A stretch of 48,231 bases of DNA, taken from the IMG/VR virus record IMGVR_UViG_3300029305_010146; one strand, given 5' to 3'. This document shows, in pieces, positions 1 through 48,231 of the stretch. The position numbers and the translations under genes are program-made. The stretch comes from an uncultured virus (IMG/VR IMGVR_UViG_3300029305_010146) (taxonomy: Duplodnaviria; Heunggongvirae; Uroviricota; Caudoviricetes). Under the pieces are notes generated by a model. The model saw only the letters and a program-made list of their open reading frames with translations. It ran no database searches and was not told the DNA's origin. Every line of letters begins with the position of its first letter. Position 1 is the first letter of the stretch.

Positions 1-253
1 ATCAATGAGCGATTACTCGCAAGAAGGTGCTGTTTTGACATCTATCGATGTTCGTTTTATTTACGATATCGCATCTCAAACCTTACTGTTAGATAAGATG
101 GATGGTTCTCCTGCTTTAGTTATTGCTAATTACATTACAGATGTTAAATGGGAAGTTTATAACAATAGTGTGAGATATGAAATGAAACAACACATCATCA
201 CTGATAATAATGAGCAAACCATAAGAGGTTTTGCATATTGTAGAGGAAGGTGA
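1..253 (+). CDS. 3' end of a probable minor type IV pilin (truncated by the window start)
   Basis: The frame is open from the window edge. Its stop overlaps the next start (GTGA, 250-253), and it lies directly upstream of a prepilin and pilMNO. The N-terminus is not visible. Confidence 0.45.
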   Translation, partial: SMSDYSQEGAVLTSIDVRFIYDIASQTLLLDKMDGSPALVIANYITDVKWEVYNNSVRYEMKQHIITDNNEQTIRGFAYCRGR

Positions 254-933
254 TGACCATGAGAAAAATATCTGAAAAAATATTGAAAAATGAAAAAAAA
301 GGTTATACACTCATGTATACACTGATTGCCATGGTCGTATGTTGTGCTTTGGTTTTCTCGACAATCACTGTTTCAACTTACTACAACAACAACTTGGCAA
401 GAAAAACTGGAACACGCGGTGCGATTATGTCTGCACAAAGTGGACTTGAACTAACAGAAGATTATCTTAACTATTGTTACAAAGATTCTTATTATGGTGC
501 GACATCCGCCAAAGAACTCTATATTCGCGTGTACGATATCCTTAATACCCTTATTGTTACAAATGACGGCAGTGGTCTCAATGAAAAATCTATGCTAATC
601 TTGCAAGGATATTCAAATTACGAATATGGCGGTAGCGGAGCAAATGGTGTTGCTGCTCAATTGATTCCAGATAATACATCAAGCATTTCATACAAAACAT
701 ATTATTCAAAAGTTTTTATGGATGATATAAAGACTCGTGGAGAATTGACTCTTTTAAGTCTTGGTGAATATATTTATAACAACAAAGCATATTACAAATT
801 TATTACAGTCACGGTATTAATTCAACCGATTTATGGGGCTGATGGCACTATTACATCGTTTGATTTTAAAACAATACAATATAATGAAACTTTAAAAGGA
901 GGCACAGAATTATGGGGAAGCGTTCAGTGGTAA
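250..933 (+). CDS. PilX/GspK-like minor pilin (class III signal peptide lacking Glu+5)
   Basis: Basic leader NEKKG|YTLMYTLIAMVVCCALVF followed by a hydrophobic helix; position +5 is Tyr, not Glu, as in PilX/GspK-type minor pilins. Confidence 0.7.
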   Translation: MMTMRKISEKILKNEKKGYTLMYTLIAMVVCCALVFSTITVSTYYNNNLARKTGTRGAIMSAQSGLELTEDYLNYCYKDSYYGATSAKELYIRVYDILNTLIVTNDGSGLNEKSMLILQGYSNYEYGGSGANGVAAQLIPDNTSSISYKTYYSKVFMDDIKTRGELTLLSLGEYIYNNKAYYKFITVTVLIQPIYGADGTITSFDFKTIQYNETLKGGTELWGSVQW

Positions 934-1949
934 TCGACATCGGAAAATTTAATACAAAAATTTGTGTTTTCGCATTAAATGGTCAAAAATATTCCCTCCA
1001 AAACGGTGCTATTTTTGATACACCAAATGATGCAATGTCCGATGAGTTTTTCCAAAGATGTGATATATTTTTAACAAAACTCAATGTTGCAAATAGTGAT
1101 TTATATGTAATCCTTGGTGAAAATGAAGAGAATTACACCGTAGAAACAGAATTTCCAACAGGCAACAATAAAGAAATCGAAAAAAGTGTAAAAGAAAGAT
1201 ATTCCGCTCTTTCAAAAGATGGTGCCAACGACTGTTATTATTCTTGGCAAACAGTTGGTGAACCAGAAGCAACAGGTCAAACAAGAATTATGATTGCTTA
1301 TGCAAAAAAAGATTATGTTGACAAAATGATTAAACTCGCAGAAAAATACAAAATGAAACTAATGAAAGTTGACCTTGCTTCAACCGCAATTGATGGTATG
1401 GCTCGTTTGATGCAAAAGTCTCCCTCAATTCAAAGTGCGCCACCCAACACAATGTTCACACTGTTGGATATTGGTGCATCTTCCGCAAACTTAATTTTCT
1501 TCACAAACAATGCTGTTCATCGCATTGTGCATTTCCCTCACACAATTTTTAAATTGGATGAGGCATTGACAGGCAATTCTTCTACTGTCGTATATGATAA
1601 GAATCTTAATCGTGAGGCAGTTAAAATGATTCCTGAACTTGTTACACAAGTTCCTCAATATGAATTATATACGAAACCTCTTCTCACAAATCTCATCAAA
1701 GAGTATATCACTACAACAGATGGCGGTAGAAAGTTCGCTTTAGGTCCAATCTTTGTATCTGGCGGTCTTTCAAAATTGCCTTTCTTCTCTCAAAAATTGG
1801 CGAATGACCTTCGTACACAGTGCTTTGATTTTCCAATCAGAGACTTTGTAGATATTGCTGATAACTGCATTTATCGTAGCAACAAGAAAATTTATCCAAC
1901 AGATGATGTATTTGTTACAGCATTAGGAACAGTTGCAGGAGGTGTTTAA
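912..1949 (+). CDS. pilM: Type IV pilus assembly protein PilM (actin/FtsA-like)
   Basis: Motifs VVIDIGKFNTKI, LLDIGASSANL and FVSGGLSKLP; located ahead of pilN/pilO. Confidence 0.85.
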   Translation: MGKRSVVIDIGKFNTKICVFALNGQKYSLQNGAIFDTPNDAMSDEFFQRCDIFLTKLNVANSDLYVILGENEENYTVETEFPTGNNKEIEKSVKERYSALSKDGANDCYYSWQTVGEPEATGQTRIMIAYAKKDYVDKMIKLAEKYKMKLMKVDLASTAIDGMARLMQKSPSIQSAPPNTMFTLLDIGASSANLIFFTNNAVHRIVHFPHTIFKLDEALTGNSSTVVYDKNLNREAVKMIPELVTQVPQYELYTKPLLTNLIKEYITTTDGGRKFALGPIFVSGGLSKLPFFSQKLANDLRTQCFDFPIRDFVDIADNCIYRSNKKIYPTDDVFVTALGTVAGGV

Positions 1950-1951
1950 TT

Positions 1952-2581
1952 ATGACAGGTAATTTCAAAAAGGTAAATTTAGTACCTAATTCATATTTCT
2001 TACTTAAAAAATTAAACATCATTCAGTATGTTGCTTTAGGCATTGCTGTATTTGCGATTTTAATTGTTTCAATCTTCTCTTTTTCACAAATCATTAAACT
2101 CAATGATGTTGAAAAACAGGTTGATGAGGCAAATCAGACTATTGCGAGAGCAGATTTTGCAACACGTGATGCATTGAAACAAAGATACGAAACATTACTC
2201 GCCGCAAATGATGCTGGAAACTTCAATACAATTCCAAATGTTTACGAGGATATGACTGACTTTTTAAGTTGTATTGTTGAAAATATGCCAGAAAACATGA
2301 CCGTTGAAAACATCAATGGTGAATTTACTGGTTCTGGTGTTTATTCTTATTCTTTTGCATTTTCGTCAAAAGAAAGAAGCACAATCGCTCCTTTCCTGCA
2401 GTCTTTGCAAGAAGAAGAGATTCTTAAATATGTTAATATTTCCGCAATTACTTTAAGCGGTGGAGAAGTAGATGTTGGTGAAGGTAACAACTCTGGTGAT
2501 GTTGTTGATGACACTGTCCAAAAAACAGAGGATAGTTGGAAATTTACTCTTGTAATTAAGACCAAAGGAGGCGCTCAATAA
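1952..2581 (+). CDS. pilN: Type IV pilus assembly protein PilN
   Basis: N-terminal VNLVP (INLLP-like PilM-binding motif), single TM helix, coiled coil, then a ferredoxin-like C-terminal region. Confidence 0.8.
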   Translation: MTGNFKKVNLVPNSYFLLKKLNIIQYVALGIAVFAILIVSIFSFSQIIKLNDVEKQVDEANQTIARADFATRDALKQRYETLLAANDAGNFNTIPNVYEDMTDFLSCIVENMPENMTVENINGEFTGSGVYSYSFAFSSKERSTIAPFLQSLQEEEILKYVNISAITLSGGEVDVGEGNNSGDVVDDTVQKTEDSWKFTLVIKTKGGAQ

Positions 2582-3255
2582 TGGCAGGCAAAAAAATTAA
2601 TACAAAATCAGAATTAAGCAAAACCGACGTAAAAATTGTTATTATTGTAGTTATCTTCCTTTTGGCGATTGTAATTGGCGCTATTGAATATTTATATATT
2701 TACAAACCCAATGCCGAAAAAATCACAGAAACTCAACAAACATTAGACGGTTTGCAAATTCGCTTAGAAGAAGCAAAAAAAATTCCAAATCAAATTGCTC
2801 ATTACCAAAGAGAAATCGATATTCTCGAAGGTAAAACTACTGGCGATGGCGAAGAGGGAAATACAGAATTGAGACAGGAATTGGATTTGCCTAAAATCCT
2901 TTCTATTGTCGAAACTTCTGCAACCGCATCAAACATGAAGCTTCAGTCAATCACAATGGATGGTAATGCTGCTTATATCAAAGGAGGAGTTATTATTCCA
3001 TCCACAAACGACCAAAACGGTGAAGGCAACGGTGTGACGGAAGAACAAACAGCAACAGCATTCTATAAATTAGGCATTGCAATGGATGTTACTTCAGTTT
3101 CTTATGAAGGTCTTATGCAATTTTTGGAAACAATTGAAGATGCTGGTTATTATGCAACTACCTCCTCTGCATCTCTTACATTAAACCCAGAGGACAACGT
3201 TTATGCTGGTGCTCTTAACTTCTACATTTATTCATTTGTTTCTTCAAGCAAATAA
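2581..3255 (+). CDS. pilO: Type IV pilus assembly protein PilO
   Basis: TM helix plus coiled coil and SYEGLMQFLETIE motif; translationally coupled to pilN (TAATG). Confidence 0.8.
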   Translation: MAGKKINTKSELSKTDVKIVIIVVIFLLAIVIGAIEYLYIYKPNAEKITETQQTLDGLQIRLEEAKKIPNQIAHYQREIDILEGKTTGDGEEGNTELRQELDLPKILSIVETSATASNMKLQSITMDGNAAYIKGGVIIPSTNDQNGEGNGVTEEQTATAFYKLGIAMDVTSVSYEGLMQFLETIEDAGYYATTSSASLTLNPEDNVYAGALNFYIYSFVSSSK

Positions 3256-3262
3256 TAAATTC

Positions 3263-3294
3263 AAGAAAGTGGGGGAAACTCCACTTTCTTTTTT
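3263..3294 (+). terminator. Rho-independent terminator after pilO
   Basis: AAGAAAGTGG...CCACTTTCTT stem followed by a T run. Confidence 0.8.
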
Positions 3295-3313
3295 GTAATA
3301 TAGTATAAACATA

Positions 3314-3342
3314 TTGATTTTTCTTTTTTTTTGTGCTATACT
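3314..3342 (+). promoter_or_regulatory. sigma-A promoter for pilB-pilT-pilC
   Basis: TTGATT-17 nt-TATACT with extended TG. Confidence 0.65.
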
Positions 3343-3375
3343 TTCATAAAACTTATTTAAAGGAGGCTTCTCTGA

Positions 3376-5076
3376 ATGAATTCTGCATTAAAGAATATTG
3401 ATGGTTTATTACTTGCGAAAAAAGTAATTACACCTCAACAGTTCGATGAAATTCAAAAGTATAAAGCAGAACACAAGGTTTTGTCCATTGATGCAGTAAT
3501 TGCATTAAAAATTTCAGATTATGACGGCATCCACAAGTTATTGGCCGACATTCTTGGTGTTGAATATATTTCTATTAGAAATCACTTCAAGGACATAGAT
3601 GACGATGTAATTGCTCTTTTACCAGAAACTTTAGTAAAAGATTATAATGTTTTCCCTTGGAAACTTAAAGGAACTAATGAGTTAGAACTTTTAATGGCAA
3701 ACCCAAGAGATAAAGTTGCTATCAGCGAAGCAGAGCGATGGACTGGCAAAAAGATAATTCCAATTTTTACAAATGGCGAACAACTATCAGATGTTACAAG
3801 TTATTATTACAGTGAAAAGAAAATCAAAAAGGATATTGAGAGTCTCGCTAAATTAACTGGCGACATTGATTACGATAGCCTTTCTAATGAGGAAATGAGT
3901 ATTCTCGCTTCTGGTTCTGATTCTTCACCAACAGTTAAATTACTTAATATGTTATTCGAAACTGCCGCTATTTATAAGGCATCCGATATTCATATCAAAC
4001 CAAACGAAAAGTTTGTTAGAGTTCGTATGAGAATTGATGGCGAATTAAGAGAAATAGCAAACCCACCAATTTCTTCTTTGAGTGCAATTATTTCTCGTAT
4101 TAAAGTTATGAGTGAGTTAAATATTGCAGAAAAAAGAAAACCGCAAGACGGTGCTTTTGCATATAAAACCGATAAATATTTCCTCGAATTTCGTGTATCT
4201 ATTCTTCCTTCCCTTTATGGCGAATCATGTGTAATGCGTGTTATCGATAAAAATCAAAGAGAATATGATTTTAGTGCTCTTGGTTTGTCCGAAAACGATG
4301 AAAAAACTTTTAAACACATGATTAATCGCAAAGACGGACTCGTTCTTGTAACTGGTCCTACTGGTAGTGGTAAAACCACAACTCTTTATACAGCCTTAAG
4401 ACATCTTAACAAACCTAATATTAATATTATCACTTGCGAAGACCCTGTCGAATCTCCAATCGAGGGCATTAATCAAATCCAAATTAATGCCGCTGTTGGT
4501 CTTGACTTCGCTGCCGCCCTTCGTTCAATTCTTCGTCACGACCCCGACATTATTCTTATTGGTGAGATTCGTGATACGGAAACTGCACAAATTGCTGTAC
4601 GAAGTTCAATCACAGGTCACCTTGTTTTAAGCACATTACACACCAACGATGCTATCTCCGCAATTATGAGATTAAACGATATGGGTGTTGATAGATTTTT
4701 AATTTCTTCTTCCCTTGCTGGTTGTGTTGCACAGCGTCTCTTAAAGAGAGTTTGTCCACATTGTAGCGAAGACCATGCACTTAACTCTGAAGAAGCAGAA
4801 ATCATCGGTTTACCCGAAGGTACTATAACAAAAATTGGAAAAGGTTGTGTATCTTGCGGAAACACAGGTTATAGTGGTCGTGTTGCTATTTATGAGTTAG
4901 TTAAAGTAACACGCGAATTAAGAGATGCTATTACCGCTGGCGAAAGTGTTGAGTCTATAACGGACTTGGCGAAAGAACAAGGCATGGTGACACTGCGCGA
5001 TAGTTGTCGTCAGGCATTATTGAATGGTATCACCAGTTATAAAGAAGCAATTAAAGTAATTTTTGCAAATGATTAA
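3376..5076 (+). CDS. pilB: Type IV pilus extension ATPase PilB (GspE/PulE family)
   Basis: ASDIHI, Walker A GPTGSGKTT, EDPVE, LRHDPDIILIGEIRD, TGHLVLSTLHTN, and tetracysteine CPHC...CVSC. Confidence 0.95.
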   Translation: MNSALKNIDGLLLAKKVITPQQFDEIQKYKAEHKVLSIDAVIALKISDYDGIHKLLADILGVEYISIRNHFKDIDDDVIALLPETLVKDYNVFPWKLKGTNELELLMANPRDKVAISEAERWTGKKIIPIFTNGEQLSDVTSYYYSEKKIKKDIESLAKLTGDIDYDSLSNEEMSILASGSDSSPTVKLLNMLFETAAIYKASDIHIKPNEKFVRVRMRIDGELREIANPPISSLSAIISRIKVMSELNIAEKRKPQDGAFAYKTDKYFLEFRVSILPSLYGESCVMRVIDKNQREYDFSALGLSENDEKTFKHMINRKDGLVLVTGPTGSGKTTTLYTALRHLNKPNINIITCEDPVESPIEGINQIQINAAVGLDFAAALRSILRHDPDIILIGEIRDTETAQIAVRSSITGHLVLSTLHTNDAISAIMRLNDMGVDRFLISSSLAGCVAQRLLKRVCPHCSEDHALNSEEAEIIGLPEGTITKIGKGCVSCGNTGYSGRVAIYELVKVTRELRDAITAGESVESITDLAKEQGMVTLRDSCRQALLNGITSYKEAIKVIFAND

Positions 5077-5092
5077 TAAAGGAGTGTATGTA

Positions 5093-6223
5093 ATGTATAA
5101 CAACAACTTACCAAACCCAAATGTTGTTCCACAACAACAACCCACCCCTCCTGCTAAAGTAAATAATATCGACAAAATTGTTGCTATTTGTAAGAAACAA
5201 GGTGCAACTGATATCCATCTTGCAGTTGGTCAACCACCCATTTGTCGTATCAACGGTGATTTATTGCGCCTTGAAAGACTTGGTGTTCTTTCGGATGCGG
5301 CAATCAAATTGTTGATTGGTGAAATGCTTCCTCCCGAAAAAGAAGAGGAGTTCAAAGAACATCATCAGGCAGACTTTGCTTATCAAACAGCAGAAGGACT
5401 TCGTTTAAGAATCAATGCTTTTATGCAAAGAAAAAAACATGGTGTAGCACTCCGTATTCTTAATGATTCTCATGCAAATCTTGAAGAACTTGGTTTGCCC
5501 AAGGTTCTTTATCAAATTTGCAATCTTCGCTCTGGTCTCGTTCTCGTAACTGGTCCTACTGGTAGTGGTAAATCGACTACTCTTTCGGCAATGATTGACT
5601 ATGTTAACGAGCATAGAGCATGTCATATTTTAACGATGGAAGACCCTATTGAATATACACATAATTCGAAAAAGTCTCTTGTCAACCAAAGAGAAGTTGG
5701 CGACGACACTTTAAGTTATGCCGACTCTCTAAAAGCTGCACTTCGTGAAGACCCAGATGTTATTCTTGTGGGAGAGATGAGAGACCTCGAAACAATTTCC
5801 ATTGCCACTACCGCTGCCGAAACGGGACACTTGGTTTTTAGCACTCTTCACACACTCGGTGCCGCTAAAACCATTGACCGTCTTATTGACGTTTTCCCTC
5901 CTCACCAACAGCAACAGGTTCGTGTTCAGTTGGCAGGTGCTTTGAAGGCAGTTATCTCACAGAGATTGTTACCAAAAGCAGACGGAAGTGGTCGTTGTGT
6001 TGCATATGAAATTATGCTTATCAACCCCGCTATTTCTTCAAATATTCGTGATGGTAAGACCGCCGCAATTAACAACTATATTCAAACAGGTACTCAAGAG
6101 GGTATGATTTTGTTCGAAAACTCTCTTGCGAACCTTGTAAAGGCAGGCATCCTTGCGAAAGATGTTGCATTCGAAAATTGCAATGATGCAGATACATTAT
6201 CTCAATATTTGAGAAAAGTATAA
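5093..6223 (+). CDS. pilT: Type IV pilus retraction ATPase PilT
   Basis: GPTGSGKSTT, EDPIE, ALREDPDVILVGEMRD, TGHLVFSTLHT, and an AIRNLIRE-like AISSNIRD. Start moved to ATG 5093, which follows an AAGGAG RBS. Confidence 0.95.
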   Translation: MYNNNLPNPNVVPQQQPTPPAKVNNIDKIVAICKKQGATDIHLAVGQPPICRINGDLLRLERLGVLSDAAIKLLIGEMLPPEKEEEFKEHHQADFAYQTAEGLRLRINAFMQRKKHGVALRILNDSHANLEELGLPKVLYQICNLRSGLVLVTGPTGSGKSTTLSAMIDYVNEHRACHILTMEDPIEYTHNSKKSLVNQREVGDDTLSYADSLKAALREDPDVILVGEMRDLETISIATTAAETGHLVFSTLHTLGAAKTIDRLIDVFPPHQQQQVRVQLAGALKAVISQRLLPKADGSGRCVAYEIMLINPAISSNIRDGKTAAINNYIQTGTQEGMILFENSLANLVKAGILAKDVAFENCNDADTLSQYLRKV

Positions 6224-6238
6224 TAGGAGGTAAGCACT

Positions 6239-7432
6239 ATGGCAATTTATAAATATTCTGGTCGTACTTCGACTGGTCAAGTTATGAAAAATACTGTTGA
6301 GGCAGATTCCCTTGAACAGGCAACCGCAATGGTTGCCAGCATGGGTATCCGCATCGACAATATCGAAGAAAAAAAATCATTTGAGATGTTTGGCAAAAAG
6401 GTAAAGAAGAAAGACCTTGCTGTTTCCTTACGTCAGATTCAAACAATGATTAAAGCATCTATCCCTATCCCAGTTATTTTAAGTGTTATGTACGAAGACA
6501 CTAAAAAGGGGTATCAAAAAGAGGTATGGGGAGGCATTTACGAAAGCGTTGTAAATGGTCACCCATTATCCGAAGCAATGGCAGAATATCCAAATGTTTT
6601 TGATGAATTCGTCCTTAACATGGTTGAAGTTGGTGAAACCAACGGTCGATTGGACACAGCATTTGACAGAATTGCTACCACAATGGAAAAGAATGTCCGT
6701 CTGGCTGGTAAAGTTAAAGGTGCACTTGTGTACCCTGCAGTATTGATTGTTGTTGCTATCGTCATGGTTATTTTCCTTTCTGTTAGTATTGTTCCTACCT
6801 TCGCCGAATTATTCGTTTCTTTCGGTAGTGAGTTACCTACGATTACAAAAATTATGATGGGAATTTCCGATTCGCTCATTAACTTCTGGTGGGCATATAT
6901 TTTAGGTGCTCTTATTATCGGCTTTATTTGTACATATTTGTGGAAAAATGAAAGTTCGAGACGTGTTATTATTAAAGTTATGCTTAAAATCCCAGTTATT
7001 GGTGGTTTATTAAAGGCAAATGTAATGGCAAAGTTCTCTCGTACAATGTCTTCTATGCTTGATGGTGGTGTTTCTATCATTAAAGCATTGAGTATTACAC
7101 AAGGCTCTGTCAACAACATTGTATATGCAGATTGCTTCGAATTCATTATCAACAATGTTAAAGAAGGTAAAACAATTTGGGAATCCATCCAAGCAACAGA
7201 GCGTTTTACGAATCTTACTATTTCTATGACAAAAATTGGCGAAAACTCTGGTAAACTCGGAGACCTTCTTACAAATACCGCCATTCTTTACGAAGAAGAT
7301 GTCGAAAGAAAAACTGCCGCCGCTATGTCCCTTATGGAACCTTTGATTACTATTGTTATTGGTGGTATCGTTTTGTTCGTTGTTCTTTCTATCGTTGTCC
7401 CAATGTTTGAAATGTATTCTCTCATTGGTTAA
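6239..7432 (+). CDS. pilC: Type IV pilus platform protein PilC (T2SS-F family)
   Basis: Two GspF repeats (VGETNGRL, IGENSGKL), ALVYPAVL, EPLITI and TM helices. Confidence 0.95.
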   Translation: MAIYKYSGRTSTGQVMKNTVEADSLEQATAMVASMGIRIDNIEEKKSFEMFGKKVKKKDLAVSLRQIQTMIKASIPIPVILSVMYEDTKKGYQKEVWGGIYESVVNGHPLSEAMAEYPNVFDEFVLNMVEVGETNGRLDTAFDRIATTMEKNVRLAGKVKGALVYPAVLIVVAIVMVIFLSVSIVPTFAELFVSFGSELPTITKIMMGISDSLINFWWAYILGALIIGFICTYLWKNESSRRVIIKVMLKIPVIGGLLKANVMAKFSRTMSSMLDGGVSIIKALSITQGSVNNIVYADCFEFIINNVKEGKTIWESIQATERFTNLTISMTKIGENSGKLGDLLTNTAILYEEDVERKTAAAMSLMEPLITIVIGGIVLFVVLSIVVPMFEMYSLIG

Positions 7433-7439
7433 TAAAACA

Positions 7440-7465
7440 ATAATCCCGCTTAACAGCGGGATTAT
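7440..7465 (+). terminator. Stem-loop between pilC and the LRR pilin (no T tail; partial terminator or mRNA stabiliser)
   Basis: ATAATCCCGCT-TAAC-AGCGGGATTAT. Confidence 0.5.
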
Positions 7466-7498
7466 CCCAATTAACTTTCAAAGGGGTGTGAAAATCAT

Positions 7499-9487
7499 AT
7501 GAAACTTTTTAATAAAAAAGGGTATACTTTGATTGAACTCTTGGTTGTTATTGGCATTATTGCAGTTTTGGCATCAATTTCTGTTCCTGTTATCTCTGGC
7601 ATAGTCCAAAAGGCGAAATTAAATGCCGACAATTCCAGAGCACAAGGTTATGAAACCGCAATATCTTTGTGGAAGTCAGAAATACCATCTGACCAAACAG
7701 TCTACTATAGTAATTTAAGTTCCACACATCTCATAGGTACAAAAAACCAAAGTGCTTATACGAATGCATATATGGGAACTAGACAATTGCCAGGAATTGA
7801 ATTTGTTGATGAAAGACAAATTAGACATGCTACAATTGCTGCGATTGAATCTCTATCGTTGGAAAACATAAACCCAACTCCTGCTGGTGATTTTTATTTA
7901 GAACACCCCGAAACATCTGGTTATGGTTATAAATATTATTACAGAGCAGGCAAAATTTCAGTTGAAAAAGTTGATTCTACGCATACTATCTCTAATGATG
8001 AAGCATATAAATATTGGATTTGGTTAGACAATCAACCAACCGCACCTGTTTCAATTTGTACAACACCAATAACAAAATATGAGAAAATTCAAGGCGCAAC
8101 ATCTTCCAGTGTAACAAGTCCTGCCTTCTGTTTTTCTTTTTCAATCCCGTCTACCGACGATATAAACAAATGTGTATTCACAATAGAAAATGAAGAATGC
8201 TCTTACACATTGAGTGGAAAACCTAAAACAGCACAAATTTTTATTACTGGAACATACACTATTAAATTTTACTATGCTGGTGAACTCAAAGCAGATTCGC
8301 CTTATGTTGTTAGACCAGAGCACATTCAAGATAATACCGTTGTTATTAGTTATGACGGCAATACATCTTCAATGCAACTATCTTCAAATAAAAATGATTT
8401 TGTATTCGACGGAACAAAAATTGCACAATACACTGGTAGTGATGAAGTGGTGGTTATCCCACCTACAAATCATGCTGGTATTGCTATAACAGAAATAAAA
8501 TCTGGTGCTTTTAGCAATTGTACTGCAAAAAGAATTATCATCCCAGATAGTGTTACAAAAATTAACACAAATGCTTTTTCTTTCTGCTCTAATTTGGTCT
8601 ACATGTCAATTCCTTCTTCGAATCTTGCCGAAAGTTGTATCGTACACTGTCCCAAATTAGAGACTATAGATTTTTATTCACCAAATACAGTGAATCTTTT
8701 ATCCGTATCTGATGTAAAAAACAACATACGCACAATTGCTTATAATGCAATTCACAACTGCAGAAAACTTACACATATCAATCTTACAAGTCTCTACAGA
8801 AGTGTAGATAGCGGTGCTTTTGAACAATTAAAAACAGAAAATTCTATTCTCGATGTTACTGTAGATATTACAAAAGATGATATGAGAACAACTTTCCACC
8901 AAAAGAGTTATGTAAAATTCAATTATACGAACTTTAACATGTTTAAAACCACAACATCTGGTACCATCTATTTCTCCGATAATGCCAAAAACTTACAAGA
9001 CGGAAGTCGCAGATTAGCAATTCCTCATTTGGTGCTTATTGGAAGTACGGCATATCAATACACATCTATCGCATCTCCGACACAAGCCCAATTAACCGCA
9101 GTTAACTCCCTCAAGCAGTCATACGATGAACTGGTTATAGCAAACGGTTATGTGAATGTTGGTAATTCTGCATTTAAGGGTTTCCAATTTAAAACAATTT
9201 CCTTACCATCTTCGTTAAAGACCATTGGAAATGATGCTTTTGCTGGCAACAAATGCTTATCAATCGAAGTACCAAGTAGTGTCACTCAAATTAACGATAG
9301 AGCATTTTCTTCCGAAACATTAGAAACTATCATACTTCGTTGCAATGCCGATGCCCTCTCAAATAATGCATTGGCTGGTTGTAGCAGACTCAAGACCATT
9401 TTGATTTATGATTATACTGGTGATAAATCACAAATAACTCCTCAAAAATTTGGTCTCGGTGACGATGTTGCTATTATTTTTGCTTAA
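7499..9487 (+). CDS. Large type IV pilin fused to BspA-type (LRR_5) leucine-rich repeats; putative adhesin
   Basis: NKKG|YTLIELLVVIGIIAVL prepilin motif; repeats IIIPDSVTKINTNAF, ISLPSSLKTIGNDAF and IEVPSSVTQINDRAF. Confidence 0.85.
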   Translation: MKLFNKKGYTLIELLVVIGIIAVLASISVPVISGIVQKAKLNADNSRAQGYETAISLWKSEIPSDQTVYYSNLSSTHLIGTKNQSAYTNAYMGTRQLPGIEFVDERQIRHATIAAIESLSLENINPTPAGDFYLEHPETSGYGYKYYYRAGKISVEKVDSTHTISNDEAYKYWIWLDNQPTAPVSICTTPITKYEKIQGATSSSVTSPAFCFSFSIPSTDDINKCVFTIENEECSYTLSGKPKTAQIFITGTYTIKFYYAGELKADSPYVVRPEHIQDNTVVISYDGNTSSMQLSSNKNDFVFDGTKIAQYTGSDEVVVIPPTNHAGIAITEIKSGAFSNCTAKRIIIPDSVTKINTNAFSFCSNLVYMSIPSSNLAESCIVHCPKLETIDFYSPNTVNLLSVSDVKNNIRTIAYNAIHNCRKLTHINLTSLYRSVDSGAFEQLKTENSILDVTVDITKDDMRTTFHQKSYVKFNYTNFNMFKTTTSGTIYFSDNAKNLQDGSRRLAIPHLVLIGSTAYQYTSIASPTQAQLTAVNSLKQSYDELVIANGYVNVGNSAFKGFQFKTISLPSSLKTIGNDAFAGNKCLSIEVPSSVTQINDRAFSSETLETIILRCNADALSNNALAGCSRLKTILIYDYTGDKSQITPQKFGLGDDVAIIFA

Positions 9488-9492
9488 AATAT

Positions 9493-9525
9493 TAAACCCA
9501 AAACGAAAGTTTTGGGTTTATTTTT
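9493..9525 (+). terminator. Rho-independent terminator
   Basis: TAAACCCAAAAC-GAAA-GTTTTGGGTTTA followed by a T run. Confidence 0.85.
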
Positions 9526-9640
9526 CGCTTAACTTGAAAATAATTTTATTGACAAATATAATATTTCATAATAATATTTGGAATGAAGAATACTCTTATT
9601 CCAACAGAGGATTCTTTAATTTATAAAAGGAGATGATATT

Positions 9641-12600
9641 ATGGTTGGAACAAAAACTAAAAAAGGTTTTACATTAGTAGAACTCTTAATTTGTGTTGCT
9701 ATACTTGCAGTTCTTGCCGCCATCTCAATTCCCATCATTTCGGGTCTTGTGGACAATGCTAATGACAGAAGTGATAAGTTGATGGCAGAACTTTTCTCCT
9801 CATACATGACAAAATATGCAAACGAAGACCCTGGTCCAATTTCTAACTATACTCAATTAAGTTCATCAGAACAAAGTGTAGTTTATTATGCTGGTAATAA
9901 CTATTTTCCAGGAACACTCCAAAGCGGAAGTGGTGCTTATAGTACCGACGAACAGGTATGGGAGGCAATTCGCCGTGAAGCAATTGTCGCTATGAAAATG
10001 TATGGTGAAGAGGTAATAGTAGCAGATAATTACTATATTACAGGCCCTAAAAACACACAGCATAATTATATTTATTATTATTTGACAGGCAAAGTAGTTG
10101 CTGAAGATATTAATGAAGTAATCGAAAAAACAGAAAAAAATATAGCTAACGGAAAAGATGTGCCAGATAACTATTGGGTGGCACTTGATACAAATGCTGG
10201 CAATGCAGAAGCCGTCACTACTACATCCACTGGTCAAGTGTATATAAACCTTTACTATTATGGTTTAGGCATTCCACACCCAGTTGGTGAATTAAAGAAC
10301 CAAGTAAATTCAGACATTTATCTACAGAATACTGTAACTGGACAAAAATTCTATGTATGTAATAATGATGTAAACGACCTTTTCTATAATAACAATGTTC
10401 TTCAATTTGAAAATGTTACAAAAGGTTCCTATCAATTATATATTAATTCTTATATGGTAACTAACATACCAAGTTCAGAATATGGTCAATTAGGTAGTTT
10501 TTCTACATCTGGTTCAATTACTGTTTCTGACAGTGGTTATGCTGGTATGACAATGGGTCATCCTTATAGAGCATATTTACTCGCCGTTACAAAAGGCAAT
10601 GTCGCAGTATATTATAAGACATCTACATTTAATAATTCTGGTCGTGTAGGTACGGATGTTAAGCACGAGTATAATGAATATTATAATTTAGCATTTAATT
10701 ATGTACCATCTCTTTCAAACGACCAAAATGTAAATTTCTCTGTGTCGTACCCATCTAATGGAAGACACAATATTGCCCTATATGATACTTCCGTGTCAAA
10801 GTATTTGCCATATGGAAAACATAACCTAAAATATACATCTGATGCACATAGAGATGTAACTGCTCAAATCATTTCTTCTCGTTATGGAATTTATGATGTA
10901 GGCACAACAAATACCTCTTCGTCAGAATTCAATTACGAAATTATCACAAGAAAAAATGTTGTCACAATCAGTGGTACGATTGATTTTGGAACGGCAGGCA
11001 TGCCATTAAATGGTTCTGTTTCTGCTACTGACAAAAACAAATTAAGTAGTACCTATGATGTCAATTTGACAACCGATTCCATCAATACAGAGGTTTATTT
11101 TATTTCTACTGACGGAAAATATTCTCGCAAACTCGAAGTAAGTGATTTAACTTATGTTTCAGATGGTGTATATTCCTACACCCTCGAAAACGTAGAATGG
11201 GATGGCGACGGTACCTATTACGAAGTTTGGTATGCAAACTCCTTTAAAAGCATGGTGCCTATCAAAGTCACAACTCAACCTACATTCGTCGAAGGTTTTG
11301 ATATCACTGGTAATTACACAATTTCTGATTACTTCAAAAATTGCACAATAACAGCATCCAAAAAAGCATTCAGTGAAAATGTATATTCTTCAATCAACTC
11401 CAACATTAAATTTACTAATGTATATACTGGTGTTGAATATAACTGCACGAACGGCGGTCAACTTTCGCTTCCTTGCGGTTTCTACGATGTATCAATCGTA
11501 TACCCTGTCCCATACAATGTAAATGAAACAGTAAGAGTCCTTGTGTGTGATAGCAATGTCGTATTTAATTTTGTTAGAACTTTTTCTGGTGTAACATTAA
11601 GTGGTACTTTACAACCAACAAGTGGAGATACATACTTATCTGGTGTTAGTACATCTTTTAGTAGTAAAATAACCCTTTCAGTAAAATACACCAATGTAGA
11701 TGGAACTTCTGATACATTAAATGGTACAATTACAGCGAATGGAAATAAAGCAAATTACACAATCGTGGTTCCTCTCGCCAAGACATATGACTTTACTTTT
11801 GCCAATAGCGACAGTAAGTGCTTTACAAATAAGACCGCAACATATTCTCCCCAAAACACGAATACCACACGCACACAAAACTACAATATGGAAAGAAACA
11901 CAAGTAAGTCTGAATCAAATCACAGAGGCGATTGGGCAAAGACGACAGTAAGTGATTCTACACATACTGTGACTTGTAATTTCTGTGGTTTACAACTCAA
12001 CAATCACACCGCATCTACTGAACAAGTTACTCAAAAAGGCACTTGTACAGCAAATGGTTCCAGAAGATATGTTTGCAATACAAGTGGTTGCGGATATGTA
12101 ACAAATACATATACTATTTCTGCTCGTGGACACAACCATGTGGGCAGTGTTGAAACAGCCTCTACATGTTGGTATGTCGGAACAACAAGATACACTTGCA
12201 ACAGAACAGCGACAACTTATTATACTGCTTGTTCCGATACATATACAAGAGATGACATTCCAAAGAAAGACCATAATTATAGTTCCTCGTTCACTGTAAC
12301 AAGCAAAGGAACTTGTACTACCAATGGTTCGAAAGAAAAACGTTGTTCTAATTTTGCAAGTTGTGGCGGTTACACAGAAAGAACCGCTATTCCAGCAAGG
12401 GGTCACTCTTGGAATGGTGGCTCAACCACGAAAAATGCTACTTGTACAGCAGGTGGTAATATTAGATATACTTGCACAAGAAGTGCAACAACAGAATATG
12501 CGGCTTGTGCCCAAACGAAAGATGAAGCAACAAGTGCACTTGGACACAATTATGCAAAAAACAAAACAAATCTCTATTCAGCAGCAACATGCACAGCAGA

Positions 12601-13237
12601 TGCTGTTTATTACAAGACTTGCACAAGATGTGGTGGCACAAGTGGTACTTGGACAAATACTGGTTCTGCATTAGGTCACAACTATACTGAAAATACCAAA
12701 AAATTATATTCTGCCGCAACTTGTACTGCGGATGCAAAATATTATAAATCATGCACTCGTTGTAGTGCAACTAATGGTACATGGACCAAGAGTGGCACAT
12801 CCTTAGGACATGACTATTCATCTAAAACAAAAACTTCTACATATCTTAAATACTCCAAGAGTTGTGCACATAAAGAAACTTATTATTATAAGTGTTCAAG
12901 ATGCACCTCAAAAGGAACTTCAACGTATACGGTTGGCGAGTATTCAAATCATACCCCAAGTAGTTATTGGATTTCTTATGATACATCACACTCAACCAAC
13001 TATTCGGAAGCAAGTCACTGGCATTATAACAGATGTACTGTTTGCGGAGCAACAGCGAGAGGTGGAAGTGTCAGAGGTTTAACCCTCGTTAAGGGAATAG
13101 ATAGTTATTCATGGGCAGGCGACATACTCGGATTAGGATGGGTTTATTTCGACTGTTATAAAGATGATGGTACCTACACTAGGGAAAAGATGAACTGGTA
13201 CTATTGTGGAACTTGCGGTTACGACCCAGGTGATTAA
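9641..13237 (+). CDS. Giant (1198 aa) type IV pilin with beta-rich middle domains and C-terminal Cys/His-rich repeats; putative adhesin
   Basis: KKG|FTLVELLICVAILAVL prepilin motif; C-terminal GH..ATCT..Y.C..C repeats. Confidence 0.85.
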   Translation: MVGTKTKKGFTLVELLICVAILAVLAAISIPIISGLVDNANDRSDKLMAELFSSYMTKYANEDPGPISNYTQLSSSEQSVVYYAGNNYFPGTLQSGSGAYSTDEQVWEAIRREAIVAMKMYGEEVIVADNYYITGPKNTQHNYIYYYLTGKVVAEDINEVIEKTEKNIANGKDVPDNYWVALDTNAGNAEAVTTTSTGQVYINLYYYGLGIPHPVGELKNQVNSDIYLQNTVTGQKFYVCNNDVNDLFYNNNVLQFENVTKGSYQLYINSYMVTNIPSSEYGQLGSFSTSGSITVSDSGYAGMTMGHPYRAYLLAVTKGNVAVYYKTSTFNNSGRVGTDVKHEYNEYYNLAFNYVPSLSNDQNVNFSVSYPSNGRHNIALYDTSVSKYLPYGKHNLKYTSDAHRDVTAQIISSRYGIYDVGTTNTSSSEFNYEIITRKNVVTISGTIDFGTAGMPLNGSVSATDKNKLSSTYDVNLTTDSINTEVYFISTDGKYSRKLEVSDLTYVSDGVYSYTLENVEWDGDGTYYEVWYANSFKSMVPIKVTTQPTFVEGFDITGNYTISDYFKNCTITASKKAFSENVYSSINSNIKFTNVYTGVEYNCTNGGQLSLPCGFYDVSIVYPVPYNVNETVRVLVCDSNVVFNFVRTFSGVTLSGTLQPTSGDTYLSGVSTSFSSKITLSVKYTNVDGTSDTLNGTITANGNKANYTIVVPLAKTYDFTFANSDSKCFTNKTATYSPQNTNTTRTQNYNMERNTSKSESNHRGDWAKTTVSDSTHTVTCNFCGLQLNNHTASTEQVTQKGTCTANGSRRYVCNTSGCGYVTNTYTISARGHNHVGSVETASTCWYVGTTRYTCNRTATTYYTACSDTYTRDDIPKKDHNYSSSFTVTSKGTCTTNGSKEKRCSNFASCGGYTERTAIPARGHSWNGGSTTKNATCTAGGNIRYTCTRSATTEYAACAQTKDEATSALGHNYAKNKTNLYSAATCTADAVYYKTCTRCGGTSGTWTNTGSALGHNYTENTKKLYSAATCTADAKYYKSCTRCSATNGTWTKSGTSLGHDYSSKTKTSTYLKYSKSCAHKETYYYKCSRCTSKGTSTYTVGEYSNHTPSSYWISYDTSHSTNYSEASHWHYNRCTVCGATARGGSVRGLTLVKGIDSYSWAGDILGLGWVYFDCYKDDGTYTREKMNWYYCGTCGYDPGD
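12536..12799 (+). repeat. Tandem 132-bp (44-aa) coding repeat in the giant pilin
   Basis: ALGHNYAKNKTNLYSAATCTADAVYYKTCTRC and ALGHNYTENTKKLYSAATCTADAKYYKSCTRC start at 12536 and 12668. Confidence 0.85.
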
Positions 13238-13246
13238 TATTTTTTC

Positions 13247-13279
13247 AAAAGTGAGCATAAATTCTATGCTCACTTTTTT
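13247..13279 (+). terminator. Rho-independent terminator
   Basis: AAAAGTGAGCATA-AATTC-TATGCTCACTTTT. Confidence 0.85.
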
Positions 13280-13282
13280 CAC

Positions 13283-13311
13283 TTGACAATAACACAAAAA
13301 TCAACTATAAT
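13283..13311 (+). promoter_or_regulatory. Consensus sigma-A promoter
   Basis: TTGACA-17 nt-TATAAT. Confidence 0.8.
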
Positions 13312-13373
13312 TATTTATATTGTAAATATTCTCACATAGATAAAATATTTTAGAAAGAATTTGTGGTGATTAT

Positions 13374-14243
13374 ATGAAAAAAATATTGTTTTTAATAATT
13401 ATGGTTTTATGTATCTTTTCCTTAGTTGCTTGTTCGCCCAAAGAACATACACAACGAGAAAATGAAGAACCAATTACAAAACCAGAATTAACCGATGTAG
13501 AAACAGCAAGAGTAGAGGCGAAGAGTGCTGCTACAAAATATCTCAATGAAAAATATAATCTAAAAATTACAGAATCCGAAATTAAAGATTGCACCAATGT
13601 GACTATAACTAACGAAGATGGCATTGCAAAATTATTAGAAGAAGAATTCATTACGCAAGAAGACATTGACGCATACGAAGAAGGTTCTCTATCTATATGT
13701 ACTCCCCATTTGTGCATAGTGTTTTCCGATGGCAACACAGAAGACATATATTATTGTGTTGTGGATATTTCCGACATAAATAAAATTAAGTGCTATGACA
13801 ATTATCAAACATCAAAAATAGCAGAACTAATGTGGGGGCAGTTACCAATTACTTTATGTACTTCTGGTAATTACAATATAGTATATAATTATTATTCAAA
13901 AGAGTTGCACAAATACGGGATTGACGAAGTTCTCCCTAACTGTATCAATGAAAAGATAACGGCAAAAAACTTCGAAAGTTTATTAGACGGAAAGTCTTAT
14001 CCAGATATTGCTTTTGAAATAGATTATTTTGTAGAAGGTGCAGATGAATTAAAGGATTTGTCAAAAGAAGTAGAGACACTGTTAGAAAACACAGAACTTT
14101 TTGGGATTTATAATTGTAGCAGTATCGAATTTTCTAAACAATTTATAGAAATTGACAGGAACAAAAATTTCTTAACATCCAATAAGAATGATATTGTCAG
14201 TCATCGTCTCTACGGAAGACTCAAACCAAATACGGAAAAATAA
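13374..14243 (+). CDS. Lipoprotein of unknown function
   Basis: MKK, hydrophobic stretch and lipobox LVAC. Confidence 0.75.
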   Translation: MKKILFLIIMVLCIFSLVACSPKEHTQRENEEPITKPELTDVETARVEAKSAATKYLNEKYNLKITESEIKDCTNVTITNEDGIAKLLEEEFITQEDIDAYEEGSLSICTPHLCIVFSDGNTEDIYYCVVDISDINKIKCYDNYQTSKIAELMWGQLPITLCTSGNYNIVYNYYSKELHKYGIDEVLPNCINEKITAKNFESLLDGKSYPDIAFEIDYFVEGADELKDLSKEVETLLENTELFGIYNCSSIEFSKQFIEIDRNKNFLTSNKNDIVSHRLYGRLKPNTEK

Positions 14244-14247
14244 ATAA

Positions 14248-14280
14248 CAAAAAGCACTTGAAGTTTTCAAGTGCTTTTTG
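14248..14280 (+). terminator. Rho-independent terminator
   Basis: CAAAAAGCACTTGAA...TTCAAGTGCTTTTTG. Confidence 0.85.
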
Positions 14281-14282
14281 TA

Positions 14283-14311
14283 TTGACAAATAAACAAAAA
14301 TAAAGTATAAT
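14283..14311 (+). promoter_or_regulatory. Consensus sigma-A promoter
   Basis: TTGACA-17 nt-TATAAT. Confidence 0.8.
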
Positions 14312-14354
14312 TTTTGATGGATTATTATCTAACTTCGAGAAAGGAGATGAGATT

Positions 14355-16478
14355 GTGGCAGTATATAGTAAAAAAGATTATGAAAATTTTATTAATAGAG
14401 ATAAAATAAGAAAAAGAAAAATTAAAAAAAGAATCTTCGCTTGTTTATATGGTTTAATTGCTATTGGAATTATAGTTGGAACAGTATTCCTTTTTATGCA
14501 AGATAGAACAAATTATATCAAAGAAGATAATTATACAGATGCAATCAATTATGCCATTGATAAATTTGCCACAATAAAACCAATGTCGCACGACGACTAT
14601 CCTCGTTTAACTTACGATTTTTATTCCCTCCCACCCATCACCCCCAATGATTCTGTAGAAGATAATAATATACATAAAGACTATGCATTGGATAACAACA
14701 AAGATACAACTAATAACAATACTAATATAGAGAATAACGCATCGGTAGATAACACAATAAAGAATACCGATAATAAAACAGAAATAAAACCAAATAACGA
14801 AGATGCAAATAAGGGAGAAAACAAAGGAGAGAATAATAACCCAGACTATATAGTAGATGAAGATGAAGAAAAACCAGCATTCTTCGAATATGATTACTTT
14901 GTAGAAATAGCAGGCAAAGGTAATTATCCAGGTTATAATGTAGTAGGTCCTAACTTTATTCAAAATATTAGAACAGAATTGTGTTTAGCAATTAAAGCAT
15001 ACACCACAATGCCGATTGCATCGGGTTCACTTAAAGGAAATTATAGATTAGATTATCACGACGATACTTATGACTATGTGTATTTTTTTCTTTTAGGCGA
15101 AGTTAAGAAAGTAGATAAGAACTATCTTAAAACCCTTGATGAAACTGCCCTTAATAAAAATTACTATAATTTGGATAATTTTTGGATTAGTCTCACCGAA
15201 GATAAAAGCAGTCAACTATCAAAACTTCTTCTTAATCAAAGCAACGAAGGAATATATACGGTTATCGTAAGCGATAAAACAGGAAACTCACTTGATGAAG
15301 CTAAAGTAAGTTTTATTTCTGGTTCTTATATTGAAACAATTACTGCACCTCAAAATTCACTCGTTGTATTTACAAATGTTCCTCACGGAACTGCCGAACT
15401 TAAAATTGAGAAAAGTGGTTATATCGATTTTCCACACGAAGTTGCGTATAAAGAATATGAGCAAATCAATATCGCAAATGATAAAACATACTATGGTCAA
15501 AACTTTTCTGGTCCTTTAAGAGTTAAATTACTGGCATCTTCTGTTGCCAAGTGTTCGTTCTCTTATACCACTTTGCAATATGAATATGGTACAAATGGGT
15601 ATACCCCAGTACAAGAAACAATCGATGGAAACTTTAATGTTGTATTAAAAAATAAAAAAACGAAAGAGGAAACCAAAACAACCATCAGATACGATGGGAC
15701 TTCTCTCTATTGGTTCGAATTTTTTAATGACACTGCTGTTGGCCAATATGATATCGATATTTATCCTACAAATACAAAATATAAACCATTATTTTTAAAA
15801 AATGTTTATATCAATGAACATGGAATTGGTAATGATGGATATTTAGATAAAAATAGTGATTACATTTTTGCTTTCAATACGGATGAATATGTTAATGTTG
15901 AATTTAGGATTACTGACGGGACTTCTTTTGGTCTTGCTGAACCAAAGGGTAAACTCGGAATGTATCAACTTGTTAAGACCAATGTTATGAAGAAGGACGG
16001 GTGGGTAGAGTTAAAACTTGTTGACTGCGATAATAAGAAAGAAACCACAGCGACTCTCTTTGTTGGTTCTGACAACATTTTGGTTGGAAGTGTAGATGTA
16101 AAACAAGACAGAAAATATGATATTTATGTATCAACCGTTTTTGGAGATGTGTTATTATATGACAACCTTAATTTAAGAACCAATAACTATCTGTTCAGTG
16201 CAAATATCACAGACAACATTCTTCCACAATGTATTGCAGAACTTTATGTGAGAAGAAATGAGGAATGTTTAATTAATATAATGAGCATTGATGGAAACCA
16301 AAAATACAGTTTTGAAAAACAAGTTGGAGATAGTGGAAGATATCTATGTAAAACTGATGTTCCAATTAACTCTGGTTATTATTACCTCAACATAATGGAC
16401 AATAGTAATAATCTTCTTGAAACCTATGTGGTTTTGGTATCCAACAAATCAAATAACTTCACTGTCGAATTTAAATAA
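14355..16478 (+). CDS. Membrane-anchored surface protein paralogous to the giant pilin ectodomain
   Basis: GTG start after AAGGAG; basic N-terminus plus one TM helix; Asn-rich linker; blocks that align by eye with the 9641 pilin. Confidence 0.7.
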   Translation: MAVYSKKDYENFINRDKIRKRKIKKRIFACLYGLIAIGIIVGTVFLFMQDRTNYIKEDNYTDAINYAIDKFATIKPMSHDDYPRLTYDFYSLPPITPNDSVEDNNIHKDYALDNNKDTTNNNTNIENNASVDNTIKNTDNKTEIKPNNEDANKGENKGENNNPDYIVDEDEEKPAFFEYDYFVEIAGKGNYPGYNVVGPNFIQNIRTELCLAIKAYTTMPIASGSLKGNYRLDYHDDTYDYVYFFLLGEVKKVDKNYLKTLDETALNKNYYNLDNFWISLTEDKSSQLSKLLLNQSNEGIYTVIVSDKTGNSLDEAKVSFISGSYIETITAPQNSLVVFTNVPHGTAELKIEKSGYIDFPHEVAYKEYEQINIANDKTYYGQNFSGPLRVKLLASSVAKCSFSYTTLQYEYGTNGYTPVQETIDGNFNVVLKNKKTKEETKTTIRYDGTSLYWFEFFNDTAVGQYDIDIYPTNTKYKPLFLKNVYINEHGIGNDGYLDKNSDYIFAFNTDEYVNVEFRITDGTSFGLAEPKGKLGMYQLVKTNVMKKDGWVELKLVDCDNKKETTATLFVGSDNILVGSVDVKQDRKYDIYVSTVFGDVLLYDNLNLRTNNYLFSANITDNILPQCIAELYVRRNEECLINIMSIDGNQKYSFEKQVGDSGRYLCKTDVPINSGYYYLNIMDNSNNLLETYVVLVSNKSNNFTVEFK

Positions 16479-16480
16479 AA

Positions 16481-16512
16481 AATAAACCCAATCCAGAAGG
16501 ATTGGGTTTATT
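16481..16512. terminator. Bidirectional terminator between convergent genes
   Basis: AATAAACCCAATCC-AGAA-GGATTGGGTTTATT. Confidence 0.8.
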
Positions 16513-16513
16513 A

Positions 16514-17464
16514 TTATTCTTTTGCATCATTCATCATTTGCATCAATCCTGCATTACCGTATTTTTTCAAAACTTCATCAGGGTCTTTACATCCGTGAAG
16601 AATTTTCATCTTCTTGGTCTTGACGCCGAGTCGGTCAAAAATATCAACGGCTTTTGCAAGAGCAGATTGCCCTGCATTATCGCCATCAAAACAGAGATAG
16701 ACTTCTTTTGCAATTGAAGCAAGAATCCGAGCATGTGCCAGCGTTAATGCTGTGCCAAGACTTGCGACAACATTGGGAATGCCACCAACCGTAAAGGCAA
16801 TAACATCCATCTGTCCTTCGCAAACCACAACATGGTCAAAATCTGTTGAAAAATTGTTCAGATTAAAAAAACCTTGACGTTTATGAAATACAATGTTTTC
16901 AGATGTATTGATATATTTTCTTTCATCATCAACAATTGTTCTTCCGCTAAAACCGATTATGTTGCCCCATGCATCTTTGATAGGGAACATAATTCGATTT
17001 CTGTAAAAGTCATAAACTTTATTATTTTTTGCACGGAATGTGATACCCGCAGCAACGGTTTCTTCTTCTGAAAAACCTTTTTCCAGCAAATATTGCTTTG
17101 TTGCGGTCCAGTCTGAATTAGCATAACCAATTCCAAAAAAAGAAATTGTGCCATCATCAAGACCACGACAACTGACATACTTTTTTGCCACATCAGAACG
17201 AGCAAGAGAATTTTGGAAATATTCCATAGCAATCCTATTCAGTTGCAATATTCTTTTTTGTTCATCAGAATATTGAAACCCAATAGTGCTATGTCTTTCC
17301 ATCAGTGCTTGCATTTGTGTTGCATCTCCACTCGCACCACAATGAAGACATAAAAAGTGCCCATCTTTAACATATACGGTGTTTTCGGTGCTCGCATGAA
17401 GCGGACACTTATACATACCATATTCGTCGGGAACCTTTTCTATAGTTTTGAAAAAGTTTTCCAT
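16514..17464 (-). CDS. dnaG: DnaG-type DNA primase, short form (zinc finger and TOPRIM, no C-terminal helicase-binding domain)
   Basis: CPLH...CLHC zinc finger, YRNRIMFPI, GFSGR, KYINT, EGQMD, ASLGTALT, CFDGDNAG and KDPDE. Confidence 0.9.
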   Translation of the reverse strand: MENFFKTIEKVPDEYGMYKCPLHASTENTVYVKDGHFLCLHCGASGDATQMQALMERHSTIGFQYSDEQKRILQLNRIAMEYFQNSLARSDVAKKYVSCRGLDDGTISFFGIGYANSDWTATKQYLLEKGFSEEETVAAGITFRAKNNKVYDFYRNRIMFPIKDAWGNIIGFSGRTIVDDERKYINTSENIVFHKRQGFFNLNNFSTDFDHVVVCEGQMDVIAFTVGGIPNVVASLGTALTLAHARILASIAKEVYLCFDGDNAGQSALAKAVDIFDRLGVKTKKMKILHGCKDPDEVLKKYGNAGLMQMMNDAKE

Positions 17465-17564
17465 TCCGATATCCTCCTTCTTTTAACTTTTTCTAAAATA
17501 TATACATAAATTTTATATCACATAAGTCTTTTTCTTTCAAGTTTTTTTATTTTCCAACAATCTG

Positions 17565-17593
17565 TTGACTTTTTTTATTCATTGTATTATACT
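17565..17593 (+). promoter_or_regulatory. sigma-A promoter (divergent from dnaG)
   Basis: TTGACT-17 nt-TATACT. Confidence 0.6.
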
Positions 17594-17619
17594 ATTATAA
17601 ATGATGGAGGTGTTATTTT

Positions 17620-18231
17620 ATGACGAGTAAAAAACCAATTATCTTTTTGATTTTAGGGATTATATTATTAATGGGCATTGCGTGTGGCATCTTCTTTTTC
17701 TTTTCATCGATGCTAAATCAAACTTCTGATGAACCAACTTACAGTTTGTCTGAAAATGAAAACATAACGATTGATTCTTCGACTAAACAAATTGACTTTT
17801 TATTAAAATTAGATTTTATAGGCAAAAACATTTCAGAAGTTGAAGAAGAATTTAAAAACATCACCTTTATTAGCGATGAAAAAATCACTATGAATAATGT
17901 CCAATTATTAAATACTTCTGGGTCAATAGATTTAATCATTAAAGATGATAAAATCACAAATTATATTTTCAAAACTAAATCCTTATATTCTGCCGAAGAT
18001 ATTGTTTATCTTTTCAATTCTCTTAATACAGAATTGGTTAATCTAACAAAAGATGAAACTGCTACAATATATTTTTATGAAAACAATTCACAAAAACCGT
18101 TTACCAGTCACGAAGGACTGTATGACAGCAACAACCGCATTGAGGCACAATATAAACACAAAAATAAAACTGTTAAAATATTTACACAAAAAAACGACAA
18201 AGAATACACAATTGTCATTACGACTGCATAA
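17620..18231 (+). CDS. Hypothetical protein with N-terminal membrane anchor
   Basis: GGAG RBS; KK followed by a long hydrophobic segment. Confidence 0.65.
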   Translation: MTSKKPIIFLILGIILLMGIACGIFFFFSSMLNQTSDEPTYSLSENENITIDSSTKQIDFLLKLDFIGKNISEVEEEFKNITFISDEKITMNNVQLLNTSGSIDLIIKDDKITNYIFKTKSLYSAEDIVYLFNSLNTELVNLTKDETATIYFYENNSQKPFTSHEGLYDSNNRIEAQYKHKNKTVKIFTQKNDKEYTIVITTA

Positions 18232-18267
18232 AAAATCCCCAATCATTAGATTGGGGATTCTTTTTTT
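18230..18267. terminator. Bidirectional terminator
   Basis: AATCCCCAATC-ATTA-GATTGGGGATT flanked by A and T runs. Confidence 0.8.
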
Positions 18268-20140
18268 ACAGTTTTGCAATTGTAAATTTGCTTTTCACAT
18301 CTCCACAATTGATAAGGAGAGTGTTATAGGGAGATTTCTCGACAACATCTTCCACCATATTGTAATTAGTAACATCAAGAGCATCTGTGTTATCCAAAAC
18401 GATTGTGTCGAAGTTAATTAACTTACAAATCAAAGATTTAAAAGCATAATTTACCACAACTCTTTCGCCAGTGGAAACTTCATTGATGTTGATTTCGCCA
18501 AGAGGTGTAACAATACAAATATCGAGATTTGCTCCATCGAACAAGAACTTAATCTTCCAATCACTCTTAATTTCAAACAAGATTTGATTCAATCCAGTTT
18601 CAATAGGAGTAATGATTTTTTCAAAAATCTTATTAGGAAGAACATTGAGCTCCTGCAGAATGAAAGAATACATTGCTGTAATTTTCTCTGCTTCCTCAAG
18701 ATTTTTCTTATTTTCCTCCAAACGCTTTACTGCATCTGCAATCTTCGAGGCATCGACGATTCTCTGCTTCACAGCAGTCAGTTCATTTCTCTTCTGCTCC
18801 AGAACACTCTTTTTCGCTTTTGTATCGACGATTGTGATTGACTTTGCTTTTGCTTCATTCAATTCAACACTCTTCTCAATGGCGCTGATTTTACCTTCAA
18901 TTGAGGCAAAAGCAGTTCTTTCTCTCTGCATATCGCTTCTCTTTTTAGTAAGTGTAACGACACTTCTTCGAGTTTCGTCTTTGTTCTTGGTGATTTCGGA
19001 AATGTTCTTTTCTATTTCTGCAATTTGGCTTTTCAACTCCGCAATCTTTGCGTCAACCTTCTTGCACTCTTCTCGCAATGCCTCAACTTCCTCATTGAGT
19101 TTATTTTTGGCATCGCTCATATTTGTCGTGCAAGGCAAACCAGCATACAAAGGACAAGTTGTAGTTGTGGAAAGGGTGTTCAAAATTTCCTTTTTACCCT
19201 TACCATTCTCAATTATAACCTGTCTTTGCGTGTTTACATCAGACAAAGAGTTGATTAACTGCAAGTGTGTTTTATTGAGTTCAATTAACTGTCGCTCATA
19301 ATCGGCACACTTCTGTTCTTCTCTTTCGATTTCAGCAATAATTGCTTCAACATCGCTTTCTGTGTACTGACAAACCTTTTGTTTTAACTGTTCGATTTCA
19401 GCACGACTTGTCGCAATATTCTGTTCGATGTCGGAACGAACTTTTGCATCTTTTTCGATAGCGAAGATTTCCCCAACAATTTTTTCAATATCCGTTTCGA
19501 TTGCTGTACTTTGTGCTACCAAAGTTCCAACATCTACAACTGTAACATTTTCATAAGGGGCATCAGTTTCGACCAATACTCGCATACTTTTGATTACACG
19601 ATTGCTTTCGGTTCTCATTGCATAGAATTTCTTATATGCCTTATTGATGGCAGGAATAGTGATAATATCAATATTCTCACCAGCAAAATATCTTTTTACA
19701 CTTGCCAGTGCTTCGTTCTCCAACTGCGTAAAAGAAAGAACCTTGTCAACATCTAATTGCATAGATGCGACTTTAAGCATTGTCTCTCCGTCCAATACAG
19801 TTTCAGTATCAAACAGGGAACAAAGAACATCGGGATTGTAACCAATTTTGTTCAAATGCTCATACATCGCAATTTCAGAACACACTTTCCCGTTCACACG
19901 AATAGTAGTGTTGCCATTTTTCTTTTGACGCGAAATTGTGATGCCAGAGAATTCAATGGTTCCGCTTCCTTCCGTTTCTCCATTTTTCAAAGACAAGCCC
20001 TTTCCCGTCAAAACAAAGTAAGGTGTCTTTGCGATAGTACTTTTGCCCGCACCATTAATGCCACAAAGTACAATTTTGTCATTCACATCAACAGTTTTGG
20101 GACTGCCGATAGAACGAAGATTATTTGCTGTTATTTTCAT
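18266..20140 (-). CDS. Rad50/SbcC-like ABC-type coiled-coil ATPase
   Basis: Walker A GINGAGKST, long coiled coil with central CPLYAGLPC, signature VSTGE, and Walker B/D-loop IVLDNTDALD. Confidence 0.8.
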   Translation of the reverse strand: MKITANNLRSIGSPKTVDVNDKIVLCGINGAGKSTIAKTPYFVLTGKGLSLKNGETEGSGTIEFSGITISRQKKNGNTTIRVNGKVCSEIAMYEHLNKIGYNPDVLCSLFDTETVLDGETMLKVASMQLDVDKVLSFTQLENEALASVKRYFAGENIDIITIPAINKAYKKFYAMRTESNRVIKSMRVLVETDAPYENVTVVDVGTLVAQSTAIETDIEKIVGEIFAIEKDAKVRSDIEQNIATSRAEIEQLKQKVCQYTESDVEAIIAEIEREEQKCADYERQLIELNKTHLQLINSLSDVNTQRQVIIENGKGKKEILNTLSTTTTCPLYAGLPCTTNMSDAKNKLNEEVEALREECKKVDAKIAELKSQIAEIEKNISEITKNKDETRRSVVTLTKKRSDMQRERTAFASIEGKISAIEKSVELNEAKAKSITIVDTKAKKSVLEQKRNELTAVKQRIVDASKIADAVKRLEENKKNLEEAEKITAMYSFILQELNVLPNKIFEKIITPIETGLNQILFEIKSDWKIKFLFDGANLDICIVTPLGEININEVSTGERVVVNYAFKSLICKLINFDTIVLDNTDALDVTNYNMVEDVVEKSPYNTLLINCGDVKSKFTIAKL

Positions 20141-20154
20141 ATTGCCTCCTATTT

Positions 20155-20607
20155 TTAACCGAAATCGTAAACAGATATATCTCCTATATCAGTGTCTTCT
20201 TCATAGAGAACATTGTAATGCTCCCTAATCATATCTGCCAACTGTTCCTCGGTTAACTGTTTTTCAAAATCTGACATTTGCCATGGCATACATTTGCACA
20301 TTACCAGATACAGTCTGGAATTTTCATCAGAAAGTGCTTCCATGAAGTCGCATCCATATCTTTCGTTCATGACTTTTGCAATAATGAAAGGAATACCAGT
20401 GTAGTAATCCTGTTCAATTTCAGCAAAATCATCAACAGTTGCTTCTTCGTATTTCACATCCCAATCTTCCAATTGTTCTGTGACTTCTTTCCTAAATTCT
20501 GGTGCGAATTCAAGCAACTTTCGAATCTTATCTGGTGTGGTATTTGTACCACATCGATGGTCAAATTGAATTCCATAACCTCGTGTCTCATAACTCTGCA
20601 TTCCCAT
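20155..20607 (-). CDS. Acidic hypothetical protein, co-transcribed with the SbcC-like gene
   Basis: AGGAGG RBS, 150-aa ORF; no family recognised. Confidence 0.7.
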   Translation of the reverse strand: MGMQSYETRGYGIQFDHRCGTNTTPDKIRKLLEFAPEFRKEVTEQLEDWDVKYEEATVDDFAEIEQDYYTGIPFIIAKVMNERYGCDFMEALSDENSRLYLVMCKCMPWQMSDFEKQLTEEQLADMIREHYNVLYEEDTDIGDISVYDFG

Positions 20608-20692
20608 ATTTAATTCCTCCTTTTTATATTAATATTTATGGGTAATATAATAATATTTTTTAATCTTTTTTCCTTCAAGAATTTCTATATTT

Positions 20693-20721
20693 ATTATACC
20701 ATAATCCAACGAAAATGTCAA
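20693..20721 (-). promoter_or_regulatory. Consensus extended sigma-A promoter for the minus-strand operon
   Basis: Minus strand TTGACA-17 nt-TATAAT with TG. Confidence 0.8.
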
Positions 20722-20856
20722 CAAAAAAATTAAAATCTTTTTTCTTGATTTTGAATAAAAAGTTGATTATTATATATTTACAATATTTAGTTCAGAAAGG
20801 AGGGAGCGAGGTGAGGATAAAACCTCTCGCACAAAAGTGCAACCCCGCGTAACATT

Positions 20857-21258
20857 ATGACCCCTGTTGATTTTTCTACATTAGAAGTCGTGATTTTTTT
20901 ACTAATTGACTTTGTCATCCTCGCTTCAATTGTTGCTGGCATCTTTTTCCTTGTTTTGTTCTTAAAGACAAGAAAGCAAAAACGTATAAAAGTTGTTAAC
21001 CTTAACGATTTAGATGCTTTCAAAAATAAGAATCTGCAGATGGAAACCGATATTTCTATTCAACAGAACAGACCTGTTGCTCCATCTACAATTTCAAGTG
21101 CAGCAACAGAGCAAGCAACTTATAGTCCTCCCCCTATGAGAAATGCTGGTGTTGATAATCAAAGAATGTTCAACTGCCAGATGCAACAGACACAACAACA
21201 AATGAATGACACTTTCGTTGCTACCCAAGGCAACAATACAAATTATTTTAATATGTGA
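20857..21258 (+). CDS. Single-TM membrane protein with Gln/Asn-rich tail (true start uncertain)
   Basis: Hydrophobic helix followed by KTRKQKR. No RBS next to the ATG; the strong RBS is at 20796-20803. Confidence 0.65.
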   Translation: MTPVDFSTLEVVIFLLIDFVILASIVAGIFFLVLFLKTRKQKRIKVVNLNDLDAFKNKNLQMETDISIQQNRPVAPSTISSAATEQATYSPPPMRNAGVDNQRMFNCQMQQTQQQMNDTFVATQGNNTNYFNM

Positions 21259-21269
21259 GGTGATTAATC

Positions 21270-21527
21270 ATGGGTGCTCATTTCAATAGTAACATGCTTA
21301 TAGGATTGATATTGGTTGTGTTCGCAATTGCTATGTTTATTAGTATTGTGTACAACCGCTACAAGACAAGTGGTTTCAAAGGTAAACTCCCCGTGATTAT
21401 CGTGTCTGCGGTAGTTGGAGTTATCGGTTTGGTATTATTTATTATGGGTGTTGTTTATGAATGGCCAAATTTAGTTGGTGCAGAAGAAACCGCTCAAATA
21501 GTTGATACAATAAAATTTCTATTATAA
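21270..21527 (+). CDS. Small two-TM membrane protein
   Basis: GAGGTG RBS; two hydrophobic helices. Confidence 0.7.
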   Translation: MGAHFNSNMLIGLILVVFAIAMFISIVYNRYKTSGFKGKLPVIIVSAVVGVIGLVLFIMGVVYEWPNLVGAEETAQIVDTIKFLL

Positions 21528-21678
21528 TCAACCATAATTGTCTTAAGACATTTGTAATATGAATAATTACGATATGGTAAAGAAAAAATAAAGTGCACTT
21601 ATTTTTTCAGAGTTTCTTATAGAACGAGGAGTGCGACCCTTTATCTATATCAAACTCCCCGTAAAACGGAGTTAAATC

Positions 21679-21708
21679 AATCGCCACAATGTTTTGTGGC
21701 GATTTTTT
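21679..21708 (+). terminator. Rho-independent terminator
   Basis: AATCGCCACAA-TGTT-TTGTGGCGATT followed by a T run. Confidence 0.85.
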
Positions 21709-21709
21709 A

Positions 21710-21738
21710 TTGACATTTCAAAAAAAACACTTCATAAT
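21710..21738 (+). promoter_or_regulatory. sigma-A promoter of the ssb operon
   Basis: TTGACA-17 nt-CATAAT. Confidence 0.7.
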
Positions 21739-21793
21739 TACATAAAGTGCATCCGCACTAATATTTTTATTTTTCGAAAGGGGAAATATTTAA

Positions 21794-22570
21794 ATGGCAA
21801 GAGAAAATACCATTACTTTAGTAGGTGAGGTCAGTAGTCCTCTCACCATTACTCTCAACAAAGTTCATTCTACATACAGAGTTGCTTTTAATTTAAAAAC
21901 ACTTCGTAGAAATAATAGAACTGATTTTCCAAGAGTAAATGTCTTTGGACTCACAGAAGAACAGGCACGTAAAATGTACGAAGAATTCAAAATTGGCGAA
22001 TTCGTTATGGTTCGTGGCATGGTGTCTACAAAAATGGTCAAAAAAGTTATCAAATGTGAAGGTTGCGGTAAAGAATACGAATCTGATGCTCTCGTAACAG
22101 AAGTTATCGCATACTCTGCTCCAGTTCATCTCAATGGTGAATATGAAGCAAACGACTTGAAAGAGTTTGCAAACAACTTGCATATGATTGGTGCTGTATG
22201 CTCCGAAATTCAGTCAAGACAAAGTCCTTCTGGTGTTTCTATGACACAGTATCAGGTTGCTGTCAACAGAAAATATCATGTTAAAGAAAAGGAAGATAAA
22301 ACTGATTTTCCTTGGGTAAAAACATTTGGTAGACAAGCGGAGGAAGACGAAAAGCATCTTAAAGTTTCCTCACAAATTTACATCAACGGTGCTATCCAAA
22401 CACGCGAGGTTAACAAGAGCATTGTTTGCGACGAATGCGAATCTACTATTAAATATGTAGAAAATCTTGGTGAAATTGTGCCACAGGATGTAGAATATCT
22501 CAATAATTGTGTATTTGATGAAACCGAAAAGAAAGAAAACGACACAGAAATTACTACAGTTAATGAATAA
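21794..22570 (+). CDS. ssb: Single-stranded DNA-binding protein with two tandem OB folds, each carrying a CxxC
   Basis: Repeat 1: NTITLVG...RTDFPRVNVFG...VMVRGMVST...CEGC. Repeat 2: NNLHMIG...VAVNR...KTDFPWVKTFGRQAE...INGAIQTR...CDEC. Confidence 0.85.
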   Translation: MARENTITLVGEVSSPLTITLNKVHSTYRVAFNLKTLRRNNRTDFPRVNVFGLTEEQARKMYEEFKIGEFVMVRGMVSTKMVKKVIKCEGCGKEYESDALVTEVIAYSAPVHLNGEYEANDLKEFANNLHMIGAVCSEIQSRQSPSGVSMTQYQVAVNRKYHVKEKEDKTDFPWVKTFGRQAEEDEKHLKVSSQIYINGAIQTREVNKSIVCDECESTIKYVENLGEIVPQDVEYLNNCVFDETEKKENDTEITTVNE

Positions 22571-22588
22571 TTAAAGGGGGTATAAACC

Positions 22589-23392
22589 ATGAGAAGAAAG
22601 AAAAACCAACAGCAAGATGAAGGTTTTTTCATTGAGACTATTGATTTGTCTCCCTCTAATAACATAACACCCCCTCCAAGTAATTCAAATTATGGCAATC
22701 AGCCTACACCTTCTTTCGATGCAGGAATGTCAGAAAGAATTAATGAAAAACGCTTTGCAAAACGAGTTGGCAAAAAAATTAAAAATAATTTGGTTAAAAT
22801 TATTGCTTTTATACTTTGTCTTTACATGGTTTTCTTAATTGTTGGAGCATTAACTACCAACTATTATATTGATTCAGAAACAGGTACAAGACAACCAATT
22901 TTCGTAACCTTTAGCGATGTTGCAAAGAAGAAAGATTATAATGCACTCAAAGACGAGATGGCACAACTTCGCTCTGTTCTTGTAGATGTCCGAATTATTG
23001 AAATTAAGTATAATAATGGCGACATTGATGCAAGTGAAGCGGCATCAAGATATAACAAGCAATTGAGTAGAATCGATGTTATAATTCCAAAACTACAAGC
23101 ATTAAATGTAGGTGACGGCCAAGTGGCAATAAAAGAAGCAATGTTAACTTGTTACAAAAACTATTTAGCAGGTTATTTACAAGAAATGTACAAAGGTTTA
23201 ACCGCAAGCGATGCAACTGCGGTTAATTCTGCACTTAAATATCGTGAATATATGTTAAATAGTTATTTTGATAGCGAAACTTCTCTTGAAAAACTTGGAG
23301 AAAAACTAAAACTCAAAGATGAGTTTTTCGATTGGGAATTAGATAAGGCGGCCGCCGAAAAAGACCCAACAGCAATTTTAAAAAATAAATAA
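22589..23392 (+). CDS. Single-TM protein with helical extracytoplasmic domain
   Basis: One hydrophobic helix after a basic stretch; no family recognised. Confidence 0.7.
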   Translation: MRRKKNQQQDEGFFIETIDLSPSNNITPPPSNSNYGNQPTPSFDAGMSERINEKRFAKRVGKKIKNNLVKIIAFILCLYMVFLIVGALTTNYYIDSETGTRQPIFVTFSDVAKKKDYNALKDEMAQLRSVLVDVRIIEIKYNNGDIDASEAASRYNKQLSRIDVIIPKLQALNVGDGQVAIKEAMLTCYKNYLAGYLQEMYKGLTASDATAVNSALKYREYMLNSYFDSETSLEKLGEKLKLKDEFFDWELDKAAAEKDPTAILKNK

Positions 23393-23406
23393 GGAGTGTT
23401 TTTAAT

Positions 23407-24828
23407 ATGGCAGACGAAATTTCCTTGCGCTCTATGCAACAGTATATACAGCAATTAGAATCCCAATTGAGAATGAAGACAGAGCAAGTCGAAGAGCTCA
23501 ACAAGTATGTCTCTGATGCGTCATCTGCTGTTCAGCAAACGATTAACCAATGCAGAAAATTCTGCACCTCCATTTTGGAAGGCGAATTAGCATCTGGTAG
23601 AATAACACAAAAAGAAATCGAATCTCTCTCACTTACCGACCTTTTGGCTCGTGCAAAATCCGTTTACAATGCTAATCAGCAAAAATCGAGAGAAATTTAT
23701 ACAAAATTTTCTGAAAAAATTGAAGAAAAAAACAGAATGATTGAAGGACTGCAAGCACAGGTTTCACAGTTAATGATTCAACTTAATAGTGCAGACCCAA
23801 CAGCAATTCCAGAAGTGTCTGATGTTGAAAATTTAACGAGTGCACCAGTTTTTCCTATGGGAACATCGTTTGGAAACAAGGACAAAGGCATTAATCCCTC
23901 AAGACAAGCACTTACCGCAGCGAAGATTCTTGGAGACGGGGATGAGTCAGTTGTAAGTTTTTCTGATAAAGTTGCGACTGAAACTAACCTTAACTCAAAC
24001 GGTGTTATCAATAACGAAGCATTCAAAAAAAACTATCACATGATTGATTTAGATAAATTTATGAAAGATATTACTCCTCCAATGTGGTTGGTTATTCAAA
24101 CCATTGGTGAACAAGGAATCAATGAGCAAACTGAAATCAAAGCATTTATTTTGCAAAACCTTGTAGGAACAGACTCTTCTATAAATGACTCTACAATCAA
24201 TATTGCAATTTCTAATTTAATGAGAATGCAAATTCTCAAGAGAATTAAAATTGTATGCGGTAACAGATGGTTTTACATTTTTGAACTTGATGAAATGGGT
24301 GTTCGTGCTTACATTGGCAAATATTCAAAGAAACCAGTTATGAGCGAAGCACAAAAACTCATTAAGGAACACGACAACATCAAGCATGGTTATCTTATCA
24401 AAGAAGCATCTATGATTATGAAGAGTAAGTTTGATTACGAAAGTGTTTCTACATCAAGAAAAGTTAATTATATTAGATTGCCCAATGGAAAAGCCTGTAT
24501 TCCCGATATTACTTGTGCAAAACGAGGTCAAGTTGATTATTACGAAGTCGAATGTGGCAACCACAACCAAGAAGACTTCAATGATAAGTGCAACAAATAC
24601 AGAATGGTAACAAAAACAATCCACTTTGTTGTTCCGCAAAACGAAGTTCTCAAAACATTGCAATCTCAAATTACTGCTTGGATTAAATCCTGCGGTGGTC
24701 ATGCAGTGCTACAAAAAGGTGAAATGGTAGTTAAAGTAACTACCATGAAAAAATTACTTGAAAATAAGTGGGAACTCGTATATGATATGAGTAGCGATGA
24801 ACCAACAACATCGCAAAATCTTGTTTAA
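23407..24828 (+). CDS. Coiled-coil plus wHTH plus PD-(D/E)xK nuclease-fold protein, Replic_Relax-like (candidate relaxase/initiator)
   Basis: N-terminal heptad repeats; wHTH-like INIAISNLMRMQILKR...FELDEMG; IKHGY; IPDI...YYEVECG...DKCNKY, matching the H...PD...ExD/E.G...K..KY pattern. Confidence 0.55.
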   Translation: MADEISLRSMQQYIQQLESQLRMKTEQVEELNKYVSDASSAVQQTINQCRKFCTSILEGELASGRITQKEIESLSLTDLLARAKSVYNANQQKSREIYTKFSEKIEEKNRMIEGLQAQVSQLMIQLNSADPTAIPEVSDVENLTSAPVFPMGTSFGNKDKGINPSRQALTAAKILGDGDESVVSFSDKVATETNLNSNGVINNEAFKKNYHMIDLDKFMKDITPPMWLVIQTIGEQGINEQTEIKAFILQNLVGTDSSINDSTINIAISNLMRMQILKRIKIVCGNRWFYIFELDEMGVRAYIGKYSKKPVMSEAQKLIKEHDNIKHGYLIKEASMIMKSKFDYESVSTSRKVNYIRLPNGKACIPDITCAKRGQVDYYEVECGNHNQEDFNDKCNKYRMVTKTIHFVVPQNEVLKTLQSQITAWIKSCGGHAVLQKGEMVVKVTTMKKLLENKWELVYDMSSDEPTTSQNLV

Positions 24829-24870
24829 ACACCAGATTTTTAAACAATAACAAGAAAGGAGCTGGTTTGA

Positions 24871-25050
24871 ATGGGTGATTTCCTCACTACTTTTTCAGCA
24901 TTCAACCAAAATGCTTTTTTTGAAATTTGTTATTTTGTTTCTACAAATCTTGCAACTATCCTCGGTCTTGGAGCAATTGGATATTTGTTATTTACAGAAA
25001 TCCTCGCTACCGACGAAAATGCAGTTAGAGACGAAAGACAAATCATTTAA
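24871..25050 (+). CDS. 59-aa membrane microprotein (absent from the ORF track)
   Basis: AAAGGAG RBS; translation MGDFLTTFSAFNQNAFFEICYFVSTNLATILGLGAIGYLLFTEILATDENAVRDERQII. Confidence 0.7.
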   Translation: MGDFLTTFSAFNQNAFFEICYFVSTNLATILGLGAIGYLLFTEILATDENAVRDERQII

Positions 25051-25113
25051 TGCATTTCGTCGGAGTCGATGCTAATATTATGTCACAGCGACAAATTAAC
25101 GTTTAAAAAGATG

Positions 25114-25147
25114 AAATGCAAAACAGTTTTTCTGTTTTGCATTTTTT
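25114..25147 (+). terminator. Rho-independent terminator
   Basis: AAATGCAAAACAG-TTTTT-CTGTTTTGCATTT followed by a T run. Confidence 0.8.
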
Positions 25148-25148
25148 C

Positions 25149-25177
25149 TTGATTTATCTTAAAAAATTGATTATACT
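25149..25177 (+). promoter_or_regulatory. sigma-A promoter for the membrane protein and Ser-rich ATPase operon
   Basis: TTGATT-17 nt-TATACT. Confidence 0.6.
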
Positions 25178-25213
25178 CTATTCAAATTCAAAAAACGAAA
25201 GGGGTGCATTAAT

Positions 25214-25771
25214 ATGTTTGGAAAAGATAAATATGTTCCAAAAAGTTCAAACGAGATTGTCTACCACAGTAAAGTCTCCTCACAAGATATTTGGCCAAAA
25301 GTTTTTGCTTGTGTTGTCTATATCGTGTCATTCCTGCTTTGGATGTATTTAGATAAAGCATATTATAATTTCGGAAGTAACATAATTACTCCTCTCACAG
25401 CGGCAATGTATGTTGTAGGTGCTGTGTTTGCAATTCTCTTGCCAAGTCAGAAAAAGGAAACGGTTAATCACACAAAATGGTTCGTAATCGGATATTTAGC
25501 AATAATGTTCGTTTATAAATTTGTAATTGCTGCCGTCGGCGGTGTTTCTTCCGATAGTTTAGCGGCCGCTTTCAATCAAGCACTTCCAACCACAACAGGA
25601 ACTGCTATTTCTGGTTGGTTACAAAATTTACTTTGGATTATCGCAATCACTTATCCAATCACTTTCTTTACGTTCCAAGCAAAGAAAATTCCACAATTTA
25701 TCAAGACTAGAAGTAAAGCACAAGCAATTAGACAAATTAGAGATATACGCGATAATACTAAACCTTATTAA
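25214..25771 (+). CDS. Four-TM integral membrane protein, co-transcribed with the Ser-rich ATPase
   Basis: Four hydrophobic helices and a basic C-terminal tail. Confidence 0.75.
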   Translation: MFGKDKYVPKSSNEIVYHSKVSSQDIWPKVFACVVYIVSFLLWMYLDKAYYNFGSNIITPLTAAMYVVGAVFAILLPSQKKETVNHTKWFVIGYLAIMFVYKFVIAAVGGVSSDSLAAAFNQALPTTTGTAISGWLQNLLWIIAITYPITFFTFQAKKIPQFIKTRSKAQAIRQIRDIRDNTKPY

Positions 25772-25794
25772 TATTATAGAAAGGAGAATACTTT

Positions 25795-28700
25795 ATGTTG
25801 GATTTAGCAAGAATTTTAAGCAAATCAAAGCCTGGTTATGACGACGATTTAAAAATCCTCCGCAACTGGGCAGAATATTCAGATGACCGTGCAAACATGA
25901 ATTATCTGATGTACGAACTTGAGATGGAAGATGCTTCTGGAAAAGTAACTCATTTCTATAAGGCGATTAAACTCTTACGTATCATCAGATTGCCTAAATC
26001 TGCAAAACAGTCAAAATCCTTTATGGATATGCATGCGCAGGTTCTTGCAGCAATCTGGGAAAGAAATATTAAATTTATCACTGTTATAGCAAACATGCTT
26101 AATCCTGTTCCACTTGGACTTATGTATCTTTACGGTGTTCAAGGTGTTGCTGAAACAGAAGAGCAGGCAAAATTCATCGCTGATAACGATTACATTGCTC
26201 TTACAGCAGTCCTTCAAGGAACATACAGAGTTCTTGAATACAAGGTCATTTCTTACCAAGAATTAGAATGGTTAAGAGAAAAAATGTTTTCTATGAGAAA
26301 CATGACTGTTGTTAGAGGTATTCCAAAAGCAAAAGCTGGCGGTGTTGACGGTGGCGACAAAGGCATGGGTGCTGCTAACGTTAACCCTGAAAGTCAGGAC
26401 ACTACCGAAGAATTTATCGCAGGTATGAGTGATAAGGAATATGTTGTTCAAATTCTTTCGACCCCAGTTAAAGCAGAACATCTTGAAAGATGGCTTGCTC
26501 AAACTGCACAAGAGATGACAAGATGGAACAAACAACTTCAGGGAACAACTTCGTTCAATGCTGGTATTTCTTTACCTATGATGTATATGGCTAACCTCGG
26601 TGCATCCGAAGGCTGGAGTCACTCTTACACAGAAAGTGAATCTCTATCTACATCTGCAACTGATAGTGTTTCCACATCTTTCTCCACGTCGGTTGGTGAA
26701 AGTATTAGCCAATCTTTCGGCGAAAGTGTTGGTCATAGTTTTGGCGAATCTTTTTCCGAATCCACTGGCGAATCTTATAACACGTCTATCGGTACTTCTG
26801 AAGGAACAAGTTGGGGCGAAAGTATTGGTACAAGTCAAGGAACTTCACAGAATTTCTCTGAAAATGCTTCTTTTGGCAATTCTTATACAGAGTCCACAAA
26901 CGAATCAACAAGTCATACGGACTCCACAAACTCTTCGCTTTCAGAAGGAACGAGCACAAATACAAGTACTTCCCATTCAGAATCAACTTCTGTGTCTGAT
27001 GGAACAGGTACATCACAATCTACATCCAATACAACCACTAATAGTTCTTCACAAGGTTGGAGTTCGACAACTGGCGGTTCCACATCGCAATCGCATTCGA
27101 CAACCGAAACTGATACGACTGGCACTAACTCTTCTACAAGTCATGGCACAAGCGATACTCGTGGCACAACCCATACCACAAGTAGCTCTTCGACCGTTAC
27201 TGATACAACAGGCGGTAGTTCGAGTACTTCTGAAACAGATGGTTGGTCTAGAACACGTGGTAGCAGTAGTAATGAGGGTGTTTCGATTATTTACTCCAAT
27301 AGTGGAGGTAGCAACAGTGGTTCTACCGAAAGTGGTTCGACAACAACAACAGAAGGTACAAGTTGGAGTACCAGTAATGCTTCCACAAGAGGTACTTCTG
27401 ATGCAACAAGCAACAGTCATACAACAAGTAATACCACCACAACTGGTACATCTCAAAGTCATAGTACTGGTGTAAGTAACGGTACAACCAACACACAAAG
27501 TTGGAGTAACGGAACAAGTGGTTCTACAAGTGTAAGTCATAGCACAGGAACAACGGTTGGCACTAGCACAAACCACACTGAAACACGCGGTTATTCTGAT
27601 ACCGTATCTCAAGGTTATGGTACTTCTACCACAGTAAGCAATGGTGTTGGGGCAAGTGACTCTACATCGCAAGGCAGCGGTGAAAGTTGGGGACAAACAT
27701 CCTCTTATAGTCAAGGAACATCTGTTGGTATGAACCAAAATGCTTCGCACTCTGCTAATGTTGGCGGTAATTCTGGTGTTAGCACAAGTGATAGTTGGGG
27801 ACTTTCAAGCAGTCGTTCTTATGGTCAAACATCAACTGACTCTTATACTCAAAGCGCTACTTCAAGTGCTGGCAGAAACTATTCCGAAAGTAACGGTGTT
27901 GGTCAATCACAAAGTTGGGGAACAAGCAATGGTCAATCCATTGGCCAGTCCCTTGGTACAACTGGTGCTATTTCTTCTGGTACAAGTTCCAGCATGGGTC
28001 TCGGTCCATCCATTAGTTATGGTAAGTCCTATCAGTGGTTAGACCAAGAAGTTAAGAATATCTTAACTTTATTAGAATTCCAAAACCTCCGTCTTATGAA
28101 AGCACTCATGGGTAATGGTGCATTCTTTACGGATGTATATATTGCTACTCCTAACAAGGAAACACAAGCGGCTGCATCTATTCTCGCAAAATCCGCTTGG
28201 CAAAACGAAGAGGCCATGATTTGTCCATTACAAGTTTTAGACCTCAAGAAGGAAGAACAAGAGCATTTACTCTATCACTTCTCTGCATTTAGTGCAGATA
28301 ATACAAAAGAGGGCATCCCAGGCAGAATGGAATCCTACAGATATTCCACAATTTTGTTACCTGGCGAATTCACAGCATTTACACACATGCCTCGTATTTC
28401 TGAAGGTGGCGTCTTTGCTGATGTCAACGATATGCCTAAATTTGCAGTTCCATCTATGAAGAAGGGTGATATCTATATGGGTAAAATCCTCTCTGGTGAA
28501 AGATGGACACCTAACGATGGTTATGAAACTAAATTTGACTATCGTCTCGATGAAGGCGAATTGATGCACGGTATCTTCACTGGTGAGTCCCGCTCTGGTA
28601 AGACCGTTGCTGCAACTCGTTTCGTAGCAGAACTCACAAAGGTTAGAAGAAAGAAAACTGGTAAGAGATTGAGAATCGTTGCTCTTGACCCAAAACAAGA

Positions 28701-29808
28701 CTGGCGTATTCTTGGCAAATTCGTCGAACCAGAGAGATTCCACTTCTATTCTCTTGGCAACCCAGAGTTCTTGCCAATTAACCTTAATATTTGTAAAGTT
28801 CCTCACAATGTTAACCCACAGACTTGGGTTGACGGCATTATTGAAATCTATTGTCGTTCCTATGGTCTTCTTGAACGTGGTAAAGCAATTCTTGCTGAAA
28901 CATTCTATTCGCTCTATAGTGAAGCAGGTGTTTTCGAAGACTCGCCTAACTGGAGAGACTTCGTTCCAGAACGTTCGAGTAAAGTTACAATGTGCAAGAT
29001 TTACGAAAGAATGATGAAGATTAAAGTTGACCTCGAAGACCCAACCGTTTCTGGCAAAGGTCGTATGGGTAATGAAGCACGCGATGCTTATACTCGTGTT
29101 CTTGACCGTATGCAGGTATTTGGTCGTAAGTTCTCCATCGAGTCTCGTCTCTTTGGTCAAGAAGACGGCATTGCCGTTGACGAACTTATCGGTGGCGACG
29201 ACATCATCGTTCTCGAATCCTATGGTCTTGAAACAACCTTTAAGAACTTTATCTTCGGTTGTGTAACAAGTGGTTTCTTCAAATATGCACAAGGCCACGA
29301 AGGTGGTTTCCTTGCTGCCGACCAGTACGAAACTGTCTTGATTATCGAGGAAGCAAACGAAGTTCTTACTGGTTCTGATACCGCTGGTTCTGGTGGTGGC
29401 AATATGCCATCTCTCGGTGGTCAGTCCGAGTTCGAAAAGATTCTCGACCAGTCTGCTGGTCTTGGTCTATTTATCATCGCTATCACACAGAAGATTGCCG
29501 ATATGCCAAGTTCCTGTGTTGCTAACTCTGGTCTTATCTTCGCTGGTAAGATTTCGAGAGCAGACGACGTTACATTGGTTATCCGTAAAATCGGTCGTGA
29601 AGAGAGATACGATGACCGTGACATCTTAAAATGGTTTCCTCGTTCTCCAATTGGTTGGTTCGTATGTCGTTCTTCCAGAAACTTCGACTTCAAAGATACA
29701 GAACCTGTATTGGTACACATCGACCCACTCGGTGTCAACCCACCTTCCAACAAAGAACTCGAAACTATCATTGCAGAAAGAAAAGCAATGGAACTCTTAT
29801 ACACATAA
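25795..29808 (+). CDS. HerA/VirB4/FtsK-superfamily pumping ATPase with a ~500-aa Ser/Thr/Gly-rich insert
   Basis: HGIFTGESRSGKT (Walker A), VALDPKQDW, LIIEEANEVL (Walker B), IIAITQKIAD, ANSG. No signal peptide or helical TM segment. Confidence 0.85.
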   Translation: MLDLARILSKSKPGYDDDLKILRNWAEYSDDRANMNYLMYELEMEDASGKVTHFYKAIKLLRIIRLPKSAKQSKSFMDMHAQVLAAIWERNIKFITVIANMLNPVPLGLMYLYGVQGVAETEEQAKFIADNDYIALTAVLQGTYRVLEYKVISYQELEWLREKMFSMRNMTVVRGIPKAKAGGVDGGDKGMGAANVNPESQDTTEEFIAGMSDKEYVVQILSTPVKAEHLERWLAQTAQEMTRWNKQLQGTTSFNAGISLPMMYMANLGASEGWSHSYTESESLSTSATDSVSTSFSTSVGESISQSFGESVGHSFGESFSESTGESYNTSIGTSEGTSWGESIGTSQGTSQNFSENASFGNSYTESTNESTSHTDSTNSSLSEGTSTNTSTSHSESTSVSDGTGTSQSTSNTTTNSSSQGWSSTTGGSTSQSHSTTETDTTGTNSSTSHGTSDTRGTTHTTSSSSTVTDTTGGSSSTSETDGWSRTRGSSSNEGVSIIYSNSGGSNSGSTESGSTTTTEGTSWSTSNASTRGTSDATSNSHTTSNTTTTGTSQSHSTGVSNGTTNTQSWSNGTSGSTSVSHSTGTTVGTSTNHTETRGYSDTVSQGYGTSTTVSNGVGASDSTSQGSGESWGQTSSYSQGTSVGMNQNASHSANVGGNSGVSTSDSWGLSSSRSYGQTSTDSYTQSATSSAGRNYSESNGVGQSQSWGTSNGQSIGQSLGTTGAISSGTSSSMGLGPSISYGKSYQWLDQEVKNILTLLEFQNLRLMKALMGNGAFFTDVYIATPNKETQAAASILAKSAWQNEEAMICPLQVLDLKKEEQEHLLYHFSAFSADNTKEGIPGRMESYRYSTILLPGEFTAFTHMPRISEGGVFADVNDMPKFAVPSMKKGDIYMGKILSGERWTPNDGYETKFDYRLDEGELMHGIFTGESRSGKTVAATRFVAELTKVRRKKTGKRLRIVALDPKQDWRILGKFVEPERFHFYSLGNPEFLPINLNICKVPHNVNPQTWVDGIIEIYCRSYGLLERGKAILAETFYSLYSEAGVFEDSPNWRDFVPERSSKVTMCKIYERMMKIKVDLEDPTVSGKGRMGNEARDAYTRVLDRMQVFGRKFSIESRLFGQEDGIAVDELIGGDDIIVLESYGLETTFKNFIFGCVTSGFFKYAQGHEGGFLAADQYETVLIIEEANEVLTGSDTAGSGGGNMPSLGGQSEFEKILDQSAGLGLFIIAITQKIADMPSSCVANSGLIFAGKISRADDVTLVIRKIGREERYDDRDILKWFPRSPIGWFVCRSSRNFDFKDTEPVLVHIDPLGVNPPSNKELETIIAERKAMELLYT
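26542..28035 (+). repeat. Period-2 low-complexity S/T/G/N-x coding repeat (aa ~250-747 of the ATPase)
   Basis: Small residues at odd positions and bulky residues at even positions over ~470 aa; no exact DNA tandem repeat seen. Confidence 0.85.
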
Positions 29809-29822
29809 AAACAAACTTTCAA

Positions 29823-29857
29823 AATGGTGCATCTTTTTTGATGCACCATTCTTTTTC
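29823..29857 (+). terminator. Rho-independent terminator
   Basis: AATGGTGCATC-TTTTTT-GATGCACCATT followed by a T run. Confidence 0.8.
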
Positions 29858-29860
29858 CTA

Positions 29861-29889
29861 TTGACAAAAACAAGAAAATATATTATACT
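29861..29889 (+). promoter_or_regulatory. sigma-A promoter (a second candidate lies at 29923-29951)
   Basis: TTGACA-17 nt-TATACT; downstream TTGACT-17 nt-TAGTAT. Confidence 0.7.
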
Positions 29890-29985
29890 TATTAAAAATA
29901 ACCATACTTTTTTATTTTTTGATTGACTTTTCAAAAAATATATATTAGTATTTAATAAGACAAATATTTAAGGGAGGCTTTTTAC

Positions 29986-31530
29986 ATGGCAAATGGAATT
30001 TATTTTATCGAACCAAATTCCAGCATCATTTCGGATTTTGAAAGTTATTTTTTAATTAATGATAATGTAAAATTTATTGGCGGCAGTCCTTCGTTCCAAC
30101 AAGCGATTAATGTAATCAAAACAACGCCAGATATCAGATATCTCGTAATTAATGAGCAAGCACTCGATGCAGATTGCTTGACCATACTCGCTCAATTAGG
30201 TGGAACAAGTGCTATCAAAATTGTCACTCTTGAGAGCAATAATGAAGTTCTTAAGAATAGACTTTCCCAAATGGGCGTTATTACGATTAATAAACCTTAC
30301 ACTTATTCCGATTTGGAAACTATTTTTAATGGAGGTATGAATATGAATACCTTCAACGAAACAAATAATTTTGTAGGAAATCCAAACGACAACCCTTTTA
30401 TGGCAAATCGTCCAGGTACTACACCTGTTGCGAGTCCAAGTGCTCGCCCAGATATTCAGGAGCGCTTACGCAACATTCGTAGAAAGCCACCTGAAAATAA
30501 AAATAAAATTATCAAGCAAAAAGTAGTTGCTATCCACAACCAAAAAGGTGGTGTTGGTAAATCTACCGTTGCCAAGGAATTAGCAACCGCACTTCGTTGC
30601 ATGAAGATTCAAGCAAATGGCGAAGAATACAAACCAAAGGTTTGTTTATGCGATTTCGATTTAGACTCTTCCGATATCGTATCTCTCCTCAATCTTCCTA
30701 CATTCCCCAATATTTCCCTTTGGGTTGATGACATGGAAGAAGAAGCACGCCGTACTGGACAGTCTATTGAAAATGTTCGTTTTACCGAAAGAGACATCAA
30801 AGACAACTATTTGCTCAAGGATGTAAATGGTAGTGGTATCTTCGTTCTTGCTGCACCAGAAGATAAAACGGAAAGTACAAGAATTCACATGGAACACATT
30901 GAAGGCATCATTGAAAACTTAAAGCTTTGTGATTTCGATATTATTATCCTTGATACTGGTCCAAACATTTTTGACTATACCATTATGTCTTTAATGAAGT
31001 CCGATATTATTTTGGCAATTTCCACTTGCGAAGTTGCTTCTGCAAAACGTTTAGATGGTGTTATTGCTGATATTCTTTCTAGAATGCCAGAATACAATCC
31101 AGAAAAAGTTAAGCTCGTTATCAACAAGTACAACCCGAACACTAATATTTCTCCTCAAGAACTTATCGATGTACTTAATCTCGAACTTTATGGTGTCATT
31201 CCTAACTATCCAGAGATTTCCAACATGAATAACTCTGGTTATTCCGCTTTTTATAACAAAGCAAGAAACAAGGAAGAGAGCGGTGCATATATCGCAAGTA
31301 TAATTGAGATTGCGAAAAAAGTTTCAGGAATCGACAAACTTCAACAAAGAAATAACTCTGCTATGCAGGGAGGCCCACAGCAACAAGTCCCTGCTCAACA
31401 ACAGCAAATGCCCCCTCAACAGCAGCAGTTCAATCCTCAACAGCAGCAGTTTGTACCTCCTACACCACCCGCACAGCAGAAACCAAAGAAGAAAGGTTTC
31501 TTCTCAAATTTCTTCGGTGGTAAAAAATAA
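29986..31530 (+). CDS. CpaE/TadZ-like MinD/ParA ATPase with pseudo-receiver domain and C-terminal membrane-targeting helix
   Basis: Receiver-like N-terminus ending NKPY; deviant Walker A KGGVGKST; CDFD; IILDTGP; VINK; Gln/Pro linker; KKKGFFSNFFGGKK. Confidence 0.85.
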   Translation: MANGIYFIEPNSSIISDFESYFLINDNVKFIGGSPSFQQAINVIKTTPDIRYLVINEQALDADCLTILAQLGGTSAIKIVTLESNNEVLKNRLSQMGVITINKPYTYSDLETIFNGGMNMNTFNETNNFVGNPNDNPFMANRPGTTPVASPSARPDIQERLRNIRRKPPENKNKIIKQKVVAIHNQKGGVGKSTVAKELATALRCMKIQANGEEYKPKVCLCDFDLDSSDIVSLLNLPTFPNISLWVDDMEEEARRTGQSIENVRFTERDIKDNYLLKDVNGSGIFVLAAPEDKTESTRIHMEHIEGIIENLKLCDFDIIILDTGPNIFDYTIMSLMKSDIILAISTCEVASAKRLDGVIADILSRMPEYNPEKVKLVINKYNPNTNISPQELIDVLNLELYGVIPNYPEISNMNNSGYSAFYNKARNKEESGAYIASIIEIAKKVSGIDKLQQRNNSAMQGGPQQQVPAQQQQMPPQQQQFNPQQQQFVPPTPPAQQKPKKKGFFSNFFGGKK

Positions 31531-31550
31531 TTTGAAAGGAGAACTGCACG

Positions 31551-32993
31551 ATGGATTTACACGATAAAATCAAAAGAAGCAATAATTTGGAAAATTCTTC
31601 TTATGCTCCATTTAGACAAAATGGTGCAGATAGAGGCAATTACACCAAATCCTCATATAGACAGAGAAATCCGAATCGTCAAGCACCTCGTTCTGTGCAA
31701 TATCAACCAGAAGCAGAAGAAGTGTTTAATCCCAACATCCCATTTAATGATGTTCAGGAACAAGGTATGCCTGTCGTAAATAATTTTGAAGTAAATAATA
31801 TGGCAATGCCGTCCGTATCAATGCCATCTGCGCCAATGCAACAGCAACCAGCACAGCAGGAATTTAACGGAAATGATTTTTTCAATACTGTTCCTCATCA
31901 AGGAACTCCTAATTTTAACGACACTGTACCAGCAACGCCTGTGTTACCGAATTTTTCGACACCAGTAACACCAGTAATACCAACTGCAACTGTGCCTATC
32001 GCAGAGAGTGCACCTGCTGAAACACCTCTTAAAAACCCTGCTGACGATTACAGTAATTTTGCTATTCCCAATGTCAGCACAGAAAAGATTTTGCAAGAAG
32101 ATATGGATAAAGTAGAAAAAACATTCTACAATGCATTGGTCTCGCTTTTCGACAGATATGAAATCGATAAGGTACTAATTGTTGAAAATAAGATTTATAC
32201 AGTAAACTTCACTGGTGATGAAGATGCCGAAATCTTCGAAGAGGCACTTGATGAAGAATTATTAAGTAAATTTTCAAAGTATTTTGTCGCAGACGGGTAT
32301 TTTGAAGCATTACTTGTAAACGGTTGTAAACTGGAGATGACCTATAGACCAGTTTCCGAACTTCCAACAATTATTGTGTCAAAACCACATTCCGACTTTT
32401 TTGTAGATGAAGAATTTATTTCTATTCTTTTTGAATTTCTATCAAAAGGAAAGAATGTAGTTATGTTATCCAATTTCGCAATTGATACAATGTATAAGAT
32501 TATTTCCGATTTTTTCAATAACAATCTATGTATTACTATCAACGAACCAATAAAAACAGAAAACAATGTTGCTTTTAGAGAGAATCCTCTTAAACCCTCT
32601 CTTAAAACTGTTTACTCTATGTCTAAAAAAATTGAACCAGACAATACACTTGTGTATTCTCCAACAGATTTGTTATCAACCATTTCTTATATGAAGAAAA
32701 ACAATAGTGTTGTTTTGTTCTCCGAAACAGACACACCTTCCGATTTTATTAATGCTGATGTAATTCATGCATTGGGCGGACAAAGCGAATATAATCGCAT
32801 TAGTATTTTGAAAGCAGTAGATATAATTTTCACTGTTGTCCCTACTAAAAATGGCACAATCAAATATACCGCTACACAGTTGCTTTCGCCAACCAACAAA
32901 TCGCATGTTAATAAAATCAAAAAGATTATTGGAGATGCAGAGATTGATTTAAATAAAATTTACTTCAACAATGTTTTCGAAAAAGAAATCTAA
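31551..32993 (+). CDS. Degenerate CpaF/TadA (VirB11-family) pseudo-ATPase with disordered N-terminus
   Basis: FEALLVNGCKLEMTYRPVSELPTIIVSK, GKNVVMLS, SKKIEPDNTLV and KAVDIIFTV follow the CpaF motif order, but Walker A and Walker B residues are absent. Confidence 0.55.
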   Translation: MDLHDKIKRSNNLENSSYAPFRQNGADRGNYTKSSYRQRNPNRQAPRSVQYQPEAEEVFNPNIPFNDVQEQGMPVVNNFEVNNMAMPSVSMPSAPMQQQPAQQEFNGNDFFNTVPHQGTPNFNDTVPATPVLPNFSTPVTPVIPTATVPIAESAPAETPLKNPADDYSNFAIPNVSTEKILQEDMDKVEKTFYNALVSLFDRYEIDKVLIVENKIYTVNFTGDEDAEIFEEALDEELLSKFSKYFVADGYFEALLVNGCKLEMTYRPVSELPTIIVSKPHSDFFVDEEFISILFEFLSKGKNVVMLSNFAIDTMYKIISDFFNNNLCITINEPIKTENNVAFRENPLKPSLKTVYSMSKKIEPDNTLVYSPTDLLSTISYMKKNNSVVLFSETDTPSDFINADVIHALGGQSEYNRISILKAVDIIFTVVPTKNGTIKYTATQLLSPTNKSHVNKIKKIIGDAEIDLNKIYFNNVFEKEI

Positions 32994-32995
32994 TT

Positions 32996-33023
32996 AAAAC
33001 GGTCTCTTATGAGACCGTTTTTT
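32996..33023 (+). terminator. Rho-independent terminator
   Basis: AAAACGGTCTC-TTAT-GAGACCGTTTT. Confidence 0.85.
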
Positions 33024-33031
33024 CATTTCTA

Positions 33032-33060
33032 TTGACAAAGAGAAAAAAATATTGTATAAT
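33032..33060 (+). promoter_or_regulatory. Consensus sigma-A promoter of topB
   Basis: TTGACA-17 nt-TATAAT. Confidence 0.8.
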
Positions 33061-33104
33061 TTTAAAATAATGACAAATAATATTTCCGAAAGGATGGTTA
33101 TTTA

Positions 33105-35195
33105 ATGATTACTATTTTTGCAGAAAAACCAGACATGGCGCGACGAATCGCCAGTGCTATGTCTACAAGAATAACAAAACAACAACACCATATCGATGTC
33201 GAATATAATGGTGAAAAATATTGTGTAACTTGGGGTTATGGTCACCTTTGTGAATTATGTGAAGTGAAAGACTATACACCAGATTACAAATGGAACACAA
33301 CTAATTACCCTTTTTATCCCGATGAATTTAAATTAAAATTAAAGGCAGGTATAAACCCACAGCAAACAAAGACTAACAAGGAACATTTTGCTGAATTAAA
33401 GAAAATGTTTAATTCTTCCGATTATATTATTAATGCAACTGACGCCGACAGAGAAGGCGAGTTAATCTTTGCTTATGTATATGAATATATGAAATGCAAA
33501 ACACCTTGGAAGCGTTTGTGGTTGAATTCTACTGAAAATACAGCAATTCGTACTGCCTTATCAAAATTAAAGGACAGTAGAGAAATGTTGCCTCTGCAAA
33601 ATGCGGGCAGATGCCGTTCCGAAGCAGATTGGTTGATTGGTATCAATGCTACCGTACTTTCAACTTTGAGTTTTGGTGGATTTGGAAATATGATGAATGT
33701 TGGTCGTGTGCAAACACCAACTCTTGCTTTTTTAGTAAACAGAGAAAATGAAATTCGCAGTTTTATTTCGAAACCGTTTTGGACGGTAAAAGGTATTTTC
33801 GAAACCTTTAATAATGAAAAATACGAAGGTTCTCTAAAAAAACCAGAACGTTTTGACAGCAAAGAAGAAGCAGAACAATTTATCAGCAAACTCGATAAAA
33901 GTACTTCTTTTGTTGCAAAATGCGAAAAAGTGCCAGACCGCAAAAAACCCCCTCTTTTATTTGACCTTAATGCTTTGCAAATGCAGGCAAACTCTGACTT
34001 TGGTTTTTCGGCACAAAAAACTCTCGATATTGCACAAAAACTTTACGAAATGCAATATATCACATATCCTAGAACAACATCTAAATACTTACCAGAAGAC
34101 CTCAAAAATGAAGTTTATGGAGTTTTAGATAGCTTTGAGGGGGACTATGGAAAATGGGCATCAAAAATTAAGAGTAGAAGACAAACTGTATCAAAACCTT
34201 ATTTCGACAATTCCAAGGTTGAAAGTCACTATGCAATTATCCCAACTTCAAAGGTTCCCTCTGGGTTATCTTCCGATGAAGAAAAACTTTATGACATTAT
34301 TGCAAAAAGTTTGATTAGAATTTTTTATCCCGATGCAATTTTTAACAAAACAATAATAGAGACAGATGTGTCACATGAAATTTTTGTATCAAAAGGTTCT
34401 TCTTTACAAGAATTGGGTTGGATGGAAGTAGGATACAAAACAAAAGAAGATACAATTCTTCCAAATGTTTCTACAAACGAAAAGGTCAAAACATTGGAAA
34501 TTTCGATGACAGAAGGAAAAACTGAACCACCAAAAAGATATACAGACAAAACATTATTAAGCACTATGGAAACCGCTGGTAAATTTGTTGATTCGGAAGA
34601 ATTAAGACTTATGATGAAAGACTCTGGTCTCGGAACTCCCGCAACTCGTGCTGGTATTATAGAAAAATTAATCCGCTCTGGTTATGTTGAAAGAGATAAA
34701 AAAACACTTATTCCAACAGAAAAAGGAATTTTCTTAATTAAAAATCTCCCTTGCGAAGAATTAAAATCGCCAGAAATGACGGGTGCTTGGGAAAAAAGAA
34801 TCAATGATGTTGAAAAAGGAAAAGATAGTTTTGAATCTTTTATTACAGACATTAAAAAGCAAACGGATAAAATTTGCATCTCCATTACCGATAACAAAGT
34901 AAGTGACGAAGAGAAATTTACAACAAAAGACAATTCTTCGTTGGGAACTTGCCCACTTTGCGGTGGTGATGTCATAAAGAAATCATGGGGTTATGGTTGT
35001 GCCAATTATAATACAACAAAATGTTCGTTCTCAATTAGTAGTTCGATTTGTGGCAAGCGAATGACTGATACAATCGTCAAAAAATTGCTCTCTACTGGTT
35101 CTACTGGTAAAATTAGCGGTTTTAAATCAAAAGCAGGAAAATCTTTTTCCGCAACCATCAAACTTATTGATGGAAAAACTGAATTTGAATTTTAA
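33105..35195 (+). CDS. topB: DNA topoisomerase III (type IA) with C-terminal zinc ribbon and repeat
   Basis: AEKP, TWGYGHL, ATDADREGE, GRVQTPTL, ITYPRT (catalytic Tyr), HYAIIPT, GLGTPATRA, CPLC and GFKSKAGKSF. Confidence 0.93.
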   Translation: MITIFAEKPDMARRIASAMSTRITKQQHHIDVEYNGEKYCVTWGYGHLCELCEVKDYTPDYKWNTTNYPFYPDEFKLKLKAGINPQQTKTNKEHFAELKKMFNSSDYIINATDADREGELIFAYVYEYMKCKTPWKRLWLNSTENTAIRTALSKLKDSREMLPLQNAGRCRSEADWLIGINATVLSTLSFGGFGNMMNVGRVQTPTLAFLVNRENEIRSFISKPFWTVKGIFETFNNEKYEGSLKKPERFDSKEEAEQFISKLDKSTSFVAKCEKVPDRKKPPLLFDLNALQMQANSDFGFSAQKTLDIAQKLYEMQYITYPRTTSKYLPEDLKNEVYGVLDSFEGDYGKWASKIKSRRQTVSKPYFDNSKVESHYAIIPTSKVPSGLSSDEEKLYDIIAKSLIRIFYPDAIFNKTIIETDVSHEIFVSKGSSLQELGWMEVGYKTKEDTILPNVSTNEKVKTLEISMTEGKTEPPKRYTDKTLLSTMETAGKFVDSEELRLMMKDSGLGTPATRAGIIEKLIRSGYVERDKKTLIPTEKGIFLIKNLPCEELKSPEMTGAWEKRINDVEKGKDSFESFITDIKKQTDKICISITDNKVSDEEKFTTKDNSSLGTCPLCGGDVIKKSWGYGCANYNTTKCSFSISSSICGKRMTDTIVKKLLSTGSTGKISGFKSKAGKSFSATIKLIDGKTEFEF

Positions 35196-35210
35196 TTTCA
35201 AGAAAACCTA

Positions 35211-35239
35211 TTGACAAAGTTAAAAATATATGTTATAAT
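35211..35239 (+). promoter_or_regulatory. Consensus extended sigma-A promoter
   Basis: TTGACA-17 nt-TATAAT with TG. Confidence 0.8.
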
Positions 35240-35284
35240 AAAGTAAAAAAGAAAGTATATTTTATTATAGGAGGCGAAAAATCA

Positions 35285-35464
35285 ATGAAAAGTGCTTTAT
35301 TCTTTATTCTATTTTTTGTAAATGCACTATGCGGTTTTTATTTTAGAAACCCTATCGCATTTGGTTTTTCCATTTTAGCATTAGCAGTCTCCATCCTTTT
35401 TGCAAGCAGAACTCGTGTTGAAGAAGAGGACAGAGAAGAGGAAGAATTAGAAACTGAAAAATAA
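35285..35464 (+). CDS. 59-aa two-TM microprotein with acidic tail (absent from the ORF track)
   Basis: AGGAGG RBS and own promoter; translation MKSALFFILFFVNALCGFYFRNPIAFGFSILALAVSILFASRTRVEEEDREEEELETEK. Confidence 0.75.
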   Translation: MKSALFFILFFVNALCGFYFRNPIAFGFSILALAVSILFASRTRVEEEDREEEELETEK

Positions 35465-35496
35465 TACAATAAAGTCAATTTATATCACTCATGCAA

Positions 35497-35527
35497 AGAG
35501 CGGAGTGTCTCTTTGACACTCCGCTCT
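35497..35527. terminator. Strong stem-loop without T tail
   Basis: AGAGCGGAGTGTC-TCTTT-GACACTCCGCTCT. Confidence 0.55.
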
Positions 35528-35580
35528 AATAATAGACTTTTTAATAACTTTCTTTTATAAAAACAAAGGAGTTGTTATTT

Positions 35581-35898
35581 ATGGCAGAAATCATTACAAA
35601 ATGCCCCTGTTGTGGTGGCGACATTGTAGAATCCGATAAAGCATTCGGATGTGCTAATTGGAACAATAAAGAAAAGCCTTGTGACTTTACTATATGGAAA
35701 ACAATTAGTAAGAAAAAAATCAAAAAAGAACAAGCTATTGATATTTGCACAAAAGGCAGAAGTTTGCTAATCGAGGGTTTTACGAGTAAAGCTGGAAAAC
35801 CTTTTTCCGCTTTCCTTGTCATTACTGATGACGAAACTAAAAAATGTGGAAAACGAATTTCATTTGAATTCCCCGAAAGAAAAACGGAGGGCGAATAA
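35581..35898 (+). CDS. Stand-alone topoisomerase IA C-terminal zinc-ribbon/repeat protein
   Basis: CPCCGGDIV...FGCANW...CDFTIWK...GFTSKAGKPFSAFL...FEF; parallels the last ~85 aa of the neighbouring TopB. Confidence 0.8.
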   Translation: MAEIITKCPCCGGDIVESDKAFGCANWNNKEKPCDFTIWKTISKKKIKKEQAIDICTKGRSLLIEGFTSKAGKPFSAFLVITDDETKKCGKRISFEFPERKTEGE

Positions 35899-35899
35899 T

Positions 35900-36493
35900 A
35901 TGAATGAAACTATGGAAGTTTATTTAGAAGTTCTCGAAGGTGGGTCTTGGCCAAAGAATTTTTTCTCGTCCACCACAAAAGACCGTCGTATTAAAGAAGT
36001 TTTAAAGATTGCATTTGATAAAAACGGAATAAATAGTGCAGAAGAAGCGTTTAAGGTTGTTAACAAAGATTTCGTTGAACAAAATAAATTAGAAATTATC
36101 ATAAAAACTTATGGAAAAGTACCAGAAATGCTTCCAGATTGCTATGATTACTTGGTTTGGATTATTTATCCAGAAAGTAAACCAGACTTTGAGACACTCG
36201 TTCTCAAGGTATATTCTGATGTTTTAGAGGGAAGAAGAAAAACTTTCCCCACTGGTTATTTCACAAATGGTGCAGATATCGAAAAGAAAGCGATTATTTG
36301 TTTCAAACATCTTTGCGAAGATATTCTCAAACTCAACGATGAACAAATTTTAGAAACTTTTGGAAACTCAAAGGGCATTAAGGTTTTACAGCAATACAAA
36401 TTAAAAATCCTTGTAGATATTGTTTATGAATCCTTATCTCAATTATTACTCAATACATATCCAGATATTTATCAAAGTGCAAAGAAGAAATAA
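35900..36493 (+). CDS. DUF4046-like protein
   Basis: Two repeats: EVYLEVLEG..WPKNFF and KVYSDVLEGRRKTFPTGYF. ATG 35900 follows GGAGG. Confidence 0.6.
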   Translation: MNETMEVYLEVLEGGSWPKNFFSSTTKDRRIKEVLKIAFDKNGINSAEEAFKVVNKDFVEQNKLEIIIKTYGKVPEMLPDCYDYLVWIIYPESKPDFETLVLKVYSDVLEGRRKTFPTGYFTNGADIEKKAIICFKHLCEDILKLNDEQILETFGNSKGIKVLQQYKLKILVDIVYESLSQLLLNTYPDIYQSAKKK

Positions 36494-36495
36494 TT

Positions 36496-36526
36496 AAAAA
36501 GGAATCAACTTTGTTGATTCCTTTTT
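36496..36526 (+). terminator. Rho-independent terminator
   Basis: AAAAAGGAATCAAC-TTT-GTTGATTCCTTTTT. Confidence 0.85.
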
Positions 36527-36529
36527 CTC

Positions 36530-36558
36530 TTGACAAAACTTCTTTTTTATCATATACT
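36530..36558 (+). promoter_or_regulatory. sigma-A promoter
   Basis: TTGACA-17 nt-TATACT. Confidence 0.7.
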
Positions 36559-36596
36559 AATAAATACAAAATAGCATATAAAGGTAGGTGCACAAA

Positions 36597-37352
36597 ATGA
36601 GTGTTGTTTCACACTTAATTTCTAATGTAGGTATTTTACCTGCTGAAAATGACCAAAAAAATGAAGATTTCGCTTCCGCATGGGAAAGGGAAGGAACAAT
36701 TTTTCAGTTAGTAGCAGACGGCAATGGTGCAACTGATGATTACAACCCAGCAAGTTTTTGTGCTAACGAAATCCGTCGTTTTTGCGATTTATATTTTAAA
36801 AATGTAACGAATATTACAGAGGCACAAAGAATTGTCGGTTCTGCAGTTTATACTGCAAACAGGGTTCTTTTAGCATATAAAAAGGCAAATGGTGAAAAAT
36901 ATACTAATGATAAGTTTACGACATTAACCATGTCTGCTATTCTACCGAATAATCAATTTGTCTTCGCACATTGCGGAAATTCCCGTCTTTATTTGGTAAG
37001 AAATGAACGCATTGTACAATTAACTAAAGACCACACAGAGGCACAAAGATTATGTGATGAGGGAAAACTTAAAAAAGAAGAAGTTGCTTTACACCCAGAT
37101 AATTCCATTTTATCTTCTGCACTTGGTTTTGAAACTCCAAGAATAGATGTTATGTCAGGCACATTGCAAAAGGGCGATATTGTTGTATTATTAACTGATG
37201 GTGTACACAATGTCATCAATCTTGACCAATTGCACGACATCATCTTCCAAACAGGCAACTGTAAAGATGCTTGTGACGGAGTTGTGCAAGTTGTTAATGC
37301 CTTGGGTGCTCCCGATAATTTTTCCGCTATTTTTTCTTTTGTCACTGCCTAA
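36597..37352 (+). CDS. PP2C/PPM-family Ser/Thr protein phosphatase (PrpC/Stp1-like)
   Basis: KNED, VADGNG, TTL, HCGNSRLY, LTKDHT, LLTDG and DNFS motifs. Confidence 0.88.
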   Translation: MSVVSHLISNVGILPAENDQKNEDFASAWEREGTIFQLVADGNGATDDYNPASFCANEIRRFCDLYFKNVTNITEAQRIVGSAVYTANRVLLAYKKANGEKYTNDKFTTLTMSAILPNNQFVFAHCGNSRLYLVRNERIVQLTKDHTEAQRLCDEGKLKKEEVALHPDNSILSSALGFETPRIDVMSGTLQKGDIVVLLTDGVHNVINLDQLHDIIFQTGNCKDACDGVVQVVNALGAPDNFSAIFSFVTA

Positions 37353-37365
37353 CTTCCACAAAAAT

Positions 37366-37404
37366 AAAACCCAAACAACCAAGTTGTTTGGGTTTTTCTT
37401 TTTT
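37366..37404. terminator. Bidirectional terminator
   Basis: AAAACCCAAACAAC-CAA-GTTGTTTGGGTTTT. Confidence 0.8.
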
Positions 37405-37943
37405 TAGGTAGCAAAAGTTTGCGATTTTCTATTATATTCATTTTCTCGTGTTCTTGCATCCATGATTTTCTTTAAACCTTCATAGACTTTATCTGCTCTT
37501 GTAATAGTTTCTTTTAGATTAAGATATATTTGTTTATTTAGGACTTCTATAATCCTATCATTTGTGAAAGATGCTTCTGCTCGTTTCATTTTTTCACGAG
37601 CATCGCCTTTTTCACCTTTTAATTCCTGAATTTTTTCAACAACTTTTTCATTTGTTATTAATTCGTCTATTTCGCTCTGCAAACCAAAGTCATTGATTTT
37701 TCCTTGAAGAAAATAGCATAATGCTGGAATCCTTAATGCCAGCACTTCCATCGTTGCAAAATCCATATTCAAATTATTACTTTCCGTCGTCTTCTTTATA
37801 ATCGCATCTACACAAACATCTAATTCTTTTGTAATTTGTTTCGATATCTTATTTGCTGCTTCTATAATTTCTTTTGTATAAGTTGCATGTGCTTTATATA
37901 TCTCGTTAAAAACTTGTTTTTCCTGTTCGGTCATATTATTCAC
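37404..37943 (-). CDS. All-helical hypothetical protein
   Basis: 179-aa ORF with its own promoter; no family recognised. Confidence 0.7.
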   Translation of the reverse strand: MNNMTEQEKQVFNEIYKAHATYTKEIIEAANKISKQITKELDVCVDAIIKKTTESNNLNMDFATMEVLALRIPALCYFLQGKINDFGLQSEIDELITNEKVVEKIQELKGEKGDAREKMKRAEASFTNDRIIEVLNKQIYLNLKETITRADKVYEGLKKIMDARTRENEYNRKSQTFAT

Positions 37944-37955
37944 CTCTTGCTTTAT

Positions 37956-37984
37956 ATTTTATCACAGAACCGAATGTTTGTCAA
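37956..37984 (-). promoter_or_regulatory. sigma-A promoter
   Basis: Minus strand TTGACA-17 nt-TAAAAT. Confidence 0.7.
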
Positions 37985-38110
37985 CCTTTTTCTTGCATTT
38001 TTTAAATTTTAAAATTATCATATAATTGGTTTTTTTATTAAGTTTATGTAGGAGTTTTTCCTTACACACACTTACTAAAAGAATACACATTACATAAGGA
38101 GGAAAGAATC

Positions 38111-38368
38111 ATGAAAGATTTTTTCAAAAACATGACCACTAAAAAACTTCTTCTGCTCATTTGGGACCTGATTTGGATTTTTGCAATCTTTATGCTTGCA
38201 AGAGCCATTAGTTTGTCTCTTTTTGGTAGAGAAGGAATGATGGTGTTCATGGGATTTTTGGCATTTGTCATGATGCTTGGTAGATTTGCTGGCATGGCCG
38301 CTCTTTTCAAGAAAAATGACGAAGATGACAAGGAAGATAAAAAAAAGAAAAAAGGTGGTAGTAAGTAA
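38111..38368 (+). CDS. Small two-TM membrane protein with charged tail
   Basis: AAGGAGG RBS; two hydrophobic helices. Confidence 0.75.
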   Translation: MKDFFKNMTTKKLLLLIWDLIWIFAIFMLARAISLSLFGREGMMVFMGFLAFVMMLGRFAGMAALFKKNDEDDKEDKKKKKGGSK

Positions 38369-38374
38369 AACACA

Positions 38375-38400
38375 AAGAGAGACCCTTGCTGGTCTCTCTT
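38375..38400 (+). terminator. Terminator hairpin
   Basis: AAGAGAGACC-CTTGCT-GGTCTCTCTT. Confidence 0.75.
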
Positions 38401-38430
38401 CGTGTTTTTAAAATATTTTTTATTTTACTG

Positions 38431-38459
38431 TTGACATAGCAATAATAATATGTTATAAT
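38431..38459 (+). promoter_or_regulatory. Consensus extended sigma-A promoter
   Basis: TTGACA-17 nt-TATAAT with TG. Confidence 0.8.
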
Positions 38460-38554
38460 AACCATACAAAGAAATTTTAATTTCTTGAAACATTTTTACA
38501 TTAATAATAATATAAACTATATCACTATGTGATAAAAATGAAGGAGGTTATTAA

Positions 38555-39379
38555 ATGAACAAATTTGACGCAACCATTAAGAAAAGACAGAACGGTGACG
38601 AGTATCTCGAACTGGTATTCAATAACCAGACCTATGAATTCGAGCAGGGTGCCGATTATGTCAGAAACGAAAAAGACAACAACATTGTTGCTCTGACTTA
38701 TGCTGGCATTATCAAAATTGCTAATCAAGAGGGTGTTACCTTCGAGACAAAGGATTGGATTAAGTTGGCATACAATCACATTACAATTCGTGTTGTCGCT
38801 ACTCGCAAAGATGGCCTGTTTCGTGAAGCTGTTGTCGGAAGAAATAAGGACAATATGCAGAGTGATGGTAAGGGCGACGAAGATACCGCTGCACATAAGA
38901 AGGCATGTGTTGAAGCATTTCTCGCATTGTACGGCATCGCATCTTCTCGTTTTAACCTTACCAGTGGCAAAACCGAACCTAAAAAAAGCGGTACGGGTAT
39001 TAACATGAATGCTATTGATAATAGCATAAATGCTGATGAAAACGAAGACATTGTCCCCGAAACCCCTGTGGTTTCCAACACTCCGCCTTCCAATGCTACC
39101 ACTGTTGCATCCGAAAATGAAAATAACGACGACGAACTCGCTAAACATGCCGAAGTTGTTATGCCTTTTGGTGAATATCGTGGCAAGAAAATTTTTGAAG
39201 TGCTGGAGGCAGATACTGACAATAAAGCACTTGAATATTTTTCTCGCCTTTTCTTCAAAAATCAGGCAATTAAGGGAAATAAAGCGGTTTATGGTGCTAT
39301 CTTCGCTTATTATGAGAAGAATGGTGCAACCGATGCCCAGAAGGAGAAGCTCACTTCTATTCGCAACTCCATTTCCTAA
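38555..39379 (+). CDS. Hypothetical protein, possibly a Rad52/Sak/ERF-like single-strand annealing protein with a C-terminal MPFG-x-Y-x-G module
   Basis: LTYAGIIKIA and AHKKACVEAFLALYGI resemble phage annealing-protein motifs; VMPFGEYRGKKIFEV at the C-terminus. The CDS itself is solid; the function is tentative. Confidence 0.45.
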   Translation: MNKFDATIKKRQNGDEYLELVFNNQTYEFEQGADYVRNEKDNNIVALTYAGIIKIANQEGVTFETKDWIKLAYNHITIRVVATRKDGLFREAVVGRNKDNMQSDGKGDEDTAAHKKACVEAFLALYGIASSRFNLTSGKTEPKKSGTGINMNAIDNSINADENEDIVPETPVVSNTPPSNATTVASENENNDDELAKHAEVVMPFGEYRGKKIFEVLEADTDNKALEYFSRLFFKNQAIKGNKAVYGAIFAYYEKNGATDAQKEKLTSIRNSIS

Positions 39380-39383
39380 CCAC

Positions 39384-39415
39384 AAAAGATGGAACAGCAA
39401 TGTTCCATCTTTTTT
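39384..39415 (+). terminator. Rho-independent terminator
   Basis: AAAAGATGGAACA-GCAA-TGTTCCATCTTTT. Confidence 0.85.
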
Positions 39416-39416
39416 C

Positions 39417-39445
39417 TTGAAACTTTTGGGGCAATATGATACAAT
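39417..39445 (+). promoter_or_regulatory. Extended sigma-A promoter of the AAA-VWA operon
   Basis: TTGAAA-17 nt-TACAAT with TG. Confidence 0.65.
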
Positions 39446-39489
39446 GTTGATAACGGTATTTTACCATAAATTTAAGGAGGAATATAATC

Positions 39490-41124
39490 ATGGCAAATTT
39501 AAGACCCGACTACAAAACCCGTTGTTACAAGCACACTCGTTACTCTCAAAGTGTTCTGAAGTTTTCGTTCACTGAAGAGGTATCGACCACTTCCAAGTTT
39601 AACTCCACTGGTCATGGTGTTAAACCTGCTTCCGCACACGGGTGGGCACTCATCCACATGTTGTTCAATGAAGAGAGACATATCGGTATCGCTAAATGCG
39701 ATGCTCGCAATGAACTTCTCCTCGAAATCAAGTCGTCTCACACCGACACTCGCAAGTTGTTAATCTTTAATTACAAAGACAATACTCTTGCCTGTGGCGC
39801 TCTGAACGAAAACGACGAATGGGCAGATAAGCAGGAAGTGTCTGCCGAATACGTTGCTACATTACACCTCGCATATCTGATTTACTCCGATAGCGATGTG
39901 TCTTCGAAGTGGCGTGACACCCAGACCGAATTTGTTCAGAAGAACAAAAAACAGCGAATTACCGATAGCATTGGACCTGCATACTTACTGGATGCACTTT
40001 ACTTCAGCATTGATAAGGTCTTCCCGAACTTTGACATGGAAACTGGCATCATCCCCATTGATGACAGTACCAGTAAGAATGGTTTTGAAGACATTACCAA
40101 TGAAATCCTTGGTTTTTCTGGCGAATTCCACTTTGCCACAATTACCAGTAGTAAAAAGGTTACCAATGCCAAGAATTCTAAACCGTCCCTTGAATCTCTC
40201 AAGGCACAGTATGGTCATTTGACCGCAGAATTCTTTGCAGGTCTTTCTGATGTTCAGAAGGCACTCATTCCCAAACTCGAAGGTACGAGACTGGAAAATT
40301 ACATCGTCACCGATGAATTTACTCGTGATATTGCTTATATTGCGAATGCCATTGAGGAAAAGGATATGTATGGCATGTCCGAAATTCTCGTAGGACCTCC
40401 TGGTCTTGGCAAGTCTCTCGCCGCCTATGCCACTGCATACATCTTTAACTGGCCTCTGTACTATATTCAGGGCAACAAGGATGTTACTGCTGCCGACTTC
40501 ATCGGTGCTCCTATTGCAGACAACGGCGTGCTTCGTACCGACACAGACACTCCTTTACTCAAGGCAATGAGAGATGGCGGTTTGTGTTTGCTTGATGACT
40601 TCACCTATATTAACGAAGGTTATACCACTACTCTTTTGAGTGTATTCGACAATCCGTTTTCCATTAAGGCTGCCGACGAAACCATTATTAACCGTCATCC
40701 GATGTGTTTCATGTTCGTCACCGCAAACCCTGATTGCTACGGTTCGAGGCCTATGAACGAAGCAATTCGTTCTCGTGGTTACATCTTCCACAATAAGTGT
40801 CGTGAAGATATCACTGCTGACCAAATTATTGACATGGTTATGGATGCTTCCAAGTATCCTATCCGCAAGGATGTAGAAACTATGTTTACTTGCTATGAAC
40901 TCATTTGCAATGATGTGAAGGGCAATTCTTCTATGATGGGTTTGGCTGTTGAACCTTGTATCAGAAACCTTATCCACTGGGCAAAGCAGGCTCGTGTTCT
41001 CAAGAACCCTCTGCTTGCTGCACTTGACAACATCATTCCTTCGCTTGGTGTATCCAGAGAAGAGGAAAGGAGAATCTATACGAGCATCCTTGTTCCTCGT
41101 TTCAATCAGAAATATTCCAAGTAA
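39490..41124 (+). CDS. MoxR/CbbQ/CobS-like AAA+ ATPase with long N-terminal extension
   Basis: GPPGLGKS, ADFIG, LLKAMRDG, LLDDF, TANP and MNEAIRSR. Confidence 0.85.
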   Translation: MANLRPDYKTRCYKHTRYSQSVLKFSFTEEVSTTSKFNSTGHGVKPASAHGWALIHMLFNEERHIGIAKCDARNELLLEIKSSHTDTRKLLIFNYKDNTLACGALNENDEWADKQEVSAEYVATLHLAYLIYSDSDVSSKWRDTQTEFVQKNKKQRITDSIGPAYLLDALYFSIDKVFPNFDMETGIIPIDDSTSKNGFEDITNEILGFSGEFHFATITSSKKVTNAKNSKPSLESLKAQYGHLTAEFFAGLSDVQKALIPKLEGTRLENYIVTDEFTRDIAYIANAIEEKDMYGMSEILVGPPGLGKSLAAYATAYIFNWPLYYIQGNKDVTAADFIGAPIADNGVLRTDTDTPLLKAMRDGGLCLLDDFTYINEGYTTTLLSVFDNPFSIKAADETIINRHPMCFMFVTANPDCYGSRPMNEAIRSRGYIFHNKCREDITADQIIDMVMDASKYPIRKDVETMFTCYELICNDVKGNSSMMGLAVEPCIRNLIHWAKQARVLKNPLLAALDNIIPSLGVSREEERRIYTSILVPRFNQKYSK

Positions 41125-41148
41125 GAGGAAAATTCAGGAGGAGAAATT

Positions 41149-43410
41149 ATGAGTACTTTTTTAAAGGGGTCTATTTATGACCCCTTCGCACCTGATTTGC
41201 CGCAGGATAAAAAGGCAGAATTTCTTGTAAGTGATACCTATTGCAGACTCTTAACTGGGTTTGCAAGAGGCATTACTGGCAATCCCAAGATACAGGTGGT
41301 TATTTTACCCCCGTTTTCCGAAGCACTCGGTTATACGGACGGAAATACAATTTACCTCTGTACCGTTCATGAGATGTTTATCCATCTCCCTATCGATACT
41401 ATCACCGAATTCGTATTGGCAGTTGCTCTTCATGAACCTTGCCATGTTCTCTATACTGATTTTAAGTATTGGAACTCTCGTTTAAGAAGCATTGCTCGTG
41501 GCGTACATCTCTATAAGTGGTTGTTTAACTCCATTTGCGATGCCCGTATTGAGCGAATTGGTTGTATCGACTTTCCAGGAATTAAGCATTACCTCATCGA
41601 TTTTCGTAATTTCTTTTACGAATATGATGATGGCAACCCCGTTAAGGGAGCACAAGCATTGCTTAATAACATCTTGCTATTTGCCACTTGTGGCAAGGTG
41701 AAATATCCAATGACACAAGAAGCAGAGGCACTGTTTGAACAGTGTCGCCCTTATATCATCGCTGGTCGTAGAGCAGACACTACTGCTGATTGCGACAAGA
41801 ATGTTTCCGAAATTTTCGACATCATTTACGAGTATGTAAAGAATGAACAGGATATGCCTGAAAACCCCACTGGTTCAATTACTTCTAAAAAGAACTCTAA
41901 AAACTTTAAGAAGAATGCAAAAACTGGTGGTGCTGACAGCATCCAGTTCGACGAAGATATGGAAACTGACGATAGCGACGACGGAGATGATGACGGCGAA
42001 CAGGATGGTAACTCTTCTGGTAGCGGTAAATCAAAGAAGTCTTCCAAGAAGTCTTCCAAGAAATCCTCTGGTGGCAAAAGCAGCAATGCCGATGCTGATG
42101 AGGATGAAGATGAAGATGGCGATGGAAACGGTTCTGGTTCTGACAAGAAAGATAAGAAATCGAATGAAGATAAAAAGTCTTCTGGTTCTGGTAAAGCAGG
42201 AGATGAAGACGAAAATGAAGATGATATCAATAACGGTTCTTCTGGTAATTCCGACAAGGATGCCGACGAAGATGGTTCTGATGGTTCTTCCGACGACAAA
42301 ACTTCTGACGATGGCGAATCTTCCGATAAGAACGACGATAGCGACGGTTCTTCCAACGACGGAAACGATGGTAATAACGATGGTGACGACGATGATGCTG
42401 ATGAAGGCGATAGCGATGGTGACAATGATGGTAGCGGAAATGATGGGAATGATAGCGGAAACGACCAAGGCGGAAGCGATGGTGGTGATGCTGACGGAAC
42501 ATCTATTTCCGATTTAGAAGCACAGGCAAGTCGTGAAATGCTTCGTAATGCAATTGAAGGTTCTATCCCCTCTTTCGAGGCAGAAAAAGAACAAAAGGCT
42601 GCAGATGCGAATCGCATGAAATCTCTCGAAAGCGAATCCACTGGAACTACCAATGTTAAGTGTGTTCATGCCTCTGCCAATAACGACCCTATGTATGCAG
42701 AAATTACCGCTTCTGCTTCTCCTGTTATTAATCATCTTGTTTCTGAAATGAGAAAAGTTATTAACTGGAATCAGGACGAAATCTGTCATAAGCAAGGTCG
42801 TGGTTATCTCGACCCTCAATCTCTCACCTATTCGCATCGTGGCACCTGCTTTGGACGCAGGATTGAAAAATCCGACGAAGCAGACTTGTTTATCTCCATA
42901 ATCGTTGACTCTTCTGGTTCTATGAGTGGACAACGCCTTATGAATACGGCAGTTACTTCTGCTATTATTCTCGAAGCATGTTCTGCCCTCAAAATACCTG
43001 TAACGATTAAAGGTTTTGCAAGTGGTTATCGTGCCGCTTGTGACATCACTCACTATTGGGATTACCAATACAAGAATCAAAATTGTAAGCACAATCTTAT
43101 TCAGATGTATGCTTCTGGTGGCACTCCGCTTGCCGAAGCACTTGCTTACGAAAAAGATTACTTGTCAAAAGTAAGATTTGCTGATAAACTTGTTTTTGTA
43201 TTGACTGACGGTGAACCGAATAATACAACCAGTGCAATTACACAGGTTTCTCGCCTTTCTCAAGATGCCCTTGTTTACGGTGTTGCCATTGGCGACGATG
43301 TTCCGTGTTTAAAGGGAATTTTTGGTGAGAATCGCTTCATCGATGCAAGAGATATCAAAACTTTGCCTTTCCAAATTGGCAATATAATCAAGCGAAACAT
43401 CATTCGTTAA
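41149..43410 (+). CDS. CobT-like protein: HEXXH metallopeptidase-like domain, acidic linker and VWA domain
   Basis: GYTDG, LHEPCH, FNSICDARIE; D/G/S-rich linker; MIDAS motif DSSGSMS, GGTPL and LTDGEP. Confidence 0.85.
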   Translation: MSTFLKGSIYDPFAPDLPQDKKAEFLVSDTYCRLLTGFARGITGNPKIQVVILPPFSEALGYTDGNTIYLCTVHEMFIHLPIDTITEFVLAVALHEPCHVLYTDFKYWNSRLRSIARGVHLYKWLFNSICDARIERIGCIDFPGIKHYLIDFRNFFYEYDDGNPVKGAQALLNNILLFATCGKVKYPMTQEAEALFEQCRPYIIAGRRADTTADCDKNVSEIFDIIYEYVKNEQDMPENPTGSITSKKNSKNFKKNAKTGGADSIQFDEDMETDDSDDGDDDGEQDGNSSGSGKSKKSSKKSSKKSSGGKSSNADADEDEDEDGDGNGSGSDKKDKKSNEDKKSSGSGKAGDEDENEDDINNGSSGNSDKDADEDGSDGSSDDKTSDDGESSDKNDDSDGSSNDGNDGNNDGDDDDADEGDSDGDNDGSGNDGNDSGNDQGGSDGGDADGTSISDLEAQASREMLRNAIEGSIPSFEAEKEQKAADANRMKSLESESTGTTNVKCVHASANNDPMYAEITASASPVINHLVSEMRKVINWNQDEICHKQGRGYLDPQSLTYSHRGTCFGRRIEKSDEADLFISIIVDSSGSMSGQRLMNTAVTSAIILEACSALKIPVTIKGFASGYRAACDITHYWDYQYKNQNCKHNLIQMYASGGTPLAEALAYEKDYLSKVRFADKLVFVLTDGEPNNTTSAITQVSRLSQDALVYGVAIGDDVPCLKGIFGENRFIDARDIKTLPFQIGNIIKRNIIR

Positions 43411-43430
43411 TTACAAGGAGGTTTAAGTGT

Positions 43431-44264
43431 ATGGAAATACGCTGTTTTTTAGACGAAGCAAATGAGACTACCACCATCGTTTTGGTTGGTATGTCTTCTG
43501 AAAAAGTTCACAAAATTGCTTCGGATATCCTTGGGGTTGCGGTTGAAAAAGTTTCCAACCTTAAAAGCAATGGTTTTGCGAACGAAGCACCTGTTGTTGT
43601 TCCTGAAACTAAAAAGGAGGAACCTGCAAAGGTTTCTCCTGCAAAGGTTGGTCTCAATACCGATAACTTATTTAAGGATACCGAGACGTATGTGGAAAAC
43701 AATGCGACTGCAAGCGAACCTGTCGCAAGCGGTGAAATTGTAACCAACCCGATTCCCGAAGATAATCCTATCGCAGATACTTCTCTGTTGAAGGCACCTG
43801 TAAAAGCCGCACCTGCCATGCCTATTGATATGGGAGTTGCAGAGACTGTTCCTGAAACATCGCCTTCTGCTGTATCTACCGAAGAAGAAATTCCTGTAGA
43901 AGAATTCAAATTCACCTTCGGTACATTCAGAAACAAGAGTATCAAGGAAAGTCTCGCAAGCAATTCCAAAAAAGCATTTGGCTATTTTAAGTGGTTGCTC
44001 GCAGACCACATCTTGGTAAACAAAAATCCCAATGAAGAAGCCTTCAAAAAGGATGTTTACCGTCAGTTGAAGGATTACTTCACTGTCAATAGTGTTCCAC
44101 AGGAGGATGAACTCCGTGATGTTGCTTATGTCTTGCTCGCATCTTGCGATGCAGTGACTCGTGATGACATTCTGTCTATTTTCGGTTATGCCGATATTGA
44201 CGAGTTCTACAATGCTAATAATAGCACCAACTGTGCAGATGCTATTAAAATGGTTTTAGCTTAA
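43431..44264 (+). CDS. Hypothetical protein with Pro/Glu linker and an FxFG-x-F-x-x-K module
   Basis: AAGGAGG RBS; FTFGTFRNKSIKE...YFKWLL. Confidence 0.7.
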   Translation: MEIRCFLDEANETTTIVLVGMSSEKVHKIASDILGVAVEKVSNLKSNGFANEAPVVVPETKKEEPAKVSPAKVGLNTDNLFKDTETYVENNATASEPVASGEIVTNPIPEDNPIADTSLLKAPVKAAPAMPIDMGVAETVPETSPSAVSTEEEIPVEEFKFTFGTFRNKSIKESLASNSKKAFGYFKWLLADHILVNKNPNEEAFKKDVYRQLKDYFTVNSVPQEDELRDVAYVLLASCDAVTRDDILSIFGYADIDEFYNANNSTNCADAIKMVLA

Positions 44265-44269
44265 ACAAT

Positions 44270-44297
44270 AAAATCCCACCGAAAGGTGGGATTTTTT
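44270..44297 (+). terminator. Rho-independent terminator
   Basis: AAAATCCCACC-GAAA-GGTGGGATTTT. Confidence 0.9.
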
Positions 44298-44307
44298 GTT
44301 TTTACTA

Positions 44308-44336
44308 TTGACATAGTGGTAGTTTTATGTTATAAT
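44308..44336 (+). promoter_or_regulatory. Consensus extended sigma-A promoter
   Basis: TTGACA-17 nt-TATAAT with TG. Confidence 0.8.
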
Positions 44337-44367
44337 AAAGAAAAAATGAAAGGAGTATTGTGTCATT

Positions 44368-45225
44368 ATGGCGAAGAAAAAAATTGAAAAAAGATTGTGG
44401 CGCAATTTATATAAAACAGCGAATGCCATTAAAGAATTATCTTCTCTTTGTGAATACTTTGTATTTTTCGACACAGAGACGACTGGTCTAAATACTTCTA
44501 AAGAAAGAATTATACAGATTTCAGCAATAAAAACAGATAAAAACCTTAATATTATTGAAAAGTTTAATTCTTATTGCAATCCTTTCCCTATGCTTGTTTC
44601 CCCTAAAATCACTGAAATTACTGGTATTACACAGGCACAAGTAGAAAGTGCTCCACCTGAAAAGGATGTTATGATAGCATTCAATGTTTTTTCCTCTGAT
44701 GCCTGTTTTATTGCATACAATTCAGAATTTGATTATGAAATGCTTACCAGTGCTTTTAGTCGTGCTGGCATAGAAAGAGAAATATATCATTTTGATGTAA
44801 GAGAAGTATCTTATGATATTGCTCCTAATTGTTCTGATTTCAAACTTGCTACCGTATGTGAATATTTAGGTATTTCCAAAGATGGCGCTTTCCACGATTC
44901 AATGTACGATATTGAAATGACTTATGAGATTTTTAAGAGATATTATGAAATGTATATAACTCTTGAAGACACAGAAAGTAAAAAACCGAAAGTTAAAGTT
45001 TTTGCACTCAATCCATGGTCCATTGGTAAAAATATTAGGATTTATGTTCCAACATCTTGTGGGAGTTTTTATTACGATGTTATTAAAAAACATTGGGGAG
45101 AAAAAGATGCTAATTTTGACGATGCTAATATGGCAGATGTCGAAATGCAAGCACACAAAATGGCAAAAGCAAAAGGAACAACTCTCGCAAAACTAAAAGA
45201 AAGTGTGTCCTATCGTGATTTGTAA
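44368..45225 (+). CDS. DEDDh 3'-5' exonuclease (DnaQ/epsilon-like proofreader)
   Basis: FFDTETTGL, IIQISA, ITGIT, AYNSEFD and HDSMYD. Confidence 0.9.
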   Translation: MAKKKIEKRLWRNLYKTANAIKELSSLCEYFVFFDTETTGLNTSKERIIQISAIKTDKNLNIIEKFNSYCNPFPMLVSPKITEITGITQAQVESAPPEKDVMIAFNVFSSDACFIAYNSEFDYEMLTSAFSRAGIEREIYHFDVREVSYDIAPNCSDFKLATVCEYLGISKDGAFHDSMYDIEMTYEIFKRYYEMYITLEDTESKKPKVKVFALNPWSIGKNIRIYVPTSCGSFYYDVIKKHWGEKDANFDDANMADVEMQAHKMAKAKGTTLAKLKESVSYRDL

Positions 45226-45559
45226 AGAATGTAATACCGAACTTTTAACAGAAAACCGCTTGCATTATATTGATGGAAAATGGTATTTTATCCCTACATT
45301 TATTTGCAATGTACACGGGATGGCGATTCGTCAAAAAGATATTGTTGAAGACAATATTGTAATTCCTCAAAAATCCATCAGAAAATTCATTACAAAGGGA
45401 CTACATGTTAAAATAGTAGTAAAAAAAGACCAACCAACTGGAAAGTTGACAGAAGGTTATGTACAAGATGTTTTAACAAATTCACAGGAACATTGGCGAG
45501 GAATTAAGGTTCGTCTTACTGACGGTCAAGTTGGAAGAGTACAAGAAATCCTCCCTTAA
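45203..45559 (+). CDS. YwbE/DUF2196-family protein with N-terminal CxxC...CxxH extension
   Basis: VKIVVKKDQPTGKLTEGYVQDVLT...HWRGIKVRLTDGQVGRVQEI. Start may be GTG 45203 or GTG 45215. Confidence 0.75.
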   Translation: MCPIVICKECNTELLTENRLHYIDGKWYFIPTFICNVHGMAIRQKDIVEDNIVIPQKSIRKFITKGLHVKIVVKKDQPTGKLTEGYVQDVLTNSQEHWRGIKVRLTDGQVGRVQEILP

Positions 45560-45567
45560 CATTTTTC

Positions 45568-45593
45568 AAGGTGGTCTATCAAGACCACCTTTT
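45568..45593 (+). terminator. Rho-independent terminator
   Basis: AAGGTGGTCT-ATCA-AGACCACCTT followed by T residues. Confidence 0.75.
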
Positions 45594-45594
45594 C

Positions 45595-45623
45595 TTGATA
45601 TTTTACCCTCTATAAATTATAAT
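45595..45623 (+). promoter_or_regulatory. sigma-A promoter of dnaE
   Basis: TTGATA-17 nt-TATAAT. Confidence 0.7.
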
Positions 45624-45671
45624 TTGCACGTAAGCATTATACTTAAGTTTCAAAGAAGGAGGAATATATTT

Positions 45672-48104
45672 ATGACTTACGAAACCTATCTTAAAGAGGT
45701 AGAAGCAGTTACCGTTAAAGATTATGTTGAACTCCATGTGCACAGTGTCGGTTCTTACCGTGATGCAACATCGAGAATTTCAGAAATCTTCGGTGCTACT
45801 GTTGCCCTCAATCGAGGTGCTGTGGCCGTCACAGACCACGGCATGATGCCTTATCTTATGGAATGTTTTAAGGAAAGAACTAATATTGAGAAGAAAAATC
45901 TCAATGAAATTCTTTCCGCAAACAATGTCAACGAAAAGGACATTAATTCCATTATGAAGGCCATCGGTTCTCTCGGCAGTCTTCGCAAACCATCCGAGAA
46001 ACTCATTCCTTTTATTGAGAATTATGGTCAGTTTTTCATCGAAGCACTTAAGAAATCCGTAAAGTTTGTTCCTGGTATCGAGGCATACATTTGTCCTGAA
46101 AAAGAATACAAGGGATATTACCACATGGAGTTCTATGCAAAAGATGAAATTGGTTTGAAAGAAATTTACAAACTTGCAAACCTTGCAGAACTTTCTCAAT
46201 ACAAAGGACGCGGAAGAGCAACCTATGCTGATATCGAAAGACTTTTTGGTGTTGGAACAGTTGGACATGGACATGTGATTGCTACATCTTCTTGTATGCA
46301 AGGTCCGCTCTCTTTTACTCTTCTTAAACCCCAAAACATCGACAAAGAAATTCGCAAACAGCAGGCAAAACTTTCCGCACTTCCGTCAGTTGATTTTGAA
46401 GCAATCGCATCCTTTGAGGAAAAGATTGTTGAAAGAAATCAACAACTCAAAGATGCAAGAGTAGCAAAAAATGCTGCCGCATCTGCCGTAAAGAAGAGTT
46501 TTGATGTTAAAATTTCAAGAGCGGAAAAGAAAATTTCTACCCTTGAAGAAACCATTTCTTCTCTTGTCGGCAAAGATGATGCCACAAGCATTCGCAAACT
46601 TGCTACCGCACAGGCATCTTTAGAAGAGGCAAAAAACACACTTACTTCTGTACTTGCAGAAAAAGAAGCAAACGATGCTCTTGCAAAAACTCTCGATGCT
46701 CGCATTGCCGAAATTGATGCTCTCACAGCAGCAATCAAGCAAGCAAAAGAAAGTCTTACTGCTATTAAGAAACAGGCAGAACCTCACGAAAGAATTCGTG
46801 CTCGCATTGCCGAACTTGAATCCGAAAAAGAAAAGTTAGGCGATGTATTTACGGAAGCAAAAGAACTCGCTATTATGTTCAATGGTATCTTTGGTGATGG
46901 CAATTTCTTTATCGAACTGCAAAATCATGGAATTCCGCAGGAACTCTATTGTTTGCCCTTCTTAAAGAAGATTTCTACCGAAACCAATATTCCTATGACA
47001 GTAGCAAATGATGTGCACTATATCTCTCCCGAAGATTCTCGAAAGAGAAGTGCAGTTGTTGCAATTCGTCGTGGCAAGATGATTTCCGATATTGAGGCAG
47101 AAGTTGGCAACGACCAGCTTTACTTCAAGACTAACGAGCAGATGCATAAACTTTTTGCAGATGTTCCCGAAGCACTTTTGGGTCCTGCAAAGATTGCCAA
47201 TGCTTGTAATGTTGTTATCACTCACGATGAATGGCATTTGCCAAAGTATGACACTGGTTCTTCTGAAACCGCAAAAGAATACCTGACTCGTATTGCAAAG
47301 GAAAATATTCCTGCAAAATTCCCTGAATTCGACAAAAACTCTGATGAGTGGAAAAAAAGTTTCTTTGAGCGTTTTAACTATGAGTTAGATATTATCGAAA
47401 ACATGGGATTTTCCAACTATATCGCCATTGTTCATGACTATATCAGATATGGTCGTAAAATTGGTGGTCGTGCATCTGTTGGACCTGGTCGTGGTTCTGC
47501 TGCTGGTTCGTTGGTTTGCTACCTTGTAGACATTACCGATGTTGACCCGCTTCGCTATTCTTTGCTGTTCGAGCGTTTCTTGAATCCTGCTCGTGTATCC
47601 ATGCCTGATATCGACGTTGACTTCGCTGCTTTTATTCGTGAAGAAGTCATTTCTTATGTCACAGAACTTTACTCTTATAAAGAAGAGTATTCTGTTCCTG
47701 AAATTTCTCACACTGTATGCAACATTATGACTGAAGGTGTCTTCGCTGCAAGAAGTGCTATCAGAAATATTGGTCGTGTAACTGGTGTTCCCCTTGATTT
47801 TTGCGACAAAATCGCAAAGATGATTCCGAACAAACCTAAAATGACCATTATGAAGGCATTTGACGAAAATCCCGATTTCAAAAATGCATACGATACTGAC
47901 CCTGATGCAAAGCAACTTATCAATGATGCTATGCTCATCGAAGGTATTCCTTCTCACACTGGTGTCCATGCTGCAGGTGTTATCATCGCTGATAAACCTA
48001 TTACAGAATATGCACCTATGTTGTGGAACGAAAAGAAGGGTGTTTGGGTTATTCAGTACGACATGGTTTCTTGTGAGAAAGACTTGAAACTTCTAAAAAT
48101 GGAC
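45672..48104 (+). CDS. dnaE: DNA polymerase III alpha subunit, 5' exon (PHP and palm), with coiled-coil insertion
   Basis: ELHVHS, VTDHG, ELQNHG, NDVHY, GPGRGSAAGSLV, FERFLNPARVSMPDIDVDF, GVHAAGV and LLKMD. ATG 45672 follows AAGGAGG. Homology ends abruptly at KMD. Confidence 0.95.
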
Positions 48105-48231
48105 GTGCGACTTGTTCGCTAACGAAAAACTTCCGAAAGGAAAACAAGTTAGCGGAACAAATGAATGAAATATATGAGTACAGTTGGTACAAAAGTGGTT
48201 AGAACCCGCCTGCTTGAAAGTATAGAGTAAA
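48105..48231 (+). mobile_element. 5' end of a probable group II intron inserted in dnaE
   Basis: Begins GTGCGAC (5' consensus GUGYG) exactly where FLGL is expected; in-frame stop at 48120-48122; structured hairpin with a TTCC-GAAA-GGAA GNRA loop. The 3' end and any RT ORF are outside the window. Confidence 0.7.

Follow-up and report, generated by a model that had tools for sequence, protein, structure and literature searches.

The open reading frame at 25795..29808 (+ strand) of the window, as we call the whole 48,231-nt stretch of DNA that was analysed, encodes a protein of 1337 aa whose central part (nt 26542-28035, aa 250-747), preceded by an N-terminal domain (aa 1-249) and followed by a HerA-clade ATPase module (aa 748-1337), almost certainly forms one giant antiparallel β-hairpin. 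An earlier note had proposed such a hairpin with a hydrophobic tip in place of a disordered linker, and arm-length, register and charge statistics bear this out: judged by sequence statistics, the hairpin is in register, its apex and belt included. Taken as a whole, the protein is best explained as a hairpin shaft on a DNA-moving membrane motor, an explanation to which we would give an even chance.

The insert consists of 29% S, 20% T and 14% G and follows a strict two-residue alternation. At the odd positions of aa 250-747 (n=249) we counted S124, G61, T39, N17, A3, M2, P1, I1 and Q1, small residues (S/G/T/N/A), which the earlier note had seen at odd positions, filling 244 of the 249. Even positions are mixed (T59, E23, S21, Q19, V16, Y13, N13, H12, D12, A10, followed by W9, G8, I8, F7, L7, R7, M3, P1 and K1). 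Three further observations of that note were reproduced: all nine Trp of the insert are even-numbered (274, 340, 422, 484, 524, 570, 632, 668, 708), Pro, Lys and Cys are absent from aa 270-737, and I499 is the sole bulky odd-position residue within these limits. In the arms of this protein the period-2 power is 15-32 times the expectation, with no 3.6-residue period. Since Tandem Repeats Finder reported just two short 12-nt arrays, and the longest direct repeats measure 14-24 nt, the alternation does not derive from recent DNA repeats. A mirrored composition of the two arms had also been described; it is visible in this protein but not significant across the family, where mirrored and direct profiles differ for aromatics at p=0.04 (uncorrected) and for the other classes not at all.

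The ascending strand, arm 1 (aa 250-497, 26542..27285, + strand), has an acidic, His-rich outer face, and the descending strand, arm 2 (aa 499-747, 27289..28035, + strand), a more basic one. Counting from F254/Y742 at the base to I498 at the apex, each residue i faces residue 996-i, in a register that is set by two conserved prolines and gives about 117 inner-face rungs and about 240 residues per strand. Over the 117 inner rungs at i+j=996 there are 0 G-G and 0 T/N-T/N pairs, a double zero that is unique among 23 registers and occurred in 0 of 200,000 permutations. On the outer face, salt bridges occur together with His-acid, Thr-Thr and aromatic pairs, as is to be expected of a sheet that faces solvent. 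Within this single protein, charge pairs (1 like, 2 opposite) are too few to be read, and a cross-correlation of hydrophobicity between the arms gave no sharp register at fine scale.

The hairpin geometry recurs among homologues. Zero or one phase switch, centrally located, was found in 66 of 70 representatives, and exactly one, at the centre, in 41. Arm lengths are equal (r=0.92; 44 proteins, arm range 26-398 residues) while varying about four-fold (91-381 residues), and the differences in arm length between 31 independent nearest-neighbour pairs are likewise correlated (r=0.62, p=2e-4). Length changes had been expected to be symmetric about the tip and even-numbered; the symmetry holds, but the total is not always even, odd changes occurring at the apex only. 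The hydrophobic maximum falls at 0.45-0.55 of the insert in 17/22 and 29/42 proteins, and of 43 prolines within the inserts 30 are located in the central fifth.

For residue-level pairing, the register of each homologue was anchored on the prolines equivalent to P261 and P738 (a1 and a2, with i+j = a1+a2-3), and this anchoring is independent of any alignment of the arms. At the anchored register, opposite-charge pairs number 158 (null 88.7±8.3) and like-charge pairs 54 (null 110.6±9.4), each value being reached in 0 of 2000 shuffles, and charge pairing favours this register over others in 58 of 63 individual proteins. Opposite-charge pairs are also elevated at registers displaced by two and four residues (delta -1 and +1); window by window this is confined to regions distant from the base, and we take it for drift caused by small indels.

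The inner face is more sharply defined still. G-G pairs total 37 over the 7057 rungs of 64 homologues, where other registers give about 559; the whole hairpin, over spans of 44-189 rungs, is free of G-G in 52 of the 64 proteins, and in 56 the anchored register is the unique G-G minimum of the 24 tested. In the homologue of Ruminococcus albus 7 (WP_013483306) there are 0 G-G pairs in 142 rungs at the predicted register and 6-25 at 60 others, while a parallel-strand control gave no signal. Observed/expected ratios are 0.02 for G-G, 0.15-0.29 for G-A, 0.28 for T-T and 0.15 for N-N, against 2.8-3.0 for N-G and 3.6-4.2 for T-A. Expressed as a rule, G-G, G-A, T-T, N-N and N-S are avoided and N-G, S-G and T-A preferred, each rung placing S/T/N on one strand opposite G/A/S on the other. 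Diagonal couplings are present as well: G-G stands at 1.88 one rung tipwards and 0.92 one rung basewards, this direction being kept in 54 of 58 proteins, and at 0.59 at two rungs. These one- and two-rung couplings are not predicted by direct-partner coupling alone, and the directional rule hints at a sheet larger than two strands. A register scan from -201 to +201 revealed no second strict arm1-arm2 register and thus no clear signature of strand pairing between hairpins; a fold-back test inside arm 1 was flat.

Selection follows the same geometry, with dN/dS among close relatives of 0.03 and 0.06 at the two arm bases, which are as conserved as globular domains, and of 0.13 and 0.25 in the distal arm halves, relaxed symmetrically about the tip. 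Distant homologues have charged arms that lack the small-residue face, so the tight inner lining is not universal.

At the apex (GVSIIYSN, aa 495-502, 27277..27300, + strand) a central hydrophobic turn had been predicted on I499, with i+j=998. Such a turn is present, but its centre is I498, as given by i+j=996. Across homologues, the apex computed from the base anchors coincides with hydrophobic Pro/Gly turns. The hydrophobic patch at the tip comprises only about four alternating residues per strand, and in eight representatives the apex carries inserted domains of 100-240 aa.

The first 5-6 rungs at the base form a belt of conserved hydrophobic residues flanked by basic and aromatic ones. In arm 1 it comprises F254, A256, I258, L260, P261, M262 and Y264 (26554..26586, + strand), with a hydrophobic outer face and an S/N/G inner face; the outer positions are hydrophobic in 86-100% of the 64 homologues and P261 is Pro in 73 of 74 sequences. 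In arm 2 (M734, L736, P738, I740, Y742, K744, Y746 and W748; 27994..28038, + strand) 92-100% of homologues have hydrophobic residues at M734, L736, I740 and Y742, and 61% have K/R at K744; P738 is Pro in 64 of 74 sequences. The belt could merely be buried in the protein body. A hydrophobic-segment scan of the 1337-aa protein revealed no signal peptide-like, helical membrane or N-terminal hydrophobic segment, and this, together with a polar hairpin of 480 residues, counts against a shaft that crosses a membrane.

The C-terminal part (aa 748-1337, 28036..29808, + strand) was identified as a HerA-clade P-loop ATPase by comparing the family profile with solved structures. It contains a Walker A motif (GESRSGKT, aa 930-937, 28582..28605, + strand; G935 and K936 invariant in 74 sequences) and a Walker B motif (VLIIEE, aa 1181-1186, 29335..29352, + strand; E1185 and E1186 at least 90% conserved). 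The HerA-like half of the original "HerA/VirB4-like" assignment was upheld, the family profile matching HerA structures at E about 1e-20 (8yho 1.2e-20, 9c1m 1.7e-20, 8xau 2.5e-19, 4d2i 1e-9; FtsK at 2e-6) and DUF87 (PF01935) being found in 24 of 34 homologues at E<=0.01, 15 of which reach the gathering score. The VirB4-like half was not, as CagE_TrbE_VirB and AAA_10 gave no match beyond sub-threshold AAA_10 hits in 3 of the 34 homologues. The window protein shares the P-loop core and Walker A/B motifs with HerA/DUF87 proteins; it differs in its N-terminal domain and in the hairpin of twice about 245 residues, and neither the whole protein nor its C-terminal 590 aa gave a Pfam match or reached the DUF87 gathering score. 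HerA-family ATPases form hexameric rings. The setting of the window protein is not one known for HerA: PADLOC assigned no defence family to the ATPase or its module, and Pfam scans of the neighbouring genes revealed no NurA-type or Sir2-type partner family.

The N-terminal domain (25795..26541, + strand) belongs to no known family and had no Pfam match; it aligns to positions 1-216 of the NCBIfam profile NF033849, is conserved among homologues, and yielded a weak Atlas lead to DUF8128 (score 0.85, under the reliable level of the tool). The whole protein is a member of NF033849 ("serine-rich protein", ser_rich_anae_1), with 1440.4 bits against a cut-off of 650 for the NCBIfam HMM. This is an uncharacterized family whose name reflects composition only; we found neither a function nor a fold nor a two-arm architecture linked to it, and a literature search with its accession and name found no publication. 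NF033849-type proteins form at least 401 clusters at 50% identity and are carried by large plasmids in Clostridia that are common in gut and rumen, cultured R. albus 7 among them. The RefSeq name "serine-rich protein" is also attached to homologues on two plasmids, pRUMAL01 of R. albus 7 and one of Alkaliphilus. A phage collection search gave no match and an IMG/VR search one partial match. Short contigs (196-385 nt, 95-99% alike) from two gut metatranscriptome runs of one study cover parts of the present gene encoding the N- and C-terminal regions, as well as the genes for a 473-aa protein and a membrane protein upstream of it; as contigs from RNA libraries are not proof of transcription, no conclusion on expression is drawn.

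The gene lies in a module of conserved order on megaplasmids: an SSB gene, two membrane-protein genes and a gene for a nuclease-like protein, the ATPase gene and then Tad/type IV pilus genes. In the window, where the following genes are all on the + strand, the module is headed by an SSB-family protein (21794..22570; PF00436 at 3.3e-20; upstream in 16 loci), followed by a 267-aa bitopic membrane protein with one hydrophobic segment at aa 64-94 (22589..23392; its place supported by synteny) and by the 473-aa protein (23407..24828), which has a coiled-coil N-terminus, no family, and conserved PD...ExE...K-like residues towards its C-terminus. From the invariant D367, E380, E382, K394 and K397 we infer that this partner is nuclease-like; its Atlas lead was Replic_Relax (score 0.77, below the reliable level), its profile matched the PDB at a best E of 0.023, and Pfam scans of 26 homologues returned sub-threshold coiled-coil noise only. 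A 185-aa polytopic membrane protein with 3-4 hydrophobic helices (25214..25771) comes next, and its homologue is found directly upstream in 20 of the 24 loci that hold upstream DNA. Directly downstream lies a ParA/MinD-type ATPase of the TadZ/CpaE kind (29986..31530; Pfam and NCBIfam matches). Such a gene follows in 25 of 35 loci, in 10 of those succeeded by a CpaF/PilT-like ATPase, and in R. albus 7 TadB/TadC-like genes and one for a prepilin peptidase come after the TadZ/CpaE-kind gene.

The context of this module suggests DNA transfer. Pfam and NCBIfam scans of the window ORFs revealed no relaxase, VirD4/coupling protein, VirB6/VirB8-like protein or further T4SS family, the small upstream membrane protein being the only T4SS resemblance in the neighbourhood. 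Crenarchaeal Ced DNA import employs a HerA/VirB4-like ATPase, CedB, and small membrane proteins, together with Ups type IV pili. The likeness is one of gene logic, a single element combining type IV pilus genes with a HerA-like ATPase and small membrane proteins, and unlike Ced the present system is bacterial and plasmid-borne, with an SSB and a giant hairpin. Replication genes (PolIII alpha, SSB, primase) are also found near the module, PolIII alpha being adjacent in 8 loci, so that the module may serve replication, repair or segregation.

We propose that the hairpins of the subunits of an ATPase ring would join inner face to inner face into a closed, rod-like β-barrel shaft, which in this protein would be about 45-65 nm long, depending on strand tilt, and would project from a membrane-associated motor. 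The motor would be part of a plasmid-encoded DNA-moving apparatus together with the SSB, the membrane proteins, the nuclease-like protein and the Tad genes. The parts of this proposal differ in strength. That several hairpins combine into a rod or barrel is somewhat favoured; that the rod belongs to a trans-envelope DNA-transfer machine, presumably sited in the envelope and acting on DNA, is put forward tentatively, at rather less than an even chance; that it is a hollow conduit is doubtful. The strict inner-face pair rule would fit a tightly packed narrow core more easily than a wide water-filled lumen, and a narrow solid rod is an equally good reading of the size-matching.

A quite different place for the protein would be the cytoplasm, where the hairpin could act as an arm or tether, a β-strand counterpart of the SMC/Rad50 arms that spaces a HerA-type motor from a target bound at the apex (the inner membrane face, a second apex or the membrane proteins of the module). 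In that case replication, end processing or segregation of the megaplasmid would be the task of the module, and the 473-aa protein and the SSB would act as NurA and SSB do alongside archaeal HerA. The comparison with SMC/Rad50 holds in layout: an ATPase head is interrupted by two equal, long antiparallel arms of matched, lineage-variable length (four-fold here, as in coiled-coil arms), and the conserved apex can likewise bear extra domains, tolerating those of 100-240 aa. It ends there, as the arms are β strands and not coiled coil, the ATPase is HerA-type and not ABC-type, and the sequences are unrelated. The adjacency of the module to PolIII alpha in 8 loci and to SSB in 16, the D...ExE...K pattern of the 473-aa partner, the ParA-type ATPase next door and the lack of an export signal on the protein all agree with a cytoplasmic arm. 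Yet its inner face is too strictly size-matched for solvent exposure, so that several arms would have to pack together; the operon has two conserved membrane proteins and is followed by Tad/type IV pilus genes; the belt resembles a membrane or collar segment beside the motor and not at the far end; and the nuclease assignment of the partner is without database support. On balance we consider a cytoplasmic arm rather unlikely. Far less probable, and hardly to be reconciled with the pairing data, is a low-complexity Ser/Thr-rich linker, be it disordered, glycosylated and adhesin-like, a β-solenoid or an amyloid-like stack. The Ser/Thr/Gly-rich composition and a weak NCBIfam match to a ClfA repeat region (1.4e-05; 23 bits, with the cut-off at 1150) speak for it, but a linker or solenoid predicts neither equal arms nor an exact antiparallel register of up to 189 rungs, neither charge complementarity nor an apex on a Pro/Gly turn, and the DNA lacks tandem repeats, the protein an N-terminal hydrophobic signal segment and arm 1 any sign of folding back on itself. 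Serine-rich-repeat adhesins of Gram-positive cocci, which contain alternating Ser dipeptides, were considered as a candidate and rejected on the missing tandem DNA repeats, the missing hydrophobic N-terminal segment and the ATPase C-terminus.

Taken literally, the model of the earlier note has six hairpins form a 12-stranded hollow barrel whose small polar lumen would export ssDNA or unfolded protein, with motor and conduit in one polypeptide. The stems of β-barrel pore-forming toxins (anthrax PA, iota Ib, CDTb, α-haemolysin, aerolysin) share with the insert a "grammar" of one hairpin per subunit with an alternating Ser/Thr/Gly/Asn-rich face and a hydrophobic, Gly-containing tip; this is a likeness in mode of working and not in membership. 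Unlike these toxins, the present hairpin is fused to a cytoplasmic-type ATPase that has no secretion signal, and its hydrophobic belt lies at the base and not solely at the tip. Stem arms of pore toxins are about 5-10 times shorter than the arms described here. The insert part of the family profile matched the Ib/CDTb stem at E 1e-3 to 1e-2, a weak resemblance (E about 1e-3 at best) that is probably compositional and falls short of showing homology. Besides this resemblance, the assignment to a family of hexameric rings, the continuous uncharged S/T/N/G lining from belt to tip, the SSB within the operon and the second-order diagonal couplings, which suit a sheet wider than two strands, would favour a hollow barrel. 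It is nevertheless unlikely: a lower size limit per rung and a ban on N-S, T-T and N-N have no obvious reason in a DNA-wide lumen, the register scan gave no second strict register, and a tip patch of about four residues per strand is short of a bilayer span. A more explicit version, which we likewise judge unlikely, starts from a HerA hexamer whose six hairpins close up into one 12-stranded barrel, each hairpin being staggered by four residues; such a stagger would fit the +1/+2 rung couplings. By the standard formula such a barrel would have a Cα radius of about 15 Å, a lumen of about 2 nm and, in this protein, a length of about 45 nm. Its belt would sit in the donor membrane, its acidic shaft would run through the Gram-positive wall and the hydrophobic Pro/Gly collar of its tip would enter the recipient, so that a single polypeptide would be both motor and plasmid-DNA conduit, with an uncharged Ser/Thr/Asn/Gly lining.

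To our knowledge, no described protein architecture matches a continuous, in-register two-stranded β ladder whose strands measure 90-380 residues (about 240 here), and none was found among the listings of our literature searches. Its simple pair rules, with S/T/N over G/A/S inside and charge pairs outside, recommend it as an unusually clean natural model for the study and design of long β structures. Nor is it the oddity of one genome, as the clusters and plasmid hosts of the family show. The ladder may be the shaft of an undescribed DNA-transfer machine. If it spans the envelope, the shaft would address the passage of DNA across the thick Gram-positive wall; if it is cytoplasmic, it would be a β-strand answer to the SMC/Rad50 coiled coil. 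Under either reading, the conserved module, from the SSB through the Tad genes, would constitute an undescribed plasmid machine.

A single open reading frame of 1337 aa (25795-29808, + strand), as called and translated, contains the insert at aa 250-747 (26542-28035, + strand), where 244 of the 249 odd positions are occupied by S, G, T, N or A (124 S, 61 G, 39 T, 17 N and 3 A) and the even positions by a mixed set of residues (T, E, S, Q, V, Y, N, H, D, A, W and others). Each of the insert's nine Trp falls on an even position, and residue counting found no Pro, Lys or Cys between aa 270 and 737, a stretch in which I499 is the sole bulky residue at an odd position. These counts, made over aa 250-747, confirm the alternation, the Trp phase and the missing Pro, Lys and Cys described in an earlier note. 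Recent DNA repeats are not the source of the alternation, the only ones found being a pair of 12-nt arrays and direct repeats 14-24 nt long. Among close relatives, the family members P0002-P0014 share ATPase modules 96-100% identical to that of P0001, while their inserts differ by 17-34%; P0014 is a mosaic, with long stretches identical to P0001 near the tip and divergence at the base, a pattern suggestive of allelic recombination.

Neither the whole 1337-aa protein nor its parts matched Pfam, while the curated NCBIfam family NF033849 ("serine-rich protein"), which carries no stated function, was matched with 1440.4 bits against a cut-off of 650. The family is sizeable: of the candidates scored in a word-indexed search, 645 proteins reached E≤1e-3, and an exhaustive search gave 401 clusters at 50% identity, 120 of them at E≤1e-30. 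Full-text literature searches on the family, the accessions, the plasmid and HerA/β-hairpin themes, returned no paper on the NF033849 family or on this architecture. Profile comparison assigns the C-terminal module to the HerA clade of P-loop ATPases: a profile built from 74 family members matched solved HerA/DUF87 proteins at E-values of 1.2e-20 to 1e-9 and FtsK at 1.7e-6, DUF87 was found in 24 of 34 homologues (above the Pfam threshold in 15 of these), and Walker A (aa 930-937) and Walker B (aa 1181-1186), both encoded on the + strand, are conserved in the family. Of the proposed "HerA/VirB4-like" label the HerA part thus stands, while nothing was found in favour of VirB4. One homologue, P0240 (1864 aa), harbors a LAGLIDADG homing-endonuclease domain within its ATPase part (aa ~1274-1329), suggesting an intein. 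Positions 333-502 of the family profile, which correspond to the insert, matched iota toxin Ib and CDTb marginally in their pore-forming region (E 1.2e-3 to 1.3e-2), a resemblance that probably reflects a shared alternating S/T/G composition and not common descent.

The alternation phase was followed with a three-state Viterbi model in 70 full-length representatives, of which 25 showed no phase switch, 41 exactly one, two showed two, and one each three and five, mostly around short central segments. A single switch divides the insert into near-equal arms (r=0.92, n=44 proteins, arms of 26-398 residues) and lies at 0.49±0.06 of its length (n=44). Differences in length between nearest neighbours are likewise correlated between arm 1 (ascending) and arm 2 (descending) (r=0.62, p=2e-4; 31 pairs, each protein used once), several pairs having changed almost exactly in step (-58/-58, -151/-150, 171/193), and arm length ranges from 91 to 381 residues in 58 homologues. 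In 17 of 22 proteins without a switch and 29 of 42 with a single one, the 7-residue window of highest hydrophobicity is centrally placed, at 0.45-0.55 of the insert; the central fifth holds 30 of the 43 insert prolines, and Cys is absent from all 27,961 insert residues. Eight representatives have a larger non-alternating central segment (up to about 240 aa), so domains inserted at the apex are tolerated; in P0186, P0141, P0176 and P0202 such segments, of about 100-240 aa, lie exactly at the hairpin apex as extra tip-displayed domains. Distant relatives with charged arms are without the small-residue face and retain hydrophobicity of period 2 (at 5-10 times expectation) as well as the base strands and a hydrophobic, Gly-rich centre.

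The insert is flanked by two near-invariant prolines (P261, Pro in 73 of 74 sequences; P738, in 64 of 74), and pairing was examined by counting outward in the raw sequences from their equivalents (positions a1 and a2), the arms being left unaligned. A single register stood out, i+j = a1+a2-3, equal to 996 in the window protein. On the variable outer face (even positions in the window protein), like-charge pairs at this register numbered 54 against 110.6±9.4 in shuffles and opposite-charge pairs 158 against 88.7±8.3, neither value being reached in 2000 shuffles; the effect is visible individually in 58 of 63 proteins and persists through all distance windows up to 130-200 residues from the base. 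The signal of the inner, small-residue face is far stronger, with Gly-Gly on 37 of 7057 rungs (cross-strand residue pairs) over whole hairpins against about 559 at other registers. Gly-Gly is wholly absent from base to tip in 52 of 64 proteins (44-189 rungs), and among 24 registers compared this one is the sole Gly-Gly minimum in 56 of the 64, the six exceptions including proteins with apex inserts. Observed/expected ratios over 6424 inner-face rungs in 58 proteins form a complementarity rule: G-G (0.02), G-A (0.15-0.29), N-N (0.15), N-S (0.2-0.3), T-T (0.28) and S-S (0.70) are depleted, and S-G (1.5-1.7), N-G (2.8-3.0) and T-A (3.6-4.2) enriched. A parallel-strand control gave no signal, its G-G count staying at 540-603 per about 6900 rungs whatever the shift. 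In the window protein, the 117 inner-face rungs at i+j=996 (263...495 against 733...501) comprise 57 one-Gly pairs, no G-G and no T/N-T/N, a double absence found at 996 only among 23 registers; in 200,000 permutations of the arm-2 inner-face residues G-G fell to zero 17 times, T/N-T/N 43 times, and both never. The homologue on pRUMAL01 of R. albus 7 has no G-G in 142 rungs at the proline-predicted register, against 6-25 at 60 others. We know of no process except physical strand pairing that gives such a mirror rule at the protein level.

The 996 register places the apex at I498 within GVSIIYSN, so that the hydrophobic tip proposed for this motif holds and its exact midpoint, given as I499, shifts by one residue. 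Across many proteins the apex computed from the base anchors alone falls on a hydrophobic Pro/Gly turn (...SIGI/PGTG..., ...GISV/PGFS..., ...SGGL/PGLS..., the slash marking the apex), in independent agreement with the register; around the phase switch, residues are hydrophobic at -7, -5, -3, -1, 0 and +2, with Gly at +1 in 56% and Pro at 0 in 24%. At the base a hydrophobic belt is formed by F254, A256, I258, L260, M262 and Y264 of arm 1 (hydrophobic in 86-100% of homologues) and M734, L736, I740 and Y742 of arm 2 (92-100%), which pair mutually at 996, while the opposite face of these rungs is already S/N/G (69-98%). The motor-side flank of the belt is basic (the T252 position charged in 77%, mostly R/K; K744 K/R in 61%) and carries the aromatics Y746 and W748. 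Beyond the belt, outer-face pairs are of kinds typical of exposed sheets, namely His-acid (101 at the register, about 30 at others), Thr-Thr (108, about 65) and aromatic-aromatic (43, about 28), arm 1 being acidic and His-rich and arm 2 more basic. Measured against a relative with a 98% identical ATPase module, dN/dS was 0.03 in the N-terminal domain, the base of arm 1 and the ATPase module, 0.06 in the base of arm 2, and 0.13 and 0.25 in the distal halves of arms 1 and 2; in close relatives the arm bases are thus constrained like globular domains and the distal halves relaxed, symmetrically about the tip. Outer-face sites of the distal halves reach 0.47, which, with dS near saturation, represents relaxation and not demonstrated positive selection. 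Equal arms, a single strict register, charge complementarity and a hydrophobic apex turn bear out the giant antiparallel hairpin of the earlier note, and these statistics establish that a HerA-type ATPase bears a giant, exactly registered β-hairpin whose base belt and apex are both hydrophobic.

On plasmids the gene belongs to a conserved operon that also includes SSB and pilus genes and encodes two membrane proteins. The identical protein occurs on 17 contigs (the longest 268 kb), relatives on the 421-kb pRUMAL01 and a 436-kb Alkaliphilus plasmid, and a distant one (23% identity, annotated DUF87) on an 898-kb Pontibacillus plasmid; no family member was found in the phage collection, and one partial match in IMG/VR. 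The window itself looks like part of a large plasmid. The 33 loci drawn from species genomes belong mostly to Lachnospiraceae, Oscillospiraceae, Ruminococcus, Blautia, Anaerostipes and Fusicatenibacter, together with Neobacillus, a few MAG labels (Methanocorpusculum, Bacteroides) being probably binning errors. The conserved order is (PolIII alpha), SSB, a 267-aa bitopic membrane protein, a 473-aa protein, a 185-aa polytopic membrane protein, the HerA-type ATPase, a ParA/CpaE-like ATPase and a CpaF/PilT-like ATPase, continued in R. albus by TadB/TadC-like genes and a prepilin peptidase. Of the 24 loci with upstream DNA, 20 have the 185-aa gene immediately upstream; SSB is present in 16 loci, and 25 of 35 carry the ParA-like gene downstream. 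Signs of expression are negligible. Searches of Pfam, NCBIfam, PDB profiles and PADLOC gave no family match for the module partner proteins; the 473-aa partner looks nuclease-like from its invariant D367...E380-x-E382...K394/K397 pattern.

In the window, a type IV pilus gene set (912-13237) comprises PilM-like, PilB-like (T2SSE, 2.6e-130), PilT-like and PilC-like genes and is followed by two very large pilin-like proteins of 662 aa (BspA-type leucine-rich repeats) and 1198 aa with prepilin N-terminal methylation motifs. After the ParA-like gene, the slot of the CpaF/PilT-like ATPase in relatives is occupied by a 480-aa protein (31551-32993) that matches no family and is rich in Q/P/N in its N-terminal half, perhaps a Tad ATPase that has degenerated or been replaced. 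The stretch 33105-35898 encodes a type IA topoisomerase (Topoisom_bac, 6.8e-120), then a separate 108-aa ORF with an extra topoisomerase C-terminal repeat (Toprim_Crpt, 1.2e-20), a DUF4046 protein coming next, and 39490-43410 holds a MoxR-type AAA_5 ATPase together with a VWA protein. The element has its own replication genes, at 16514-17464 (- strand) and 44368-48122, namely a DnaG-like primase, a DnaQ-like 3'-5' exonuclease and PolIII alpha (PHP and DNA_pol3_alpha). SSB and PP2C phosphatase genes are also present, and across the whole 48-kb window (1-48231) there is neither a tRNA gene nor an Rfam family that reaches the gathering threshold. A 624-aa SMC/Rad50-like ATPase (18266-20140, - strand) matches an archaea-specific SMC-related family (2.4e-14) and LmuB of Lamassu defence systems (1.6e-11), with a 150-aa ORF without family (20155-20607, - strand) upstream.

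The structural claims are based on sequence statistics, strong for the hairpin and suggestive for anything larger. Toxin stems, Ced and the serine-rich-repeat adhesins served as comparison systems. A disordered or glycosylated linker is effectively excluded by the strict antiparallel register, the charge complementarity and the equal arms, in line with the earlier rejection of a disordered Ser-rich linker. Size-matching on the inner face is too strict for open solvent, so this face must be packed against a structure of equal length, further hairpin copies being the simplest candidates. Gly-Gly one rung tipward occurs at 1.88 against 1.35 predicted from direct-partner coupling and one rung baseward at 0.92 against 1.24, an asymmetry found in 54 of 58 proteins; two rungs tipward it is 0.59 against 0.94 predicted (39 of 58). 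These second-order couplings trace diagonal stripes of like residues along the inner face, such as a larger regular sheet or barrel would be expected to show, and leave the strand number unfixed; an arm-arm register scan from -201 to +201 gave no second strict register. HerA ATPases are hexamers, and the standard barrel formula can be applied roughly to strand numbers and tilts. By this formula, a barrel of 4 or 6 strands would have a packed or nearly packed core, compatible with the rung size limits, whereas the 12-stranded barrel of a hexamer would be hollow, with a lumen of 1.3-2.3 nm, in which the lower size limit (no G-G, no G-A) would be hard to account for. A tube is therefore no likelier than a solid rod, and the hollow conduit originally proposed, disfavoured by the inner-face pair rule, appears improbable. 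For the window protein the calculated length is about 80 nm untilted, about 64 nm at a tilt of 37° and 45 nm at 55°.

The main rival, which we regard as possible though doubtful, is a cytoplasmic β-strand "arm" that would act in plasmid replication, repair or segregation, by analogy with the arms of SMC and Rad50 proteins. The reading we favour is given an even chance: the hairpins of the ATPase-ring subunits would join into a single closed, rod-like barrel, which would project from a membrane-bound motor belonging to a DNA-moving apparatus.

Follow-up and report, generated by a model that had tools for sequence, protein, structure and literature searches.

The window, i.e. the whole 48,231-nt stretch of uncultured virus DNA analysed here (IMG/VR record IMGVR_UViG_3300029305_010146), contains at 25795-29808 on the + strand an open reading frame for a 1337-aa protein, hereafter called the hairpin ATPase after its predicted hairpin, of which nucleotides 26554-28032 specify aa 254-746. 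The gene and its surroundings comprise the following features:

21794-22570, + strand: double-OB SSB (Pfam SSB, E 3.3e-20)
22589-23392, + strand: single-TM protein, with one TM segment
23407-24828, + strand: 473-aa coiled-coil protein
25113..25145, + strand: terminator-like hairpin upstream of the two-gene unit, a 14-pair stem followed by a T run
25149..25177, + strand: promoter-like site TTGATT-17-TATACT before the four-TM gene, 9/12 consensus matches (a consensus match only)
25214..25771, + strand: four-TM protein, 185 aa, with a basic C-terminal tail
25795-29808, + strand: hairpin ATPase, 1337 aa
29823..29850, + strand: terminator-like hairpin after the ATPase gene, an 11-pair stem followed by a T run
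29986..31530, + strand: ParA/MinD/CpaE-like ATPase, a conserved downstream neighbour

The genes for the SSB, the single-TM protein and the coiled-coil protein keep this order in 12 to 14 of 24 loci, and the context as a whole is that of a plasmid-type module, with an SSB, a ParA/CpaE-like ATPase, DnaE, a primase and type IV filament genes. The plasmid locus of Ruminococcus albus 7 carries a full Tad-like set. The related genome loci were gathered from an alignment of 17 sequences. Members of the family are spread widely among Clostridia of the gut and rumen and are also present in some Bacilli, with cultured carriers including Ruminococcus albus 7, Anaerostipes hominis BG01 and Neobacillus paridis, and distant relatives are found in metagenome loci of 29-74% G+C. 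Relatives were not found in phage records or IMG/VR contigs, nor was a near-identical plasmid. Separately, the 473-aa neighbour gives a weak Replic_Relax lead (score 0.77), a gene for a PP2C phosphatase is found close by and again in the closest loci, and a LmuB-like gene is located 6 kb upstream.

Within the hairpin ATPase the following parts can be distinguished:

25795..26553, + strand: N-terminal domain (aa 1-253), the corresponding part of homologue P0155 reaching pLDDT >90 in a whole-protein model
26554..26598, + strand: basal hydrophobic belt of the N arm (aa 254-268; core 254-264; Pro261)
26599..27279, + strand: N arm of the predicted hairpin (aa 269-495), with a strict two-residue period
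27280..27294, + strand: hydrophobic tip V-S-I-I-Y (aa 496-500), halfway along the insert
27295..27993, + strand: C arm of the predicted hairpin (aa 501-733)
27994..28038, + strand: basal belt of the C arm (aa 734-748; core 734-742; Pro738, K744)
28039..28434, + strand: middle domain (aa 749-880), lying between hairpin and ATPase core and modelled with high pLDDT in P0155
28435..29808, + strand: predicted HerA/VirB4/DndH-class P-loop ATPase domain
28582-28605, + strand: Walker A (aa 930-937)
29335-29361, + strand: Walker B (aa 1181-1189)

The residue positions named in the original prediction are correct throughout (19/19), and its statement that the protein lacks a Sec/Tat signal or TM helix likewise holds, the 19-residue Kyte-Doolittle value reaching a maximum of 1.49 and never 1.6, and the N-terminus being without a signal-like segment. 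The insert is of low-complexity composition (S 30%, T 21%, G 14%). The protein belongs to NCBIfam NF033849, 'serine-rich protein' (ser_rich_anae_1), with 1440.4 bits against a cut-off of 650 and an E of 0; the name describes composition only, and it is under this name that copies on plasmids of Ruminococcus albus 7 and Alkaliphilus sp. B6464 are annotated. No function, structure or publication for NF033849 or the hairpin ATPase family was found in the freely accessible literature. A serine-rich repeat/MSCRAMM surface adhesin was considered and rejected, as the ClfA model yields 23 bits against a cut-off of 1150, a signal is absent and the C-terminus is an ATPase.

As judged from an AlphaFold2 model of homologue P0155 (36% identical in the ATPase part), which served as the query for structure searches, the C-terminal part belongs to the HerA/VirB4/DndH class of P-loop ATPases. 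The model matches 7es4 (DndH-C) with Z 32, 4ag5 (VirB4 C-terminal domain) with Z 30, 4d2i (HerA) with Z 27.7 and TrwB (1e9s) with Z 24.2; the HerA-type matches begin near P0155 residue 583, and the middle domain lies outside them. The Walker A (GESRSGKT, aa 930-937) and Walker B (hhhhEEA, aa 1181-1189) motifs are intact, and across 80 homologues the G and K of the former are invariant and the EE of the latter nearly so. The hairpin ATPase itself has no Pfam match at E up to 0.01; DUF87 (PF01935) is detected in homologue P0148 (39.4 bits; cut-off 23.2) and, likewise above the cut-off, in several other homologues. The closest PDB sequence matches are HerA proteins of defence complexes (profile E 1e-20 to 1e-17). 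HerA/DUF87 and the DndH(DptH) C-domain are the best structural and sequence matches overall, but HerA and DndH proteins are without a hairpin insert of 200-870 aa and without the four-TM partner, and have other N-terminal domains. In the HerA/FtsK class, ring-forming DNA translocases are the rule. The N-terminal domain, when modelled alone, gave a poor AlphaFold2 model (mean pLDDT 55.3) and no Foldseek match at E up to 0.001; a wide fold search with this poor model returned a best Z of 6.4, with TrwK in 17th place at Z 4.9, all within noise.

Between the N-terminal domain and the ATPase part, the insert very probably forms a 489-residue in-register antiparallel beta-hairpin. Of the 53 hydrophobic residues between aa 269 and 733, 52 occupy even positions, and 232 of the 233 odd positions are S, G, T, N or A, the sole exception being I499 at the tip; the fraction of small residues on this face has a median of 0.98 over 82 homologues. 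A DNA tandem repeat that would explain the alternation was not found, the search giving just two weak 12-nt rows. The phase of the alternation flips exactly once in 49/49 homologues whose anchors demand a flip, and in 45 of these 49 the flip lies no more than 8 residues from the midpoint. The lengths of the two arms correlate with r=0.99 across homologues, whose inserts range from 192 to 874 aa. Opposite-charge pairs across the arms peak at i+j=n0+c0, the register set by the belts, with 256 opposite versus 109 same-charge pairs, followed by 247 versus 151 at offset -2 and 125-223 versus 176-270 at the remaining even offsets. The observed excess of +147 compares with a mean of -46.6 (sd 18.9, maximum 8) in 300 shuffles, corresponding to a z of about 10, and the hairpin ATPase of the window alone has 9 opposite versus 1 same-charge pairs at i+j=996. 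Hydrophobic pairing across the arms gives no clear register, as the best count (10, at i+j=1000) is equalled by 194 of 2000 shuffles.

The AlphaFold2 model of P0155 contains short strands at residues 277-283 and 416-422 in about the charge-pairing register, at low confidence; the pLDDT is 21-34 over the whole insert, and a stalk or barrel is not modelled. Indels in the arms are predominantly even in length (269 even and 36 odd; outside the insert 6 and 27, respectively), a count that is not independent evidence because the aligner favours even gaps in a sequence of period two. Mirrored arm indels among close homologues amount to a few striking pairs, e.g. +16/+16 in P0114, and net changes in arm length correlate with r=0.33 only, the low-complexity alignment being ambiguous. 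The second face of the hairpin carries salt-bridge pairs across the arms together with scattered hydrophobic residues, and on this variable face the proximal arms are hydrophobic at every fourth residue. In some homologues a non-ribbon segment of 130-214 aa is present at the hairpin tip, and one subgroup has a strongly charged, R/E/D-rich insert. For the domain inserted at the tip of P0185, no Pfam family and no shorter homologue were found.

The two hydrophobic zones described in the original prediction, a basal belt and a distal tip, are traits of the family, with belt positions hydrophobic in 89-99% of 82 homologues. On the N side, offsets 0, 2, 4, 6, 8 and 10 are hydrophobic in 0.89-0.98 of these sequences (with A counted at offset 2), and Pro is found at +7 in 80/82; on the C side, offsets -8, -6, -2 and 0 are hydrophobic in 0.89-0.99, and Pro is found at -4 in 73/82. 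K or R occurs on the domain side, at offset -2 of the N belt in 52/82 and at offset +2 of the C belt in 55/82 homologues. Asked whether homologues lose the basal belt, the collection shows it conserved in 82/82, and the idea of a membrane role is not refuted on this account. The hydrophobic fraction is 0.13-0.18 in the arms and 0.29-0.63 over the 12 residues nearest the base, where the second face is fully hydrophobic for about 11 (N) and 9 (C) residues, and the fraction of charged residues is 0.03-0.04 in the belt versus 0.07-0.12 in the arms. Within 4 residues of the insert midpoint the hydrophobic fraction amounts to 0.32-0.42, a second rise being otherwise absent beyond the base. The tip patch spans 4-8 residues and is too short for bilayer spanning.

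Some details of the belt require revision. The alternation proposed for aa 254-268 is conserved in the core, 254-264; conservation is lower at A266 and L268, whose counterparts on the opposite arm are S/T. The two prolines, suggested to lie nearly opposite each other, do not: at i+j=996 P261 faces G735 and P738 faces I258, which places them 3 residues out of register, the register itself being backed by charge pairing. Both faces of residues 262-265 are hydrophobic, and M263 and M265, on the belt's inner face, agree no less well with burial in protein than with a water-filled pore. In the AlphaFold2 model of P0155 the belt strands have a pLDDT of about 60 next to adjoining domains above 90, and are thus not packed in the core of the monomer.

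The four-TM protein contains three segments with KD19 of at least 1.83 and a fourth, weaker one, and 15 homologues could be aligned. Neither Pfam, source names nor the protein atlas (best 0.89, unnamed clusters) assigned it to a family. Conservation of the gene pair across genomes, proposed earlier as a check, is indeed observed: the four-TM gene lies upstream of the ATPase gene in 16/17 genome loci and in 47/62 distant metagenome loci, and is absent from one locus with 1.4 kb of upstream DNA. On this count, too, the idea of a membrane role is not refuted. Natural fusions of the two proteins were not found among the 82 homologues. An RBS and the bracketing terminator-like hairpins fit one two-gene unit, and the four-TM protein stays with the family even at deep divergence. 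Seven short RNA contigs (196-385 nt, 95-99% alike) from two gut metatranscriptome runs of one study lie on the upstream intergenic DNA, the four-TM gene and the ATPase gene, with DNA carry-over a possible source; none of them bridges the four-TM/ATPase junction, and the co-transcription assumed in the original prediction is thus neither supported nor opposed. The hairpin ATPase and the four-TM protein are likely to be physically coupled.

Among known systems, VirB4 with VirB3 of type IV secretion, e.g. TrwK/TrwM of R388 and the VirB4 of Thermoanaerobacter, is one of the closest. The likeness to VirB4 resides in the fold of the C-terminal ATPase (4ag5, Z 30, rmsd 3.1, 350 residues aligned), in the small polytopic membrane protein encoded directly upstream, as for VirB3, and in the setting of mobile-element DNA transfer. 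VirB3 has two TM segments and 10-15 kDa, whereas the partner of the hairpin ATPase has four TM segments and 185 aa, and we know of no VirB4 with such a hairpin. Full-length TrwK (R388) aligns with the P0155 model over 609 residues at Z 20.4, but with an rmsd of 15 Å. According to passages of a 2025 review, virB3 adjoins virB4 and the N-domains of VirB4 embed in the membrane (PMC12857230). The VirB4, CagE and TrbE models gave no match in the hairpin ATPase (Pfam, NCBIfam) or in 38 homologues (Pfam), and VirB6, VirB8, VirD4, a relaxase and a wall hydrolase were not recognised among the window ORFs by Pfam and NCBIfam, divergent forms being possible.

A further comparison is with the stem hairpins of beta-barrel pore formers. 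Proteins of the anthrax PA/iota Ib/CdtB type and alpha-haemolysin contribute one long two-stranded hairpin per subunit, with two-residue alternation and a Ser/Thr-rich stem, and beta-barrel pore formers carry a hydrophobic patch at the turn and build a long oligomer tube of which a short part lies in lipid. The hairpin ATPase shares with these stems the two-stranded alternating hairpin, the Ser/Thr richness and the hydrophobic turn. Pore-forming toxins, however, are secreted and insert into the target membrane from outside, their hairpins comprise tens rather than hundreds of residues, and the long hydrophobic zone of the hairpin ATPase is at the base and not at the tip. The insert columns of the family profile match Ib and CdtB weakly (E 0.006-0.04), probably for compositional reasons as these columns are of low complexity. 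With no signal peptide, a tip patch of just 4-8 residues and weak low-complexity matches, a beta-barrel pore-forming toxin was rejected.

The conserved greasy collar and tip, together with the four-TM gene neighbour, suggest that the hairpin may form a stalk through the cell envelope. In such a machine the ATPase ring would dock on the cytoplasmic face of the membrane via the four-TM protein, as VirB4 does with VirB3, and hairpins from adjacent subunits would line up laterally to build a single long beta stalk, in a hexamer most simply a 12-stranded tube whose inside is lined by the small face. The belt would constitute the collar of the stalk in a non-aqueous setting, provided by the lipid bilayer and/or a ring of four-TM proteins; the stalk would point from the cytoplasm outward through the wall, over about 60 nm for the protein of the window, the greasy tip would be its leading or contacting end, and the machine would serve transfer of the element's DNA. 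The original interpretation is supported in part, namely for the hairpin, the conserved belt and tip and the four-TM partner. Taken as a whole, with docked ring, oligomeric stalk, collar, outward projection and DNA transfer, the stalk reading is put forward tentatively. Its parts differ in probability: the chances that the hairpins form an oligomeric stalk are evenly balanced, a location of the belt in or at the membrane is conceivable but falls somewhat short of that, and outward projection of the hairpin is doubtful. A simple soluble tube leaves the every-fourth-residue hydrophobics of the proximal arms exposed. We know of no route that moves a 490-residue hydrophilic loop out when both ends of the protein stay in the cytoplasm, and of no housekeeping precedent for a stable beta-barrel in the bacterial cytoplasmic membrane; tip-first threading is made still harder by the 130-214 aa tip segments and the R/E/D-rich subgroup. 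The most far-reaching version, in which the hairpins of the ATPase ring would make up their own beta-barrel, with the collar held in the donor cytoplasmic membrane by a four-TM ring, a serine-lined lumen running ~20-110 nm through the Gram-positive wall, the tip engaging the recipient and ATPase-pumped ssDNA inside, is a long shot.

A real hairpin could instead remain in the cytoplasm, where the belt would act as a protein-protein collar (buried between subunits or packed on the N-terminal and middle domains or on cytoplasmic portions of the four-TM protein), the tip as a turn-folding nucleus or docking knob, and the rod as a spacer, tether or scaffold, e.g. toward plasmid DNA handled by the ParA-like ATPase and SSB. 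The missing export signal, the protein-core-like hydrophobicity of residues 262-265 on both faces, the tolerance of tip-inserted domains and charged inserts, the cross-arm salt bridges of the variable face, which suit a water-exposed surface, and the conserved ParA-like and DNA-handling neighbours are all consistent with such a location. The monomer, however, does not bury the belt (pLDDT about 60 beside domains above 90), the conserved polytopic partner and the type IV filament context point to work at the envelope, and no known cytoplasmic role needs rods of ~22-140 nm that vary fourfold in length between relatives; a cytoplasmic hairpin is regarded as slightly less probable than the stalk reading. 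Less probable again, and on balance unlikely, is that no hollow tube exists and the hairpins stack with their small faces together, in the manner of a polar zipper or silk-like two-layer ribbon, in pairs or bundles, giving a solid rod that serves as anchor, ruler or puncturing needle. Tight sheet-on-sheet packing requires just such a strict S/G/T/N/A face (median 0.98, 82 homologues), and VirB4 protomers are reported, in part of the review cited above, to pair via their N-terminal domains (PMC12857230), but the present data fit rod and tube equally. As a solid rod would expose the belt on both outer faces, a membrane or protein collar would still be needed.

It is very improbable that the insert is an unstructured Ser/Thr-rich spacer, e.g. 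one that acts as an entropic bristle or is phosphorylated or glycosylated, with the hydrophobic zones as mere edges of the flanking domains. While the pLDDT of 21-34, the S 30%, T 21%, G 14% composition and the nearby PP2C phosphatase gene that recurs in the closest loci agree with disorder, it does not account for a two-residue phase that persists over hundreds of residues, arms of equal length, a hydrophobic patch at the exact midpoint or register-specific charge pairing, nor for the even-biased arm indels (269 even/36 odd, subject to the aligner bias). We attach similarly little credence to a HerA-based anti-phage defence ATPase with the hairpin as sensor or effector part. The closest PDB sequence matches are HerA of defence complexes and the LmuB-like gene lies 6 kb upstream, yet PADLOC found no match for the ATPase or the four-TM protein and, among the scanned neighbours, a single weak one for the 473-aa protein (SspH, E 0.0012, 14.5 bits). 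A SIR2, DUF4297 or nuclease partner is absent, and the conserved neighbours are instead SSB, ParA-like and type IV filament genes.

Even if intracellular, a conserved two-stranded ribbon of 200-870 residues, strict in its small-residue face, is structurally odd enough to merit solving. The family joins a DNA-translocase-class motor, a beta structure of envelope scale and a dedicated membrane protein, and a beta-barrel stalk built by a cytoplasmic ATPase would, to our knowledge, be the first example. The conduit version, if true, would represent a type of conjugation conduit not seen before, related neither to pili nor to the Gram-positive T4SS wall complexes already known. According to passages of the 2025 review (PMC12857230), the way DNA gets through the thick peptidoglycan during Gram-positive conjugation is unresolved; if the stalk of the hairpin ATPase crosses the envelope, it would offer a concrete, testable answer to this question.

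The ATPase gene follows the gene of a 185-aa membrane protein with four hydrophobic segments (the four-TM protein), and the features of this stretch are:

25113-25145: terminator-like hairpin 5' of the four-TM gene; a promoter-like site also precedes the gene
25214-25771, + strand: four-TM protein gene, 185 aa; besides its four hydrophobic segments the protein has a basic tail
25795-29808, + strand: hairpin-bearing ATPase ORF, 1337 aa
26554-28032, + strand: insert region named by the original prediction, aa 254-746 of the 1337-aa ORF
29823-29850: terminator-like hairpin 3' of the ATPase gene

The residues listed in the original prediction were all found in place in the 1337-aa protein. The proposed lack of an export signal was likewise borne out: the N-terminus carries no signal-like segment, and the highest 19-residue Kyte-Doolittle mean in the protein is 1.49, with none up to 1.6. 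Direct Pfam and PHROGs scans of the protein gave no match; the NCBIfam model NF033849, 'serine-rich protein', was assigned at 1440.4 bits (cut-off 650).

Across aa 269-733 the odd positions are almost exclusively S, G, T, N or A (232 of 233, I499 being the sole exception), and the even positions hold 52 of the 53 hydrophobic residues. Repeat analysis of the insert DNA ruled out DNA repeats as the cause of this two-residue alternation. Searching 1.84 billion representative proteins yielded 402 relatives, and 82 full-length homologues (14 from genome loci) were anchored on two conserved belt motifs, one at the base of each arm. Their inserts measure 192-874 aa (median 459). If the arms share a face, an odd sum of anchor positions requires one flip of the small-residue phase; a single flip was seen in 49/49 homologues with an odd sum, at most 8 residues from the midpoint in 45 of them and at most 26 in all 49, and the lengths of the two arms correlate at r=0.99.

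Charge pairing between the arms provides the strongest test of a two-armed hairpin. Pooled over the 82 proteins, position pairs summing to the anchor sum (i+j) comprised 256 opposite and 109 like charges, followed by 247 and 151 at offset -2, compared with 125-223 opposite vs 176-270 like at the remaining even offsets. When C-arm residues were permuted within each phase class, the opposite-minus-same difference was -46.6 ± 18.9 with a maximum of 8 in 300 shuffles, against an observed +147. For the window protein alone, pairing is strongest at i+j=996 (9 opposite vs 1 like), and consequently F254 is placed opposite Y742 and M262 opposite M734, as had been proposed; P261 and P738, described as nearly opposite each other, are instead three residues out of register. 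In combination, these sequence patterns show the insert as a true two-armed hairpin with two distinct faces. The register evidence speaks against a disordered spacer.

The two hydrophobic zones described for the window protein, at the base and the tip, are both conserved across the 82 homologues, so that belt and tip read as features of the whole family. In the N belt, offsets 0, 2, 4, 6, 8 and 10 from the motif anchor are hydrophobic in fractions of 0.89-0.98 (alanine counted at offset 2), with proline at +7 in 80/82 and K/R at -2 in 52/82; in the C belt, the corresponding fractions at offsets -8, -6, -2 and 0 are 0.89-0.99, with proline at -4 in 73/82 and K/R at +2 in 55/82. Hydrophobic content is 0.13-0.18 in the arms but reaches 0.29-0.63 over the 12 residues nearest the base and 0.32-0.42 at up to 4 residues from the insert midpoint, and charge content drops to 0.03-0.04 in the belt. 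Near the midpoint, the top hydrophobic 7-mer exceeds the 95th percentile of the same protein's arms in 66/82. Adjacent hydrophobic pairs reach tenfold density at the tip, the usual sequences being G-G-I-F-V-I-N-G, G-I-P-G and V-S-I-I-Y. In length, the belt corresponds roughly to a single beta strand crossing a membrane, and the tip patch falls far below what is needed to span a bilayer.

Variants of the insert were also observed. Two homologues contain non-ribbon segments near the hairpin midpoint (P0185, aa 418-632, 214 aa; P0174, aa 439-571, 132 aa), suggestive of a tip-borne domain; neither a Pfam family nor any shorter homologue was identified for these segments. In a distant subgroup (P0204, aa 235-824, with P0209, P0232, P0247 and P0264) the insert is enriched in R, E, T and D instead of S and G, and the would-be small face is only 41% small; both belts are nonetheless retained, as is a hydrophobic midpoint, G-I-R-I-F-G-M.

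The flanking domains were modelled by an AlphaFold2 run on the homologue P0155 (1048 aa, 32% identical overall to the window protein) using an 80-sequence alignment. Mean pLDDT was 80.4, exceeding 90 in both flanking parts; the belts appeared as strands 250-262 and 439-451 at pLDDT ~60, and the remaining insert at 21-34. The C-terminal part is an ATPase of the HerA/VirB4/DndH class: it matched DndH-C (Z 32), the VirB4 C-terminal domain (Z 30), HerA (Z 27.7) and TrwB (Z 24.2), the family profile matched HerA/DUF87 chains at E 1e-20, and the Walker A and B motifs are intact. Membership of VirB4 itself is not established by the models, since N-domain searches stayed within noise (the domain modelled alone, poorly, at pLDDT 55.3; TrwK Z 4.9, rank 17) and whole TrwK/VirB4, despite 609 residues aligned to the P0155 model, gave an rmsd of 15 Å.

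The same model matched two proteins in a viral structure library (BFVD), Gp156 of Bacillus phage G and a Bacillus phage JL protein, over ~1070-1100 columns covering both flanking parts. The TM-scores reach only 0.30-0.46, and the lengths of the two proteins, 825 aa and 913 aa respectively, leave no room for the long insert. A LAGLIDADG homing-endonuclease-type insertion at aa 1274-1329 of the homologue P0239 suggests an intein within its ATPase part.

The two genes are separated by 23 nt containing AAAGGAG. Conservation of the pair, expected if the four-TM protein is a partner, was found: among 24 related genome loci, 17 include DNA upstream of the ATPase gene, and 16/17 have a four-TM homologue there (at most 165 nt away in 15), the one exception being L021. 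In a distant subgroup (~25-30% identity; 29-74% G+C), 62/68 metagenome loci have at least 700 nt upstream, and an iterated profile, which for membrane proteins may drift, placed the four-TM family upstream in 47/62 (within 300 nt in 31). The ATPase gene is thus genetically coupled to a polytopic membrane protein. The closest known arrangement is VirB4 with VirB3 (PMC12857230). The two-gene unit was not recognised in a PADLOC scan, which gave for its neighbours only a weak SspH match to a 473-aa protein.

The recurring gene order is SSB, single-TM protein, 473-aa protein, four-TM protein, ATPase and ParA/CpaE-like ATPase. On a Ruminococcus albus 7 plasmid, primase and DnaE precede this block and a complete Tad-like set follows it (CpaF-type ATPase, two TadB/C-type proteins, A24 peptidase). 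Besides a type IVa pilus cluster, the window encodes a primase, a topoisomerase, an exonuclease and a DnaE-like polymerase; canonical T4SS parts were not recognised in it. Its other features are:

912-13237, + strand: type IVa pilus cluster with PilM-like, PilB, PilT and PilC genes and two very large prepilin-type proteins, 662 aa (BspA-type leucine-rich repeats) and 1198 aa
44368-48122, + strand, and 16514-17464, - strand: the element's own replication genes (DnaQ-like exonuclease, DnaE-like polymerase with PHP and Pol III alpha, DnaG-type primase)
18266-20140, - strand: SMC-like ATPase (PADLOC Lamassu LmuB models, best E 3.2e-11); no LmuA partner clearly recognised in the adjoining 150-aa ORF, 20155-20607
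23407-24828, + strand: 473-aa conserved neighbour, N-terminal half coiled-coil
31551-32993, + strand: 480-aa ORF, in the place taken by a CpaF/PilT-type ATPase in relatives
33105-35898, + strand: topoisomerase gene with a Toprim_Crpt C-terminal repeat, then a separate 108-aa ORF with the same repeat
39490-43410, + strand: AAA_5 (MoxR-like) ATPase paired with a von Willebrand A domain protein

The 473-aa neighbour could be a DNA-processing protein of the element; a feature search pointed weakly (score 0.77) towards a cluster with Replic_Relax in 24% of members. The 480-aa ORF may be a degenerate ATPase, its match to the CpaF/PilT type being non-significant (20% over 295 columns, no P-loop at the aligned place). 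L007, L008, L016 and the R. albus plasmid all have the DnaE-like polymerase gene immediately 5' of SSB. Most relatives encode a 224-286 aa single-TM protein between the ATPase and ParA-like genes (L007, L008, L010, L012, L013, L015, L019, L020, L024 and L025); the window lacks it, its ParA-like gene starting 178 nt past the ATPase gene.

In the proposed mechanism, the ATPase ring would dock on the membrane via the four-TM protein and the hairpins would associate side by side into a single stalk, directed outward, with the belt as its collar in a non-aqueous setting. Twelve strands give, by the textbook barrel relation, a C-alpha radius near 1.2 nm, and the strict small face would be explained by the need to keep such a narrow lumen open. 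By structural analogy, the insert comes nearest to the stem hairpins of beta-barrel pore formers; weak profile matches (iota Ib and CdtB, E 0.006-0.04) are probably compositional. Outward projection is doubtful. Tip-first threading is counted against by the want of an apparent export route or recognised T4SS parts, by AlphaFold2 leaving the insert unmodelled, by homologues with tip-inserted segments (130-214 aa) or charged inserts, and by two belt methionines that point inward. A cytoplasmic rod, its collar buried in protein, is nearly as likely as an outward-pointing stalk, and the stalk may be a solid zipper-type rod rather than a tube.

A literature search for the hairpin-ATPase family returned nothing, and there is a small chance that it is something categorically new. 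Taking 3.3 Å for each residue and assuming a 37° tilt, stalk length would come to ~61-77 nm for the window protein and 22-141 nm across the family, the same scale as Gram-positive envelopes.
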